A stretch of DNA of 59,681 nucleotides, the filler included, from Dirinaria sp. TL-2023a (taxonomy: Eukaryota): assembly GCA_051941275.1 (NCBI GenBank). It is 11 parts of 11 records of this genome, joined end to end, with 100 filler letters (N's around TTAATTAATTAA, not from the genome) between each part and the next. Parts side by side here need not be neighbours in the genome. Positions count along the whole stretch, not along the records: positions 38,124 to 43,448 come from JAVEBF010001685.1; positions 43,549 to 48,870 come from JAVEBF010001686.1; 9 more parts are not named here. One strand, given 5' to 3'. Made by a program: the position numbers and the translations under genes. The notes beneath the pieces were generated by a model. That model saw only the letters and a list, made by a program, of their open reading frames with translations. It made no database searches and was not told where the DNA came from. Numbering within the stretch: position 1 is the stretch's first letter; each line of letters starts with the position of its first letter. Positions 1-59,681 of the stretch are shown here, in pieces.

Positions 1-617
1 ATTAGTGCGCGCCGAGAACTGCGTTCAATACTATATATGTGCTGGGTTGGGTTGTAATGATTCTAGAGATCTGATTTTTAGTATCGGAAATGGATAAGAT
101 AATTTGGGATAGTGTGGCTCAAGTTTATTGCAATCTTCCCGTTTTTTTTTTTTTTTTTTTGAGGGAGAGAGAGAGAGATGGTTCGAGCTGATGACATAGA
201 ATTGTCTCTTTCATTCATCATTGATGAGTACTCAAGCGGATTTTCCTGTCCGAGTGATACTCCGAGGACAAATGTTGGTCGCCGGACAGAGGATATTCCT
301 AGCTAGGAAGAAGATGTTGGGGCGTAAGGTCGGATATGGAAATGCTGGGGCAAAAAAGGTTGAGCAAGCCCCTTGAGATTGAAACGATCCCAACATCAAG
401 AAAGAAAAAAAAAAAAAAAAAAGAAAATATGTGAGCGGATGATATATAAAAGACCCACCGTCCCCCTTTTTTTTTTGTGCGCCCTTTGCTGAAATTTATC
501 CATCTTCTTCCAACGGTCTCTCCAATTATCGACCGCATCGGATCTATACTTCACCTTACCAATCCACCGAAAATCGCAGCATCCTCTTCAGAGTACGCGC
601 TACAGATATATCTCATC

Positions 618-1112
618 ATGCATATCTCACTCTTTAACACCGTCATCGCGATCTTTTCCCTCCTATCTTCTGCCCTGGCCGAGGAGATACCGGATCCATC
701 CTGGCCAGATCATAGATTCTCCGCCGATCCTGACTACTGCGCCAACCCCGTCATTTACAACATCGCCAATCACCCTCACAAGAAGCTGCTCTCAACCTAC
801 CACAACGTCACCGTGGTTCAAGGTGGAGTCAAGAATCCTGTGTTTCAAGATGGATTCGAGCATTGCTGCGACCTCTGCTACCATTCCACACAGAATTGCA
901 TGCTCGCTCAGTACAACGAGTCCACTTCGATCTGTTCGATGAGTATCATAGAGAAGGCTTCCAAGCATCTGAAGCCAGCTGGACCAAAGTTGGAGGCGCA
1001 GTGTCCTTTCGGAGTGTCTGACGAAGGGGCTCTTGCTCAAGGTTTCATGGGTACCGGTAACTACATGGGTGGACGGTGCTGGACGCCGGAGATTCACTTG
1101 GACAACATGTGA
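618..1112 (+). CDS. Small secreted cysteine-rich protein (164 aa), unknown function
   Basis: ATG at 618 begins a signal-peptide-like MHISLFNTVIAIFSLLSSALA; 8 Cys including CCDLC...C; intronless; TATATAAAA at ~443. Confidence 0.7.
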   Translation: MHISLFNTVIAIFSLLSSALAEEIPDPSWPDHRFSADPDYCANPVIYNIANHPHKKLLSTYHNVTVVQGGVKNPVFQDGFEHCCDLCYHSTQNCMLAQYNESTSICSMSIIEKASKHLKPAGPKLEAQCPFGVSDEGALAQGFMGTGNYMGGRCWTPEIHLDNM

Positions 1113-1820
1113 TTAAGACTGCGTTCGCGCAAACCTCTGCCCCGATTTCTCGATGCCGGTAGAAAATTCTGATGTCGGCGATAATGCATTCTGATACATA
1201 GATATAAAAGGTCTTTGGGCTTACTCATCTTCATTGCTCCTGACATGAGCTATCTGTCTATGACATTGAGTGTTCGTACTTTGGCGTCAGAGAGGATTCT
1301 GTCATGTCCATCTAATTAGTGTCTCAACACGCAAAATAAAGGAACAGTCGGCTTCAAGCTTGGGCGATCATTACAACTTCAAACCACGGAAAGAGGCTTA
1401 CTGTCAGCAAATCGGCCGTTGCAGCAGACAATCATCATATCCTTCCACCATTTTACAAGTCTTGTAGGTTGAGAAACCCTAGGCCAATGGCCGTTTTAGA
1501 TTCAACAACGACGAATCAATAGAAATTGCATTAGTCGAGACGTTTGAGGTTTAAAATCTATGATGATATTCTTATCTGGGTCCTCAAAAGAGATTCGTGG
1601 TGCTCATTTCGTACCCTGCATTGGCATAAGCTTTGCCTGGTCCACGCGCATAGGTATCCTCATTGACATGAATTTTCCGCTACGTCGAGCCGTCCTCGGA
1701 AGTCGGTCTCCCCAATGCTAATCATCGATTGCTGACAAATAACGATGATAGGTCAATTCCGCCTCTCAGCCATCATCCTCACTCTCACTGATTTTTCTTT
1801 ACAAGGGCCATTGTCTCCCG

Positions 1821-2258
1821 CTATTTCTCTCCCAGAATCTCGACTTCCGCTTCCAGAGAGGCGATGTGCTTATCCATGTCCTGCACAGCGGTTTTGAGTG
1901 TAGGTGTTGTACACTGTTTCTGCATCTCCTGCCAATAAGTCGTGAAGTGTAGTATCTCAGAAATGCTCAAATCCGAGATATCTTCAAAGTACTTCTGGCT
2001 TATCTTTGACAGACTCAGAGTCACTTGCGTGGGGAGCTCGGAGTGACGTGTAGGTCTAGACAAACGTTCTTCATTCAACATAGTGGCCTCTCCACTCATA
2101 CGTTCGAGAGCCGAGGTAAGACGATCGAATTCCAGCATGCGATTTTGGAAATTAGCGACTCTGTCGCGGAGATTTGTAACGAGCGTCGCCTTTTGCTGTG
2201 GTTTATCAGCTCGGTCGTGTGGGAGGAAGAAAGAAAGGAAGCCGATGTACAGGCTCAT
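1821..2258 (-). CDS. Hypothetical helical/coiled-coil protein
   Basis: 145-aa ATG ORF with amphipathic composition; no family recognised; may be one exon of a longer gene. Confidence 0.35.
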   Translation of the reverse strand: MSLYIGFLSFFLPHDRADKPQQKATLVTNLRDRVANFQNRMLEFDRLTSALERMSGEATMLNEERLSRPTRHSELPTQVTLSLSKISQKYFEDISDLSISEILHFTTYWQEMQKQCTTPTLKTAVQDMDKHIASLEAEVEILGEK

Positions 2259-3593
2259 GGTGGTGGACAGGTATGAGGAAGAAGCCTGTTAGTGTTCTAT
2301 GGGTTAAGACTAATATGTTTGGATTGCCAGAGGGTCTGTGACTGCACTTAATACAATCTGCTCAAACAGGTATCAAGACATGCAAACCACTGTTCAGCAT
2401 CGGAAGCCCAATTAAAGGCTTTCATGATGCAGCTTTCCATATTTGTCTCGAATTGGTCTCACCGAGATCAAAGAATCAATCCACATGCCAGGGATTCAGA
2501 GCGCAACGGATAAGACCCATCATGCCAGTACCAAAATAGTTCTTTGATTGCCGCTGTCCTAGAATGATTCCAGACTTTTCTGTGAACAAGCCATACAGCC
2601 CCAAGGCTTGTAGGATTGGTTCCACTCTGAAAGACCCACTAATGTATGAGCTTGCGGAAATTGCCCTTTGAGTAAGCGCAGCCAATAGTAAATTTTGCAA
2701 GTTGTGCCTCTCAGTCCGGTGACAGTCTCGATAGCTGCAACTTGATTTGGATAAGATCGATGCCTGAGATTTGATGTCACAGGTACTAACAACAAATGCG
2801 CAGGGACTTCACATAATGCATACAAGAGTATTTGAAGCAGCAATGGAGAGAACAAGATTACCACAATCGACTGGAAGCCGCCCTAATAGAGGGTTGATGT
2901 TGGTGGGTTTTTACTTACGTTCAACCAGCCTATTGTGTGACAGTCGCCAAGGGACCCATTTATGATAACAGCCTAGAAATCGGGAGATAACACGCTTTTC
3001 GAACACCGAATCCGAGTTCTGCGTTTCCCACGATTTACTTTGCAAGCTACCATGAAGCTGGCCAATTATAGTAGCGCAAATGCTCGAGAAGTGGAACAAA
3101 AGTCCTCTATAAGGAGTATCGGTTTCTAGGAGTCTCAAACTCGACGGAATCTCGATACCTCATGACCAAAGCATACTGACGAGATGACGATGGGTTAGTC
3201 TACCGGTGAAGAACCATCGTCAATCTGACAAGTGATTGAGGCTATCGAAAGAGCAATCACAAACACGAATCAACAAGCCGCTAGGTAGGTCAGTCAAGAT
3301 AACCCTAAAATGCATCGACTTTTTTGGGGGATTACCTGTTCATGGGAAATAATTGGTTCGAAAATCTCAACCCTTTCTAACGAAGGTTTACTGCACTGTA
3401 ATAACTGTATCTCGAACTGTCCTAGGGCTCGGGATAATGAAGGAAATAAATGGGCATCGAGGCTCGAGCGTTGCTCGACGCGTGACGTCACTTTACCCTT
3501 GGAGTCGAAAATAAACCAAAAGCATAGGTACCCGTGAGAATTTCCAAGTCTTACAGCCTCTCAGGAAAGCCACTGAAATACGAAATACCCAAG

Positions 3594-4448
3594 ATGCCCA
3601 AAGCAAAGACAGCATGCACCTCTGCTTCTTCGCGTACAGATCCATTGAAGGCACGAGACGACAAACCCTCCAAAAAGGCGAATGCAACGAAAGGGCATAC
3701 AGGAGAAACTGATACCCAGAACGCGTCGAAAGGAGACTGTCAGGCAGGTAATTACCTCCTCTTGATCTACTTGATGGACACCTATGAACCCAGTATTTCG
3801 CGCCTACTCTCCGTGCCGCCCGAGACAACCTTCGACAAACTACACGAAGCAATCCAGATCGCTTTTAGCTGGGCCAACTCTCACATGCACCAGTTCGAAC
3901 TCAATGAGAAATCAGCCGAAAAGCCCTTCTCCGGCAATACGTTACTAAGACTCCAAACGTTCGCCGACAACATGGGTCTCGATCCGGACCCGGAAGAGGA
4001 AGCAAAATACTCGCTGGCCGACGTGTACGAAAAAGAAGAATGGAAAGGGAAAACGCTGACCCTGCCATATGAATATGATATGGGCGATAGCTGGGAACAC
4101 GACATCATCCTTTGAGGGCGGGCAGATGGGAATTTGGGAAACACTATGTCGCTCAACGAATCATCCGGTCAGCGCATGGTCGTCATCACTGGTGAGGGCC
4201 ATCGGTGTGCTGAAGATTGCGGTGGACCTCCAGGATGGCAGGATTTGAAAGACAGCTTCGCGAAGACGAAGGGCGGCGACAAAGAACGCAAGGAATGGTA
4301 CAAGCGCATGTGTTCTAATGGCGATAAGAAGGGTTTGAATCCGTATGAATGGGATATCTTGTCCATAAACGCCGAGCTTGCAGACGTAATTCTCCCTTGG
4401 TCTTTACATTTTTCGTGATGTTGCTGACCCTTCTAGATCAAGGTTTGA
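3594..4448 (+). pseudogene. Plasmid pRiA4b ORF-3-like (MM3350-like) protein interrupted by one in-frame TGA
   Basis: Motifs TFDKLHEAIQIAFSW..SHMHQF, YEYDMGDSWEHDI and GEGHRCAEDCGGPPGW lie in one frame either side of TGA 4113-4115; probable terminal intron 4386-4436 (GTAATT...GCTGAC...TAG), then IKV*. Confidence 0.75.
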
Positions 4449-5060
4449 CCTATCAGATCGCCTGAGTCTTTCAATGTAAGGCACCCCAAACAGGTCCGCC
4501 GTACAGTCCAAATGGGATGTTGAGAGACGAGGCCATGCTGTACGCAGGTTTGTTTTCTTTCGTCCTGACTTCAATTAGGCCTAAAAGGCAAATTAGCTTG
4601 GTCAGTGTGATAACGTTGCTGTAATGGGCTTTCCCAACAACAGAAGAAAGCTTTCAAAATCGAAAAGCACAAAAAGCTCTGACTGTTGATACTGAAAAAG
4701 AAAAAAATGGACAACCAACATCAGACCGATTTGCATTTCTGCTTACACTCCAGTAACGCTAAACTGTTTGGAGGTTCCTCATCATGAATGTCGTATCTCG
4801 ATATCAAATTGCCAAGCATCGAATGCCCCGCTGAAAACCCTCGGGTGGCTAGTAGCAATTTCGGCACTTATTTGAAGCAAAGAAAGAGTCCTTTTTTTGT
4901 TGTTGACTATCTGGCTTAAGTTGCTTGTAGAAGCAAAGGCAAAAAGCTAAAAGCTAAAGATGAAGGGGCAGTCCCTCTCACTCGCTGACTAAAACATGCT
5001 AGATATATTTTCGGGAAGGTGCAAAGGCATTTTCTAACAGCCCTCTCTCTTTTCTTTTAT

Positions 5061-5360
5061 CGTCATGTTCTCATGATGTTCATCTTCTAGATAAGAAACT
5101 TGCGGTCTCTTGCTGCTTGACGTGATTTTCTTTCTTTGTTTGCTATATCAGCAAGCGCTTTCTTCTTTGCTTTTTTTCTGAGTTGATCTCAAGCGTCTTG
5201 CTGCAATTGCTTCTTAGTGACTTCAAATATGATGACATAGTTGACTTGACGATATTTCTGTCGAAGCTGACGTTCTTCGTTTTGACTGAGTGCGTTAATC
5301 AGCTTATTCTTGAATTCTTTCATGATCTCTTTCTTCAGATGCTTGATGATATCTGATTCG
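5061..5360. mobile_element. Hypermutated repeat remnant at contig end (family not identifiable)
   Basis: About 300 bp almost devoid of CC/GG while keeping CG, the same signature as the Gypsy element. Confidence 0.4.
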
Positions 5361-5460
5361 NNNNNNNNNNNNNNNNNNNNNNNNNNNNNNNNNNNNNNNN
5401 NNNNTTAATTAATTAANNNNNNNNNNNNNNNNNNNNNNNNNNNNNNNNNNNNNNNNNNNN
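5361..5460. other. Artificial contig spacer N44-TTAATTAATTAA-N44 (also at 10811, 16260, 21708, 27148, 32587, 38024, 43449, 48871, 54277)
   Basis: Identical 100-bp spacer 10 times; the linker has stops in all six frames. Confidence 0.98.
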
Positions 5461-5747
5461 TATTATACCTTAAGGTAAGCTCTTACCCTAACTAACTTGA
5501 GGGGTTGGCTTTGGTTTTTGATTTCTTCCATCCTTCAAAAATAAGCAACTTCGTGCACTTGAACTCCTCACCTACAACATCATCAACTCTCATCACCGAA
5601 AATTAGGTGGTTTTATCACTAATTACCCAGGAGAGACAGAGAGCCCTACCGAAACCTTTTGAGCTTTCCTCGCACGCCTCGTCCGATCTTAGGATCGAAG
5701 ACCAAAAAGAGGCCGAGATTGGCTATCGAGCAGCCCCGAGGGCTGCT

Positions 5748-6815
5748 ATGTACGAGCTTTCGAGATGGAATCATAAAACTGGCTGTTTGTGGGACTGTGA
5801 GAATCGTAAGTGAGATTTGTCACCTGATGTACTACTATTTAGTGTACCACTATGCTGATGCGGCAACAGTCTCAGGTCAACATTCGTGGTACGGGGATTG
5901 CCTGCATCGTCTTGCGGATGATCGTTCGGCCCTCTGCAAAGCCCTGTCAAGGAGAGGTTGCGATTGCCGGCGATGTGCGAGTCTTCATCATCCCTATCAA
6001 GATGATGTAATCCTTCCTCTTCCCAAATCGCAGTGTGAACTTCAGTGGCTTCGATCGACCGCATAGCTGAGCAGCGAAACGATATCACAGCAAATCTCAA
6101 GCGAGTGTTTCAGGAGTGGAATCGTAAGTAAAATACAGATCGTTCAGTGAGACAACGTCTGACACTAACCAGCGCGCGTCCCTCCGTCGCCCTCGGCGGC
6201 TCGCAACTTTGGATCGACCTCTATTCGCCAGGAAGGTCGGCATATTCTGCAGCCTGTTCGCATAGAGTGAGCGGAAGGACTGGTCTTCTCCTTGTCAACG
6301 AGATCGACAAGTCTCGCGACACGAACGCCGAGGGCGACAAGATCCAACCATCGGAGATCAGTTGGCAATCCTTTGTCTTTGGGGCAGACAAGGACAATGT
6401 TGGGCCCTCAAGATTAAGGTGTATCGTTATTTCCCATATCATGAACGAGCACACCAAGGATGTCATCTTCCAGAGCATCCGCTCGTCAACGACGACTCTT
6501 GAGAAATCAGACGGGCACAAGGAGTTCACGGAGACTGACGACGGCTTTTATGCCCTGTTAGGCAGTCAGCTTGGGAACCTGGCTGTCAATATGCTCCTTG
6601 ATCACAAGGAAAGCATCGGGTATAAGTACGTAGACCGTGTCGTGCTCTTTGGCAAGGAGGGTATCATCTTTGGGAGCGAATGGGGATCGGCCCGGACGCT
6701 CCTGATGATACTATCCGAGCCTCGATCTCGGAAACGGGCTTCGTCAGCACCGCCTGACTTGCCGTCTACGACAATGGGAAGCAGGAAAAGGAGGAGACTG
6801 AGCAAATCCGCCTAA
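5748..6815 (+). pseudogene. Disrupted hypothetical gene; last exon 6173-6815 is open
   Basis: GTAAGT...CTRAY...CAG introns at 5806-5869 and ~6124-6172, but the middle exon has TAG 6064-6066 and incompatible phases; the 3' exon looks globular (SEISWQS, GFYALLGSQLG, MLLDHK). Confidence 0.4.
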
Positions 6816-7406
6816 ATTCCTCCCATTGATTGACAGAGGAGATGCCCCGCCACAGCATCTTATCTCTGATTTAGGCGTTAAGAGACGGTAATGCGGTGTT
6901 TGGACGTACAACCGCCCAATAAAGTCGGCGTCAGAAGTAGTGAGCCTGCAGCATCTTATAGATTGAACGCTCTCCGGATTAGTCGGGGCAATAGTCACAA
7001 TATCACTTATTACGCTCCGAGTCAATTGAAAGCGCTGGCAGAATATGACAGTATCTACACATTGACCGAGCCATCAGTCCAATACTTCTAAATATTGCCA
7101 GGTACCCTCCCCGGACTTCCCTGCAAGGGTCTGCAAAACTTTTCTGCTAAAATGGTTGAGAAGGTAAAGTACTGTGGCTAAATGCCAAGGGATCTAACCT
7201 TTCAAAACCACGCTTCGCTTCAGACCTTCCCAGTACTTATACCCAGATCAAAAACCTTCCTCCCACACATGCTTGACATCAAGATTCTCATTAACCGTAG
7301 ACTATAATTCAAACCAAAGCCCATCTATATCAACCGAAGTCTCCCTGTTCTCAAAACAGCTTTCAATCAGTGACTCCTATTCGGACAAGGTTTTGCTCAA
7401 GCGAAA

Positions 7407-8586
7407 ATGGCGCTACCTTCTGCATCGCCTGCTGACAACGCAAATTACTCTGAGGACGTATCAAATTCCGATCTTCGAGCGGAATTGAAGAGACAGTACT
7501 ACAGGGGGGAAGAAGAGTATTTTGGTGACGACATCAAGTACGATTGGCAAATCGAAACGCGAATGTTCAAACTTCAAGATTTAGCGCCAGTTTCTTCGAT
7601 CAATGGGGGTCTCAAACGGCTTTGTAATAAGTCTACGACTTTTTACTGGACTCGTAAGTCAAATCATGGCCTGTTGTTCCATATTGATATTCCTCTGTCA
7701 ATCGCCTAGAGGGATCTTAGGTGTGACCTGCGCCGACCAAAGAGACAAAATTGACCGCACCCCTTTTGAGGACGTAGGCTGACATCAAATCTTTCAAACA
7801 GTATCTGCTCAAGCTCCAGACTACTCTGCATGCCCAGCAATCGTCTTCGCCTGCATCTACAAGGCGTGGTTTCGTTGTCACGATAATCATCCGAACATCG
7901 ACTTTGGCAAATTCTTTGCAGAACCTTTCCAGATCACTCCATCAGGGCCTCAAACGATACCAGACATTCTCAAGGCACATGCACATCTCTTTGACCAAGC
8001 AATCTCGCAACTAAGTGGAATCCAAGGTGGGGAATTCGGCCACGGTCCAGAAGAACGACGCAACTGGCGAAACTACCAGCTGCTGCCCACAAGCTCGGCA
8101 TTGATCGCTCTTTATGACGAACACTTGACACCACCTGAACGCAGAAGCGATAGAACTGTCTCTCTTGATGCCGAGGCTCGACGCCGAAGCGTGGTGCTGG
8201 TCCTGACGCGACGTGATGAAGGCCTTAGCCAACCCATCAGCTTTAACGGCATCAGGTCGAAGTCACTTCCACTTGCACGAGATGATAATAGTGGGATCGA
8301 TAGTGCCAGAATCATACGCGTTCCATTGGATATCGCTGTGCAGTTCGTTGCAGACTTGCAACGAAGGGAAGATGAAGCTATGTCGGCCTCATCACAGCAG
8401 AACGCTAGTGATGCATCAGCGATTGATAGGGCAGAAGCATTCGTGGACAATATTCTCGATAATCCTTCGGGGGATACTTCGAAGCAGTTTAGGATCGATC
8501 TTGCGCTGGAGAAGATCGATTTGCGAAAGAGGGGAGAGGCTCCGGATGAGCAGGGGGTAAACCATTGGGGTATAGCCTGGGTCTAA
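7407..8586 (+). CDS. Hypothetical protein, 2 exons (7407-7653, 7802-8586), ~343 aa
   Basis: Phase-1 intron GTAAGT...GCTGAC...CAG (7654-7801) joins two open frames without stops. Confidence 0.65.
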
Positions 8587-10910
8587 GGTAAGGTAGCTTG
8601 TAACATTCTTTGACCCCCATGGTCTTATTGACCTTTCGAGCTAGCATGACATAAGCTCGAGAGCACATCACACTTTTGGACTTGTGGAAAGCAGTACGGC
8701 AAAGCAGTTCAAGTTCAAAAATGATCGTACATGACCCGCTTCCCGAGCAAAAACACATCCGTCAAGCAACCACAAATGGAGAAAATAACAGACCGCGATA
8801 TTGGCCTTCCTGTAGAGAAACACGGAAAGAGACTTGATCCCACTACCATCCGCTCGATTGCTATCTTACTTCCGATTGAGATGGGTGTTATGGTTGTTGT
8901 CATTATACTTGACCCACCATCTGATCCATAACAATTGGTGGCATCAACGAGCCGATCTAGTCGTGTACGCGCTTCCTGCGCAAAAATGTCGTCGTCGATC
9001 CTTTTGCTAGGTCTGTCGACATGGCTTCGAAAGCTGCTTGCAACGCTTCTGCTATCATGAACTTATAGGATCAAGGTACTTCATTTACTCGATGCGATGA
9101 TAGGATGCGAGCTCTTTTTTTTTTTTTCAAGCAAAGACGATTTCACAAATTGATGATCATCTGATTGGCCATGGAAGCACCATCGTCAAATCGAGATTTC
9201 GTTAAAGAATGATTTTAGGATAAAAAAGGGGGGAAAGAAGAGAAGCGGGAAAAATTGATAGATGAGATTAGGTGCTGGGGAGGAAGGGTCGGTGGGGAGA
9301 CGGAGTAGAGTCGAGTAGTGAAGTGCTAAAAGTTCTTTTTTTTTTCTTTTGTAATATGATTTTGTACCGCTGTGAGGGAATAGATATAGGATCCTCCTAA
9401 GCACGAGGTACTACCTTAGATATTCCTGAAGAGTGTTCTAACATCAATGCATACACTAATTGCCTGGGGGAAATCGATCTTTAAAGATTTTGTTATGAGA
9501 GTGCTCAGGAAAAGATAAATGATCTAGATACAAATGTCAATGATACACATACTACTGGCGGAGAGACGTCTACACGTGATCATCATGCTCACTTTCTAGA
9601 CCTGCGAGGTCCACTTTGCTCACACTGCCTCTGTGTGCTGACTTTCTATTTTTCATTTCCAAGATAGTTTCAAGTGTTCTTGAAAATTATATTGCTATTT
9701 TTATAAATCTTTTGAGATAAGCAGGGTAATTGCTACTTCGTCTGGGATTGATCAAGAAAAGGCCAAAGGCGTGATATATAGCTATGTCTTTTTTTTTTTC
9801 GATTGCATGGGATCTTATGGTTGGTTTTCAAAGGTTGTAGTCTTTTTGATAGATGTGAGTGTTTGGATATCTTTTTTTTGTTCGCGGGAGAGGAGATGAA
9901 GTTAGGTCATGAACGCACGGTATCTCGAGAACTTTTACCCTGCACTTAAATTTTTGTGATACGCAGCTAAAACGGCGTAGCAGTATCTATGATCATCATA
10001 AGCGACCCAGTCAGCGTCACTGCGTCGAAAGCTATTTAAGCTGAAAATCCCCGTTTGACTTACGCTTGTCATTTGTCTGCATAGTTCAATATTCTTGGAC
10101 CCAGATCTAGGGTATTCGTAAAAGTTCGTGATTAGCTCTTGGCTTCAGCATCGTTATTAGATCGCTATCTTCAGTAATTCTGGACGCTGCAAAGTATACA
10201 TACGTCAGGAATTGGGATTTGGTTTGTTAAAATATAGTCTTGTCCAAATTGTCATATTTCAGTGCGTCACAATGTAGTATGCTTGATCTGTAGTGAGAAC
10301 CGCGACGTTTAACAGCTATGTTGAGGCTTCTTGAAGTGGCGAAGTCTGTATTATTTGATGAACAATCAAGCACTTAAGAGATTTATCAAATCTCCTCGAG
10401 TAAAGAAGCCGATCTCGATAAGCTATCAGATCCCAAAATCCGGTCTATCGTAAACTTTCACAAATTTCGTCTGAATGAGCGAACCTCGATATTTGAACGG
10501 CATCCAATTTTGGAGATTTTTGAAAAAATTTAGAAATCGTGCTTAAGATGACTTCAAGACATGTCAAAGCTTGAAAGGACAGATATTGGCACAACCTCAT
10601 CGACAAAGAATGCAGTCGAAAGCGTGCTCCACGAAGAGAGAATAATAAATAACTTTGTAATCAGTGCCGTCAAAAAATACTCAAGCCAGTACCGCTCTCA
10701 ACCCGCGAAAGATGGACAAAATATTTGACAAGTTGGATACGGGAATGAGGTCACAGGGTACGGATTATAACAAGTGACTTTCACCTATATGTTGTATCAC
10801 AGCATGGGACNNNNNNNNNNNNNNNNNNNNNNNNNNNNNNNNNNNNNNNNNNNNTTAATTAATTAANNNNNNNNNNNNNNNNNNNNNNNNNNNNNNNNNN
10901 NNNNNNNNNN

Positions 10911-11221
10911 CTGCGAAATTGATCAAACAATGATTAAGATGTACAGTTTTTATATATGTCTAAAATTTCTGCGTTTGTTGATCTCATTGTCTGTTAAGAA
11001 CTAGACTGACAACTATTCATTGATAGAGATTAACGAGGTTATATTACTAGATGGACTTAGGTCTATGTACTAAGTACTATACAAGACGAAAGACAAGAAA
11101 AGAAGAAGGGGAATGAGGTTGTCCTGATATATAAGATTGGCAACCCCCTATAGTCGCATACGCGACGCGTGATAGACTTGACAGATTTGACTGAAGGACT
11201 ATGCGACTTAGCATCATGATA
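10911..11221 (-). repeat. Probable 3' LTR of the Gypsy element (far end not defined before the gap)
   Basis: Purine tract AAGAGAAGAAG then CTAC then TATCATG (mutated TGTCATG) starting at 11221 on minus; TATA-like run inside. Confidence 0.55.
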
Positions 11222-14200
11222 GTAGCTTCTTCTCTTGAAGACTGAGTTTCTGCGAAGCTATAGAATCAGATGAGGCGAGACGAAGACTAGATGAGACAGA
11301 AAGAAGATTGAGCGAGACAGAGATAACGACTCAATCGATCATATCAGATGATAGACTGTCGTGACGAAAACTAAACGAAAGACGAGATCGAGACGAGATT
11401 CGAGATATAACTAAGATTTCGAAAACTAAACGCATTTTAATATAATGATACACGATGATTTGACGCGTTTTACTGTGACGATGCACGATCTGAGTTACGA
11501 GACGAGACGAGACTAGACGAGAACGAAATTCTCATTATTTGTTATGACATTGACAATTTGAGATGACACACGACGTTACGTGTAATTTTTCTGCAACGAG
11601 ATGAGCGAGATAATATTTCTCAATGACTTGTTAACAGTTATTCAAAAGATAAAAGAGTTCTCAGATAGAAAAATAATTTTCTCAATCGACGTAATATTTG
11701 AGAAACGATGAATTGAAACGTAGATCACGTTTAAAATTCAGAATACTATTGACGTATCAGAATCGTTGATCATTTTCGACGATAAAAGCTTCACGAGATT
11801 TCGATATTTGATCGAGTAAGAGATTCTGAGCGACATGATTGAGAAAAATAACATAAAACATCGAGTGAATCTTCATTGACGCGAGAAATTCGAGCTCGAT
11901 TATCAGAGAGTTTTTTTCAAAGACACGTTTGACTGAGAAAAAATCAACATGTCGATCGTTTAATTTTATCGCGAGGCGAGCGATATTGAGATTACGAACG
12001 TTTAGTCAGATTTGATTCTTTACGAAATATCTGAAACAAGAACGACGAGAGCGATTGATATTAGATTCGTAGATGATTTAAACGATCAGTATTTCGTCTC
12101 GCAGATATTCGATAAGTTTTTTCATTTTTTTGACGAAATCTTCAACATTGAGTAGCTTGATTCGAGATTGAGTCGTCAATCTTTCAGATAGAGATTCAGA
12201 GAATTCGAATTCTAAACGAGAGTTTTGCTCGAAGTTGACTAAAAACGAAAACGCTAGAGTGATCGAAGAGAATACGTTATTGACAGAAAATTCGACATCG
12301 ACAAATCATTTGACTCAATCATCTTGTATGTAATTGATAAAAATTCGAAAATAGTGTTTTATGATGACGTTGACTCTTTCAGTCTGATCGTCAGTCTCGA
12401 AATAAAATGCGATAAATAACTTAACATCGATTTTCAACATTTGACATAAATGTTGTCAGATGTCAGAGATGAACTGTGTGTCTTTATCAAACACAAAAAA
12501 CTCTGACAAATCATGATATTTTCAGACGTGAGCGTAGAAACATTCAACAGTTTCTTCAATCTTCATTGAGATGATGAAAACTAGATGTCTCATTTTGATG
12601 AGACGATCAACGAAAACTAGAACATATCGATAAATTATACTTATAAAGATACTCGCTGATAGAGAATCTACGTAATTTATAAATATATCGCGTCAGCGAC
12701 GTTCGAGAACGAAGAGTGATCGTAATCAGTCTTGAGTTCTCTGTCTTAAGAACTTGAATCTCGTACATATATGACAATTTCGCACAAAACGTTGAATATA
12801 CTTATAAATGTTAAATCATCAGTATGTTCGACTAATCAGCTCGTAACACTTGATCTTTTCTGAGTGATTACTCGCAGTGCTGTCATGTGTCAATTGAATG
12901 ATTCGAAGACGAAAACGATTTAAATTTGAGATATACTTTCTCTCGCGAAAATATAAACGATTTTGAAGCTTTTCGCACTCAGTCAAAGAAATTTTATTAT
13001 GATGACGTGCTTCACTGCGAAGAGTTTCTAGAATTTGAGATGCAAATTTATCATTGCTCTCGACTTGATCTCATGAAGACTGAGTAGATATATCTGCAGA
13101 ATCGTCATTCGAGTTCGAGATTTTTTGATCTAATTGAGATTTCATATCATCGAAACTGAGTTTCTCTGCTTCATCAAAACTGAGTTCTTCGAGATCGAGA
13201 TTCAGAAAGATTACGATAACAGATGATGAGAATTGAGTCGAAAGTAAATGTAACTGAGTAGAATCTAGTGTACTGATTTGACATTGAGTTTTCAGAATTC
13301 GAGAATTTAGAACATGAGATTTGAGCACGATTTGATATTGAAACAAGTGACGAGAATCTGAATTATTTTCTTTCTTAGAGAGATCTTCTAATCGACGAAT
13401 CAGAGCATCTGATTTGTTTTCAGTTTTTTCAGAACGATAGATGATACGATAATTAAAACGAGATAAAAACTCGTTTCATTGAGTTTGACGACGACTAAAT
13501 TATTTGATGAATATAAAATATTTTAGATTCTTGTAATTCGTGATCATCTCAATTGAATAAATCAAATTTTCGAGCTTCGAACGTTATTTCTCGAAAGCGC
13601 GAACAATGATCATGAGTTTTTTGTCATAGATCTCGTAGTTACATTCGACTGAATTATGTTTCTTCGAAAAGTAAGCAATTGAATGAAGAATTTCGTTCTC
13701 ATTATACTGAGAGAGAATACTCTCAGATACGTAATCTGAGACATCGATTTTTATCACGATCTTGTGATCTGAATTGTAGTGACGAAGAATAACATCAGAG
13801 ATGAAGACTTTCTTTAACAGATCGAAGACGATCTGACATTTCGAGAATTAGACAAAGAACACATCTTTTTTGATACGACGAATTAACGAGACAGCTATTT
13901 TGCTATAGTCGTAGATGAATCTTCTGTAAAAATTCGCAAATTTTAAAAAACTCTGAACATTTTTAACATTGATTGAGATAGATCAATTCACGATTGTATT
14001 TATCTTGACTGAATTCATTTTGACTTCTTCGATCGTGATGATCAGTTCTAGATACGGGACTTGAGTAACATGAAATTCACACTTGATGATATTTATTTGT
14101 AAGTCGACTTCTCGTAACTTCTGTAGAACGAGTTTGATTTGAGTCTCATGCTCGAGCTCATTATCGCTGTAGATCAAGATGTCATCTAAGTAAATCGTAC

Positions 14201-15115
14201 AGAACTTATCTAGATATTCGCGAAAAGTGTCGTTGATATATTTCTAAAACGAGACAGATTTATTGCATAAATCGAAGAGCATGACTAGATACTCGAAAAG
14301 ATCGAAACGAGTACGAAAAACAGTTAATGTTTCATCTTTTTCTCTGATTCGAAGTTTATTGAACGCGCTGATGATATCTAGTTTCGTGAATATCTTAGCA
14401 CGACTTAGACGATTGAGAGTCTCGAAGATTAAGAGCAGAGAATAATGCTTTTTAACAGTGATGACATTAAAATCTCTATAATTCACGCAGAAACGAAGTT
14501 CTTCTTCGAATTTCTTGACGAACAGAACAGAGACGATCGTTTGAAAGCGACTAGCTCGAATAAATTCTTTTCTAAAATTCTCATCTAGATATCGACGAAA
14601 TTCTAAAACCTCATCACGACTCATGTCGTACAAGACGAAGACTGAGATTTGAGTATCTTTCTTGAGATGTATGACGTGATCGTAGAGTTTATACAAAGGC
14701 AGAGTATTTGTTTTAATTTTGAAGAAGACATTTAGATAATCGTGATATTGCAGAAACAGAATGATGACTGAGTCAACGTTTTTGTTTCGTCGATAGAATT
14801 TAAACTTCTTTCGAGTGACGACTGTGACTAAATGAAGTTTCTTTTTCATTCGATACAAGACTAGACGATGATCTCGATCATAACTGCTGATCTTGATACT
14901 TTCGTAAAGAGACGAAAGTTTTTTGTTCTGACAAAGACTCGAGATTTCAGATAAAGAATAAAAAAAACGTGACGAAATAAGACTCAGATAGATGTTTATT
15001 TCTTTCAAGATTAAGCTGAACATCTCGAAATTCTTGAAACGAGTAGCACGATCAAAATCTCGAGTTCTCAACTCTGCAATATCGAGTTGTATAAAAGATC
15101 GAGTGTTCTGCTGTG

Positions 15116-15624
15116 TGTCAAAGACCCAACCTTGGTTAGATAGGTTTCCCAATAATAAAAGTCCCGACATGACCAAAAGACTAACTAAATCAAGTCGAAG
15201 ACTTGGTGTCTATCTTACTACTTATGTTTCAGAATCGTAACATTATCTCGATCCCTCGGCTTAGCTTCGTCCCGAAGCTAGCGTTGAGAGAAGTGAGGAA
15301 ATTCAAGACCCTGTAGAGAATGCTAGCTAATCAGAGTGACTCATGACGCTCAGAAATCAATGTACGTCTATCGAAACAAGTAGTCGCCCCGAGCTTAGAT
15401 AAGCTCTCAGTCGACAGATCTCGTCGAAAAACAACTCTTCAAGCGTTCGAGCTGAGATTCTAACTCAGAATCTTGCGACCGTGTTGACTTGATTTAATGT
15501 CAAAGACTCAACCTTGGTTAGATAGGTTTCTCAATGGTAAAAGTCCCGGCATAGTCAAAAGACTAACTAAACCAAGTCGGAGACTTGGTGCCTATCTTAC
15601 TACTTATGTTCCAGGATCGTAACA
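15116..15624 (-). mobile_element. TRIM-like miniature non-autonomous LTR element nested in the Gypsy pol region
   Basis: Two 127-bp direct repeats (15116-15242, 15498-15624) with TG...CA ends; 255-bp non-coding interior; perfect TSD CTGTG at 15111-15115 and 15625-15629; purine-rich tract before the minus-strand 3' LTR. Confidence 0.92.
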
Positions 15625-15789
15625 CTGTGCTCGTCGTTCAGTTGAGATTCGCATGAGCGAGAGACTTCGATACTTGATCTTAAGTGAGTATCTTTTTCGA
15701 AAAGCTTGAAGAATACGACTAAATGTATCTAGAGATAAATCTTGATCAGACTCGTGCGAGACGAGATTTAGCTGAGACTGAGGGGAAAC

Positions 15790-16070
15790 TAAATTACTGA
15801 ATTGCTTCTTTCGAGCAGACTGAGTACTAGATTGCTTCTTGCGAGCGAACTGAGTACGAGATAATCTCTTGTGAGTTTCTGAATAACTAGACTGTTTCTG
15901 ACAGACGAACTCGATATTGAATTGTCTTTTGTAAACTTCTGAATGACTAGATTGCTTCTGACGAGCGGACTGAATACTGAGTTGTCTTTTCTGAGTTTTC
16001 ATAAAACTGAGTTGCTTTTTACGAGTCGACTGAAGACTGAGTTGTCTTTTCTGAGCTTTCGTGAAACTGA
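15790..16070 (-). repeat. ~30-bp degenerate tandem repeat inside the Gypsy ORF (10-aa unit like QSARKKQSST)
   Basis: Recurring gactgagttgtc/actagattgcttc units at ~30-bp spacing. Confidence 0.7.
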
Positions 16071-16497
16071 ATTAATTTTTCAAAGAGAATACTGAATGAG
16101 ATGAAAAATTGTTCATCTCGTTTAGATTTTCTTGATTTTAAAGTTTTCAGATTCGCTGAGATTTCTGAGAGAACAGAAACTCTTTTTCTTCTCGAATAGT
16201 GTTATAAATTTAAATCGAGAACTAACAACAATGAGCGAGACAAAAAGAGAAGAATATGANNNNNNNNNNNNNNNNNNNNNNNNNNNNNNNNNNNNNNNNN
16301 NNNTTAATTAATTAANNNNNNNNNNNNNNNNNNNNNNNNNNNNNNNNNNNNNNNNNNNNATAGTGCTCCCTTTTGGAAAAAAAGAAAAAGAAAAAAAAAA
16401 AAAAAAAAAAAAACAAAACCGACACAATGCCACCGGGGGTATCTTATGCTTCCAGAAACACCAGGAGAAATCCTTAAGAGTATGCACAAATCGACGC

Positions 16498-16618
16498 TCA
16501 CTCGACCAGATCGCAAAACTCCTGCGTGGAAAGATCGAAGTCCTCTTCTTCATCACAGAACGACTCCTTTCCGTTCCTCGACTGGTCTTTGACATGTTTT
16601 TTCTCCGCCAATGGTAAC

Positions 16619-16679
<61 letters not shown>

Positions 16680-18096
16680 TTGTTGTTGTTGTTGCGTGCT
16701 CCACATATCTCGCCACGTCCTCGAGCTCACTATCGCTCAGCTCGTCGCAGCCGAACGAGTCAGTCCCTCCTTCGATCTTACGAGGCGCTTTACTTTCATT
16801 CTTCGGGGATACTAGTTCCTCTTCCGGCTCATCGGACGAGAAGTCGCTCGCGTAATTCAGATCTTGCGTACAGATCCCCGCCAGGAGCGATGCTGCTTCG
16901 TCTTTCGGTGGAGGTGGTGATAATGGGGGGTTTTTCGGCGGCTGCCGCGCGGAAGCGAAGCCGTGCTTGCGGTACCCGTGCTGTATGGGTGTTTTTGTGG
17001 TCGGCGGTGCTGCCTTGAGCAGCATTGTTTCTGGAGTTGAGAGCTCACGCTCGATCTGGGTGTTGCTCACGAGGAACGCGGCCCAGCTGTCATCGGGAGG
17101 TGGTTTGGCTTTCGCTTTCGGGAGGTTGGCGCCGGGGTGGGAGCCATTGCTGGGTTTGGGGTAAGGGGCTCGGTGTGAAAGCAATGAACATGATGGTGGA
17201 AGCACTGGCTTCTGCGATGATGGTAACCTGGAGGAAATGGGTGATTTGGAGTTCTCAATTGGAGATCGATTGTTGATCTCGGATGGTTTAGCTGGTGCTG
17301 CTGCCGCTGCCGAAACTGTGGGTCTGGGTGGAGGACGCATTGACCCTGCAGGCGTTGCGCTTCTATGTGGCTTGGGTGCTGGGGCCATAACCTCGCGAGC
17401 TTGGGTAGAAGATGTGGTGTTTGTAGAGGCATTTTTTGTGAAGGTGCTCGCAGCGTTCGTTAAGTCTTTAGACGGCCTGTTGAATGCAGGTTTCGGTTGA
17501 CGTAGCACAGTAGACACATTCGGGTGCTTCGATGAGGACCTTTTGGAACACCCACCCATCCCGATTGCTGCTTTTGGCTTTGTTGGCGCGCTTAAGACTC
17601 CATTATGATTCTCGGATCTACGCGCTGAGATCTGTGCTGAGGAGGCAATGACCGGGTTGTGCGAAAGTGGCTCCAACGGGCGTCTTTCTTGGATTGCCTT
17701 TTCCACCGCATGGCTAGTTTGCGAGGCTCCCAGTTCGTCACCGCTGCTCTGCGGCGTCAAGACGGGAGACTGCTCCCGTTTTCGCTTTAAATCCGTTCCA
17801 AAATCTAAGAATTTACTCAATCGCATCTGGCTCGCGCCAACCGTCTCCTTGCTCGGGCTAGCTATCCCCATCCTCTGCCTTGCTTCACGCTCCCTCTCGA
17901 TTCTCTCATTCTTCTTCCTAATGTTGGCTTTGCGTTTGTTCTCCCTCTCTCTTATGCGACCAGCTCTCTCTTGGAGTTCAGCGCTGCGCTCCAACTGCCG
18001 TCGCTCGCGTTCTGTCAGACGAACAACACCGCCAGATCTCTGATATGCACGGCGCGCTTGACGCAGAGTTTGCGGACGAGAAGAGATCTGTGGCAT
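16498..18096 (-). CDS. Low-complexity, probably disordered protein with N-terminal charged coiled coil and acidic C-terminus
   Basis: Long open frame; likely start MPQISSRPQTLRQARRAY at 18096; P/S/A-rich; poly-Ser tract. Confidence 0.7.
16619..16693 (+). repeat. Compound coding microsatellite (GAT)~20(GTT)~5
   Basis: Direct reading; encodes poly-Thr/poly-Ser in the minus-strand CDS. Confidence 0.95.
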
Positions 18097-18432
18097 GGCG
18101 ATTGCGAAAATTATGGACTTGCATGGATAGTACACCAAGCGTGGGGGAGCATCACAGGCTGCTGTAATGCCGAAACGGGGATTGGAGTGTAGCAATCGGA
18201 GCAAATTAGTGTTGTAGTCTAGCAGCGCTTCTGAATCGTGCCAACTACACCAAGATCCAAAAAGTGAGCACTGCAATGATGCTTTGGATCATTGTTTGAC
18301 GAGGCAGGGCAGGAGAGCGTGGAAGAGTGGGGTGAAGGATGCACGAGTCCTTGGCATGATGAGCCAAATCTGGTTAGCGATATTCCTAGCCTTCCAAAGT
18401 ACAGTACCGTAGAAGACGGAGTAGAAGAAATA

Positions 18433-19315
18433 ATGGTAGCGAATCCCTCTGTTCAAGAGCCTGGCGGCTTCTTGCCCTCATATCTGCCCTCGCCTTCGAT
18501 ATCCACCAATAGATCACCATCCATCGAGCCGTCACATCTACCTCAGACGCGGTCTCATCCCCTAAAATCAGGAAGTGGGAAGGAAAGCAGCGTGATATAC
18601 TATCTCGATGACAAGCTTCTCGCCATCTCACGTCGCTATGAGAAAAGAGTGCAGGTAGCGACTGAGATGGGACACAGTGCGGAAGACGAGGCGCAGGGCT
18701 ATAGGAAGTTTAGTGAAGCCGCCCGTGATTTGGATGCTGTCATTGATGTGGTTTGGGTGACGGGCACTCGTATGACTGACATATCAATATATCCTTGCCA
18801 TCTCTGACCTGACTCTTTTAGCAACTTTGCAGACACCCTACCTTCTCACCATTGCGTTGGCGGTCTGCTCGTATCTGCCTTCTTTTCCTTTCTCACCGCG
18901 GCCTACCTTTCGTTTGCTACATAAGCTTGACCTGGCTTTTGCTTCGCTTTTACAGGGCACAAACGCAGAGACAGGGCAAAGGCTTCCAGGCTTCGAAGGT
19001 GTCTTGGGAGCTAGAGGTATTGATACAACCAAAAAGGTGCGGATGAAGGGGGTTGTCGAAAGAACAAGATTAGCTGTAGTTGAAGTAGCCGGAAAAGATG
19101 GGAGTATTGCTGGATCACTACCTACTGAACCAGAAAACCCCCTAACAACGGACGAAGATACGAGTATGGAAGACTATAATGATGACTTTGATGATGACAT
19201 GCAAGAAGATGAGCATTACGGACACTGGGAAATGGAAATCGCACATGTATATGAAAGGACAATCGTGCTACTCGGAGAATCATTAGATGCTTCTGCAATT
19301 GGAAAAGATACATGA
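18433..19315 (+). CDS. TFB6: TFIIH-associated Tfb6-like protein, 2 exons (intron 18770-18821)
   Basis: LPQTRSHPLKSGSGKES..LLAISRRYEKR..DVVWVTGTP TLQTPYLLTIAL..LHKLDLAFASLL..KVRMKGVVERTR resembles the conserved Pezizomycotina Tfb6-domain family from memory; canonical intron restores frame. Confidence 0.6.
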
Positions 19316-21120
19316 TTGATGATCTTTACCATTGTTGCAAACAAGATCATGATCGTACCTCTGAAGCCCCGGAATTGGGTACGTTTCCTGAGTCTATTTC
19401 TGTGTTTCCAGTTCGTCTTGAAACGAAAAACTACATGTACCTACTACCGTTTATTTGCGTGACGCTGCCTCCTTTGAAAACACATCAGATTTCTCACCTC
19501 TGGCTCACCTGTGGACTGATGTGTTCATCCATTGTTCTTCACAAAGCAGGCTGCCATCTCTGACCATGTACGCATGGCTCGATATGATCTTGCTTTAAAA
19601 GTCAGTGCCGAAAGACCTACGACATACTAAGATGGATGTGATTATGATGTTTGCATTCTTGGGGAGCTGCAAATCCTAGCTCTGACTTTAAAAACAAGTT
19701 TATAAGGGTAGGGTATACCTGAAGGTCTGATTTGCTGTTTGTCCACACTGAACTTTCCCCAGATATATTTCGAAAACCCTTAGCGCCAACACGTGACTAC
19801 ACGTGACCTTAAGTGCCAATTCTTTTGCTTTTGATATATATCATATCACAAGAGGGCACTGAAGCTGGACAGCTCAGAATTCCTTGCCTATACAGTACTA
19901 GAGATACCTGACCATAGTACTAAAGGTGAATACTAAAGGTATGCATGCTTAGCTTCCAGTCTTTCAGTTGGAGTCTTTAGCTGTACCTTGAACAACTCAG
20001 CAAATCCCAAGTCTCATATTCTTTATATCATAAGACTGCACTGGATCTCGAATCATTATATTGTTCTCAAGGCAGTAGATGTTCAGATTTGAATTGGAGA
20101 CTTTCAACAGACCTTGGGCAACCTAGCAAATCCCAAGTCTGAGACGCATCAGCAGAACTTGAGCAATACCGCTTCAGAGTCTCAGAGAGGACTGCTGATA
20201 CGTATATACTCGCTGAGATTTCAGTCCTTGTTCAGTGTGACACCCAGACTATGCAGATGGGTTTGAGCACTGGTAAAAACGCCCCCAAGCATGTTGCTTA
20301 CGGGCTAGGAATTCCTTTTGCAGAGACTTCGTAAAACTGAGAAATCAGAAAGCAGGCCGCCTGAGCAATAAAGGTGGCTATACTTCAAGACTCTTGTTCT
20401 TATGATTATATTATAAGGCTTCAAACTCGAAGAGCATCAGCCTAAAATGAATGTCCTATTTCCTCTACTTGAATATGTTGTTTCTATCCAATGAGTGTTT
20501 CAGTCTAAGAACCCAAGAGAGTCAAAAGAGAAACTCAAACATCAGAGATGAAATTTACTTCAATAGTGAACTGTGTGGCTCGATCCAGGTACCACAGCGA
20601 CTTGAGAGGGAAAATCAGAAACGCACAGGCTATACTATAAAACTCACAAGACATTATATTGAACTTTACTTGAAGCAGACCTGAGCATAACTACCGCATG
20701 GACTGAAAGCAGATGGGATGCCAACAATTCAGAAGCAGAAAGTGGAACAGCGAAGTTAGAATGAAATGCTTTGAGCACCCTCGTGAGAAGAGAAACAAAA
20801 GGGATAAGGGAATAATGATATCACGCTCAATCAATGCTTTCCCAAGGACGCTGGCTTGCCAATATCATCAGCAGGAAGAAGACTATATCAAGGTAATTCT
20901 ACTCACAGGGCAATAGATGCTGTGGTCAAGCCAGGTCGAGGCTCCAAAGAGACAGCGTGTGGTGATCCTGAGCTTGAAGGGCTAATGTTGCTGATGCTGT
21001 CCCAGGGCTTGAACCCAGACAACCAGAAGAAGAAAGGGGCAACATTTAGCGCGACAATTTGCCCACGAGGCATCAAAACAGACCCTCACTTGTTTGCCAC
21101 CTTGTTTTCATTCTCTCCCT

Positions 21121-21330
21121 CGACAGCATCACCAGTTCCCTCTTCACGTAGAGACAGCACCACCACCTGCTCTTTTCGTAGAGACTTCACCACCACCTGC
21201 TCTTCGTAGAGACATCATAAACTCCTGCTCTGTCGTTGAGACAACCCCTTTCCTGCTCTTGCGTCGTTAAGGCAACCCCTTTTCTGCTCTTGCGTCGTTG
21301 AGACAACCCCCTTTTCCGCTCCGCGTCGAC
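21121..21330 (+). repeat. Drifting ~30-bp minisatellite (~7 units)
   Basis: Units such as gacagcaccaccacctgctcttttcgtaga changing to gacaacccctttcctgctcttgcgtcgttaa. Confidence 0.8.
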
Positions 21331-21372
21331 AAAGCCTCAACCTCCCCCCCCGCTCTTTTTTAACTAGACAAG

Positions 21373-21552
21373 ATGAGCAACCGTCGGTTCACCGACGAGG
21401 AGAGGGCGCAAATGTCGCACAGAGAACGGGTCCGCCGCCGCCTCGAAACGCCCGCCAATTTCGCGCCGGAGGTGATGCTGGGCTTCGCGGCCCGTTTACA
21501 GCGGACTCGTTCTGCGCAGCGAGCAGCGCAGACCTCCCAGAGCAACACCGCG

Positions 21553-21591
<39 letters not shown>

Positions 21592-21707
21592 CAAGCCCCA
21601 GCTCAGGGCAATGTGAGCAACACCGCGCCGGCCCCTCCTTCAACATCGCTTCACGGCACCGGCTCCAACAACACCACCACCCCCGCCCAGGTTCACCCAT
21701 CAGGTCC
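21373..21707 (+). CDS. Hypothetical poly-Gln protein, 5' part (cut by gap)
   Basis: ATG after pyrimidine-rich leader; GC-rich codons; CAG/CAA tract. Confidence 0.55.
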
Positions 21708-22021
21708 NNNNNNNNNNNNNNNNNNNNNNNNNNNNNNNNNNNNNNNNNNNNTTAATTAATTAANNNNNNNNNNNNNNNNNNNNNNNNNNNNNNNNNNNNN
21801 NNNNNNNAAAAAAAAAAAAAAAGAAAAAGGTATGTTGGAGGTTTCGTAGTAAGAACTTTGACTTCGAACGTCGATTGATTATGCTTCATAGATAACAATT
21901 TAAGAGTGGGGTTTTTAAAATGGAGAAAAAATCGCTTAGATTCGGTAGAAAGGTTAAAGGTAACTAAGATCTATCTACCTAACCTTCGCTATTTTTTTTT
22001 TCTGGAGGATGCTGGTATGGA

Positions 22022-23463
22022 TCACACCAAACGTAGCAACTTCTTCCAATTCCACTTCCACAGCAACACCCAGCCGCCGACCACCGACGAGAGCCCCGTG
22101 AATATGATAAGGGGCCCGTAAGTCGTTGTGTAACCAAACCTTCCTGCTGAGCCTATGCTTCCGGCTTTGAGTAGTAGCACGCTGGCAAGCCCACCGCTTA
22201 CATATCCGATGCCTCTGACACCGTTCAACAGACCATACACCATCCCCGAATCGATCGCCTCATTTCTCCCCGCAGCTTCGCGTTCCAGTTCATTGAGGAC
22301 GCCTCCCCATGTGGCGCTGTAACCGCCAGAAAAGAAGCCGAAGGTGATGGAAAACAGTACCAACAGCGCCATGCTACCCTGCGAGGTCAAGCCCCAGAGG
22401 AGGAAAGCTGACATGGCGGAGCTGACCGGAGGGATAGAAGTCACAGTCGTGGCCGAGAGGGGAAAGCGCTTGTTGTCGCTCAGGTAACCGAAAAAGGACG
22501 ACGCCACGATTCCAGGGATATTGAATAGGGTGAGCATAAGGGTGGCCGAGGTCTGAGACAGCAATGTGATATCACGGGCGTACGTGTTAAGGTATGTTTG
22601 GGGAATGCCATACCCAGAGCTTTGAAAGATGATTGCAATGCCAAAAATGTAGAAGGCCTTATGCTTGAGAAACTGCCAAGGGATTTCTCGTGCCCTGTGT
22701 GTGCTCAAAGAAATGCTCGAAGGATGGGTCGGTATCAAGAAGATTCCGAGGACGCTGGTTCCTACCGCGATAGCCGTCCATATCCTCAACGTGTTACGAA
22801 AGCCGTAGCGATCGAGAAGGCCTCGGAATAGAAATGGACAAGTAGATCCTACGATGTTTTTGCAGGACAGAACGACTCCGTAGGCCACGGCTCGGTTGCT
22901 GCTTTTTGACCATTCGCCAAGCGATAGTGTGGTCGGACTGTAGATGAGAGCACATCCTAATGCTGCCATGACTCCTTGTGTTGCCACTAAATGCCACACG
23001 TTGGTACTGAAGGAGGACAGTACAAAGCTGATGCACGTCAAAACAGCGCCGCAAAGAGCTGCTGACTGGCGTCTACGGGCCCAGCGTCTGGTGAACGGCG
23101 CAAACAGGAAAGGCATGGCGAGGTACATGACGCCGTTGGAGGTCGTGCCAATGACACCGGTGATTTCACGATCCCCTGACAGCGTCCAATTGTTGTAATA
23201 GTGTTCCTGGAAAACGCCGTAACTCATAGCGAAGCCTGCATGCGTGAGTGCGATTGCAGTCGGGATGAAGGACTTGCTTTACCCCAGATCGGGAGCTGCA
23301 GTATCGCCGAGCCCACAAGGACGGAAACCCTCTTCCTGTTCGACTCCCATTGCCTTGGCTCCGCGTCCGCGTTGGATACGTCTTGTTCAATATCCTGAGG
23401 CTCTTGCTCGCCAACGTCGGATGGCCGCGACTCTTCGAGAGAGCGAGTCTCACTTCGTAGCAT
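22022..23463 (-). CDS. MFS transporter, monocarboxylate porter (MCT/MCH)-like; intron 23282-23236
   Basis: ~12 hydrophobic segments; WG|FAMSYGVFQEHYY, ATQGVMAALG, GYLSD motifs; canonical intron. Confidence 0.88.
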
Positions 23464-24034
23464 CCTGAGTTCGCTGGAGACCCACGTCTTCAATATTGAC
23501 TTGTGTAGGACCAATAAAAAGGGAGACGCTGCTCCAGATAGGATTTCACTACGTCAAGTCTCTGAAGCGGTCCGTGGATCGAGGAATCATCGGACTCCTT
23601 TGTGTAGAATAGATCAGAGTAACGTAGGTTTTTGGAATCTTGACCATAGCAGCGTCTTGCGCTGTACATATACTCGACGGGAAAAACATTTCCATTAGCC
23701 TCTGACGACCACCTTACACCTTTACTTATATTCGATCCATGGTTTGGCGGGGAATCCCGAAGGGAGTCACTACTACTAAGGTACTACTACTGTACGCAAG
23801 ATGATGTATGTCTTGCCTTTCCAGGTTTGGTGGCTTAGTCAGTAGTCTGGAACACTGACGGCTGTTTACTTTGGCGGTACTTTCGCTGTTGTACCTAAAG
23901 CTTTATTACTGTAAAGCTTCTTGACCTAATTAGTACTTACTACATTATTATACCAGGCTTCAGGAAAATTTGGAACTTTCTAATCATCTTATGCGCCGCT
24001 GTTCGACAGGAAGAGCAAAGCCTTTGAAAATGCC

Positions 24035-25021
24035 ATGCCAAACACAGCCCTTCCAACTCTCACGTTCTACGAACCGAAATACTACCAAAAGCTGTCTCCC
24101 ACTTTTCACGATTGGGTTAGATTGACCGCTGCTGATGTTCACGCGCTTGAAGAATGGCCAGATCGGTGTCCAGGTTCGCTTTTTCGCTCATTAACCGTCC
24201 AGTGGTGAAGGATTCCACTGAATAATTCCAGCTCAAGATGTCTGCTTCTACCTCAATCATCCCATCAAGTGGATACGCCTGGTTGGAGTCATAGTCGACT
24301 TTGAGGCGTACGAAAAAAGAATTGTTATGGTCTTGGATGACAGTAGCGGTGCCAACATCGAAATTACCTGCTCACGTCTGCTCCCTGATTTCCGAGACAA
24401 AACAGGAAAAGATGAGAATCATACGCAGAAAGACCATCGCGTGATTGGTCGGACAAAAGAAGGTTATGACGTCGATTTGACCGGAGTTGATGTAGGGTCG
24501 GTGGTCAGGGTGAAAGGAGGCATAGGGTCCTTTCGAGGAGAGAAGCAGATGACGCTTGAGCGCCTCGGTACGTGATGAACAGCATGAATACACGCGTTAA
24601 GATTACGAGCAAGGAGCACTGTGGTGGCGGAGGATCTGCTCTATGTACCAAGTGCTGATAATGCAAATGCGCAGAGTTTGTGCGGACCACCAATGACGAA
24701 GCGAAAGCTTGGGCCCAGAATGCCGCATACCGACGAGACATTCTGAGCAAGCCATGGGTAATGAGCGATGAGGATCGAATGGGATTTGAGCGTTACGAAC
24801 GTCACGAACGTCGACAGCAACAAAGATTTGAGCGAGAAAGGCAGCGGCGTCTGGAAAGAGGTCTAGAGCGGCGGTCGGGGAGGAAGGAGAGACAAGTGCG
24901 ACGCGATGGGAATGGACGCCGTGTGAAGGTAGTATGTGGGGAGCAGTCTAGAGAAGAGCGCAAGCATCGGACTGAAGATGGTGGGAGACATGGTACTATA
25001 CGTAAAGCGGCAAAGGCATAA
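24035..25021 (+). CDS. STN1: Telomere CST subunit Stn1-like OB-fold protein, 3 exons
   Basis: LSPTFHDWVRL..FYLNHPIKWIRLVGVIV..LDDSSGANIE..VGSVVRVKG..FRGEKQM..TTNDEAKAW; introns ~24174-24231 and ~24568-24674. Confidence 0.8.
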
Positions 25022-25176
25022 TCTGCCAGCAGGCTGGAGGGAGAAATGGCTCTTGGATTGACTGATGATTTGGATGTGAGACGTGCTTTGCTTGGCTAAG
25101 GAGCTCCAGATGAAGGTATTCAGGACTGAGTAGAACAAATCTTGGCTTGTTTCTACGAATTATGAAGCAGTGTTTT

Positions 25177-25210
25177 TCGAGGTCGAGGTCGAGGTCGAGG
25201 TCGAGGTCGA
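25177..25210 (+). repeat. (TCGAGG)5 hexanucleotide microsatellite
   Basis: Direct reading. Confidence 0.9.
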
Positions 25211-25314
25211 CTATAGTTGAAGCTGCTATCGCGAGAGTTTATCCTAGCCCTGAAGAGTAGTAAAAATGAAAAAGAAGGTATGATGATGGATCGGAATTCC
25301 GATTTGAGTGCGAT

Positions 25315-25329
25315 CCAATTCCAGCCAAT
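25315..25329 (+). promoter_or_regulatory. Two CCAAT boxes upstream of the complex I gene (possible HAP/CBC sites)
   Basis: CCAAT at 25315 and 25325, ~140 bp before the ATG; function is inferred. Confidence 0.4.
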
Positions 25330-25464
25330 CAGCGCTCGCTAGTTTTCTTTGACGTCCACCATCCATTTCGCCGCTCGCCGCTTGAACCTCTTGTCATTAA
25401 TATTGAAGAATTCCAACCTGGATTGTCGCACTTCCTCAAACACCCACCATTTTAAATCCTCATA

Positions 25465-27147
25465 ATGATTACTTCCAGGGCTTTGAATTCGCAAGCAACC
25501 AGCACTCTCACCCACCGTGTCCTGCCTGCCGCCTCCCACGCCTCTACCTCACACCCCTCCACAGCGTCACGGAAGCAAAGCCGAGGCTTCGCAACCGTCC
25601 AAGACGGCCCGCCACCGCGAAAGACGAAGTTCGGGGGATTGAGTGACCAGGATCGGATATTTCAAAACCTGTATGGCCATCATGGGGCCGATCTCAAGAG
25701 CGCAATGAAATATGGCGACTGGCACAAGACGAAGGAAATCATACTGAAGGGCCACGACTGGGTAGCCAGAACAGTTTTCCTACAATGCCAGACACTTCAG
25801 GCTGATGTTGCTAAAACTACAGATCATATCGGAAATCAAAGCTTCCGGCCTCCGTGGTCGAGGTGGCGCTGGCTTTCCCTCTGGCATGAAATGGGTATGC
25901 AGCATTGCCCCACCCATCTTTCTTGAATGAGGGAGAGAGCCTACAACTAACCCCCTACCAGTCGTTCATGAACTTCAAAGACTGGGACAAAGACACCAAA
26001 CCGCGGTACCTAGTCGTGAACGCCGACGAAGGCGAGCCAGGGACCTGCAAAGACCGGGAAATCATGCGCAAAGACCCGCACAAGCTGGTCGAAGGCTGCC
26101 TCGTCGCTGGGCGCGCCATGAACTGCTCCGCAGCATACATCTACATCCGGGGGGAATTCTACCACGAAGCGACGGTGCTGCAGCGGGCGATCCAAGAGGC
26201 CTACAAAGCGGGGCTGCTGGGCACGAACGCGTGCGGCAGCGGCTACGACTTCGACGTCTTCATCCATCGCGGCATGGGCGCCTACGTGTGCGGGGAGGAA
26301 ACCTCGCTCATCGAGTCGCTGGAGGGCAAACCCGGGAAACCGCGCCTGAAGCCGCCGTTCCCGGCCTCGGTGGGGCTCTTCGGCTGCCCGTCCACGGTGG
26401 CCAACGTCGAGACCGTGGCAGTCGCCCCGACCATCTGCCGCCGGGGGGCGAGTTGGTTCAACTCCTTCGGCCGGGAGCGCAATGCCGGCACCAAACTGTT
26501 CTGCATCTCGGGCCACGTCAACAACCCGTGCACGGTGGAAGAAGAGATGTCGATCCCCTTGCGCGAGCTGATCGAAAAGCACTGCGGCGGCGTGCGCGGC
26601 GGGTGGGACAACCTGAAAGCCATCATCCCCGGCGGCTCCAGCACGCCGATCCTGCCCCGCAAGGTCTGCGACGAGCAGCTGATGGACTTCGACGCGCTGA
26701 AGGACAGCCAATCGGGCTTGGGAACCGCGGCCGTGATCGTGATGGACAAGAGCGCCGACGTGGTGCGCGCCATCTCGCGCCTGGCCAGCTTCTACAAGCA
26801 CGAGAGCTGCGGCCAGTGCACGCCCTGCCGGGAGGGGAGCAAGTGGACGGAGCAGATCATGAAGCGCTTCGAGCGGGGGCAGGCCCGCGAACGGGAAATC
26901 GATATGCTCCAGGAACTCACCAAGCAGGTCGAGGGACACACGATTTGCGGTATGTCTGCTTAAACCTCTCCCCATCCCCCCTCCCCTTTTTCTTTCTCCT
27001 TTTTCAATTCATTAATGGGCTAATACCCCCGCGCCCCCGCTATCCAGCCCTCGGCGAAGCCTTCGCCTGGCCCCTACAAGGCCTGGTGCGCCATTTCCGG
27101 CCCGAGCTCGAGGAGCGCGTGAGGGGGTACGCGGCGCAACACGGGGG
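25465..27147 (+). CDS. NUO51: NADH:ubiquinone oxidoreductase 51 kDa flavoprotein subunit, mitochondrial (3' end in gap)
   Basis: Presequence; [68 protein letters not shown]; three introns. Confidence 0.97.
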
Positions 27148-27247
27148 NNNNNNNNNNNNNNNNNNNNNNNNNNNNNNNNNNNNNNNNNNNNTTAATTAAT
27201 TAANNNNNNNNNNNNNNNNNNNNNNNNNNNNNNNNNNNNNNNNNNNN

Positions 27248-28959
27248 AGCAGAGTGATTTCTTTCGCTTTTGGTGGACTAGAAGAAGCAGGTACCTTGGT
27301 CACCCGTCTTCCCGGACTGTTTATTTCTTCGTGGATAGCTAATGGCGATATTCCAATGAACTCCGGATTCCCAATATTAGCAAGAAGAGTTGGTGACATC
27401 CAAGCTTCAGGGCTGGGACGGCTAAAGAAAGGTATCGTAGCTGCGTTAGACTTGTGTACGGTTGCACCCTTGGCATACCGGCCGAAAGCACAAGGCGACA
27501 AGTCAGGCAAACCATAAACTCTAGCCACTCGAAAGTTTTCGCTCCTGGGTCCGTTGCCGAAAGCTTCATATCGATCGGTGTTGGTAAATGGTACCTGCGA
27601 CGTTTGGAGCCTGATCCAGTCTCCTGAGAAAGTGCCAAGCTTCATGAGCATTCTGATGTTGACATAGACTCTTGCTTCTTCGTCGTCACTACCGAGGGGC
27701 TTTGGTCGCAAAATCTCGTCTGGGACCTTACTCATCAGGGGTCTTGGTGTGAAGAACCGGCCCATGTTGTGTGCGCTCTGACGGGCTGTTGTTGCAGTCA
27801 GATTTGAATAGACAGAGCCCGATGGGCTCATGTCCCCATTACGCGAGCCTGCCGTCCGAGCTGCGTTCATGGAATTCATGAATCCAAAGCCGGGCGGCCC
27901 CATCGAGATATTTCCATCGGAAGAATTATTTGATGAGCTTTCGCTAATATCAGAATTTGTTGAAGATGTCGAAGAGACTTCATCATCTTCAGCGTCTGCT
28001 GCGTCTCCATCATTTCGTTCCTCGAAAGAAGAAAAAAAGCGCTCACTTGAGGTGTCATCCACTTCATCCGGTCTCAAGCTGCTAAGACGGTCTTTCCGAG
28101 CGCCGATGTTGCCGTGGGCCTCTTTATGGTCTTTACCATGTTCGCTGGCTACAATTATTCTAGTCGAAGATGCCATCAAGCCTTGGCTGACTGGCTCGCA
28201 CATTGTGATTTGTGCGGGAGGAAGAGAGACATGGGTAATAGGATGAGTTGGTAATGGCAGTGACAGAGGGTCTCCTTGGCGCACAATGTATAAGGAGGCT
28301 AGTGCCTCTCGTACAGCACGTATCAAATGGTCTTCTGCACTGGATTCAGGAGGGTGACAATGTTCGTCGTTGATGTCACCGTTGACTGGCCGTTTGGCTT
28401 TGCCCTTACCTTTACCAGCTGTGCCGTTAACATGGGTCCCGAAGCCTCCACCAAACATCTTCTGGACTTCGAAGTGTTTATTCAAGCTATCCCCATCCAG
28501 GGTCACGAGAACACTGTCAAGCAGTAATGGCTCCACGTCAAGGACTCGAATTTCGGCTCTGGGCTTTTTATCGACATTACTTGGGTTCAGCCCGGCGGTG
28601 TCTAAGATATTGCGTAGAGGTCCTAGTCTAGATGAAGTAGATGGCCACAGCAAGGTGGAGGCATCATCAGGCACATCGTCTTTGCGAGGTTTTACGGGCA
28701 ACACTGTCCACTGCCCTTCGTCTGGAAAGTGTGGCGTGGCAGCAAACCATGGAGATACTGCAACATATCGCAAATTTGATTCTGATTCTGTAGGCAGATT
28801 TCCGAAGAGTTTCAGCCAAAGCTTTGTGGATAAAGCACCAATATCACCCTTCAGCTGGTTGTTTGATGTTAGCGAAGCCGAGAGTGGTGTTGATCCTGCT
28901 CTGCGTCGCCGCCTCTTCCGCTTCCTATGGCCAAGATCAAGGTGTAAAGTGTCCGACAT
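27248..28959 (-). CDS. PEX6: Peroxin-6 AAA ATPase, N-terminal half (AAA domains beyond the gap)
   Basis: N-terminal RRRRR, LPLPTHPITHV..CEPVSQG, DDEEARVYV..LGTFSGDWIRL are typical of filamentous-ascomycete Pex6. Confidence 0.75.
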
Positions 28960-29272
28960 ATCGGGCTGCCAGCCTCAGCTGACACGGTGATGGAGATTGA
29001 TACAACCAAATCGAGGTCGACGCGACATGCCGCATATATTCAACCAAAGCAGTTACCGAGGCTCGGAGCAGCGAGCCGCATCTGCCGAAACATCGGTCTT
29101 ATCTCCAGTTCAGGTTAAGTAACTCCGTAAGCGAGGTAAGGTAAGGTACCTTGCATGGCGGTCAGCCTAGCGGTTTGATTGGTCAGGTCGAACCCTGACT
29201 GGGCCCTGGTACGGATGATTCCAAGCAGATTTAAAGAATATAATTTTTAATTATGCCCTGTTATCAACAAGC

Positions 29273-29409
29273 GGGTCGTTTGGTGCAGTGGTACACCCGA
29301 CCCAAAAAATCTCAATGAAGCCGAAATCTGGTCTCACCCCTTATAGTACAGGGCATACCAGGAGGGATTTTCTAGGGAAGGCCCCCAAAAGGGGCCCTCC
29401 TGAGCTTTT
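29273..29409 (+). ncRNA. Candidate Pol III-type structured ncRNA (unassigned)
   Basis: A box TGGTGCAGTGG 29281-29291 inside GGGTCG/CGACCC hairpin; helices CAGGAGGG/CCCTCCTG and GGCCCC/GGGGCC; TTTT 29406-29409; downstream B box GGTTCGAACTC 29489-29499. Confidence 0.45.
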
Positions 29410-31158
29410 GCCATTTTCCATTCATGATTCTACTGTACTGCATGTGCTATTTCGCTCTGAAAAGAGAGTTCAAGTCGTGGATCAGGCCGGTTCGAACTCG
29501 CGTTCTTGCTCAACTTTTGTAAGATGCTATCACCACGTGATTGGTAAGGGTTCAACTAGAGGACTGCTCTTATGGCTTCTAGTGGTAAGGTAAGTTAGCA
29601 GCTCAGGGATCTCGGCATTTACGACCAAATGATACTGGAGAAAGCTATCTTCTATGAACGAGAAAATTAAGTGGCTCCAGCAGAGACACAACAGGAGCCT
29701 ATCTCTGCGCGGAAAAGAAAAGATTTGCTTTTTTTACCCATGGAGAGCCTCCAGATCAGCGACTAGCTAACGATTATAATGCCTAGCTAATCACGGCCAT
29801 GATTCAAGTGGTAAATATACGGCCAAATGATTGCCTCTCTTCCTTCGCTGGCCAGGACAGACAGGAACACAATGTCAAGTTAGGCCGGTTTAGCCGCAAA
29901 TTTCTGTGAAATACAGGGCCGTTCCAACATGTCGCGTTTCGCTCCAAGACGCTGCTGCGAGGGTTTAGCACGCGTTGTGCCACAGCGAAAAGCGCTTCTA
30001 CGGCCCTTAAGCTCTCGTGGACTTGAAACTCAAGGCTGCAGCATCAGCCCTCTTTCTAGTCAAGCACCTTACCAAGAACGAGAGATAGATGATTGTCAAT
30101 GGGTTATACGAACACAGTGAGATCGACGAGAAATATGAAATGACAATCACTCAGCCTCTGCTGAGTGAGTCTCAGACCAGAACGACGACGAGGAACACAT
30201 TTAGCACCTTTTATCGGAGCGTCATAGTCTCAATTAGCATAGTGGAACTGGAACAGCTTTCGTCATAGAGAGAAACTTTGCGTTGGATAATAAGGTCAAT
30301 GTTGCGAACATTTTGTAAGTCTTGCTATCGTACGTCGGAAGCCTACAACTGTTCTATAAGTACAAAGTACGACGGCGGTGAATATGAATGACCGCGAAGC
30401 AGCGACCATGTGGTCCGCTGCTAGATTCCTGGTTCAACCCACACCAAAATTGCAACTGATCGTATAGGTTCAAAATCGGTACAAGAGAGAGCTTCAAAAA
30501 TTGCTTCGAGAGAAAACGAGTATCGCAGGTACGAGCGGCGAATGATTGGTTGGCAGAGCGATGAAGAGCTCGTAAGAGTCTAGGTAGGAGTCCATCTCCA
30601 CTTTCAAAACTACGAGGAGTCCGAGGAGGAGCCAGACTCAATGAGTTTCCAAATTCCGTGACAATTAAAAAAGGCTGGTCGCCGATGATCCAAAAATGGC
30701 TGTGGCATTCAACAGAATGCTATGCCTCAACATTATCAAAATTTTGAACCGCCCCAGCGTTTTCAAGAACAAGTTCCTACACCATGATTACTTCCTGAGT
30801 CTTCTAAATTCCACTGTCAAAGCGAGAATAACCTTCCAACTCGGTACATAACCTCTTCCCACAATAACGCGCTTTCTCAGCAGCTATACCAAATATCACA
30901 AAATTTCTTCCAGAACCTCAGCAAATCCCGAGCTCCTTTTCCAAACAGTCGCCGCATCATACATGCATGATAGTGCATATCTTTTCAAAGAAAGAACCCC
31001 CAAATACCTGAATATTAAAAGCGCCTCCAAAGAAATCCCCCCTTTTTCAATCCCGCTCTCCTCTTCCCACCCAATAGCGCCCCTCTTCAATACATCCACC
31101 TTCAAACCCATCTCCAAGACCATCAACAATCACAAACCCCCATCATCCTTAACGAAAA

Positions 31159-31602
31159 ATGGCACCGGGCATCCTCTTTTCACAACATCCCTCCTCTTCC
31201 CTAACCGCCACTGCCACAGCGCAAACGCCCAAGACATACGCTATACCATCAACGCTGAAACCAACGACACCGCCCATCTACGCGGACTACGTCCCTACCA
31301 CCAGGTCCAGTGTCGAGAACTCCGACGACCCAACCAGTTCCTTGATGATTGGCTATACCGTCATCATGGCGGCGGGATGCGTCGCGGTTGTGGTCTTCAT
31401 GTACTTCTCCGTCCGGAGATGGCTTCGAGTGAGGAGGGAATGGAGGCAAGTGAACGAGGCGGTAGCGAGCAGGCATACAGAGGAGCGCGGTGCAAATCGA
31501 GACCGGCGCGAGGGGGAGAATGAGCTCGTGACCATGCCTCGGCCAGTGGTGAGTCTTAGGGGGGGAGAGGGAGAGCGAGATGGAGCATATGATGGGTGCT
31601 AG
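31159..31602 (+). CDS. Small single-pass membrane protein
   Basis: S/T/P-rich N-terminus, hydrophobic LMIGYTVIMAAGCVAVVVFMYF, then basic RRWLRVRR. Confidence 0.6.
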   Translation: MAPGILFSQHPSSSLTATATAQTPKTYAIPSTLKPTTPPIYADYVPTTRSSVENSDDPTSSLMIGYTVIMAAGCVAVVVFMYFSVRRWLRVRREWRQVNEAVASRHTEERGANRDRREGENELVTMPRPVVSLRGGEGERDGAYDGC

Positions 31603-33175
31603 GTGTTTTGCTCTATACGCCTTTTCTTTTTCTTTTTTCTTTTTTCTTTTTTTTTTTTTCAGGGATCCGTTTCACCAGAAACTGTACTCTTTATATCATA
31701 CGACTCACCTCGATTTCTGCATGGAGTTCTTGGAAACTTTTCCTTTTTTGACAGACAAACAGACAGATAGACGAATAGACAGAACATATCCATAAAGAGC
31801 AGCTACAGAATCCTACTACGTCACGCATCAATCAGAAAAGACGCACTTAAACCAAACAATTTTCTCAATGATCCCACTGCCGCCCACACCATCCTACTCT
31901 AATACCACACCCCCGTGACCTTACTACCCACATCGCTCTCCCCACTCATCGTGTTTTATCTATCAATATCTCTCTCAAAAGTGTTTTTCTAACACCCTCA
32001 ATCTATCTTCCTTTAACGATTTGCGTATTTAACGATGACACGTTCGTGATGAATCAGCTCGTGAAATCATCGCTGTTTGAAACTCGTCACTTTGTCAGAG
32101 CAATTGAGTCGGGATCCTTAAAAAACTTCAGGAATTCTAAAAATCAGAAGCCAAACTCCCCTCCCCTATATAATACCTCCCCAACTAAACCAAACCGCAA
32201 CACATACTCGAAATACCTCACTTCAGTCTTCATCTGACATATCTTTCATCTCATTAAAAATTTGCGTAACTGACACCGCCCCCCTCTCTTTTAAAAACAT
32301 ACGCTATATGAAACCTGTCTTACGTTATCAAGACGCCTGCACTCGTACTTCCCTCTTTTGAAAAAAAAAAAACACCAAAAAAAAAAAGGGAGCGCGATAA
32401 TTGATTTACAACGACCACCACCAACCAACCAGCCAAGCTTAGGATCAGTTAAAAAAGCTGTACTGCAGGTAGTATTATAAATCTCGAATTGCCTGATGGT
32501 GCAGTGGAAGGGAAAATTTCCGTTTTCTGCTTCCCATAATGGCCTCAACATCCAAGTGCCACCTCTCTTCTGAGGGATTACTTACCNNNNNNNNNNNNNN
32601 NNNNNNNNNNNNNNNNNNNNNNNNNNNNNNTTAATTAATTAANNNNNNNNNNNNNNNNNNNNNNNNNNNNNNNNNNNNNNNNNNNNATGAATACTGGGTG
32701 GGGGTAAAGATGTTATGTATACAACAATCCACCACTAACTAATATTCTGCCTACCTTACCTACCTTAGGCATGGTGACTCGGGAAGATTGTGATTACTCT
32801 TCCCTATTTTCTATTCCCCCTCCCCAAAAACCTTCTCGCTCGTTTTTTCTCTCTCCTGCTGTTGGGAGCATGTTGTTGTATGTATGGGTCTTTTGGCTTG
32901 ATGCGGTGTGTGTGCTCTATCTATTTAGCTCCTTCCGGAATCGGGATTTTTGTTGGGATTTAGAGTTTTCTGTTTTTCACTCTTTGTGGACAATGTGGCG
33001 AACTGGAGGGAAGAAGTCTTTCCGGGGTCATCAGATGGAAGATTCCTTCTTCGTTTTGCATGGTTGCTACCGGAGGAGTGATAAACTCCTTATTGAGACT
33101 GCGTTGCTGCTATTGCGCAGAACCTATGGCTCCAACAGAAGCTATCATGACTCGGGCTCGGCCTTCTTGATGGAA

Positions 33176-33949
33176 TCATAATAGAGCTGCAGGTATTCGT
33201 AGGGCCGCAGTCGAGCAATGCATTCGTCCACCTAAACATTGGATTCTTAGTACGCCGTTGTTAGGTCGTAGCCGAATAACAACACCACTTACCAGTTCCA
33301 ATAGCTCCCGTGCCTTCCTTCTATTATGCCAAATGCACAGATGATATGCCCTGGCCCTGGATTCCCCTTCGTCGATGCGGAGCTGCAAGCGGCTGATCTC
33401 GTAGAGGTAAAGGTTCCCAGGGCACGGTTCTTTCGCTCGAAGAGCATTGAAGCACCGGAGGCAGTGCCGAGCCCTTCTCGTTGCCGCCTCCTGTGCCTGG
33501 CGGCCTCTCACATCCTTGGCGATGTCGTTCTGGATGGCCAGGAACTGCATCTGGTAGAAGTCCTGGCACCGGACGATTTCCGGCAAGTCGGCCTCTTCGA
33601 GCTGGTCGTACGCCTTGTCCAGATCGATCTCCGGTCGGAGCATGGTCGACAGCTCCTCTTCGAAGGTGGCCATCGAGTCGAAGTGGTCGCGGTTCCAGGC
33701 TTCGTACGCGACCGCGGCGTCGGCTTGCACTTGTGCCCATTCGGCTGCTGTTAGCTGGGAGTAGGCGAGTGCGAGCAGCCTCTCCCGCTCCATTCTTTCT
33801 TCCTCGGAATCTTGCCGAGAGCTTCGCGCGAATTTCGCGAAGCAATATTCCGTGCCTGAAACGAGACTTTGCTTGATCAACGTCACGCTTCTCGAAGCAG
33901 CTTGTGCTAGGCGTGTTAGTCGCGAAGCTGAGTATGTTGGTTTTTCCAT
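33176..33949 (-). CDS. Hypothetical helical protein (257 aa)
   Basis: ATG ORF with a GC3-rich core; no family recognised. Confidence 0.55.
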   Translation of the reverse strand: MEKPTYSASRLTRLAQAASRSVTLIKQSLVSGTEYCFAKFARSSRQDSEEERMERERLLALAYSQLTAAEWAQVQADAAVAYEAWNRDHFDSMATFEEELSTMLRPEIDLDKAYDQLEEADLPEIVRCQDFYQMQFLAIQNDIAKDVRGRQAQEAATRRARHCLRCFNALRAKEPCPGNLYLYEISRLQLRIDEGESRARAYHLCIWHNRRKARELLELVSGVVIRLRPNNGVLRIQCLGGRMHCSTAALRIPAALL

Positions 33950-34059
33950 CCTAGTGGCCTAGATATTTATCAGTGCAGCAAATATTGGTTAGTTGGATAG
34001 GAGCTGTTTCAGAAACGAGAGCGAATGGACGAAAGCTAGATAGAAGAAAAGTAAATATG

Positions 34060-34165
34060 TGAGAGATGAATGGGCGAAAGATGTATGGGCGAGAGATGTA
34101 TAGGCAAGAGATGTATGGGCAAGAGATGTATGGGCGAGAGATGGACGGACGAGAAATGGATGGAG
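34060..34165 (+). repeat. 15-bp minisatellite (GAGATGTATGGGCRA)~6
   Basis: Direct reading; lies upstream of the 33949 minus-strand ORF. Confidence 0.85.
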
Positions 34166-35583
34166 GAAAGGTTGGTGGTCACATATATATCCATAGAGGA
34201 GAAGAAGGGGGAATAAGTGACTCACAGTGTCCTCAACCAAAATTGAAACTTATGGCGTTGAGTAGAATAAATGAATGGAGAGCATTTAGATCACCGATAG
34301 TGGTGTCTGCCGAAATTCGCTCAAAAGCAGTACCAAGGAACGTTAGATGTATAGTATACTGTAATAGGCATGGAGAGCTTTCAGATCACCGAAGTTGGTG
34401 TCTACCGAAATTTTCTCAACAATCGTACCAAGAAACGTTGGGCACACCCATCCTATCCCATGCCCCGATAGGAATAGGTGCTCATTCCTGGGCCTGCCTC
34501 CTAATGCATCGATTCGTCTCTTCCCTGCTCGAGGTCCGTCTTGCAGTGGTACTGGCATGGTTTTGACTAGTTCTCTGTTTGACGGCGGCTCTTCGCTAGT
34601 CAACTTGTCTACACTTCCTTCATTGATAACATTGCCAATTTGTCATGGGTTGCTGGCATGCTTAGGACGTCCCAAAAAGATAAACATTTTTTCTCTCTTT
34701 GACCCTTTCTTTTGCTCGCCATTATCGAACTCCACAGTGAAAGGGTACTGTTCAGCAAACGGAAACGTACCTTGCCCAAGCGGGTCGATTTTGCTCCTGG
34801 ACAGACACATATTTCATCTTCGCATCCAGGTAGGCAACTAGCACAAAGAGAACCGCTTAACATTACCAGATACGCACGATTTGCACTGTCTCCCCTTACC
34901 TCTACGATCAACATAAGACATCGACCCACGCTCTCAAACCTTTACCTCGCTTCTTGGAACGTGCTTCTTGACCTTCAAAGTCTCACCCAACCTTTCTCTC
35001 ATCTTGAGCCCTACCGCGTCGATTCCTTCCTGCTGTCGTTCGCTTTCCTGTCTCGATAAATTGCGAGTCCCTCCGAAACGCCAGGCCCGTTGACGATATA
35101 ACTACCCATACGCAGGCGTTGAGCCAAGATATCGGGCTCATAACATCGGGTTCCTTGAAGTCGGGTACGAAATGTCTTGTAGAGCGCTTAGATTTTGTCA
35201 ACGTTCGACCGCATTAATATTACAATTTTGGAACTCCGAGTGCACGGATCTGCATATAGAATACAAAGAATGAGTAAAGAAGAATATGTCAACGACCCGA
35301 AGAGATCGGACGTTTTGACGATGAGCTCAGTCAGAAAGATGGCTGCAAGAGTCAAAATTCACCATTTTCGAACTTCGTTTTAAAGCTTCAAAAACATCGC
35401 TAACTTGGCTCCGAGAGGCGGTTATGCTGCATGTATGGCATCACTATTGCGAAAGAAAGCCGACCAAACCCCGAAGACCGCATACTCCGACAAGGCATCT
35501 GATAAATATCTTTGGCCCGAGACCGGTGACCATCTAAGACAGGAAGGCCCGGTCTTCAAAGAGAAAAAAGCGGCGATAGTAAT

Positions 35584-36021
35584 ATGGCTTTGGCGCCTAC
35601 AACGCGGATTGTATATGAAGCATATTTTTTTGCTCCTATTGCTTCCGTTTTCATGATCAATATATTTCATTCGTACGTTGACAGAAACCACGTTTTCTCT
35701 CTAGGCATCCCAGAAATGCTGGGAAGTTATGACTTCGCGATCATCGCCAAACGCATTTACAACGATCTCAATGATCCTGCCAATAGACGGCCGCCGGAGC
35801 TTAGCGGAGATGAAGGCGCTGTACGAGCATTGCTCGAAAATTACGTGATGGACGGTTTGACAGATTGGCCATTCCAAACAAGCCCGCGGCCTGGAACCAC
35901 AGATCAGCTCTTCTCGCAACATCCGATAGCTCGCAGAACTCGAAGATGGCTAGAGAGCAGCGTGAGCGGTGACTTTTACAGCGAGCTGCAAGCCGTTTGG
36001 AGGCAATGGAGGAGGGTATGA
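35584..36021 (+). CDS. Hypothetical protein or fragment of a decayed gene
   Basis: 145-aa ORF with protein-like composition, preceded by broken ORFs (35195-35656). Confidence 0.3.
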   Translation: MALAPTTRIVYEAYFFAPIASVFMINIFHSYVDRNHVFSLGIPEMLGSYDFAIIAKRIYNDLNDPANRRPPELSGDEGAVRALLENYVMDGLTDWPFQTSPRPGTTDQLFSQHPIARRTRRWLESSVSGDFYSELQAVWRQWRRV

Positions 36022-36873
36022 CGCTAATAATGCAGGCTGCCACTCTGGTCCAGAAGGAAAAGTGCGTGCGAAGGTTCCCACTTTTTTATCATGAGTAGGA
36101 GTGGAACGAAGCGAAAGGGTAGCAAGTCTATCGATGTTTCTGGTAGACGAAAGGCGTGGGAGACGATCTGCGACGAGCAATACTGACTCCACAGGATGTT
36201 TAAGCTATGAAAGAGCAGCAGAAACGAGTCAGTCGCACTGTTTCTGCCAATAGCGACGCATACGGAGGTGCTCGAGCACTGGAATAAATCCTCGACTAAG
36301 ATGCAGAAGTGCGGCCGAAGTCGGAGATGCAGAGGAGGTGTAAGCGTGGGAGATATTGAGGTGATGGGGGATTGTGGTGCTTTTGCTGTTCCTTCGCAGG
36401 CGTTTCGGCACACAAGCAGTCTCAGTTCCAATGCGGAGACTTTTCTGGCAGGAGCCAACGCCGCATCTTCCTCCACGAAATCCGCGAAGCTCCGCGAGCT
36501 CCGTAACTCGTACTCCGTATTTCTAACATGATCGATTGCACAATTTCTTCCATGCCCGAGCTTTCCCTTTCCGGGCTAGCAGGATCAGATAAGCGCTCAC
36601 TGCCAAGACCCAATTTTATCAGATGGTGATATTGATTGGGCCCCGACTCGGACATAGGAAAGATGTTCTTCTCTTTGACCGCTAAATAGATGAACTGCAG
36701 CCTGCTCGGCTCCGGATTCTGCGTGACGTAGCCGGGGCTATAAAGTCGTTCAGAGGCCCAAAAATGTTGTGGATGCAGAACACCGGCTTTGTAAGCCTCG
36801 TTTACCTGTGTCGCGGCTGTCGACCACAGCTCTTCCTCTGCCCACACACTCGGTGCCCATAACCCACGATAAG

Positions 36874-38023
36874 ATGGCTTCCTCCATCTCGTCAGCCATC
36901 AAACGCACCAAGAAGTTCCTCACACCCACATCCTCCACCAATGGAGTTCCCCAGCTCAATGACGGCCAAAATTTCGCCAAAGCTCCCACCACAACCTCTC
37001 TCTTTCCCAAAGTCGATCCATCAGAGGACGGCGATGACTGCGAGCACGATTGTGACAACTGCCCCGTACAATTGCCTAGAGGATGGAAGATAGACGAGCA
37101 CGAAAAGTTGTATGGGCATGTCAATGGGTGGGATACGCACATGCTGGTAGCAACGGGGAAGACGGACTGGGTGCGGGATGTACAAGATGAAAAGGGAAGC
37201 GTGATGGAGGCTGTGCGAGAATGTGGAGTGGAGCCGAAACATGTAAGTTTGTACAAGTCTCTCGTAGCGTATCACGGGAAGAGAAATCAAACAGTAGATG
37301 CTGACGAGCATGATAGAAACTCATGCTTTCCGCCTCAAACCTGCCCCTGCCATCGGATCACGACGATTACGATGCCAGAACAGCACCGACGACAGTTCTC
37401 CTGCTCCCGGCTTTCACCTTCATCGACAAAGTCACGCCTGCAAACGTCCCAGACCTCATCCGGCAGCACATCAACCTCTCCTCCACAAACACCACGCCTC
37501 TCCACCCGCCTGAGCCCACCGCATCGGAAGCTGCTGCAACCAAAACCACTAACGGCGACCATTCTCAATCCGAAACCACTCCTTCCACCGTTACCGATGC
37601 CGTGTCCGCCGCCGCAGCGATCACATCCGCCGTCGTCTCCAACACTGCCGAGACCCTGTCTCACACCATCTCGAACGCTCTCTCGCCATTCACGACCCGG
37701 CCCTGCCCGCACCGCGCACTCATCCTCCTCTGCAGCCAACGCACGCGCGACGCTCGCTGCGGACAATCTGCGCCCCTCCTCCTCCGCGAATTCAATAGAC
37801 ACCTGCGCCCCCTAGGTCTGTCCCGCGATCTGCACGACGAGCGCCCCGGCGGCGTGGGTATATACTTCATCAGCCACGTCGGCGGGCACAAATTCGCTGC
37901 CAACGTCATGGTGTACCGGCGCGCGCTGAAGGGAGAGGATGATACTGCTGCCGCTGGGGAGGCGGCGCTGGATGAAGATGCGAATAAAGATGGCGGGGGA
38001 GAAGGAGGAGCAGGCAATGATGC
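36874..38023 (+). CDS. APD1: Thioredoxin-like ferredoxin of the Apd1/sucrase-ferredoxin family (3' end in gap); intron 37243-37316
   Basis: CEHDCDNC, ATGKTDW, C-X8-C (CSQRTRDARC) and HVGGH [2Fe-2S] ligand motif. Confidence 0.85.
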
Positions 38024-40136
38024 NNNNNNNNNNNNNNNNNNNNNNNNNNNNNNNNNNNNNNNNNNNNTTAATTAATTAANNNNNNNNNNNNNNNNNNNNN
38101 NNNNNNNNNNNNNNNNNNNNNNNTCTTGAATAAATGTCCATTTTCCTGCACAGAATTATGACAGGCATGATGCCCAGCTTGCATAGACTCTGAATTGATC
38201 CAGTAGTGGAGTGAAAAGTGTAAGCATGCTAATGGTTCAGATGCGAGAGATATGAGACCGGTAAGTGTGTGTGCGCACTTAGTGGCCTGTGGATTGGTAC
38301 GTTGATTGATTCTATTCCTTTTTCTTAATTCCTCTGGCTTTGGCATTGGTATAATTTTAGTGACTTGTCTTTTCGATAATAACTTTTCATTGACAGCCTA
38401 GTCCATTAATTGTTATCTTGCGAATACGATCTGTCATGTTTGCATGGAAGGGTTGAGATGATCTTTTTTGTAGTCCTGAAACCAGCATGCTGCCAGAGAT
38501 TCGCTGGAAAGTTATACCAGAAAGTAATCACAAAGAAGTCACCAGTTCGAATTTGACCGTGAGCAGATAGAGAAAGAACCCATGATAGACACATGGCTAG
38601 CCTAGTTCATCTACGCATATGATCGCTGCTTGAAGGTAGCTTTCGATCGAGTAGGGAGCCAGATTATCCCAACGTACCCCTGCGCATTGTCTATCACAAG
38701 GTTTGCAGTAATTTCAATATATGGGCGAAATATTCGTAAATGGTCTCAGGTTATGAGATATAAAGAGGGAACCTCAGGAGCAGTGAACATTCGAAGTTAC
38801 CGAGAGAAAGATCTGTAAATGAAAGGTTGAAGTTTGAGGATGAAGAAAAAGCAAAGGGTGTTTAATCCTCGGTAAGGCTGTCATTGAGGTGTCAATGGTT
38901 ACGCCGAGGAGGTAAATAGGGATCAGGACATAGAAAAGGTGATTAAGGTCGTTATAGTATAATATCACGGCGCCGTTCTTAAAACTCGCGACTATAAATG
39001 ATGGTTACAGCAAGCCAATAGTCTGTGCTGGCACCAGTCCAACGAAATTAAGATTGCTCATATAATTGCTATGTGTAGCCGAGAGTGTAGCACTTTGCTG
39101 AAATGGCAGTAGCCTGAAACGCTCTCATTGAAGAAACCACCCTCCCATGATGCTCGTAGTATCTGGCGTAGCATCCAGCGTATCATGAAGTCTGGACGTA
39201 TGTATAGCGATTTACATCCAACAAAATTGATAAAATCTTACCAGCCAGTTAAGTCGAGTGTTGGCACAAGAGCATCGCTCTAGACGTGCGTAAAGAGCAT
39301 TCAAGAAGATCAGATTTTATACTTCTTCAAGGCTTTTGATGGGATCCCTTAATCATTTGCTCTCTGAGAGAGCAGCAGCTACATCAAGGTCGCGAGAAGC
39401 CTGAAAAATGCTGCTATCAACCACAATATGACAACAAGCGATACTTTTTTTGTTGAAAATATCGCTTATCTCTAGCATCTTGACACTGTGTACATCATGC
39501 AATCGAAGACGAGTATAGAATCCTATCTTAAATCATCAAAACTGGAAGGAGTTTTTGATAACGAACGCAGGAACGTTTCGAAACAAGTTCGATATCAGTC
39601 TTGTGAAGGGGATCTAAGTAGATCACTTGGTGTATCTACAACGTGAGCTTGTTTCATGTTCCCGTGAAATTCTGATACAGAGAATCATGTCTGTAATCAT
39701 TATGTTGGTTTTTATATCGACGTCAGCCAGCGCTCAAATTAGCTTACTTGCTGATTTAAAGTCGCTTGTAGAGAGAGGAAAAGAAGAAGAAGAAGACAAT
39801 AAAAAGAAAGAGAATAGAGAATGTCAAACTCACTCGAAAAGAAATGTAATATAATGACACTGAACAAATTCAAAAAAAGGGGGAGGGGGAAAAGACAAGA
39901 ATATCCCGACCCCCGTCTTGTTCAACACTGCAATTCTCGCTCTGATATAGATAACTCATTCTGATTTCGTTTCCCTGGTCTAAACACTATGATATAGAGA
40001 TCAGGAGAGTTCAAAAATAATATGAATGCATTCGTCAAAAGCCCCCAAAAAAAAAAGAAAAAGAAAAAAAAAAAGAAGAAAAGTAAGGGGGGCTCTGGTG
40101 GGACTCGAACCCTCACTCTCAAAAATCACAAAAGAT

Positions 40137-40231
40137 AGGAACCCGACTGCACATCAGCGCCAGCACTCTGGACTAGCGGGGTTTCATCCCTACTATCTCG
40201 AGCAGCCCTCTGCACCATCATCGGGATTCCT
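40137..40231 (-). ncRNA. Unassigned structured 95-nt Pol III-type RNA, copy 1
   Basis: 93/95 identical to copy 2 while flanks diverge; terminal stem AGGAAUCCCGA/UCGGGUUCCU; A box 40207-40217; T-run; downstream B box GGTTCGAGTCC 40101-40111. Confidence 0.65.
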
Positions 40232-40306
40232 GGAAAAGACTTTTTAATTTAAAATCATATGTTTTTTATTAATTCATTTATTTTTTGTTTTTTATGTGTT
40301 GCTTCG

Positions 40307-40417
40307 TGTCAAAAGGATCCTGACTCTCTTGACGACATGATAATCATCAAAAGATCAGCTAAATCAAGTCGCTGACTTAATGTTCTATCTGATTACAAAT
40401 GTTCCAAGGTCGTAACA
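40307..40417 (-). mobile_element. Solo LTR related to the TRIM LTRs at 15116/15498
   Basis: TGTCAAA...TCGTAACA ends; last ~70 bp align with the TRIM LTR (caaaagatcagctaaatcaagtcg...tgttccaaggtcgtaaca vs caaaagactaactaaatcaagtcg...tgttccaggatcgtaaca). Confidence 0.75.
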
Positions 40418-40594
40418 CTTTTGAATCATGTTATATCTCGATGTTTATCTGACAAGTACTTATATATCTTAATTATTAACTTGTTAGCTAGACTATAGCA
40501 ATTGCTTTCAAGCAAAAAAAAAGTGGTTCATTTTATATTGCTGTAAATAATCTTGATTATAAGTTCTTCGAGTAAAGAAGACTCATTCATTTCA

Positions 40595-40694
40595 TGTTAG
40601 AAAATAAGATCTAATCGTTAAAAAATCGACCAACATGTTTTGAATAAACTATCAATTCTTGTTTCACTATATAGCGACTGCGTATATCGTAACA
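40595..40694. mobile_element. Probable second 100-bp solo LTR
   Basis: TGTTA...TAACA inverted termini; near-perfect TSD TTTCA/CTTCA. Confidence 0.5.
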
Positions 40695-40793
40695 CTTCAA
40701 ATCAATAAAAAAAGAGAAAAAGAAAAAGAAAAAGAAAACAGAAAATGAGCAAGAGGTGGTTCGAACCCACGACCTTTCAGAAAAACATCAAAA

Positions 40794-40888
40794 AGGAACC
40801 CAACTGCACATCAGCGCCAGCACTCTGGACTAGCGGGGTTTTATCCCTACTATCTCGAGCAGCCCTCTGCACCATCATCGGGATTCCT
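40794..40888 (-). ncRNA. Unassigned structured 95-nt Pol III-type RNA, copy 2
   Basis: TATA-rich 40906-40918 upstream; A box 40864-40874; ends GGTTCCTTTTT; B box GGTTCGAACC at ~40757-40767 within a tRNA-3'-half-like remnant. Confidence 0.65.
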
Positions 40889-43853
40889 TAAAAGACCAAC
40901 CCCAATTATAATATATATCTTCTATTCAAAAAAGATTTTTTTCATATGGCTCATGTCCTACTCGCGTTTATTCAGCATGATGGGCGCGACTAAGATAATG
41001 AAACATGCTGAACTACAACGCAGACTCTGTAGCGATTCAACGCGCAGTGTCATGATGTTTTCCAATATTTCAGTGCGTCTGAATAGCTGGAAGGTCAAAG
41101 CTCGTAGTTTCACGCCTTGGGAACAGCCAGCAGGTTTGTCGGGATGTCAATGAAAGCGATTCGAGAGACACATTTCAAGCTCTATCTTCTTGGCCCCACA
41201 AGCTCATGAATCCACTTCCAGAGTGGATTGAAACGCTTGGCCATCTTTAAGGCTCGATCTAAAACGTATAAAGGTTTCTGAGGTGTCACTGTTAAAGTTA
41301 GATGAAAGCGCCTTGCGTTCTCGATAAAGCTTGTGATATCCGCTCGCTTCGAATGACTGCTTCGATACTTCTGCTTCGATCTACTCACCGACACTATGCC
41401 TCGAACGGGTTTTCAAGATCTTGTCTTTACGTTTCTAGTCACAAAGGCTTCTGTCGGTGCGCGCTGGCGTGGTACATGTGTGCCTGCTATAGCCTACTTA
41501 GTCGCTTTGACATTCTGCCGCACAAATCCGAAGGGCATGCTTTCACGGAAGAACTCTTGCTGAGAGTAGACTGTGGATTGAACACCATTAGTACTCGAAT
41601 TTAAGAGCTGGCAAAGAGCATTGGGGTAGTCTGATTCAATTCTACTGATTGCAGCACAGGTGTTGCGTCTCGCTACGCAAGAAGTCTGTGGACTACTAGG
41701 ATTCATCAGCTAAGGGGCTCGAACGTAGTAGGGTGGCTACAATCAAAAGCTGAGAAGGGTTCGCGCCTAGCCTTGTAAAGAAACGTCGTAGTTTCTCACT
41801 CTTATTCGGCCAGATCGAATAATTCTAGTTTAGGCTCCGTTTTATGATCTATGGGTCTGGCTAACACGCTTGACCACAGAGGTTCCCCAACGAGATTGGC
41901 AAGGCCAAAGCTTCATCAACAGCAGAATACATCCTTTTGTGACTGAAATTGTTGGCTCTTGAGTTTGCGTGTTTTTGTCTTGATCTTTGGAGCTGAAGGA
42001 CGAGACCTCATGTACGTTGCCAGGCTGCAATATCGCTTCCCATCGCAAAATTTCCTTGCAACTTTTTGTTGAAACTATCTTGTTCATACTTTAGAAGAGG
42101 AAATATCCTGACAAACTTTTCTGCTTCAGTTCCTAGATGTTCCTTGTCCCTACTTTTTGCACGCAAAGGATTTTAGAGTGGAGGATATTTTGGGCCGCGA
42201 CTGTAATCTTAGACAAGCTCTTCTAGGAGCTATGGACAAGAATACATTGGGAGAGCACGCTCGAGGATGTCATGCAGTGATGAAGTTGCTATAGAGGCTC
42301 GAGGACGACGAGGCGAAAGATATGTTGACTCGTGGTTGAGCTACAATCTTTGTAAAAAGCGAGGTGGTGGAGATCCAAGGAAATGTGGGGGCTAGGATGG
42401 CGAGCTGGTTGGAAATGAAGTCTCAATCTGGTGTCTTTAATTCATATTGACACGAGGTAGATATGGATACTGTGGGAGGATTTTATCAGAGGGGTCGTAG
42501 GTGCGACTATGGCGCCCCCATTGTCTTGCCTGTGTGGTGGAGCTGCAGATGTTGTATCTCCTGTTCCGGGTTTGAAAAGACGGAAGTAGGAAGATGGTGC
42601 GCTGTCAAGCATCGACCTGATAAAGAGAATCTGGCTGGGTCACGGGACTAATGGCGCGCCCTAGCCTAAGGCGTCTGGTGAACCAACATACCATAATCAC
42701 GCGGTCGCTATCATAGTGCAGGCCTATTTATGCATCAGGCTCGTTTTCCACGGCGGTTGATCAGGACGAGTAGCCAAGATGCCAGAATGGATGCTTGATA
42801 GTTGTTCGCTTTGTGCCTAGCCTAAAAATTCCGAAGAAGGCTGTTGGCTCGCGAATGCAAAATACTGTTGGGACATTTGGACTGCCTCGAGTCGATATGG
42901 CCTCGCCCTCATGCAGTACTAAGACTGTCCTTGAGACACAGCAGTGAGGCAGGCCACATGGGCTGGAGTTATATTCCTATTGGCTCTTGTAGATTTTTAA
43001 CATGAAGATCTTTTAATTGGACAGGTCTGCTTAGTCAGGACTGCGATACCTAGATAATTTCGGCGCTGGATGGCTCGATGTTGGACAAAGGAATCCCTCT
43101 TACTTCAACAAAGAGCCTGATGGTAACTTGACCGCATCGAGGTTCTGATGGCAGTACTGTCGAGCAGCGACCCGTAAGAGTGGATCAGCGTGGGGGTGCT
43201 GAGAGTAAGTCCAAGAGAGTAAAAGTCCAATGAACTCAGCTTTGACACCGTTGGATCAATAGAGACGTCCTTTCCTGAAGAAGTCCTCCGCTAATTAATA
43301 TTGAAGAGGACTGAAAGTCAGACAACATTTATTATATTGACGGAACAACGAATCGGCGTCGGGCATAACGACCTGAAGCAACAAAAACAAAACGGATTGA
43401 CGGAATAATAGATAGCGAAAGAAATTAAAAGCCTACTGATGGCAGAACNNNNNNNNNNNNNNNNNNNNNNNNNNNNNNNNNNNNNNNNNNNNTTAATTAA
43501 TTAANNNNNNNNNNNNNNNNNNNNNNNNNNNNNNNNNNNNNNNNNNNNCCTAAATCAAAAGGCTTATGTTTCCTACGAAAAGGTTCCATCGGCTTAGTGA
43601 AATCTCGAAAATCAGATTTGTACATTGCCCCTTTCGGGCTTTCAAAATATATACATTGAAGAAGAAACAAAAAACCGGATGCTAGGCTAATGAGTCGCCG
43701 TCACCATGCTCTAGGTATGAGTGGCTCGGAAAGCTTAATTGTCGTCCATGCGATAAAAATGCGGCCAAGGTGGCAAAGTGCTTTTTGAAAAAAGAAAAGA
43801 AAAAAAAGGAGTAAAAACTATGCTGGAAAAAGATTTCGAGCATGCTCGAACCC

Positions 43854-44890
43854 CTAAGCACCAACCAAGCCCCGGCGGACTCTGGACGTCGCACCCTTCG
43901 CGCACTGGCAAGTCGCGAAGTCGGAAGTGAGCGACCCCGGGCACGTAACCTCCTCGTACTTGACAACAGGATTATCTAAATCGGAAGCGTCAGCATTTAC
44001 CCTTCTTCAAAAACAGCGCAACAAACAGAGAGACTTACTCCATCCCAAAGGACCGTCTTTGCTCATGATGTCAAAGTGCGCCCCGTAGCCATATTGGTTG
44101 GATGGCTGAGAGCACCACTGCTCGTTGCCGTTGGCAGGGCACAGGTTCGTTACCATGACGGTGATGGTGTCTCCTGCGCCAGTGCAGTCGCCTTGGCCGC
44201 TGGCGGCGATGGCGCCCACATTTGTGAGCTGGTAGCACTTGCCGCAGCCGCTACCACACCAGCTCCCTGAGCCACCGAAGAGGTTCTGCGACCCGGCCGC
44301 AGTGAAGACTTTAGTACCGGGGTTAGCTTGCCAGGGGGACATTGCACCTCCGGTGGAGCAGCCGCATGCACCAACTTGACCGTCATAGTAATGCGTGGTC
44401 GTAGCATAGCCTGACTTCGATCCGGTGTGGGCAGCGCATGAGCCATAGCTGATGGACGGTGCGGATGACGATGCTTTGGGAGTACTTGGAGCAGGCTTCG
44501 CAGGGGCCTTGGATATGGTGGTCCCGGTAGAGGCAGTGGGAGGCGGCGAGTAAGAGTCAGCACCGAAGTCTGTGTCGGTGTTACCACTGCTGGCGCTGCA
44601 GCTTTTCCAGCCTGGGTCTGTCTTCAGGCATTGCGAGTAGTCTAATGATTGAGTTGATTAGTATGTGGTTAAAAAAGCTCAATCCACTCTCCCGCAAGAA
44701 GCTCGGATCTGGTCAGATCGCATGGGATTATTGTATACTCACAAGGATTCTGACAGTAGCACTTTAAGCCTGAGGCACAAGTAGTGGGTCCGGTGAAGCC
44801 TTTTCCTCCGCATTGAGCATACTGGCTCGCAGTAGCGGCCAAGGCACCGGCGGAGCTTGATAGGAGAACGAGAAAGGTACAGATCTTCAT
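43854..44890 (-). CDS. Secreted GH45 (subfamily B, T. reesei Cel45A/EGV-like) endoglucanase with N-terminal CBM1; introns 44742-44642 and 44038-43976
   Basis: Signal peptide; CBM1 QCGGKGFTGPTTCASG..C..NPYYSQCL; S/T/P linker; TTHYYDGQVGACGC, WCGSGCGKCYQLT, MVTNLCP, HFDIM. Confidence 0.92.
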
Positions 44891-47695
44891 AGTGGCTGGG
44901 GCAAGTGATAGAAGGAAAGTATTGATAGAAGAGAACAGAGTTGATGAAAAGAGTGACTTGTGAGAGTCCCAGCTCTCTGAATTTAATATGGAAAAAGAGT
45001 GTAGTGCTTCAGCAGATGAAAGATCTTATGGATGAAAAGGAAACAGTACATGATGGTTCCCAAGCTCGCTTCATATACTACTCACGATATGAGGGGTAGA
45101 GGTGGGCATGGAAGTCCTAGTGCACGGTCCATTTGATAGGAAGATTAATCCGAAACGACGGGACGGACAAGGTAAACAACGTGGAAATAATGGGAAGTCT
45201 GGAAGTGATGCCGCTAGAGATCTAGTGTATGGGTGGTTCGGCGGCACGGTGGGACCTAGAGAACCCCACACCACGAGACAGCGGCTGGTTGCAGTAAGTT
45301 GGGCGGTACGAGGGATGGTAGTGTCGAAGTCTGTAAACGAGAGATCTGTGTAATCCAGGTACGATCTCTAACCGAGATTAATAAGCGTGCTAATGTTTAC
45401 TACATCTTACTCTGTAGCGGGGATCTCGAAACGTAGTCCTTGTTCTCTAACACGTTCTCTCACCTCAGCGATACTCAGGCCTGTGCCGGCCAATCGGTCG
45501 CGGCATCGTTGACTTGCCGTGCGTTGAGGATCCCGCAGAAGGGGTGAGGGAGAGTGTGCCGTGGAAGAACAGTCAAACGGAGCCAACGGTCGAAGACGGC
45601 AAGTGCATAATAATGGCCCCTAGGACGGGCTTAGGGAGCTAGCAGAGGCTACCCTGCTGGACGAGTCGAGTGAGATCGTTAACGTCCGACCTTCGTCCTC
45701 AACAATTAGAACCGGATAGCGGGGTATCCGGCAATGTTTTTGCGCGTGTACAGCTTTGCTGCAGATTGCCCTTGCTAGGCCACTCGTGCTTGAAGATTGA
45801 GTGTACAATTTGGAGCGATAGGAGAAGTTGAAGAGAGTGCAGCAAATTTTACATTAAGGTGTGTGCCATGAGCGGGGTTTGCAATTGCCAACAACCAGCG
45901 CCTGCATTTAGTGGCAGCCGCCACTGGATCTTAGTAGAATGGAAGTTCAAGTATGCACCATACTCTGTTCCTTGCAGAGTGAGATAAAGTAGACGCCGAG
46001 GTACGATCGAGGGGCTCTCGGGGCCTCGGGCTGAGCCTGGATCTCTCTTAGTCAGTCTTGGAATTGGCGCCAAGCATTCCGCCAGTAGAACTAAAGGAAG
46101 CTTGGCCTTTAGCGCTGCAATCTTATCTTCAGGATCAACGTTTCACCCTTTCCCTTGTCCTTCTAATCGCAGTCAGATTGAATCAGATTATCGAATGAAT
46201 AATAATTTCAACTCTCCTGAGTACGAGCCTGAAAGACGAGAGGACACCATGGTGTGTCACAGGAGTTACATGGATCATTTTCTGCCTTGAGATTTCGGTG
46301 TCTAGATTTGTGACATGTCCCCCTTGCTCAAGATTCAGATCCCAGGTGATCCTGTGGGGTTTCATGTTTCGGACCACGACGTAAGCATAACTCCATTCGG
46401 AAGCATCTCCAGGGCACGGAACCGTTCGTTGCACTCCGCAAACCCCTCTTGAGATGTTTCTTCCGTCCCAACTTCCGTCTTTGTTCTGTCTTTGACGACC
46501 TATGGCTTCTGCTAAGTCAGAGCATCTGTACCACATCATGAATGAGCGTCTCGACTGTATGGTGCTATTGAAATAGGATTGAGCCCCCAATGCTCGCACG
46601 ATGGTCCCGTGGATGCCGGTAGTGAGCACATGGTCACCGCTTTAGAAAACGCATGAGCTTAGATTGAGAAAGCCGTTTGGGAATGACGTCTTCTTCTGCA
46701 TAGTACGGCGGCGGATTAATGTTTTCGAATTGCACATCGCCCCGTTCGAGAAGGGATGCCTCGATAGCGATTTACGTTCTGGATTTTTTCCACGCGCCTA
46801 TCCACAGCTCGTCCGAGTAGGGAGGCTCAGATTACGCTCATGAATATGTCCAGCGTCCTCATAGCTCAATGGCTCTGAGATCCCAATTTTTTGGAGATGA
46901 AGAGTCTTGCGCAGATGTTTAAACACTAGCCTACTAGCTGGTAGCAGTAACGCGTTGAGTGGCAGATCTGAAATTATAGTCCTATTGAACACGAAATCTT
47001 CAAACTTCTCTAGCGGTTCGAAACGCTTCAATCGTCAGAAGCGACATTCCTAATGCATCCCTTGATGTAATGGCGATTGTTACAAAGCATTATCCTCAGG
47101 TCATTCGATTTCTCAGAGGCAATAAGTACTTCAGAGCACATGGAAAGTCACTGCATGATTCTGATTGATAAGATGTCACGAAACCTAGAGAAGAGAAGGC
47201 TTTCGCCAAACATTGGGTGAGCTCTGTTGTTAATATGCAGAGACATCATGCTGACAGGGATCAGATGGGGCAACCTCGTCTTCGACGTTTTGGGTGACAC
47301 TGCGTCGGTAGCGTTGGGGCCTTTAGAAAGGAATAGCCCAAGGCTACGAGGAGTTTAAATCTACCGTTGACTTATATCGACACTGGTATCAATCAAGACA
47401 GTTCATTCATGAAAAAGGTTTTCGACAGATTGCCCAATGCAGTCTTCTACCGTGGTGTCTTGTGCGAAGATAATTGTACCCGGGTACTTCTTTGGATCAG
47501 AAGAAGGCAATTGAGTTACCAGCGTGTTCTCCATATGAAACAGCCCTACTTCTCTCCCAAAAAAAAAAAAAAAAAAAAAAAAAAAAACAAACACAAAATT
47601 AAACAACAGGCTTCCCAAAAAGGCCCAGCTAACAAAGTCTCCAGAAGAAAAATCACCTTATACCTAGATCCACCAACCAAAAAAAAAGCCTAATC

Positions 47696-48250
47696 TTACC
47701 TCTCAGAGACAACATCCGTCCCATTTCCTCCCGCCGCGGCGCCCTTCCCCAGCTCTCCATACCCAGCAACCTTCACCTGCCACAACCATCTCTCGCCGAT
47801 CCTCGCATACCCACCCGCGCCCTCCGTCGAACACCGCGCCAAAATCGCTCCCACGAGGATCACCACCCTTCTCCAAGAAAACACATCCACCGCGTCGTCA
47901 TCCGCCGCGGTGTCCACGACGATCCCACACTTGCCCTCCCGGTCCCGCGGGCTGAACCAGATGAAGGGCGGCACGGACGAGGGTTTGTCCGGGTAGAGCC
48001 GCGGGCGCACGCCCTCGCGCCATGGCTGGTCGCTGGTGAAATGTGGGTAGGTGCGCAGTTCGCGCAGCAGAAGGCCGCAGGCGGCGGGGTCGAGGAGTGG
48101 AGAGTGGGTTCTGGGGAGACAGCTTATCTGGGTATGGGAAGGGGAGCCGGTGGTGGAGATGGTGCTGTTGAAGAGTGAGAGAGCTGGGAAGGGAGATGCG
48201 CCTGTGAGGGGTAGGAGCAAGAGCTGGAGGAAGATGGAGGGAATTTTCAT
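47696..48250 (-). CDS. Small secreted Cys-containing protein (184 aa), unknown function
   Basis: MKIPSIFLQLLLLPLTGASP signal; 4 Cys; D.FSW....ILARC...G.GG.A..G pattern; GC3-rich. Confidence 0.7.
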   Translation of the reverse strand: MKIPSIFLQLLLLPLTGASPFPALSLFNSTISTTGSPSHTQISCLPRTHSPLLDPAACGLLLRELRTYPHFTSDQPWREGVRPRLYPDKPSSVPPFIWFSPRDREGKCGIVVDTAADDDAVDVFSWRRVVILVGAILARCSTEGAGGYARIGERWLWQVKVAGYGELGKGAAAGGNGTDVVSER

Positions 48251-49007
48251 GTTTTCATTTACTGCTTCCTTACGAGCAGATTGCTCGGTTTGTGCCTCGA
48301 AAAGAGAAGAGATTCCCGTGCAGAACATATGGACAGAAACGCGGCGCGCATATTCGCCAGTATCGCCTACCGGAAAATATTTTTTGATATGATAATGTAC
48401 TTTAGATAAGCGCCGTTCCGCCCATATCTGGGATGGCGTGCGTTGCGATTAGGACTGCGCATTAAATTTCAAGGTAAGGTACTATCAGGTCGCATGTGAT
48501 AGTTCTCCAGCTCCGTTAGTATACTAGTAGATCTTATCATATACTTGTACGAGATGCCTCTTGGGGACAAGGTTTCCTGCATGCACACACATATTCCTCC
48601 CCCCCCCCCAAACAAAAAAAAAAACAAAAACAAAATAGAATTAAAGCTAGGACTTGCTAGTAGAAATCATACAGATCAAGATCGAGTAAGTTCCTGGCGT
48701 GTGAGTGAATACTGTAAGGGGGGAAAAAAAAAAAAAAAAAAAAAAAGATCGCGATTCCAGTTCCACACATGATGGTGATGTACATGCAAAAGAACCGGTT
48801 CTCGTCAGAAATAAATCGATAAAATTCGAAAACAACCGTGTCTCCTCAAAAGTCTCCCGCCTCCTTTCCCNNNNNNNNNNNNNNNNNNNNNNNNNNNNNN
48901 NNNNNNNNNNNNNNTTAATTAATTAANNNNNNNNNNNNNNNNNNNNNNNNNNNNNNNNNNNNNNNNNNNNGGGGGAAAGGGGGAAGGGGAAAGATATCAA
49001 TGCTGAC

Positions 49008-49109
49008 CTTTTTCAAAAATTTGTTGTAGACCTGCTTGGCTGTGCGAACTCTGGCGGCCTTCCCTGCGGACACCACCACACCATAGGCGGAGCGGATTTT
49101 CTTGTCCAT
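49008..49109 (-). CDS. MRPS17: Mitochondrial ribosomal protein uS17m, exon 1 only (rest beyond gap)
   Basis: GVVVSAGK..RVRTAKQVYNKFLKK followed by a GTCAG donor; divergent from VID27. Confidence 0.55.
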
Positions 49110-49498
49110 AATCCTGATTATCGAACACAGACGGAAGAGCGCAATACTAATAACGAATCCGTATCGTCTTTCGAATCCATTGCAATTGTTAAGCGAAACT
49201 TGCAAGGAGATTTAGCCCTCCATATGTATAGTACAGTGGGTGAGAGGGAGACAAGACTGCGAGCTTGGCAATAGATAAATCTGTAGCGGAAGCTCGCGCC
49301 TACGGTTGATCTCCGGGCCGACGACTGGAGCTTCCAATTCTCAAACAGGTTCGACAGGCTGCATCAGATGCACACACCGGCTGCCTGCAGCTTTTCTGAC
49401 ATTCTGAATCCTTTGAATCTAAGGGCATAAATTGCGCCCAACAACCCCACCCTCCTATGTAGAACAACCAAGCCCAACGATCCTTCCACGCCGTCATC

Positions 49499-52035
49499 AT
49501 GTTCATGTTACGCAACGGTGCGTTGATTCTGTGCCAAAAGCCTCCAAAATGACGTATTTCAGTAGTCCATGCTAATATTCATAATTTTGCAGTCACAAAA
49601 TACTTGTTCGGCGACACCTCAAAGGAGTCAATAGTAGAGATCCCGCAAGGACAGCTTTATCTCGTCCGCCCGCTCTCGCCCAAGGGTTACTCCGAGCTCA
49701 TTTTCAAGGATGCTGCCGCTACCATAAGAAGGACAGGGCAGGAATTCCAATACCAGCTGGTGGTGCAGAGAGCATATGAGGAAGGCGAAGAGGAGCTTCT
49801 AGCGGATGAGGATGGTGAAGATGGGCTCTCGGAAAGCCTGGGGGCCGAAAAGGACGAGAAGACGTTCCTGCTGGATGAGAGCCTACATTTCCGGTCTGAG
49901 ATAAGAGAAGGAGGGGAGAAAGTCCTGGCCTGGAGAGACTTGAGCGGGGATGCTGGCGACCTATACGAGTTCGTCTGTGACAGCAGCGTTCAGCCTGGTG
50001 AGGTGGGGACGTTCGAAATGGTCGCAATCAAGTGCCAATACGAGCGGAAATTCCGGAAACATCAAGAGGCTGCTACCGAGGCGGATCTACAGGAATTCAA
50101 CTTCACAGAACAGCCGATACCGAGCGCTAGTCCCATGGCGACCCAGAATGTGAAGTCGACTATTACAGGCTCATCTCCACAGTCCAAGAAGTTCACCGAT
50201 AGGCAGAACGCCGAGCTCGCAACGAAAGCAAAGTCAGGCAAGATGAAACCATCAGTTCAAGAAAGGGAACAGACCCCAACCGAGGCGCCGAAAGCAACAG
50301 TACATCCGGTTGGAACCGCCGTCCTGGCAAAGGAGAGAGCTGAACTACACCTCTTCGACTTTCAGTCTGGTACCTTCATCTTACAGGATTCCAACGTAGT
50401 CGCCACGGTTTCGGAAGTAGGCCAATGGCAATACTGGTTGCAGATAATGAGCAGCGAGAAGGATTGGCTGGGGCAACCTGTCGTGGCGGACATCAATCCC
50501 GTCTTCAATTTCGAATACCTATCATTTATCTTCAATCACTACACGGATGACGGCTCCGCATATTCGTGGCTTCTGCGATTCAAGGACCAGGAAACGGAGG
50601 AACGCTTCCAGGAGGGTTTGATGCAGGCGCTGTGGGAGCAGCTTAACGAGACCAAATGGAAGAAGACAGACAAGGATGACCAGCAATATGTTCTCGACGC
50701 CTTCCAAGACTTGACCATGGAGGATGCACCTGAGGAAGAAGAGGATGAAGCAGACGAGGAAGCCAAGGACGACGGCCAAAGAAGCGAGCATTACGATTCT
50801 GATGAGTCTGAAGATGATGTCGTCGTTCGAGACGAGGACGGGAATGTCAACTCCCAGCTCGCAGTTGGTTACAAGCATGATAGGTCGTTCGTGGTACGAG
50901 GATCGAAGATCGGTGTCTTCAAGCATACTCCAAACAACAACCTCGAATTCTCAACCAACATTTCCAAGGTTGAGACACCGGGAGGCAAGCTCTTCAGTCC
51001 TAAGAAAGTCATGTTACATCAAGAAGACTCCAATATGATCCTTCAAAACGAGAACGATCCTCATTCGCTGTACCGTATGGACCTAGAGTATGGCAAAGTG
51101 GTAGACGAATGGAAGGTCCACGATGATGTTCCCGTCAAAAATTTCGCACCGTCCGAGGTAAGCCAGTCCTTCCGAGACGGGATACGCACCACACTAACCA
51201 GTGACAGAAATTCGCCCAAATGACCAGCGAACAGACATTTCTCGGCATATCGAACAACGCACTCTATCGCGTTGACCCCCGCCTCTCTGGCAATAAGATG
51301 GTCGACTCCGAATGCAAACAATATACTGGCAAAAACGACTTCTCTGTTGCAGCAACTACCGAGAAGGGCTACATAGCTGTCGCTTCCAACAAAGGTGACA
51401 TTCGCCTCTTTGACCGCTTAGGTATCCGCGCAAAGACTCAGATACCAGCTCTGGGCGAACCAATCATTGGTCTCGACGTCTCCGCCGATGGGCACTGGGT
51501 CCTCGCCACATGCCGTACTTACCTGTTGCTCATTGATGCTCTTCAGCACGGTGGCAAGAATGAAGGCAAATCAGGCTTCGAACGAAGCTTTGCCAAAGAC
51601 AGCAAACCACAGCCGCGGCGCCTTGGCCTTTCACCGAGCCATGTCGCGCAGTTCCAGTACGAGACGAAAGCGCCGCTCTTGTTCACGCCGGCGCGCTTCA
51701 ACACCGGCGTTGATGATAAGGAGAGCTCCATCATCACCGCCACGGGACCTTTCATCGTGACCTGGAACATGAAGCGGGTGCTCGCCAACCGCAAAGACCC
51801 TTACACAATCAAGCGCTACGAAGAGGAGGTCAAGGCGGACGACTTCAAATACGGGACCGATAAGAACGTGATCGTCGCCCTGCCCAATGAGGTCAACATG
51901 GTCGCCAAGCAAACGTTCAAGAGGCCCACTCGCGAGAGCATTGCCGGGTCCAGTAGGCTTAGTGGAGGTGGGAGGGCAAGTGGACGCCGAAGCGGTAGGC
52001 TAGCAAGAGGTAGCATTGTGGAGGAGGCTTATTAA
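49499..52035 (+). CDS. VID27: Vacuolar import and degradation protein Vid27; introns 49518-49592 and 51158-51207
   Basis: IPQGQLYLVRPLSPKGYSELIF, PH-like region, NSQLAVGYKHDRSFVVRG, beta-propeller C-terminus. Confidence 0.93.
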
Positions 52036-52788
52036 GTCACTCAACAACGGGTGGTACAGGTGGAGGATGAAGCTACCAAGATGCTCCGGCAGCTGGCGTT
52101 CTGGCTGATTCTGACTATTATGATATCCCAACGGCAGTGTCGGCTTTCAGAACGCGCATCAGATACTTGTTACAGAAATAATGCAGTTATGCATTTATGA
52201 ACTTTGGTCTATGGCATGGTTGCGTGGGAAGCCCGTCCTGTACCGGTGGTATCCCCAATTCCTAGAGCGGGAGCGGTGGGTATATTGTCATGAAGAAATC
52301 TGTGATATCCTTTTCTAAGTTTCCGCCAGTTCAGAAACAACTGGGTTGGGCATTTCTGGTGAGTCTGCACCACTGTCATTATTGTAGAAACATTATTGCT
52401 GGATAAGGCAGAGGCAAGATACATGACGCTGAAAGCTCCCTCCCGTCCAGTATGGACAAGGGGCCATTAGGGAGTAAAGTACAAGTGCCTTAGCAGCATT
52501 GCTCCCAAAAGGGGAAAAGCCGGTCGAGGCGCTGACTAAGTACATTAGTTGTAGCGCGGCAGCTCGGTAGATGCCGTGCGGCTCCCAGGGACAAAAGTCG
52601 GCGAGGTCGGTTCGTCGGTTATTAGTCGGTTATTATTCGGAGGCTTCAAACGTCACTCTTCATGTATCTCCAAAACACCCCAGTCTGCTAGAAACCCACT
52701 TGGAAACCGGCTATCTCTATCTCTGCCTATCTTATGTCGCCATAGATCCAGTTATATTAAGATAATACATGCGAATCCAATCTCTCCA

Positions 52789-53928
52789 ATGACGTCCACG
52801 CCTGAATCTCCCGCACCCTCAACCCACAACAGCACATCCTCCTACCTCTCCTACCCAGTAACGCACGTCGTCTCGGGCCTGTACCGGCGCCTGACCGATC
52901 CTCCAGCATCGACGAAACCTGCACCGAACCCATCCTCCTCCTCCTCCTCCTCCAACCGGCCCGCGCCGCTGGACACGCACAATGGCGTCTACACCCCTCC
53001 TCACCGGACCGCCTCGCCCTTCCAACCTCCACCGCTGACTCCGCTCTCGCTGGCCGGCGTCCCGAAAGGCATGCCTCCGTCGGCGCAGATCCTGTCCGCG
53101 GCGCTGGCGGAGGAGATCCGGTTGCTGGTGCCGCCGCGGCTGCAGTTGGCCGAGACGTGGCGGCTGGTGTACAGCCTGGAGGAGGACGGCGTGAGTCTGG
53201 CGACGCTGTACAACAAATGCGGCGCGGGCTCGCTTCCGAAACGGAGTTCCTTTGTCCTTGCGGTGCGAGATGCTGCTGGTGGCGTAAGTACCTCCCTTCC
53301 TTTCCTTTTCCTTAATCCTTATCCCATGCCAAAATCGCGGGCCGCTCGAAATGCTTGCTCGCTTGCTTTGCTTCCTTCGCCCAAAATCTGACACAAACGA
53401 AACGTGTCAAAACAGATCTTCGGCGCCTACCTCACCGACGCCCCGCACCCCTCCGCCTCCTTCTACGGCACAGGCGAATGCTTCCTCTGGCGCGCCTCCG
53501 TGCTGCCCTCCTCCGCCATCCTCGCAAACCTGCCGCCCCCACCATCAGCCTCGGACTCCGACACCCTGGGCCGCAGCACCACGATCCTTTCCCCCACCAC
53601 CACCCATCCTACCACTTCATCATCATCATCTTCACACCTGCATCCGCACCAAAGCCGCGATACCTCGCCCTCGAGAGGAAGCGGCGCTACGACTCCAGAT
53701 CGCATCCGCTTCAAGGCATTCCCGTACAGCGGGGTCAATGATTATTTGATTTTCTGCGAGCATGGGTTTTTGAGTGTCGGCGGCGGGGATGGCAGGTACG
53801 GGTTGTGGCTGGACGGGGTGCTGGAGAGGGGCGTCAGTAGCCCGTGCATGACGTTCGGGAATGAAGGGTTGAGTGAGAAAGGGGAGAAGTTCGAGGTTGT
53901 TGGTGTTGAGGTCTGGTGTATCGCTTAG
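52789..53928 (+). CDS. OXR1: Oxidation resistance protein 1 (TLDc domain); intron 53284-53415
   Basis: LAEEIRLLVPPRLQL, WRLVYSLEEDGVSLATLY, FYGTGECFLW, SVGGGDGRYGLWLD, CMTFGNEGLS. Confidence 0.93.
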
Positions 53929-54526
53929 TTTAGTTTTTGGGGGGGAAAAAAGAAAAATTTGTGTGCAACGCACCCTTCTTCTACTTCTAATCCTTTTGTG
54001 CCGATCAAAGTATTACCTGAAAAATACATTTAGAAGCGGTCTTTTTCTCCCCCCCCTCTTCCCACCTTCCTTCCTTCAAGCTACCATACCTTCCCTATTT
54101 TACACGTAAGTCCCTTCCCTTCCCTTCCCTTCCCTTGGTACTCATCTTGCTACATGTTCTTTCAAACAGACCTTTTCCCCCACAATTCAAGGGTATGGGC
54201 ATGGGTATAAGCATGGTACATACTTCAGCCAAGCTCGTTCTATTTTTGTTTTCTTCTTTTTTTTTTTTTTTTTTTTNNNNNNNNNNNNNNNNNNNNNNNN
54301 NNNNNNNNNNNNNNNNNNNNTTAATTAATTAANNNNNNNNNNNNNNNNNNNNNNNNNNNNNNNNNNNNNNNNNNNNAGTGAAGATTGATTCTTCGCGCGC
54401 AAAAAAAAGCCTCTCTCTCATAAATTCGTAGTAGTCATCGTCTCACATCTCACTTCTTCCTTTACATCCATCCATTCCCCCCATTTTAGAATAGATGAGT
54501 AAAACGTGAGTTGCAACGAATCAAAT

Positions 54527-57500
54527 TCAGTAAACATAATGCGCCTGAGTCAAAGGCAACCGGGTCGCCGGCTCCGCTTTGCAGACCATTCCGTCTGCTT
54601 CTACGACCTGCGATATGGACATAGTGGAATTTGGGGTTAGTCATGCTCTGTATGTATTATATTTTCTCCAGCAGCAGACCTAAAAAAAAAAAAAAAAAAA
54701 AAAAAAGGGGGAAAACCCGAGAAAAGGAAAAGAAATCTCACTCACATAAGTTTCCGGGTCGACTTTCATTTTCGGCATGACGTCGTTGTATTTCATGTCC
54801 CTTTTGCCGATGTTGCGGCAGTTTTTCACGGCCTCGATGCGTTTCCGGAGATTGTAGGTCGCGATGGTGCCGGATTCGATGGAGGCTTGGGAGACGAATG
54901 TTAGGGATGTGTTGGGGACGAAGGCCTGTAGGAGGATTAATGGGATTAGGTATTTTGATTTTCCGTTTTCTTTATATTTCTCTTTTTTAGATCTACGGGC
55001 GTGAGGGTATGGTATAGGTTGGGTGGGAGCTTTTGATACGTACCCCAAACATAGGACGCATGATAACCGGCTCGACGGTTGGAATGGATGCGTTTGGATC
55101 TCCCTATCAGGACGTGAGCGAATATCTGGGAGGACCCCTCCTCAGGGATGGCTTACCATCTGCGCGTAGGAGATCATTCCACTCTTGATGACCATCTTTG
55201 GTTTGGTTCCAAAACTCACCGGGGTCCACATGACTAGGTCTGCGAGCTTACCAACTTCAACGCTGCCAAGGACGTGGCTCATGCCCTGAGCGATGGCGGG
55301 ATTGATTGTATATTTGCTGATGTATCGCTTGACGCGGAAGTTATCGGCCCCTGTACCTTCATCCTCCTTCAGTGTACCTCTCTGTAGCTTGTTCTTGTGA
55401 GCCGTGTTCCACGTGCGAAGGATGACTTCGCCACAACGACCCATGGCTTGAGAGTCGGAAGACATCATGCTGATAGCGCCCAGATCGTGTAGGACATCTT
55501 CGGCAGCGATTGTTTCGGCGCGAATCCGCGACTCTGCAAACGCCACATCTTCGGGGATGTCCTTTGTCAGATGGTGACAGACCATGAGCATGTCAAGATG
55601 CTCGTCCAGTGTATTGTGCGTGTACGGTCTAGTTGGGTTGGTGCTGCTGGGAAGAACATTGCCGTGCTCCACTACGGAAATAATATCAGGGGCGTGCCCA
55701 CCTCCAGCTCCTTCGGTGTGATAAGTGTGGATAGTCCGATCCTTGAATGCTTTGATCGTCTGCTCAACGAAGCCTGATTCATTCAGCGTGTCTGTGTGGA
55801 TAAGGCACTGAACGTCATACTCATCACAGACGTCAAGACATGTATCTATAGCTGTGGGAGTAGTGCCCCAGTCCTCATGCAACTTCAACCCGGCCGCACC
55901 CGCCATGCACTGTTCTTGCAACGCTCGTGCATCTGAATCGTTGCCTTTCCCAGTGATGCCAAAGTTGATGGGAAGCTCGTCACAGGCTTGGAGCATCTGG
56001 CGCAAGTGTGTTTTCCCAGGCGTGCAGGTTGTGGCACTCGTCCCTGCGCTTGGGCCTGTGCCTCCTCCGAGCATGGTGGTGATGCCCGCCGCAACTGCCT
56101 CGTACACTTGTTGTGGGCATATGAAATGAATGTGCGAATCTAAACCCCCAGCTGTGACAATGAGACCTTCCCCCGCGATAACATCCGTGCACGATCCAAC
56201 CACCATTGCCGGGTCCACGCCATCCATGGTATCCGGGTTTCCAGCCTTGCCGATGCCGACAATGACCCCGTTCTTGATGCCAATATCAGCCTTCAGTATA
56301 CCGCTCCAATCAACAATAAGGGCGTTGGTGATAAGTGTATCTAAAGACTCAGCGTCAGGTCGGCCACTGGCTTGACCCATTCCCTCTCTCAACGTTTTGC
56401 CTCCACCAAATTTACATTCGTCTCCGTAGCCCGTAAGATCTTTTTCCACTTTGATCCACAAGTCTGTTGAGCCTAAGCGGACCACATCCCCTGCAGTAGG
56501 ACCAAACATGCCGCAGTAAGCCTCTCGAGTCATTGAGAATGGCTCAAAAGAGGAAGTATCTGCTGCCGGATCAACTTTGTCTGCAAACCCTCCTTCTTGC
56601 AGCCTTTTCCGAATTTCCTCGACTCTTGAGAGATCGATGGGTCCCGAAGCAATGCCATTGCCTCCGCTGATTATCTTCCTTCCACCAATTTCTACTATAG
56701 TCACGGTTTTAGTGTCACCAGGCTCAAAGCGTACCGACGTGCCTGCTGCAATGTCCAGGAAGTAACCGTATGATTTGAGGCGATCAAATTCAAGCTGAGG
56801 ATTAGCTTCGATCAGGTGGTAGTGAGAGCCTATCTACAGCCTATATAAGCTGATCATTTCAGGAAGTTTGCTTGGTGGCTTGCGCACCTGTACTGGTCGA
56901 TCTCCTTTGCTCGTGACTTTAAGTTTCAGGCGCTTTCTACCTTCATGAAGCGTGATCTTCCCCTCGACGGTTTTCACCGCTCCAGACATCTTCATTTTAT
57001 CGTACTCTGAGGGATCGGGCAGGGGAAAGAGATCTTTCGACGGAATTGGGAGAAAGCTGCTGTAGAGGGCTTTTTCCAAATCGCCATCCTCCGAACCAAT
57101 GGGATGGTGGACTGTGACCAGGTATGTACCGCTAGGGAAGGTGCCCTCGACCATGAGCTCGGTGAATGACGACAGTACTGAGGGAAGGACATGGCGTCTC
57201 CCCAACATGGTCTTGCCAATTGACATGAGGTCGGCAACCGAATGGTTGCCATCGCGGATGAGCTGACCCCGGACTCAGCATTTGGTGCTCAGCATTTGAT
57301 GCTGCGCTACATCTTCAGACGTACTTCATGTAGGACGTGGGAGATCAGCGCCTGGTGGAAATGTCAATCTCTGCTATATAGAGGTTGAGACCGCTCTTAC
57401 GATAGCCTCGGCATGGTTTAGCTTGACTCCACGAGCCAAGCGGCGCTGTGCTAGCAGGCCAAATTGCGATATCACGAGCTTGTCGAGCTGGCCAGGTTTC

Positions 57501-57557
57501 AGCAAAGCCTTTGACGCTTCCAGGAGCTCATGGTACCTCTTTTGCAACGAGATGCAT
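54527..57557 (-). CDS. URE1: Urease (single-chain fungal type), multi-exon
   Basis: [70 protein letters not shown]; canonical introns. Confidence 0.97.
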
Positions 57558-58187
57558 TGTGATGAAAGCTTACATGCGGTCTGGTGACTCTCAGGGAGGG
57601 ATGACACAATAATTCAGCCCAATTAGCTCTCGTACTCCGTACCAGCGAAAAGTTGGATCTCCTGCATTGTCCCGAAAGGAGGAACTGGGCTGCAAGAAAG
57701 GTCAATGGGCCGACTCGACTGCTACCGTACAGCTGGACGAGGGGGAGGGGTACGAGACTCTCGGTACTGGACGAGGGGCCGAGGGAAAGCCGTGCCGAGG
57801 AGCATTAGTACGTGCCAAGGCCGATCCCAAGCAACTCAAAGCGAGAAACAGCAAAGAGAACGTAAAGTACTTTATTCTCCTCCACTTGGGCATATAGAAA
57901 CCCTTCGGAAGTCAGGATGCATTGCCAAGAGTGTACTGTGTCGAGCATGACAACTTGATAATTACTAAGGTATTTAAGTGTAAAGAAATACAGGCATGCA
58001 TCAGTACCTACAGGGAGGTACCCCAACTAAAAGGCCTCCGCTTGGCTATCCTCCGTTTGATACAGACCGACGTCCCGGTAACAGGGCATAAGGTCCCCAT
58101 ATCCACACTACCTTACGCCCAAAACACGCCCAGACTGTTTACAAAGGGCCCTCTGTTGCGTGTTGAAGTCTCATGCATGCGCTACGC

Positions 58188-59611
58188 TTAGTCATCCACC
58201 GCTTCACTCTTGCGCTTCTTCCTGGTTTTCTTGGGCTTCTCTTGAGTGGTCGACTTCGGCGGCGAGCTTGCTGCTGCGACGGCAGGGGCAGATTTAGCCT
58301 CGGCCTCCTGTACGGCTTTGCTGTCCTTCTTCTTCGAACCCTTCTTCTTTTTCTCCACCTCCGGCGACTTGTTGGCGGTGGGGCTTGCAGTGGGCTCTGC
58401 TTCCTTGGCTGGAGTTGGTTTGACCGGGGATGGTTTCTTCTCGGCGGCAGCACCTTTACGGCGTTTGCTTGCACGTGGGGGTGATTTTGGCGGCGATGGC
58501 TCTTTCGCGGGCTCCGGGGACTCGTCTTCGGACGACGACGTGTCGCTGCTAGTATCACTCCCGTCGGAAGCCTCAGTTGGGCCGCCCACATCCAAAGGAG
58601 CTTCGGACTTGATCTCCCCCCTCTTCTTCATCTCCTCAAGCAACTCCTTGGCCTCTGCCTCACTGATCTCTGGAATGGGCCTACCGGCCTTATATTCCTT
58701 CATTTTGGCTTTGTAGGCGGCGAAGTTGACCTGATATCGGTCGCTCCAGCCCTATATGAATACCAGTCATCAAGCCGTCACTGCTCGCAGAGTGTCTATA
58801 TCTACTTACCTGTTTTTCTTTCGGCGGCATAGTCAACCAACGCTTCGTGCCCTCGTCGGCCACTTCCTTCGCGGTGTGGCCCGGTGTCATTTCTTTCGCA
58901 ATTTCTCCGCGTGCAGTCTTCATATATAAGAAGTAAGGCGTCACGGGTCGCTTGGGTGCGTTCTTGTCATGCGGGGCCCTCTTCCTCTTCTTGTTCTCTC
59001 CTCCTTCGACGTTCGGCGCTGGTGTGGCCGCGCGGTTGCCAAAGATGGCATTCTCACCTCCAAGGGGCACAGCAAGATTTAGTAGCTCCAAGGACGAGCC
59101 TGGAGTCTTGCCGATGACAGTGTTGGTGTGCGCGATGTAGGCGCGTGATAGATCTTGGACTGCGGACTGTAATGTTGCAAGGCCTGTGACAACCTTAGGA
59201 AGGCATGTTAGCTGATCATGTTCCCACTCTTGCGCGCCAAGAACGATGTTGCGAGCGAGCTGAAATGTGAGCTCCAGAATGTTCTGAAAAGGGACAGTGA
59301 GGAGTGACGCTGATTGCAGAGCTTGCGCGTATTGATCACGCGTCATTGGTTGCTGTGCCATTGTGAAAGAATCATTGAGCAACGCGATATTCAGATGTTC
59401 GAGAAGGACTGAGGACTGAGCCACTGGTGACATGATGATGAAGGTGTTGTTGTTGACGCGTTGAGGAGGTCGCGACAACACGAGATAGGAGTGAGATGAA
59501 AGGAATGAGAAACCAACTTACCGAGTCTCTAGTGCGGACGAAGTCTTCGATACTGACCTGAAGACTGGCTGAATCGGCAGGTTTGTCATCTGTTTTTTTT
59601 GGCCGGGCCAT
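58188..59611 (-). CDS. HMG-box chromatin protein (Hmo1-like) with Lys-rich tail; introns 59521-59194 and ~58809-58752
   Basis: KKRKRAPHDKNAPKRPVTPYFLY..KRW..M..EKQ|GWSDRYQ..Y; basic C-terminal tail. Confidence 0.85.
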
Positions 59612-59681
59612 GATGATAATTTTACAATTGCGCAAACGAGACGCCTGGTTGATTGTGGATGTACAATAATTGTGGTTGCCC

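Follow-up and report, generated by a model that had tools for sequence, protein, structure and literature searches.

RIP, as it operates in Neurospora and other Pezizomycotina, is the closest described counterpart of the hypermutation reported here. It runs through RID-dependent and DIM-2-dependent pathways, converts C:G pairs to T:A on both strands, affects transposon and other repeat DNA in blocks and can reach saturation. Its variants differ in context, with CpG targeted in addition to CpA in Aspergillus and Penicillium, and TpCpG in Microbotryum and other Pucciniomycotina, which provides a precedent for lineage-specific contexts of repeat-directed C>T mutation; to our knowledge, none of these variants removes CC or GG. 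In Neurospora itself, according to the excerpted text of bioRxiv 10.1101/344036, the nearest 3' neighbor of the target C dominates, neighbors farther away matter little, and CpA is preferred. The dominance of CpA recurs in excerpts of other reports (PMC5555474, PMC5737583, PMC12543289), the last of which, a survey of 1,239 genomes, describes a CpA preference shared by RIP-like defenses. For lichen-forming fungi (Cladonia rangiformis, Xanthoria, and Pyrenodesmia), the portions at hand of the published texts describe AT-rich transposon-derived blocks that were called as RIP from GC content or from the CpA-based indices of RIPper (PMC12542154, 10.1101/2023.01.10.523206, 10.1101/2025.11.25.690456), with RID and DIM-2 homologues reported for Cladonia (PMC12542154). 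Those portions name no dinucleotide context; the word "dinucleotide" is absent from PMC12542154, and both "dinucleotide" and "CpA" are absent from 10.1101/2023.01.10.523206.

Here, we analyze a window (the whole stretch of DNA under study, 59,681 nucleotides including filler) from Dirinaria sp. TL-2023a, one contig of which carries a dead Ty3/Gypsy element that was probably inactivated by a RIP-like process acting after integration on double-stranded DNA, with the target set by a C at position +1. No description of a CpC-preferring RIP was found in the literature searched.

A Ty3/Gypsy element almost devoid of CC and GG

The contig (10911..16259, 5349 bp) is a whole assembly contig made up entirely of transposon sequence, so that no boundary of repeats with unique DNA is visible in the window itself. 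It is set between N44-TTAATTAATTAA-N44 linkers, which are artificial, and the coordinates of the region are simply the limits of the contig. Its composition is skewed (GC 0.353), with observed/expected ratios of 0.18 for CC+GG, 1.67 for CG, and 1.69 for TC+GA, and like the DNA attributed to RIP in lichen-forming fungi, it is an AT-rich block derived from transposons. Ordinary genes and normal CC+GG ratios (0.88-1.02) characterize the ten remaining contigs, and the mutated DNA in the window is transposon DNA. The first-pass annotation, which had proposed RIP-like hypermutation with a CpC target, named equal depletion of CC and GG in single-copy DNA as an outcome that would count against it, but the single-copy contigs of the window are undepleted.

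Most of the contig is occupied by the body of the element (11275..15115, minus strand, 3841 bp), which matches Pfam families in the order RVT_1 (1.2e-18), RT_RNaseH_2 (2.3e-18), and Integrase_H2C2 (7.3e-10) along one frame, with an additional match to RT_RNaseH. The element is a Ty3/Gypsy LTR retrotransposon, since reverse transcriptase, RNase H, and integrase follow each other in that order. A chromodomain-like tail can be seen by eye, without a Pfam hit, and the LTRs of the Gypsy element itself were not found within 10911-16259. The pol frame used in all comparisons (11562..15101, minus strand) spans 1180 codons in a single frame interrupted by 21 stops (15 TGA, 5 TAA, and 1 TAG).

As the first-pass annotation had noticed, this element is nearly free of CC and GG yet rich in CG. 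The body contains 1 CC (90.6 expected) and 4 GG (134.6 expected), with a longest CC/GG-free run of 2081 bp, and is correspondingly enriched in TC (299 vs. 186.9 expected) and GA (481 vs. 246.1). About 98% of CpC has thus been lost, while CpG stands at twice expectation (216 vs. 110.4). The gag-side upstream part of the same element (15625..16259, minus strand), which is homologous to the sequence upstream of pol in relatives, contains 30/60-bp tandem repeats, is truncated by the end of the contig, and is similarly depleted (CC 0 vs. 14.5 expected, GG 4 vs. 28.7). Depletion is partial in the 364 bp at the left end of the contig (10911..11274; CC 5 vs. 8.6 expected, GG 9 vs. 17.1), where the match to sequence downstream of pol in relatives is limited to 11205-11308.

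Codon changes identify the mutated base

An intact relative, L009, which has no stop in 1040 codons, gives the direction of change. The conserved residues read in L009 as KKPGGGLRF are KKFEEELRF in the window, and FGLFEYLVMPFGL has become FDLFEYLVMLFDL, exactly as the earlier reading of reverse transcriptase residues had it. That reading also held that Trp TGG often appears as TGA, and the effect is in fact complete: the window has a stop at each of the 13 Trp codons in the alignment with L009 (11 TGA, 2 TAA). Against the same relative, 0/42 Gly and 2/66 Pro are kept. The picture is the same at columns conserved in 36 homologues, where the window retains none of 20 Gly (14 GAN, 6 AAN, 0 AGN), one of 25 Pro (14 TCN, 6 TTY, 3 CTC), and none of eight Trp (6 TGA, 2 TAA, 0 TAG), whereas conserved Lys (12/12), Asn (8/8), and Tyr (9/9) are all intact. 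The mutated base is the 5' C of CC, since Gly becomes GAN or AAN but never AGN, and Trp becomes TGA but never TAG at these columns; mutated Pro codons read TCN, TTY, or CTC. Changes outside CpC also occur in the window and include 2 TGG>TAA relative to L009 and, at the positions that the 36 homologues conserve, 3 His>Tyr and 1 Gln>TAG.

Measured by context, T is found in the window at 71% of the CpC sites of L009, 40% of CpT, 28% of CpA, and 21% of CpG, rates that are blurred by real divergence because the window element and L009 share no more than 66% identity (59% at the amino acid level). In the reverse direction, T>C amounts to 4% at TpC sites and 12-14% in other contexts. The alignment to L009 holds a single reading frame over 1013 codons with in-frame gaps only, and in 210 of 419 amino acid mismatches, the codon differs from that of L009 solely by C>T or G>A. 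A frame so retained, with half of the mismatches explained in this way, suggests that the process was rapid and clean, which would count in favor of a RIP-like origin.

The base at +1 decides the outcome in related loci

The same scar recurs in related loci, 79 of which were taken from metagenome contigs and need not belong to the same species as the window. The CC+GG ratio is ≤0.05 in 61 of the 79, several of which are near-duplicates (e.g., L007/L008) rather than independent events, and the scar is present in loci under 14 accession prefixes. In L002 and L030, entire 9.3-kb loci, pol flanks included, lack CC and GG, and in one relative, L057, the block has an edge at 7422 that is sharp to within a few bases. 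L009 shares its accession prefix with saturated copies. It differs from one mutated copy, L001, at 493 sites, of which 402 fit C>T or G>A, while 49 are transitions in the reverse direction and 42 are transversions.

Taking L009 as the unmutated state and pooling five mutated copies, which belong to a sister family of the window element and are near-duplicates rather than independent events, we obtained C>T rates of 0.78-0.88 for N[C]C whatever the base N, 0.19-0.25 for N[C]G, 0.10-0.18 for N[C]T, and 0.04-0.08 for N[C]A. The base at +1 therefore decides the outcome, and the base at -1 is irrelevant. The strands are equal, with CpC rates of 0.82 on the sense and 0.85 on the antisense strand. 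Repeat alignments dominated by CpA changes would have spoken against a CpC preference, but it is CpC that dominates among the relatives compared with L009, with polarity, as it does in the window. Hypermutation of the Microbotryum type, at TpCpG, does not describe these data: the rate is 0.19 at T[C]G and 0.88 at T[C]C, and CG in the window element is about twice expectation.

The ranking CpC >> CpG > CpT > CpA is the reverse of that of Neurospora RIP, which would suit a cytosine deaminase unrelated to RID and DIM-2, directed to repeats or heterochromatin and turning CpC into TpC on double-stranded DNA, even though known deaminases mostly read the 5' neighbor. A different enzyme is also conceivable given the CpA preference that RIP-like defenses share in the excerpted survey of 1,239 genomes (PMC12543289). 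Dependence on +1 with an irrelevant -1 base is, however, the behavior of methyltransferase-type RIP in the excerpted Neurospora report (bioRxiv 10.1101/344036), and we regard a deaminase of this kind as quite unlikely. The scar resembles Neurospora RIP in that the 3' neighbor selects the target C with other neighbors minor, and differs from it in that CpC is the most and CpA the least preferred target.

UV damage in an exposed organism, which produces C>T at dipyrimidines, or an artifact of sequencing or assembly in what is a small unplaced contig, would be a more mundane source of the scar. Yet a pyrimidine at -1 has no effect, changes at CpT are 5 to 8 times rarer than at CpC, and the depletion is local and saturating next to ten normal contigs; one and the same molecule carries a saturated stretch and a nested element of almost normal composition (see below), and the scar recurs under the 14 prefixes. 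Damage or artifact is consequently close to refuted and scarcely credible.

A nested TRIM was mutated after integration

Within the Gypsy element lies a 509-bp insertion (15116..15624) with two 127-bp LTRs bounded by TG...CA (15116..15242 and 15498..15624), a 255-bp interior, and a target-site duplication, CTGTG, on either side (15111..15115 and 15625..15629). It is a TRIM, being shorter than 1 kb, with short LTRs, a target-site duplication, and no coding capacity; a primer-binding site and a polypurine tract were not identified in 15116-15624. The TRIM (CC 24, GG 12), like the left end of the contig (CC 5, GG 9), is far less depleted than the Gypsy body. This is reminiscent of C. rangiformis, in which younger nested insertions are less mutated according to the available portion of PMC12542154.

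The two LTRs, as had been counted by hand in the first-pass annotation, differ at 13 sites, all of them transitions: 11 at CpC (CC>TC or GG>GA), 2 at CpA (TG>TA), and none at CpG or CpT. With the C/G variant taken as the older state, an assumed direction against which a diverged LTR relic at 40300-40419 counts by carrying T at two comparable sites among the 13, nine changes fall in the first LTR and four in the second. Per site-copy, this amounts to 11/38 for CpC, 2/30 for CpA, 0/12 for CpG, and 0/32 for CpT (CpC vs. the rest, Fisher p = 1e-4). In each LTR, C>T changes stand beside G>A changes, and since LTRs are identical at insertion, the mutations were acquired after integration and on both strands.

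In minus-strand cDNA, APOBEC3G acts on the second (3') C of CC, which leaves GG>AG on one strand, and an AID/APOBEC-like enzyme editing retrotransposon cDNA during reverse transcription shares some features with what we observe, namely a retroelement target, a liking for CC, and inactivation by C>T/G>A with Trp-to-stop codons. In contrast to its strand-specific, 5'-neighbor context, the 5' C is hit here (GG>GA), the -1 base is irrelevant, Gly never becomes AGN, the strands are equal, each TRIM LTR acquired both kinds of change after integration, and CC/GG-free blocks span whole 9.3-kb loci including the flanks of pol. Editing of cDNA is thus close to refuted and very improbable.

Decay driven by methylation, in which a methyltransferase marks a heterochromatic transposon chiefly at CpC and slow deamination of 5-methylcytosine follows, with neither a homology search nor a premeiotic step, agrees with the location of the scar in AT-rich transposon blocks and with the partial mutation of a short nested TRIM, as a time-dependent process would give. 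It would also account for the graded loss of CpG in many relatives (CG ratios from 1.41 down to 0.24, CA+TG up to 1.58), which resembles ordinary decay of methylated CpG, so that two or more processes may have acted on them. A slow process, however, would be expected to leave background changes and frameshifts on a similar scale, whereas the window element combines near-complete CpC loss with CpG at twice expectation and a frame intact but for in-frame indels; moreover, the edge of L057 is sharp, and intact L009 has an accession prefix in common with saturated copies. We therefore consider slow decay unlikely.

A RIP-like process would explain the scar

A RIP-like hypermutation is the reading that we favor. 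A Ty3/Gypsy copy was hypermutated once it had entered the chromosome, with C converted to T in either strand of the duplex and the choice of target resting almost wholly on the next base being C. Runs of C were thereby trimmed to their last C and runs of G to their first G, so that CC and GG vanished, TC and GA accumulated, and CpG survived. The enzyme may be of the cytosine-methyltransferase type, akin to RID or DIM-2, flipping out the target C and reading its 3' neighbor. It would act on repeated DNA, presumably by recognizing homology, and probably in the sexual cycle before meiosis, in repeated rounds until target sites are exhausted. We use "repeat-directed" to denote an association: the transposon is mutated, its neighbors in the window are not, and the edge of the block in L057 is sharp.

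Word-based and family searches would lose such elements because their Gly, Pro, and Trp codons are rewritten, with consequences for transposon annotation. As a natural variant in specificity, the locus would make the basis of RIP context testable through the target-recognition parts of RID and DIM-2 in CpA-type and CpC-type fungi, and a context-specific C-to-T activity on double-stranded DNA would be of interest as a tool.

CpA-based indices overlook the scar

Fungal RIP is scored by CpA-based indices and TpA enrichment, and a lineage that removes CpC would be scored as RIP-poor even with saturated kilobases. The first-pass annotation had anticipated that such indices would under-call this scar, which is borne out for this contig. 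Unlike in RIP, TpA is not enriched in the Gypsy body (TpA/ApT 0.59), (CpA+TpG)/(ApC+GpT) is 1.05, and the composite RIP index is negative (-0.46), which falls among the values of the window's ordinary contigs (-0.46 to -0.74), so the element would not be called as RIP.

A more far-reaching proposal, and a distinctly unlikely one, is that genome defense has acquired a new target rule, through a RID-family protein re-tuned from CpA to CpC or, more boldly, through a RID-unrelated double-stranded DNA cytosine deaminase, alongside or replacing CpA RIP across an ascomycete lineage. Two relatives with CpC loss, L011 and L043, would then record two separate systems; both show heavy CpA loss too (0.43 and 0.58, respectively).

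A dead Ty3/Gypsy element occupies a whole contig of the window

Our results derive entirely from the window and from public sequences related to it. The window is composed of eleven contigs of falling length (5360 down to 5305 bp) separated by ten N44-TTAATTAATTAA-N44 linkers, for example at 10811-10910 and 16260-16359, and consequently pieces that adjoin in the window need not adjoin in the genome. The region 10911-16259 is exactly one whole contig, small and unplaced. After a left end of 364 bp (10911-11274), it is largely made up of a Ty3/Gypsy element on the minus strand, whose pol domains, that is, a reverse transcriptase, an RNase H (matched by two models) and an integrase zinc domain, lie in one frame from 16259, with Pfam E-values of 1e-18 to 7e-10. 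The pol frame (11562-15101, minus strand) extends over 1180 codons with only 21 stops, consisting of 15 TGA, 5 TAA and 1 TAG. Upstream of pol, the segment 15625-16259 represents the gag side of this Gypsy, truncated by the contig end, and is homologous to the same region in relatives. It contains 30/60-bp tandem repeats (15801-16070), and relatives have repeats at the same place. A nested TRIM-like element of 509 bp (15116-15624) displays two 127-bp LTRs (TG...CA), a 255-bp interior and a flanking 5-bp target duplication, CTGTG; it has no relative among the 79 related loci that we fetched. The remaining ten contigs encode ordinary fungal proteins, among them VID27, PEX6, a urease and an MFS transporter, and the protein cluster closest to the VID27 of the window is mainly from Ascomycota.

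CC and GG are almost absent from the element

The Gypsy body (11275-15115) contains a single CC where 90.6 are expected from its own composition and four GG where 134.6 are expected, while CG (216 vs 110 expected), TC (299 vs 187) and GA (481 vs 246) are all in excess. This confirms the near-total loss of CC and GG, with rich CG, that the first-pass annotation had noted. The longest stretch of the Gypsy free of both dinucleotides measures 2081 bp. In the ten other contigs, the observed/expected ratio (o/e) of CC+GG is 0.88-1.02, which rules out a genome-wide bias. The signature itself, the loss of CC and GG through CpC>TpC (GG>GA on the opposite strand), is close to certain, and we refer to sequences bearing it as scarred.

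Neurospora repeat-induced point mutation (RIP) prefers its contexts in the order CpA > CpT > CpG > CpC. In the window Gypsy body, TpA/ApT is 0.59 and (CpA+TpG)/(ApC+GpT) is 1.05, giving a composite RIP index of -0.46, which is inside the range of ordinary contigs (-0.46 to -0.74). The earlier expectation that CpA-based indices would under-call such an element is thus borne out. A (TpC+GpA)/(CpC+GpG) index, on the other hand, reaches 156 for the element vs 1.25 for the neighboring contigs.

The first C of CC is the target

A full HMMER search with the window pol returned 91,470 relatives, the best with 37% identity. We aligned the window pol with 36 relatives and scored codon outcomes wherever a residue is shared by at least 70% of them. 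None of 20 conserved Gly is kept in the window (14 read GAN, 6 AAN and none AGN), nor is any of eight conserved Trp (6 TGA, 2 TAA and no TAG), and only one of 25 conserved Pro survives, the others having become TCN (14), TTY (6), CTC (3) or GTT (1). Conserved Lys (12/12), Asn (8/8) and Tyr (9/9) are all kept. The outcomes for Gly, Pro and Trp define the target as the 5' C of CC, which on the opposite strand corresponds to the 3' G of GG, and CCC>CTC is the remainder once the middle C mutates first. Some changes in the window lie outside CpC, with two TGG>TAA as well as three His>Tyr and one Gln>TAG at columns conserved in the 36 homologs.

An intact relative, L009, served as the unmutated reference. 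It has a GC content of 0.50 and a CC+GG o/e of 0.95, its 1040 codons are free of stops, and its identity to scarred members of its family is 77-83%. It carries as such the two consensus strings that had been guessed from the window sequence, KKPGGGLRF and FGLFEYLVMPFGL, which in the window read KKFEEELRF and FDLFEYLVMLFDL. When L009 is compared to the scarred copy L001, 402 of the 493 differences are C>T or G>A, with only 49 reverse transitions and 42 transversions. We then pooled five scarred copies and determined how often each L009 cytosine reads as T. In CpC the share is 0.82 after A, 0.84 after C, 0.78 after G and 0.88 after T, vs 0.19-0.25 in N[C]G, 0.10-0.18 in N[C]T and 0.04-0.08 in N[C]A, in line with the target preference originally proposed. 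The CpC rate is 0.82 on the sense and 0.85 on the antisense strand. Hence, the +1 base sets the target, the -1 base has no effect, and the strands are equal.

The window element is more distant from L009 (66% nucleotide and 59% amino acid identity), and C>T or G>A accounts for 612 of their 1023 differences. The window reads T at 71% of L009 CpC sites, 40% of CpT, 28% of CpA and 21% of CpG. True family divergence inflates the non-CpC values. Among residues aligned to L009, all 13 Trp are now stops, none of 42 Gly and two of 66 Pro are kept, and for 210 of the 419 amino acid mismatches the window codon differs from that of L009 by C>T or G>A alone. The frame is continuous across the 1013 aligned codons.

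The changes post-date integration

The two LTRs of the nested TRIM differ at 13 sites, all of them transitions. When the C/G variant is taken as the older, 11 are in CpC, two in CpA and none in CpG or CpT, exactly as first counted by hand. Per site-copy, this corresponds to 11/38 for CpC, 2/30 for CpA, 0/12 for CpG and 0/32 for CpT (Fisher p = 1e-4). Since LTRs are identical at insertion and each now carries C>T as well as G>A changes, the mutations post-date integration and occurred in chromosomal double-stranded DNA. The only relative of the TRIM LTR inside the window is a diverged relic at 40300-40419, with 77-78% identity over ~70 nt and the same GTAACA end, in an AT-rich stretch in which CC/GG is not depleted. 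As an outgroup it is ambiguous. It has T at two of the comparable LTR sites, and the direction of change at single LTR sites is thus a deduction. Mutation is much lighter in the nested TRIM than in its host Gypsy, yet the TRIM has CpC changes of its own. Either it was inserted after the main wave or its short length made targeting less efficient.

The scar is common among related loci, with a sharp edge in one

Scanning metagenome contigs with the read-through pol gave 616 matching stretches, of which we could confirm 578, and 79 loci were retained. In their matched parts, CC+GG o/e is at most 0.05 in 61 loci, 0.05-0.5 in eight and normal in ten. The scarred loci span 14 accession prefixes and, several being near-duplicates, the 61 do not represent 61 independent events. 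Two loci, L002 and L030, have no CC or GG across their entire 9.3 kb. In the matched parts of two partly mutated loci, L066 and L067, CC is reduced to 17 and 28 but many GG remain (59 and 66), vs 262 CC and 118 GG in L009, which is a strand asymmetry at an unsaturated stage.

In the locus L057, a CC/GG-free block stops within a few bases at 7422, after which density is normal. In the DNA past this edge we could recognize no host gene with clarity; its one match, to DUF3435, is weak and under the Pfam cut-off, and the edge therefore need not mark a boundary between repeat and unique DNA. In another locus, L074, a CC/GG-free block is interrupted by an island of 260 bp (5802-6058) in which CC/GG density is normal. 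The terminus of this island (...ATCGTAACA / ...GGATCGTAACA) is the same as the end of the window TRIM LTR, which makes it look like a young insertion, probably a solo LTR or another small insert.

Other contexts vary between scarred copies. Two of them, L011 and L043, have in their matched parts lost much CpA (0.43 and 0.58 of sites) besides CpC, with CG o/e of 1.75 and 2.29 and a raised TA o/e, unlike the other scarred copies. This pattern may reflect an additional process of the classical CpA type that operates in some genomes. Across the matched parts of the CC/GG-free copies (L001-L068), CpG declines gradually, with CG o/e falling from 1.41 to 0.24, CA+TG rising up to 1.58 and GC dropping down to 0.26, which looks like a slower second loss once CpC is exhausted. 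Slow deamination of context-specific methylation would fit this gradient, but we disfavor it as the origin of the scar because saturation is clean and the window copy, whose CG o/e of ~2 places it at the unworn end of the gradient, has retained its CpG.

A probable RIP-like defense with CpC specificity

The changes arose after integration, in double-stranded chromosomal DNA, and are confined to transposon DNA in the window and to blocks in the relatives, with a sharp edge in L057. Saturation together with an intact frame indicates that they outpaced background decay. They also recurred, as the host is saturated and the nested TRIM is lightly mutated but has CpC changes. As in Neurospora RIP (bioRxiv 10.1101/344036, in the portion available), the target is chosen by the 3' neighbor alone. 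Taken together, timing, confinement, speed, recurrence and the 3'-neighbor rule lead us to infer that a RIP-like defense with CpC specificity is the probable cause, an interpretation put forward by the first-pass annotation and supported, apart from its putative enzyme and repeat dependence, by the signature, its polarity and the context rates. Strand symmetry, context, locality and recurrence led us to reject cDNA editing, UV damage and artefact. In the same portion of the Neurospora study (bioRxiv 10.1101/344036), the enzyme, of the methyltransferase type, has to flip its target C out, and neighbors past the nearest matter little. A less probable alternative is that the enzyme acting here is a deaminase unrelated to the RIP methyltransferase RID.

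Among the mainly open-access full texts covered by our literature search, none described a RIP that prefers CpC. According to a survey of 1,239 fungal genomes, RIP-like defenses have a common CpA preference, CpC being unmentioned in the available part of the text (PMC12543289). In the available parts of papers on lichen fungi (PMC12542154, 10.1101/2025.11.25.690456, 10.1101/2023.01.10.523206, PMC13535494), RIP is called on the basis of GC content or of regions flagged by RIPper, and dinucleotides are not analyzed. CpC appears as a minor class only, in the sections available of PMC5555474 and PMC5737583. The "CPC" of PMC5602860 is a strain code, not a dinucleotide.

Other repeats in the window

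Two further repeats are found in the window. A direct repeat of ~190 bp (40048-40240 and 40707-40896), with 84% identity and a near-identical core of ~110 bp, may be a SINE-like element. By eye, it contains a tRNA-like GGTTCGAACC motif on the opposite strand, while ARAGORN detected no tRNA in it. At the start of the contig that follows the Gypsy (16617-16690), a long (GAT)n turns into (GTT)n and is preceded by an A-rich run (16380-16415).

Follow-up and report, generated by a model that had tools for sequence, protein, structure and literature searches.

A tandemly duplicated candidate small-RNA gene with Pol III-type signals and box C/D-like motifs in a lichen-fungus contig

A 95-base element occurs as a pair in one contig of a lichen-fungus genome bin, and it is moderately likely that the pair is a real small-RNA gene. 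Tentatively, the pair may have arisen by tandem duplication of a small-RNA gene that selection has maintained. Pol III would probably transcribe it from a split, SNR6-like promoter, and the product would be nearest to an orphan box C/D RNA within a long outer stem. The window, the whole stretch of DNA that was analysed (59,681 nt), consists of 11 unrelated contigs of ~5.3 kb with N spacers between them. The contig bearing the candidate contains no protein genes. One different contig of the window fits the affinity with Lecanoromycetes that had been suggested for this DNA, but there is no gene on the RNA contig by which it could be confirmed. A degenerate reverse transcriptase is present on another contig of the bin.

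The copies and their immediate surroundings are as follows.

40231 to 40137, minus strand: copy 1, 95-nt conserved core of the candidate RNA, 5' end at 40231, 93/95 identical to copy 2
40888 to 40794, minus strand: copy 2, 95-nt conserved core, 5' end at 40888, 93/95 identical to copy 1
40234-40240 (copy 1) and 40890-40896 (copy 2), minus strand: common GTCTTTT upstream of the cores, 7/7 identical, possible start region or leader
40045-40084 (copy 1) and about 40705-40752 (copy 2), minus strand: C/T-rich tract past the tRNA-like remnant, 3' limit of the detectable duplicated unit

The copies have the same orientation and a start-to-start spacing of 657 nt; the coordinates and the alignment confirm the near-identical pair with two differences given in the preliminary description. 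Both differences are transitions: G/A at element position 47 (40185/40842) and C/U at element position 87 (40145/40802). The core is a sharply bounded GC-rich island, with a GC content of 0.56-0.58 compared to 0.29 in the spacer. Upstream, the GTCTTTT sits 1-2 nt 5' of the element and none of 1000 shuffles reaches its score. Similarity is undetectable past 9 nt, and the next 250 nt upstream are like shuffles (z 0.5-0.7). The first 33 aligned columns downstream contain 26 matches, 3 mismatches and 4 gaps. These 3' flanks are homologous (their score is reached by 1-2 of 1000 shuffles) yet much more diverged than the core (Fisher test, core versus flank, p=0.001), and the drop in identity reported just outside the core is indeed sharp. 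Downstream similarity has a z of 6.8 over 250 nt and of 1.4 further than 110 nt. A covariance model built from the pair recovers no third copy in the 59,681-nt window (next best E=0.66). Because the flanks adjoining the core are homologous (GTCTTTT; 26/33), the arrangement points to one duplication of a larger unit, not two insertions. Under the favoured reading, a minus-strand gene for a small structured RNA, some 95-105 nt long, would have been duplicated in tandem. The RNA core would have stayed nearly unchanged through purifying selection or homogenisation while the remainder of the duplicated unit decayed.

In the predicted fold, the MFE on the minus strand is -38.2 kcal/mol for copy 1 and -36.1 kcal/mol for copy 2, and it is weaker on the plus strand (-29.5 and -26.1 kcal/mol, respectively). 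The z-scores of the folds are modest, from -2.0 to -2.55, the latter for copy 1. The MFE structure is identical in both copies and has a predicted outer stem of 10-11 bp (element 1-11 with 85-95). Position 47 falls within the loop of the apical hairpin. The change at position 87 converts a G-C pair to G-U on the minus strand; the plus-strand equivalent would be C-A. Both differences therefore leave the MFE structure unchanged, as had been claimed. Covariation is absent because there are only two near-identical copies. The modelled strand asymmetry and the G-U-preserving change favour an RNA over a DNA element.

It is unlikely that the pair is instead a young mobile or recombining element or a gene-conversion patch. 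As a mobile element, the pair would be a ~97-nt MITE, with the "terminal stem" as its inverted repeat, or the head of a retroposon that arose from a tRNA; as a gene-conversion product, it would be a recent patch in older, diverged tRNA-derived repeats. The core ends form an 11-nt inverted repeat (AGGAATCCCGA / TCGGGTTCCT) and the 5' boundary of similarity is sharp. TCTTTT is found on both sides of copy 1, but copy 2 has no matching 3' TCTTTT. Each copy is followed by a tRNA-like piece and a simple-sequence tract, but a poly(A) tail is absent and the internal T-runs are ill-suited to a Pol III retroposon. The gene-free contig, the reverse transcriptase on a different contig and the two transitions would also fit such an element. 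However, the 59.7 kb contain just two copies, which are neighbours and point the same way. Their homologous flanks argue for a single duplication, and the RNA-type behaviour of the fold favours an RNA.

Pol III-type signals surround both copies. The A-box-like sites come from a pattern scan; the T-runs and the TATA- or AT-rich tracts were read from the sequence.

40207-40217 (copy 1) and 40864-40874 (copy 2), minus strand: A-box-like TGGTGCAGAGG, element 15-25
40101-40111, minus strand: strict B box GGTTCGAGTCC, 26 nt past copy 1, within a T-arm plus acceptor-like tRNA remnant
40758-40768: B box with palindromic GGTTCGAACC core, 27 nt past copy 2, strict on the plus strand and 10/11 on the minus strand from 40767
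40133-40130 (T4) and 40125-40121 (T5), minus strand: T-runs of copy 1, candidate Pol III terminators
40794-40790 (T5) and 40785-40781 (T5), minus strand: T-runs of copy 2, candidate Pol III terminators
40917-40906, minus strand: TATATATTATAA, -29 to -18 of copy 2
40260-40241, minus strand: AT-rich tract upstream of copy 1

From these signals, the chance that the pair is transcribed by Pol III is judged to be close to even, though slightly below it. The strict B box GGTTCGANNCC occurs just twice on both strands of the 59,681 nt (0.38 expected), and its chance for a given 30-nt slot is about 1e-4. The scan of the window thus places a B box where the preliminary description had it, ~27 bp past each copy. 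The A box TRGYNNARNNG described at 40217 and 40874 is present in both copies, but the motif is loose and has 36 minus-strand matches in the window. The T-run after the stem is seen in both copies (T4/T5 and T5/T5); T4 and T5 are weak terminators in budding yeast, according to the available text of PMC4937561. The TATA-rich element noted 5' of copy 2 corresponds to TATATATTATAA, and copy 1 has the AT-rich tract.

The order of TATA or AT-rich tract, internal A box, T-run and extragenic B box is the SNR6-like order that had been proposed. It is the same as in S. cerevisiae SNR6, where TATA at -30 is followed by box A and then by box B beyond the terminator, as outlined in the accessible part of PMC9136082. 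Unlike SNR6, the candidate RNA is not U6 and has no Rfam U6 match, its A-B distance is about 100 bp rather than 202 bp, and its B box is just 26-27 nt past the RNA, in a tRNA-like T-arm remnant. In the proposed mechanism, TFIIIC would bind the internal A-box-like site and the extragenic B box, the latter persisting within a decayed tRNA-like T-arm, and TFIIIB would bind the TATA/AT-rich tract at about -30. Pol III would start in or just past the common GTCTTTT and stop at the T4/T5 runs. The resulting U-tailed transcript would be closed by the outer stem.

A tRNA-like match spans 40091-40161 (mascRNA model, 19.8 bits, E 0.53). The downstream pieces had been described as two different tRNA remnants. 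Because the 3' flanks of the copies are alignable, they are more likely to be one diverged ancestral remnant. A decayed pair of intron-containing tRNA genes, in which the core is the 5' half plus intron and the downstream piece is the T-arm plus acceptor, is very unlikely. With its threshold lowered to 80%, ARAGORN models both copies alike, as a tRNA(CUA)-like gene in which a 27-nt intron sits at 37/38, the anticodon stem has 5 bp (AACCC/GGGUU) and the T-arm is the downstream one, but it returns nothing at the default and 90% thresholds, and the Rfam tRNA model is unmatched. The interval 40091-40161 has the size of a tRNA (71 nt); its acceptor stem pairs at 6/7 positions and its B box is perfect. 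However, the acceptor stems of the split model pair at just 5/7 and 6/8, in different registers, its D arm is unformed and position 33 is G, not U. T4/T5 runs fall inside the supposed tRNA, and the conservation block does not coincide with the tRNA boundaries.

No Rfam family is matched above threshold, with Y RNA, U6 and tRNA among those searched, and the RNA stays outside the known classes, as first described. The sub-threshold matches of the 116-nt query are all to box C/D families (4/4, 9.8-13.8 bits). Among metagenome loci holding the 18-mer, 0/45 extend past 19-30 nt, and the genome-contig and viral-contig collections contain no matches to the element.

A fungal Y RNA, a stem-loop RNA made by Pol III and bound at its lower stem by a Ro60 (TROVE) protein, is the least probable identity and a highly improbable one. 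Like Y RNAs and stem-bulge RNAs, the candidate is a small Pol III-type RNA, about 95 nt long, whose 5' and 3' ends pair and whose tail would be oligo-U. If the stem is paired in another register, an 8-bp helix is followed by a bulged C9 and then by G10-C/U and A11-U. UCCCGAUGAUGGUG loosely resembles the 5' ends of vertebrate Y RNAs. However, the 116-nt query matches no Y_RNA, sbRNA or bacterial Y-like model at E<=10, and the predicted fold bulges U6, not C9. The geometry of the Ro60 site, a 3-nt bulge on the 3' strand (PMC4726728), is not reproduced by the candidate, whose 5' strand carries a loop of 4 nt. The Ro60-type stem of the preliminary description is not upheld on these grounds. Up to 2015, neither fungi nor plants had yielded a Y RNA or sbRNA candidate, according to the same review (PMC4726728).

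The box C/D-like motifs occur in the following positions.

40215-40221 (copy 1) and 40872-40878 (copy 2), minus strand: C-box-like AUGAUGG, element 11-17, which drives the sub-threshold C/D matches
40184-40190 (copy 1) and 40841-40847 (copy 2), minus strand: C'-box-like GGGAUGA, element 42-48, reading GGGAUAA in copy 2 (site 47)
40158-40171 (copy 1) and 40815-40828 (copy 2), minus strand: candidate guide CCAGAGUGCUGGCG, element 61-74, directly 5' of CUGA
40154-40157 (copy 1) and 40811-40814 (copy 2), minus strand: D box CUGA, element 75-78, aligned as the D box in the Rfam sub-threshold match

The C-like, C'-like and D motifs are in the right order and an antisense-type 14-mer adjoins D, which leads to a reading of the candidate as an orphan box C/D-like RNA, probably made by Pol III. 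Membership of the C/D class itself is possible but rather doubtful. The size (about 70-95 nt) is that of box C/D snoRNAs, and the spacing is plausible (13 nt, 7 nt, and 26 nt if D' is UCGA). Unlike box C/D snoRNAs, the candidate has AUGAUGG as its C box (consensus RUGAUGA, as quoted in PMC2780460), no clear D' and an outer stem as long as 10-11 bp. The MFE fold does not place C opposite D, and the conserved block runs on for 17 nt past the D box. Because 7 nt separate D from the closing stem, a canonical kink-turn is not predicted and the RNA is non-canonical for C/D. The Pol III C/D alternative raised earlier is thus supported by motifs that fit better than the Y-RNA idea, but not by the geometry or by any Rfam C/D family at threshold.

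The candidate guide can pair over 14 bp with 5.8S positions 118-131 in rDNA from other fungal lineages, not the host's own. Pairing with <=2 G-U is found at 3 sites in 59 rDNA loci, and one-mismatch pairing in 8 further of the 28 rDNA loci that show this 5.8S segment. The chance rate of pairing is about 1% (random 14-mers, 59/5000; guide shuffles, 41/5000). The target hairpin covaries between fungi, with the CGCCAG stem in just 11/28 rDNA loci. Lecanoromycetes have another version of this 5.8S hairpin. In N. crassa, the single mapped 5.8S methylation given in the available text of PMC2780460, Am42, is elsewhere than this site.

An ordinary, Pol II-dependent box C/D snoRNA in two copies, as independent genes or in consecutive introns of a host gene that is itself non-coding, is also unlikely. 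On this view, the T-runs, the B box and the tRNA-like piece would belong to a decayed tRNA gene that happened to be duplicated with the snoRNA, but GGGTTCGA is intact in both copies despite the diverged flank around it, and the T-runs come directly past the stem in both. Such a snoRNA would also carry C, C' and D motifs and a guide-like element, as the candidate does, and a non-coding host gene would account for the protein-gene-free contig. Most C/D snoRNAs of Pezizomycotina, including most of those of N. crassa, are intronic according to table rows in PMC2780460. The long C/T-rich tracts past each copy resemble polypyrimidine tracts, but good splice signals are absent at both copies: there are only GTCTGC/GTCAGC 137/145 nt upstream, and branch-point-like sites are as far as 133-194 nt downstream.

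For the orphan box C/D-like RNA made by Pol III, the promoter element would be downstream. Yeast snR52 is a Pol III-transcribed box C/D snoRNA with its promoter in the 5' leader. In plant tRNA-snoRNA dicistrons (mentioned in PMC2780460), which are Pol III-made, the promoter is in the upstream tRNA. Li and Breaker (2017) describe an atypical snoRNA motif in which, according to the accessible text of PMC5640933, the C box reads AUGAUGY, the D box is CUGA and C'/D' are degenerate; the likeness of this motif to the candidate is by description only, and no Rfam model matched the candidate. The same text reports a guide complementary to 5.8S, 18S and 28S rRNA, and 74/81 of the examples are intronic.

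The 95-nt core occurs twice on the minus strand of one contig. The copies are identical at 93 of 95 positions, lie 657 nt apart and differ at element position 47 (G/A) and position 87 (C/U), counted from the element's 5' end. The GC content of the cores is 0.58 and 0.56, versus 0.29 in the spacer between them. Searched with a covariance model of the pair, the window shows no third copy, even degenerate (next best E=0.66). The duplication is real and better than chance. The contig and the two copies are as follows.

38124-43448: contig with the RNA pair, 5325 nt, GC 0.425
40231 to 40137, minus strand: copy 1 of the core
40888 to 40794, minus strand: copy 2 of the core

Upstream of the element, GTCTTTT, located 1-2 nt before it, is alone common to both copies. 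In the 250 nt upstream of GTCTTTT, the likeness between the copies is no greater than that of dinucleotide shuffles (z 0.5-0.7). Of 33 aligned columns in the downstream flanks, 26 match, 3 mismatch and 4 are gaps; this score is reached by 1-2 of 1000 shuffles. To judge from this alignment, the downstream flanks are homologous but far more diverged than the core (Fisher p=0.001 for core versus flank divergence). The homologous stretch spans the T-runs and GGGTTCGA, followed by a C/T-rich tract, and likeness between the copies is gone after about 110 nt. Because GTCTTTT and a related 3' flank are common to both copies, one unit of roughly 215 nt appears to have been duplicated. The near-unchanged core is explained by selection on the core or by local homogenisation.

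The pair may instead be a MITE or retroposon relic. SINEs and MITEs are marked by many dispersed copies with target-site duplications; here there are only two adjacent copies within 59.7 kb. Two independent insertions explain the pair less well because the immediate flanks are related. In the metagenome scan, an 18-mer over the C box/A box matches 45 loci; each match is 19-30 nt long and due to chance, and most fall in coding DNA rich in GC. The scan of genome_contigs with a 3' 21-mer and the scan of viral_contigs with a two-part pattern each return no matches. An LTR or TRIM origin was rejected, as the repeats have no TG..CA ends, primer-binding site or polypurine tract and their 3' flanks are homologous. 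An origin as rDNA spacer is unlikely because neither end of the contig at 38124-43448 carries rRNA.

The minus strand folds at -38.2 kcal/mol in copy 1 and -36.1 kcal/mol in copy 2 (z -2.55 and -2.0), with one structure in both. The plus strand folds at -29.5 and -26.1 kcal/mol, and its structures differ between the copies. In the predicted minus-strand fold, position 47 is in the apical loop and the change at position 87 turns G10-C87 into a G-U pair; on the plus strand the latter is a C-A mismatch. The two substitutions are compatible with a minus-strand RNA in this model, although two events are no proof. The preliminary description had reported two copies 657 bp apart with two differences and with likeness dropping outside them, one difference lying in a hairpin loop and the other converting G-C to G-U in the terminal stem. 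The 93/95 alignment, the flank shuffles and the predicted fold bear this out. The element also contains direct near-repeats, CGAUGAUGGUGCAG near its 5' end and GCUGAUGUGCAG near its 3' end (40215-40227 and 40148-40159, minus strand), which are able to pair in the predicted fold because both hold a palindromic UGCA.

The copies are accompanied by Pol III-type signals. An A-box-like TGGTGCAGAGG is present at element positions 15-25; this is a loose motif with 36 matches on the minus strand of the window. Each copy is trailed by two T-runs, T4 then T5 for copy 1 and T5 both times for copy 2. Over both strands of the whole window there are two instances of the strict B box GGTTCGANNCC, versus 0.38 expected, and both are 26-27 nt past a copy. 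Since the flanks are homologous, the pair of B boxes represents one ancestral event retained twice. Each B box lies within a T-arm-like remnant. Between -29 and -18, copy 2 carries TATATATTATAA. In copy 1 the tract from -29 to -10 is AT-rich with no clear TATA box, and the first T-run is no longer than T4. Runs of T5-T6 terminate weakly in budding yeast (PMC4937561), and the need of this host may differ.

In the yeast U6 gene (SNR6), a TATA at -30 is followed by box A and, downstream of its terminator, by box B (PMC9136082). The copies resemble SNR6 in having the same order of upstream TATA or AT tract, internal A box, T-run and downstream B box. As sequence motifs, the elements of a split promoter are all present: TATA near -30, an internal A box, a T-run and a B box past the terminator. 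The motif scans support the proposed SNR6 layout, with an A box, a T-run, a B box about 27 bp downstream and a TATA element at copy 2.

A 71-nt tRNA-sized unit (40091-40161, minus strand) overlaps copy 1 at that copy's 3' end. Its acceptor-like stem (6/7) uses core bases; the unit also has a D-loop-like AGUCGGG and a perfect T-arm/B box, and it is without a D-stem or an anticodon stem. In Rfam it gives a weak tRNA-like match only (mascRNA model, 19.8 bits, E 0.53). This unit may be a relic of the tRNA gene that gave the downstream B box. The copies themselves fit decayed tRNA genes poorly. A weak tRNA(CUA)-like model with a 27-nt intron, using the downstream T-arm, is reported in both copies by ARAGORN at 80%; its acceptor and D arms are poor, and the T-runs fall inside it. 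ARAGORN finds no tRNA genes at the default and 90% thresholds, and the Rfam tRNA model has no match at E<=10.

Nothing near the element reaches the Rfam gathering thresholds, and U6, tRNA, 5S, SRP and RNase P/MRP give no Rfam match at E<=10, in agreement with the preliminary description, which could place the RNA in none of these families. A hammerhead (CUGAUG... with GAAA) was rejected by eye on the misfit of its order and core bases, and there is no Rfam ribozyme match. With a 116-nt query, all four sub-threshold matches are to box C/D families (sR22, sR21, v-snoRNA-1 and sR58; 9.8-13.8 bits), and matches at E<=10 rank as noise. The threshold of a curated C/D family is not reached (best 13.8 bits versus gathering scores of 40-75). 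Both box motifs are found, an RUGAUGA-like one towards the 5' end and CUGA towards the 3' end, and the sub-threshold matches align AUGAUGG as C and CUGA as D. The boxes are as follows.

Element 11-17: C box AUGAUGG, 6/7 to RUGAUGA
Element 42-48: C' box GGGAUGA, 6/7
Element 75-78: D box CUGA

The D box lies 17 nt short of where the conserved block ends, and the G/A difference between the copies sits in the C' box. The C-D'-C'-D spacing fits only with a poor UCGA at 31-34 as D'. Seven nucleotides separate D from the strong 10-11-bp outer stem, and the bases immediately beside C and D form a poor pairing (CCCG versus UGUG). The predicted fold is a rod, and C is not opposite D in the minimum free energy (MFE) structure. 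As modelled, the C/D geometry of the element is not canonical. The earlier suggestion of a C/D RNA as an alternative fits the C and D motifs; no C/D family is matched at threshold, and the modelled geometry departs from the usual one. The copies could also be intron-hosted snoRNAs, against which stand the poor splice signals around them.

The candidate guide, element positions 61-74 directly 5' of the D box, was compared with eukaryotic rDNA from contaminant contigs of bacterial assemblies, recovered in a 5.8S primer scan. The fungal 5.8S primer sequence has matches in at least 59 contigs that are catalogued as bacterial genomes or MAGs (loci L049-L107 in genome_contigs). One of these, L098, contains complete 18S and 5.8S sequences and LSU model positions 1-2260. 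This eukaryotic 18S-5.8S-partial LSU unit is complete in L098, so L049-L107 look like eukaryotic rDNA contaminants. The LSU rDNA from viral_contigs consists of a 103-nt LSU start only.

The 14-nt guide forms a gap-free duplex with 5.8S positions 118-131 of heterologous fungi, from which the host rRNA may differ. Among the matches listed, a duplex with at most two G-U pairs is found at 3 sites among 59 loci, and a duplex with one mismatch at 8 more of the 28 loci showing the segment. Equally good duplexes arise from random 14-mers of the window in 59 of 5000 trials (about 1%) and from shuffles of the guide in 41 of 5000. No other conserved guide target is found in 18S or LSU 1-2260, the sequences covered by this comparison. 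The 5.8S target is a hairpin with a stem that covaries among fungi; the CGCCAG stem is present in 11 of 28 loci among the matches listed. Lecanoromycetes have another version of this stem. In N. crassa, the one mapped 5.8S methylation is at A42, not at this site (PMC2780460). The predicted pairing with 5.8S is a lead rather than support for C/D membership. The element was rejected as a 5.8S pseudogene because its likeness to 5.8S ends with the 14 nt. On the D' side, a 10-11-bp guide match with two G-U pairs to 18S 1618-1628, overlapping the C box, was judged to be chance.

The closing stem had also been likened to the Ro60-binding stem of Y RNAs. The Ro60 site is a 7-bp helix in which one C bulges out, and its opposite (3') strand has a 3-nt bulge (PMC4726728). 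The likeness rests on a register of the lower stem with a bulged C9, which appears as an alternative only. The MFE and centroid folds bulge U6 and have a loop of 4 nt on the 5' strand versus 1 nt on the 3' strand, and the lower stem of a Ro60 site is not seen in them. Y_RNA and related covariance models give no match at E<=10 in searches with 1.4-kb and 116-nt queries. As of 2015, no Y RNA candidates had been reported from fungi or plants (PMC4726728); none were found in later literature, and the literature search on a fungal Ro60/TROVE protein returned nothing usable. The likeness to Y RNAs is not upheld, and the pair is read as an unassigned variant of kinds already known rather than as a Y RNA.

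The likeliest reading of the pair, given somewhat less than an even chance, is a duplicated and maintained gene for a small structured RNA with an SNR6-like split Pol III layout and box C/D-like motifs. A fuller proposal is rather unlikely as a whole. It would make the pair a lineage-restricted Pol III gene of a lichen-forming fungus, in which the B box of a dying tRNA gene was co-opted to serve, as in SNR6, as a promoter element outside the gene. The product would be a new class of stem-closed RNA, ~95 nt long with a U tail and C/D-like boxes. It would act either as a non-canonical guide for methylation of the 5.8S hairpin or, bound by Snu13/La, in another role. If transcribed as proposed, the pair would add to the budding-yeast U6 gene a second natural case of a Pol III gene whose B box lies downstream and outside the gene, and would show a split promoter arising from a decaying tRNA gene. 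The non-coding RNAs of lichen fungi, a set that is almost unexplored, would also gain an unassigned small RNA, which may be a C/D-like guide made by Pol III. A mobile-element relic or an ordinary intronic snoRNA would be of local annotation interest only.

The window of 59,681 nt comprises 11 contigs, from 5360 down to 5305 nt, joined by N44-TTAATTAATTAA-N44 spacers at the following positions.

Spacer junctions: 5361-5460, 10811-10910, 16260-16359, 21708-21807, 27148-27247, 32587-32686, 38024-38123, 43449-43548, 48871-48970 and 54277-54376

Features on different segments are therefore without physical linkage. The contig at 38124-43448 has no open frame longer than 134 codons. A Pfam scan of it gives no credible matches (26 of 34 overlapping frames of at least 55 codons at E<=1, two more at E<=0.001). 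Genes for VID27, PEX6, a urease and an MFS transporter are on other contigs and are thus not neighbours of the RNA pair. The VID27 protein (contig 48971-54276) matches a protein from a lichen-fungus genome bin with 100% identity across 94% of the query, and has 70-91% identity to many Lecanoromycetes proteins. For the contig with the RNA pair, the fungal taxon comes from binning alone, and its gene content gives no check.

The sole above-threshold Rfam match in the window is 5_ureB_sRNA (56100-56392, plus strand, 99.8 bits). It runs antisense to a urease exon; the gene is a fused fungal one (ORF 55142-56833, minus strand) whose domains are Urease_beta, Urease_alpha and Amidohydro_1. The match is most likely due to the conserved coding sequence of urease and not to a fungal sRNA. 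The AT-rich contig at 10911-16259 (GC 0.35) contains a weak match to reverse transcriptase (RVT_1) at 14244-15209 on the minus strand (E 7e-5, under the Pfam cut-off), which looks like a degenerate retroelement.
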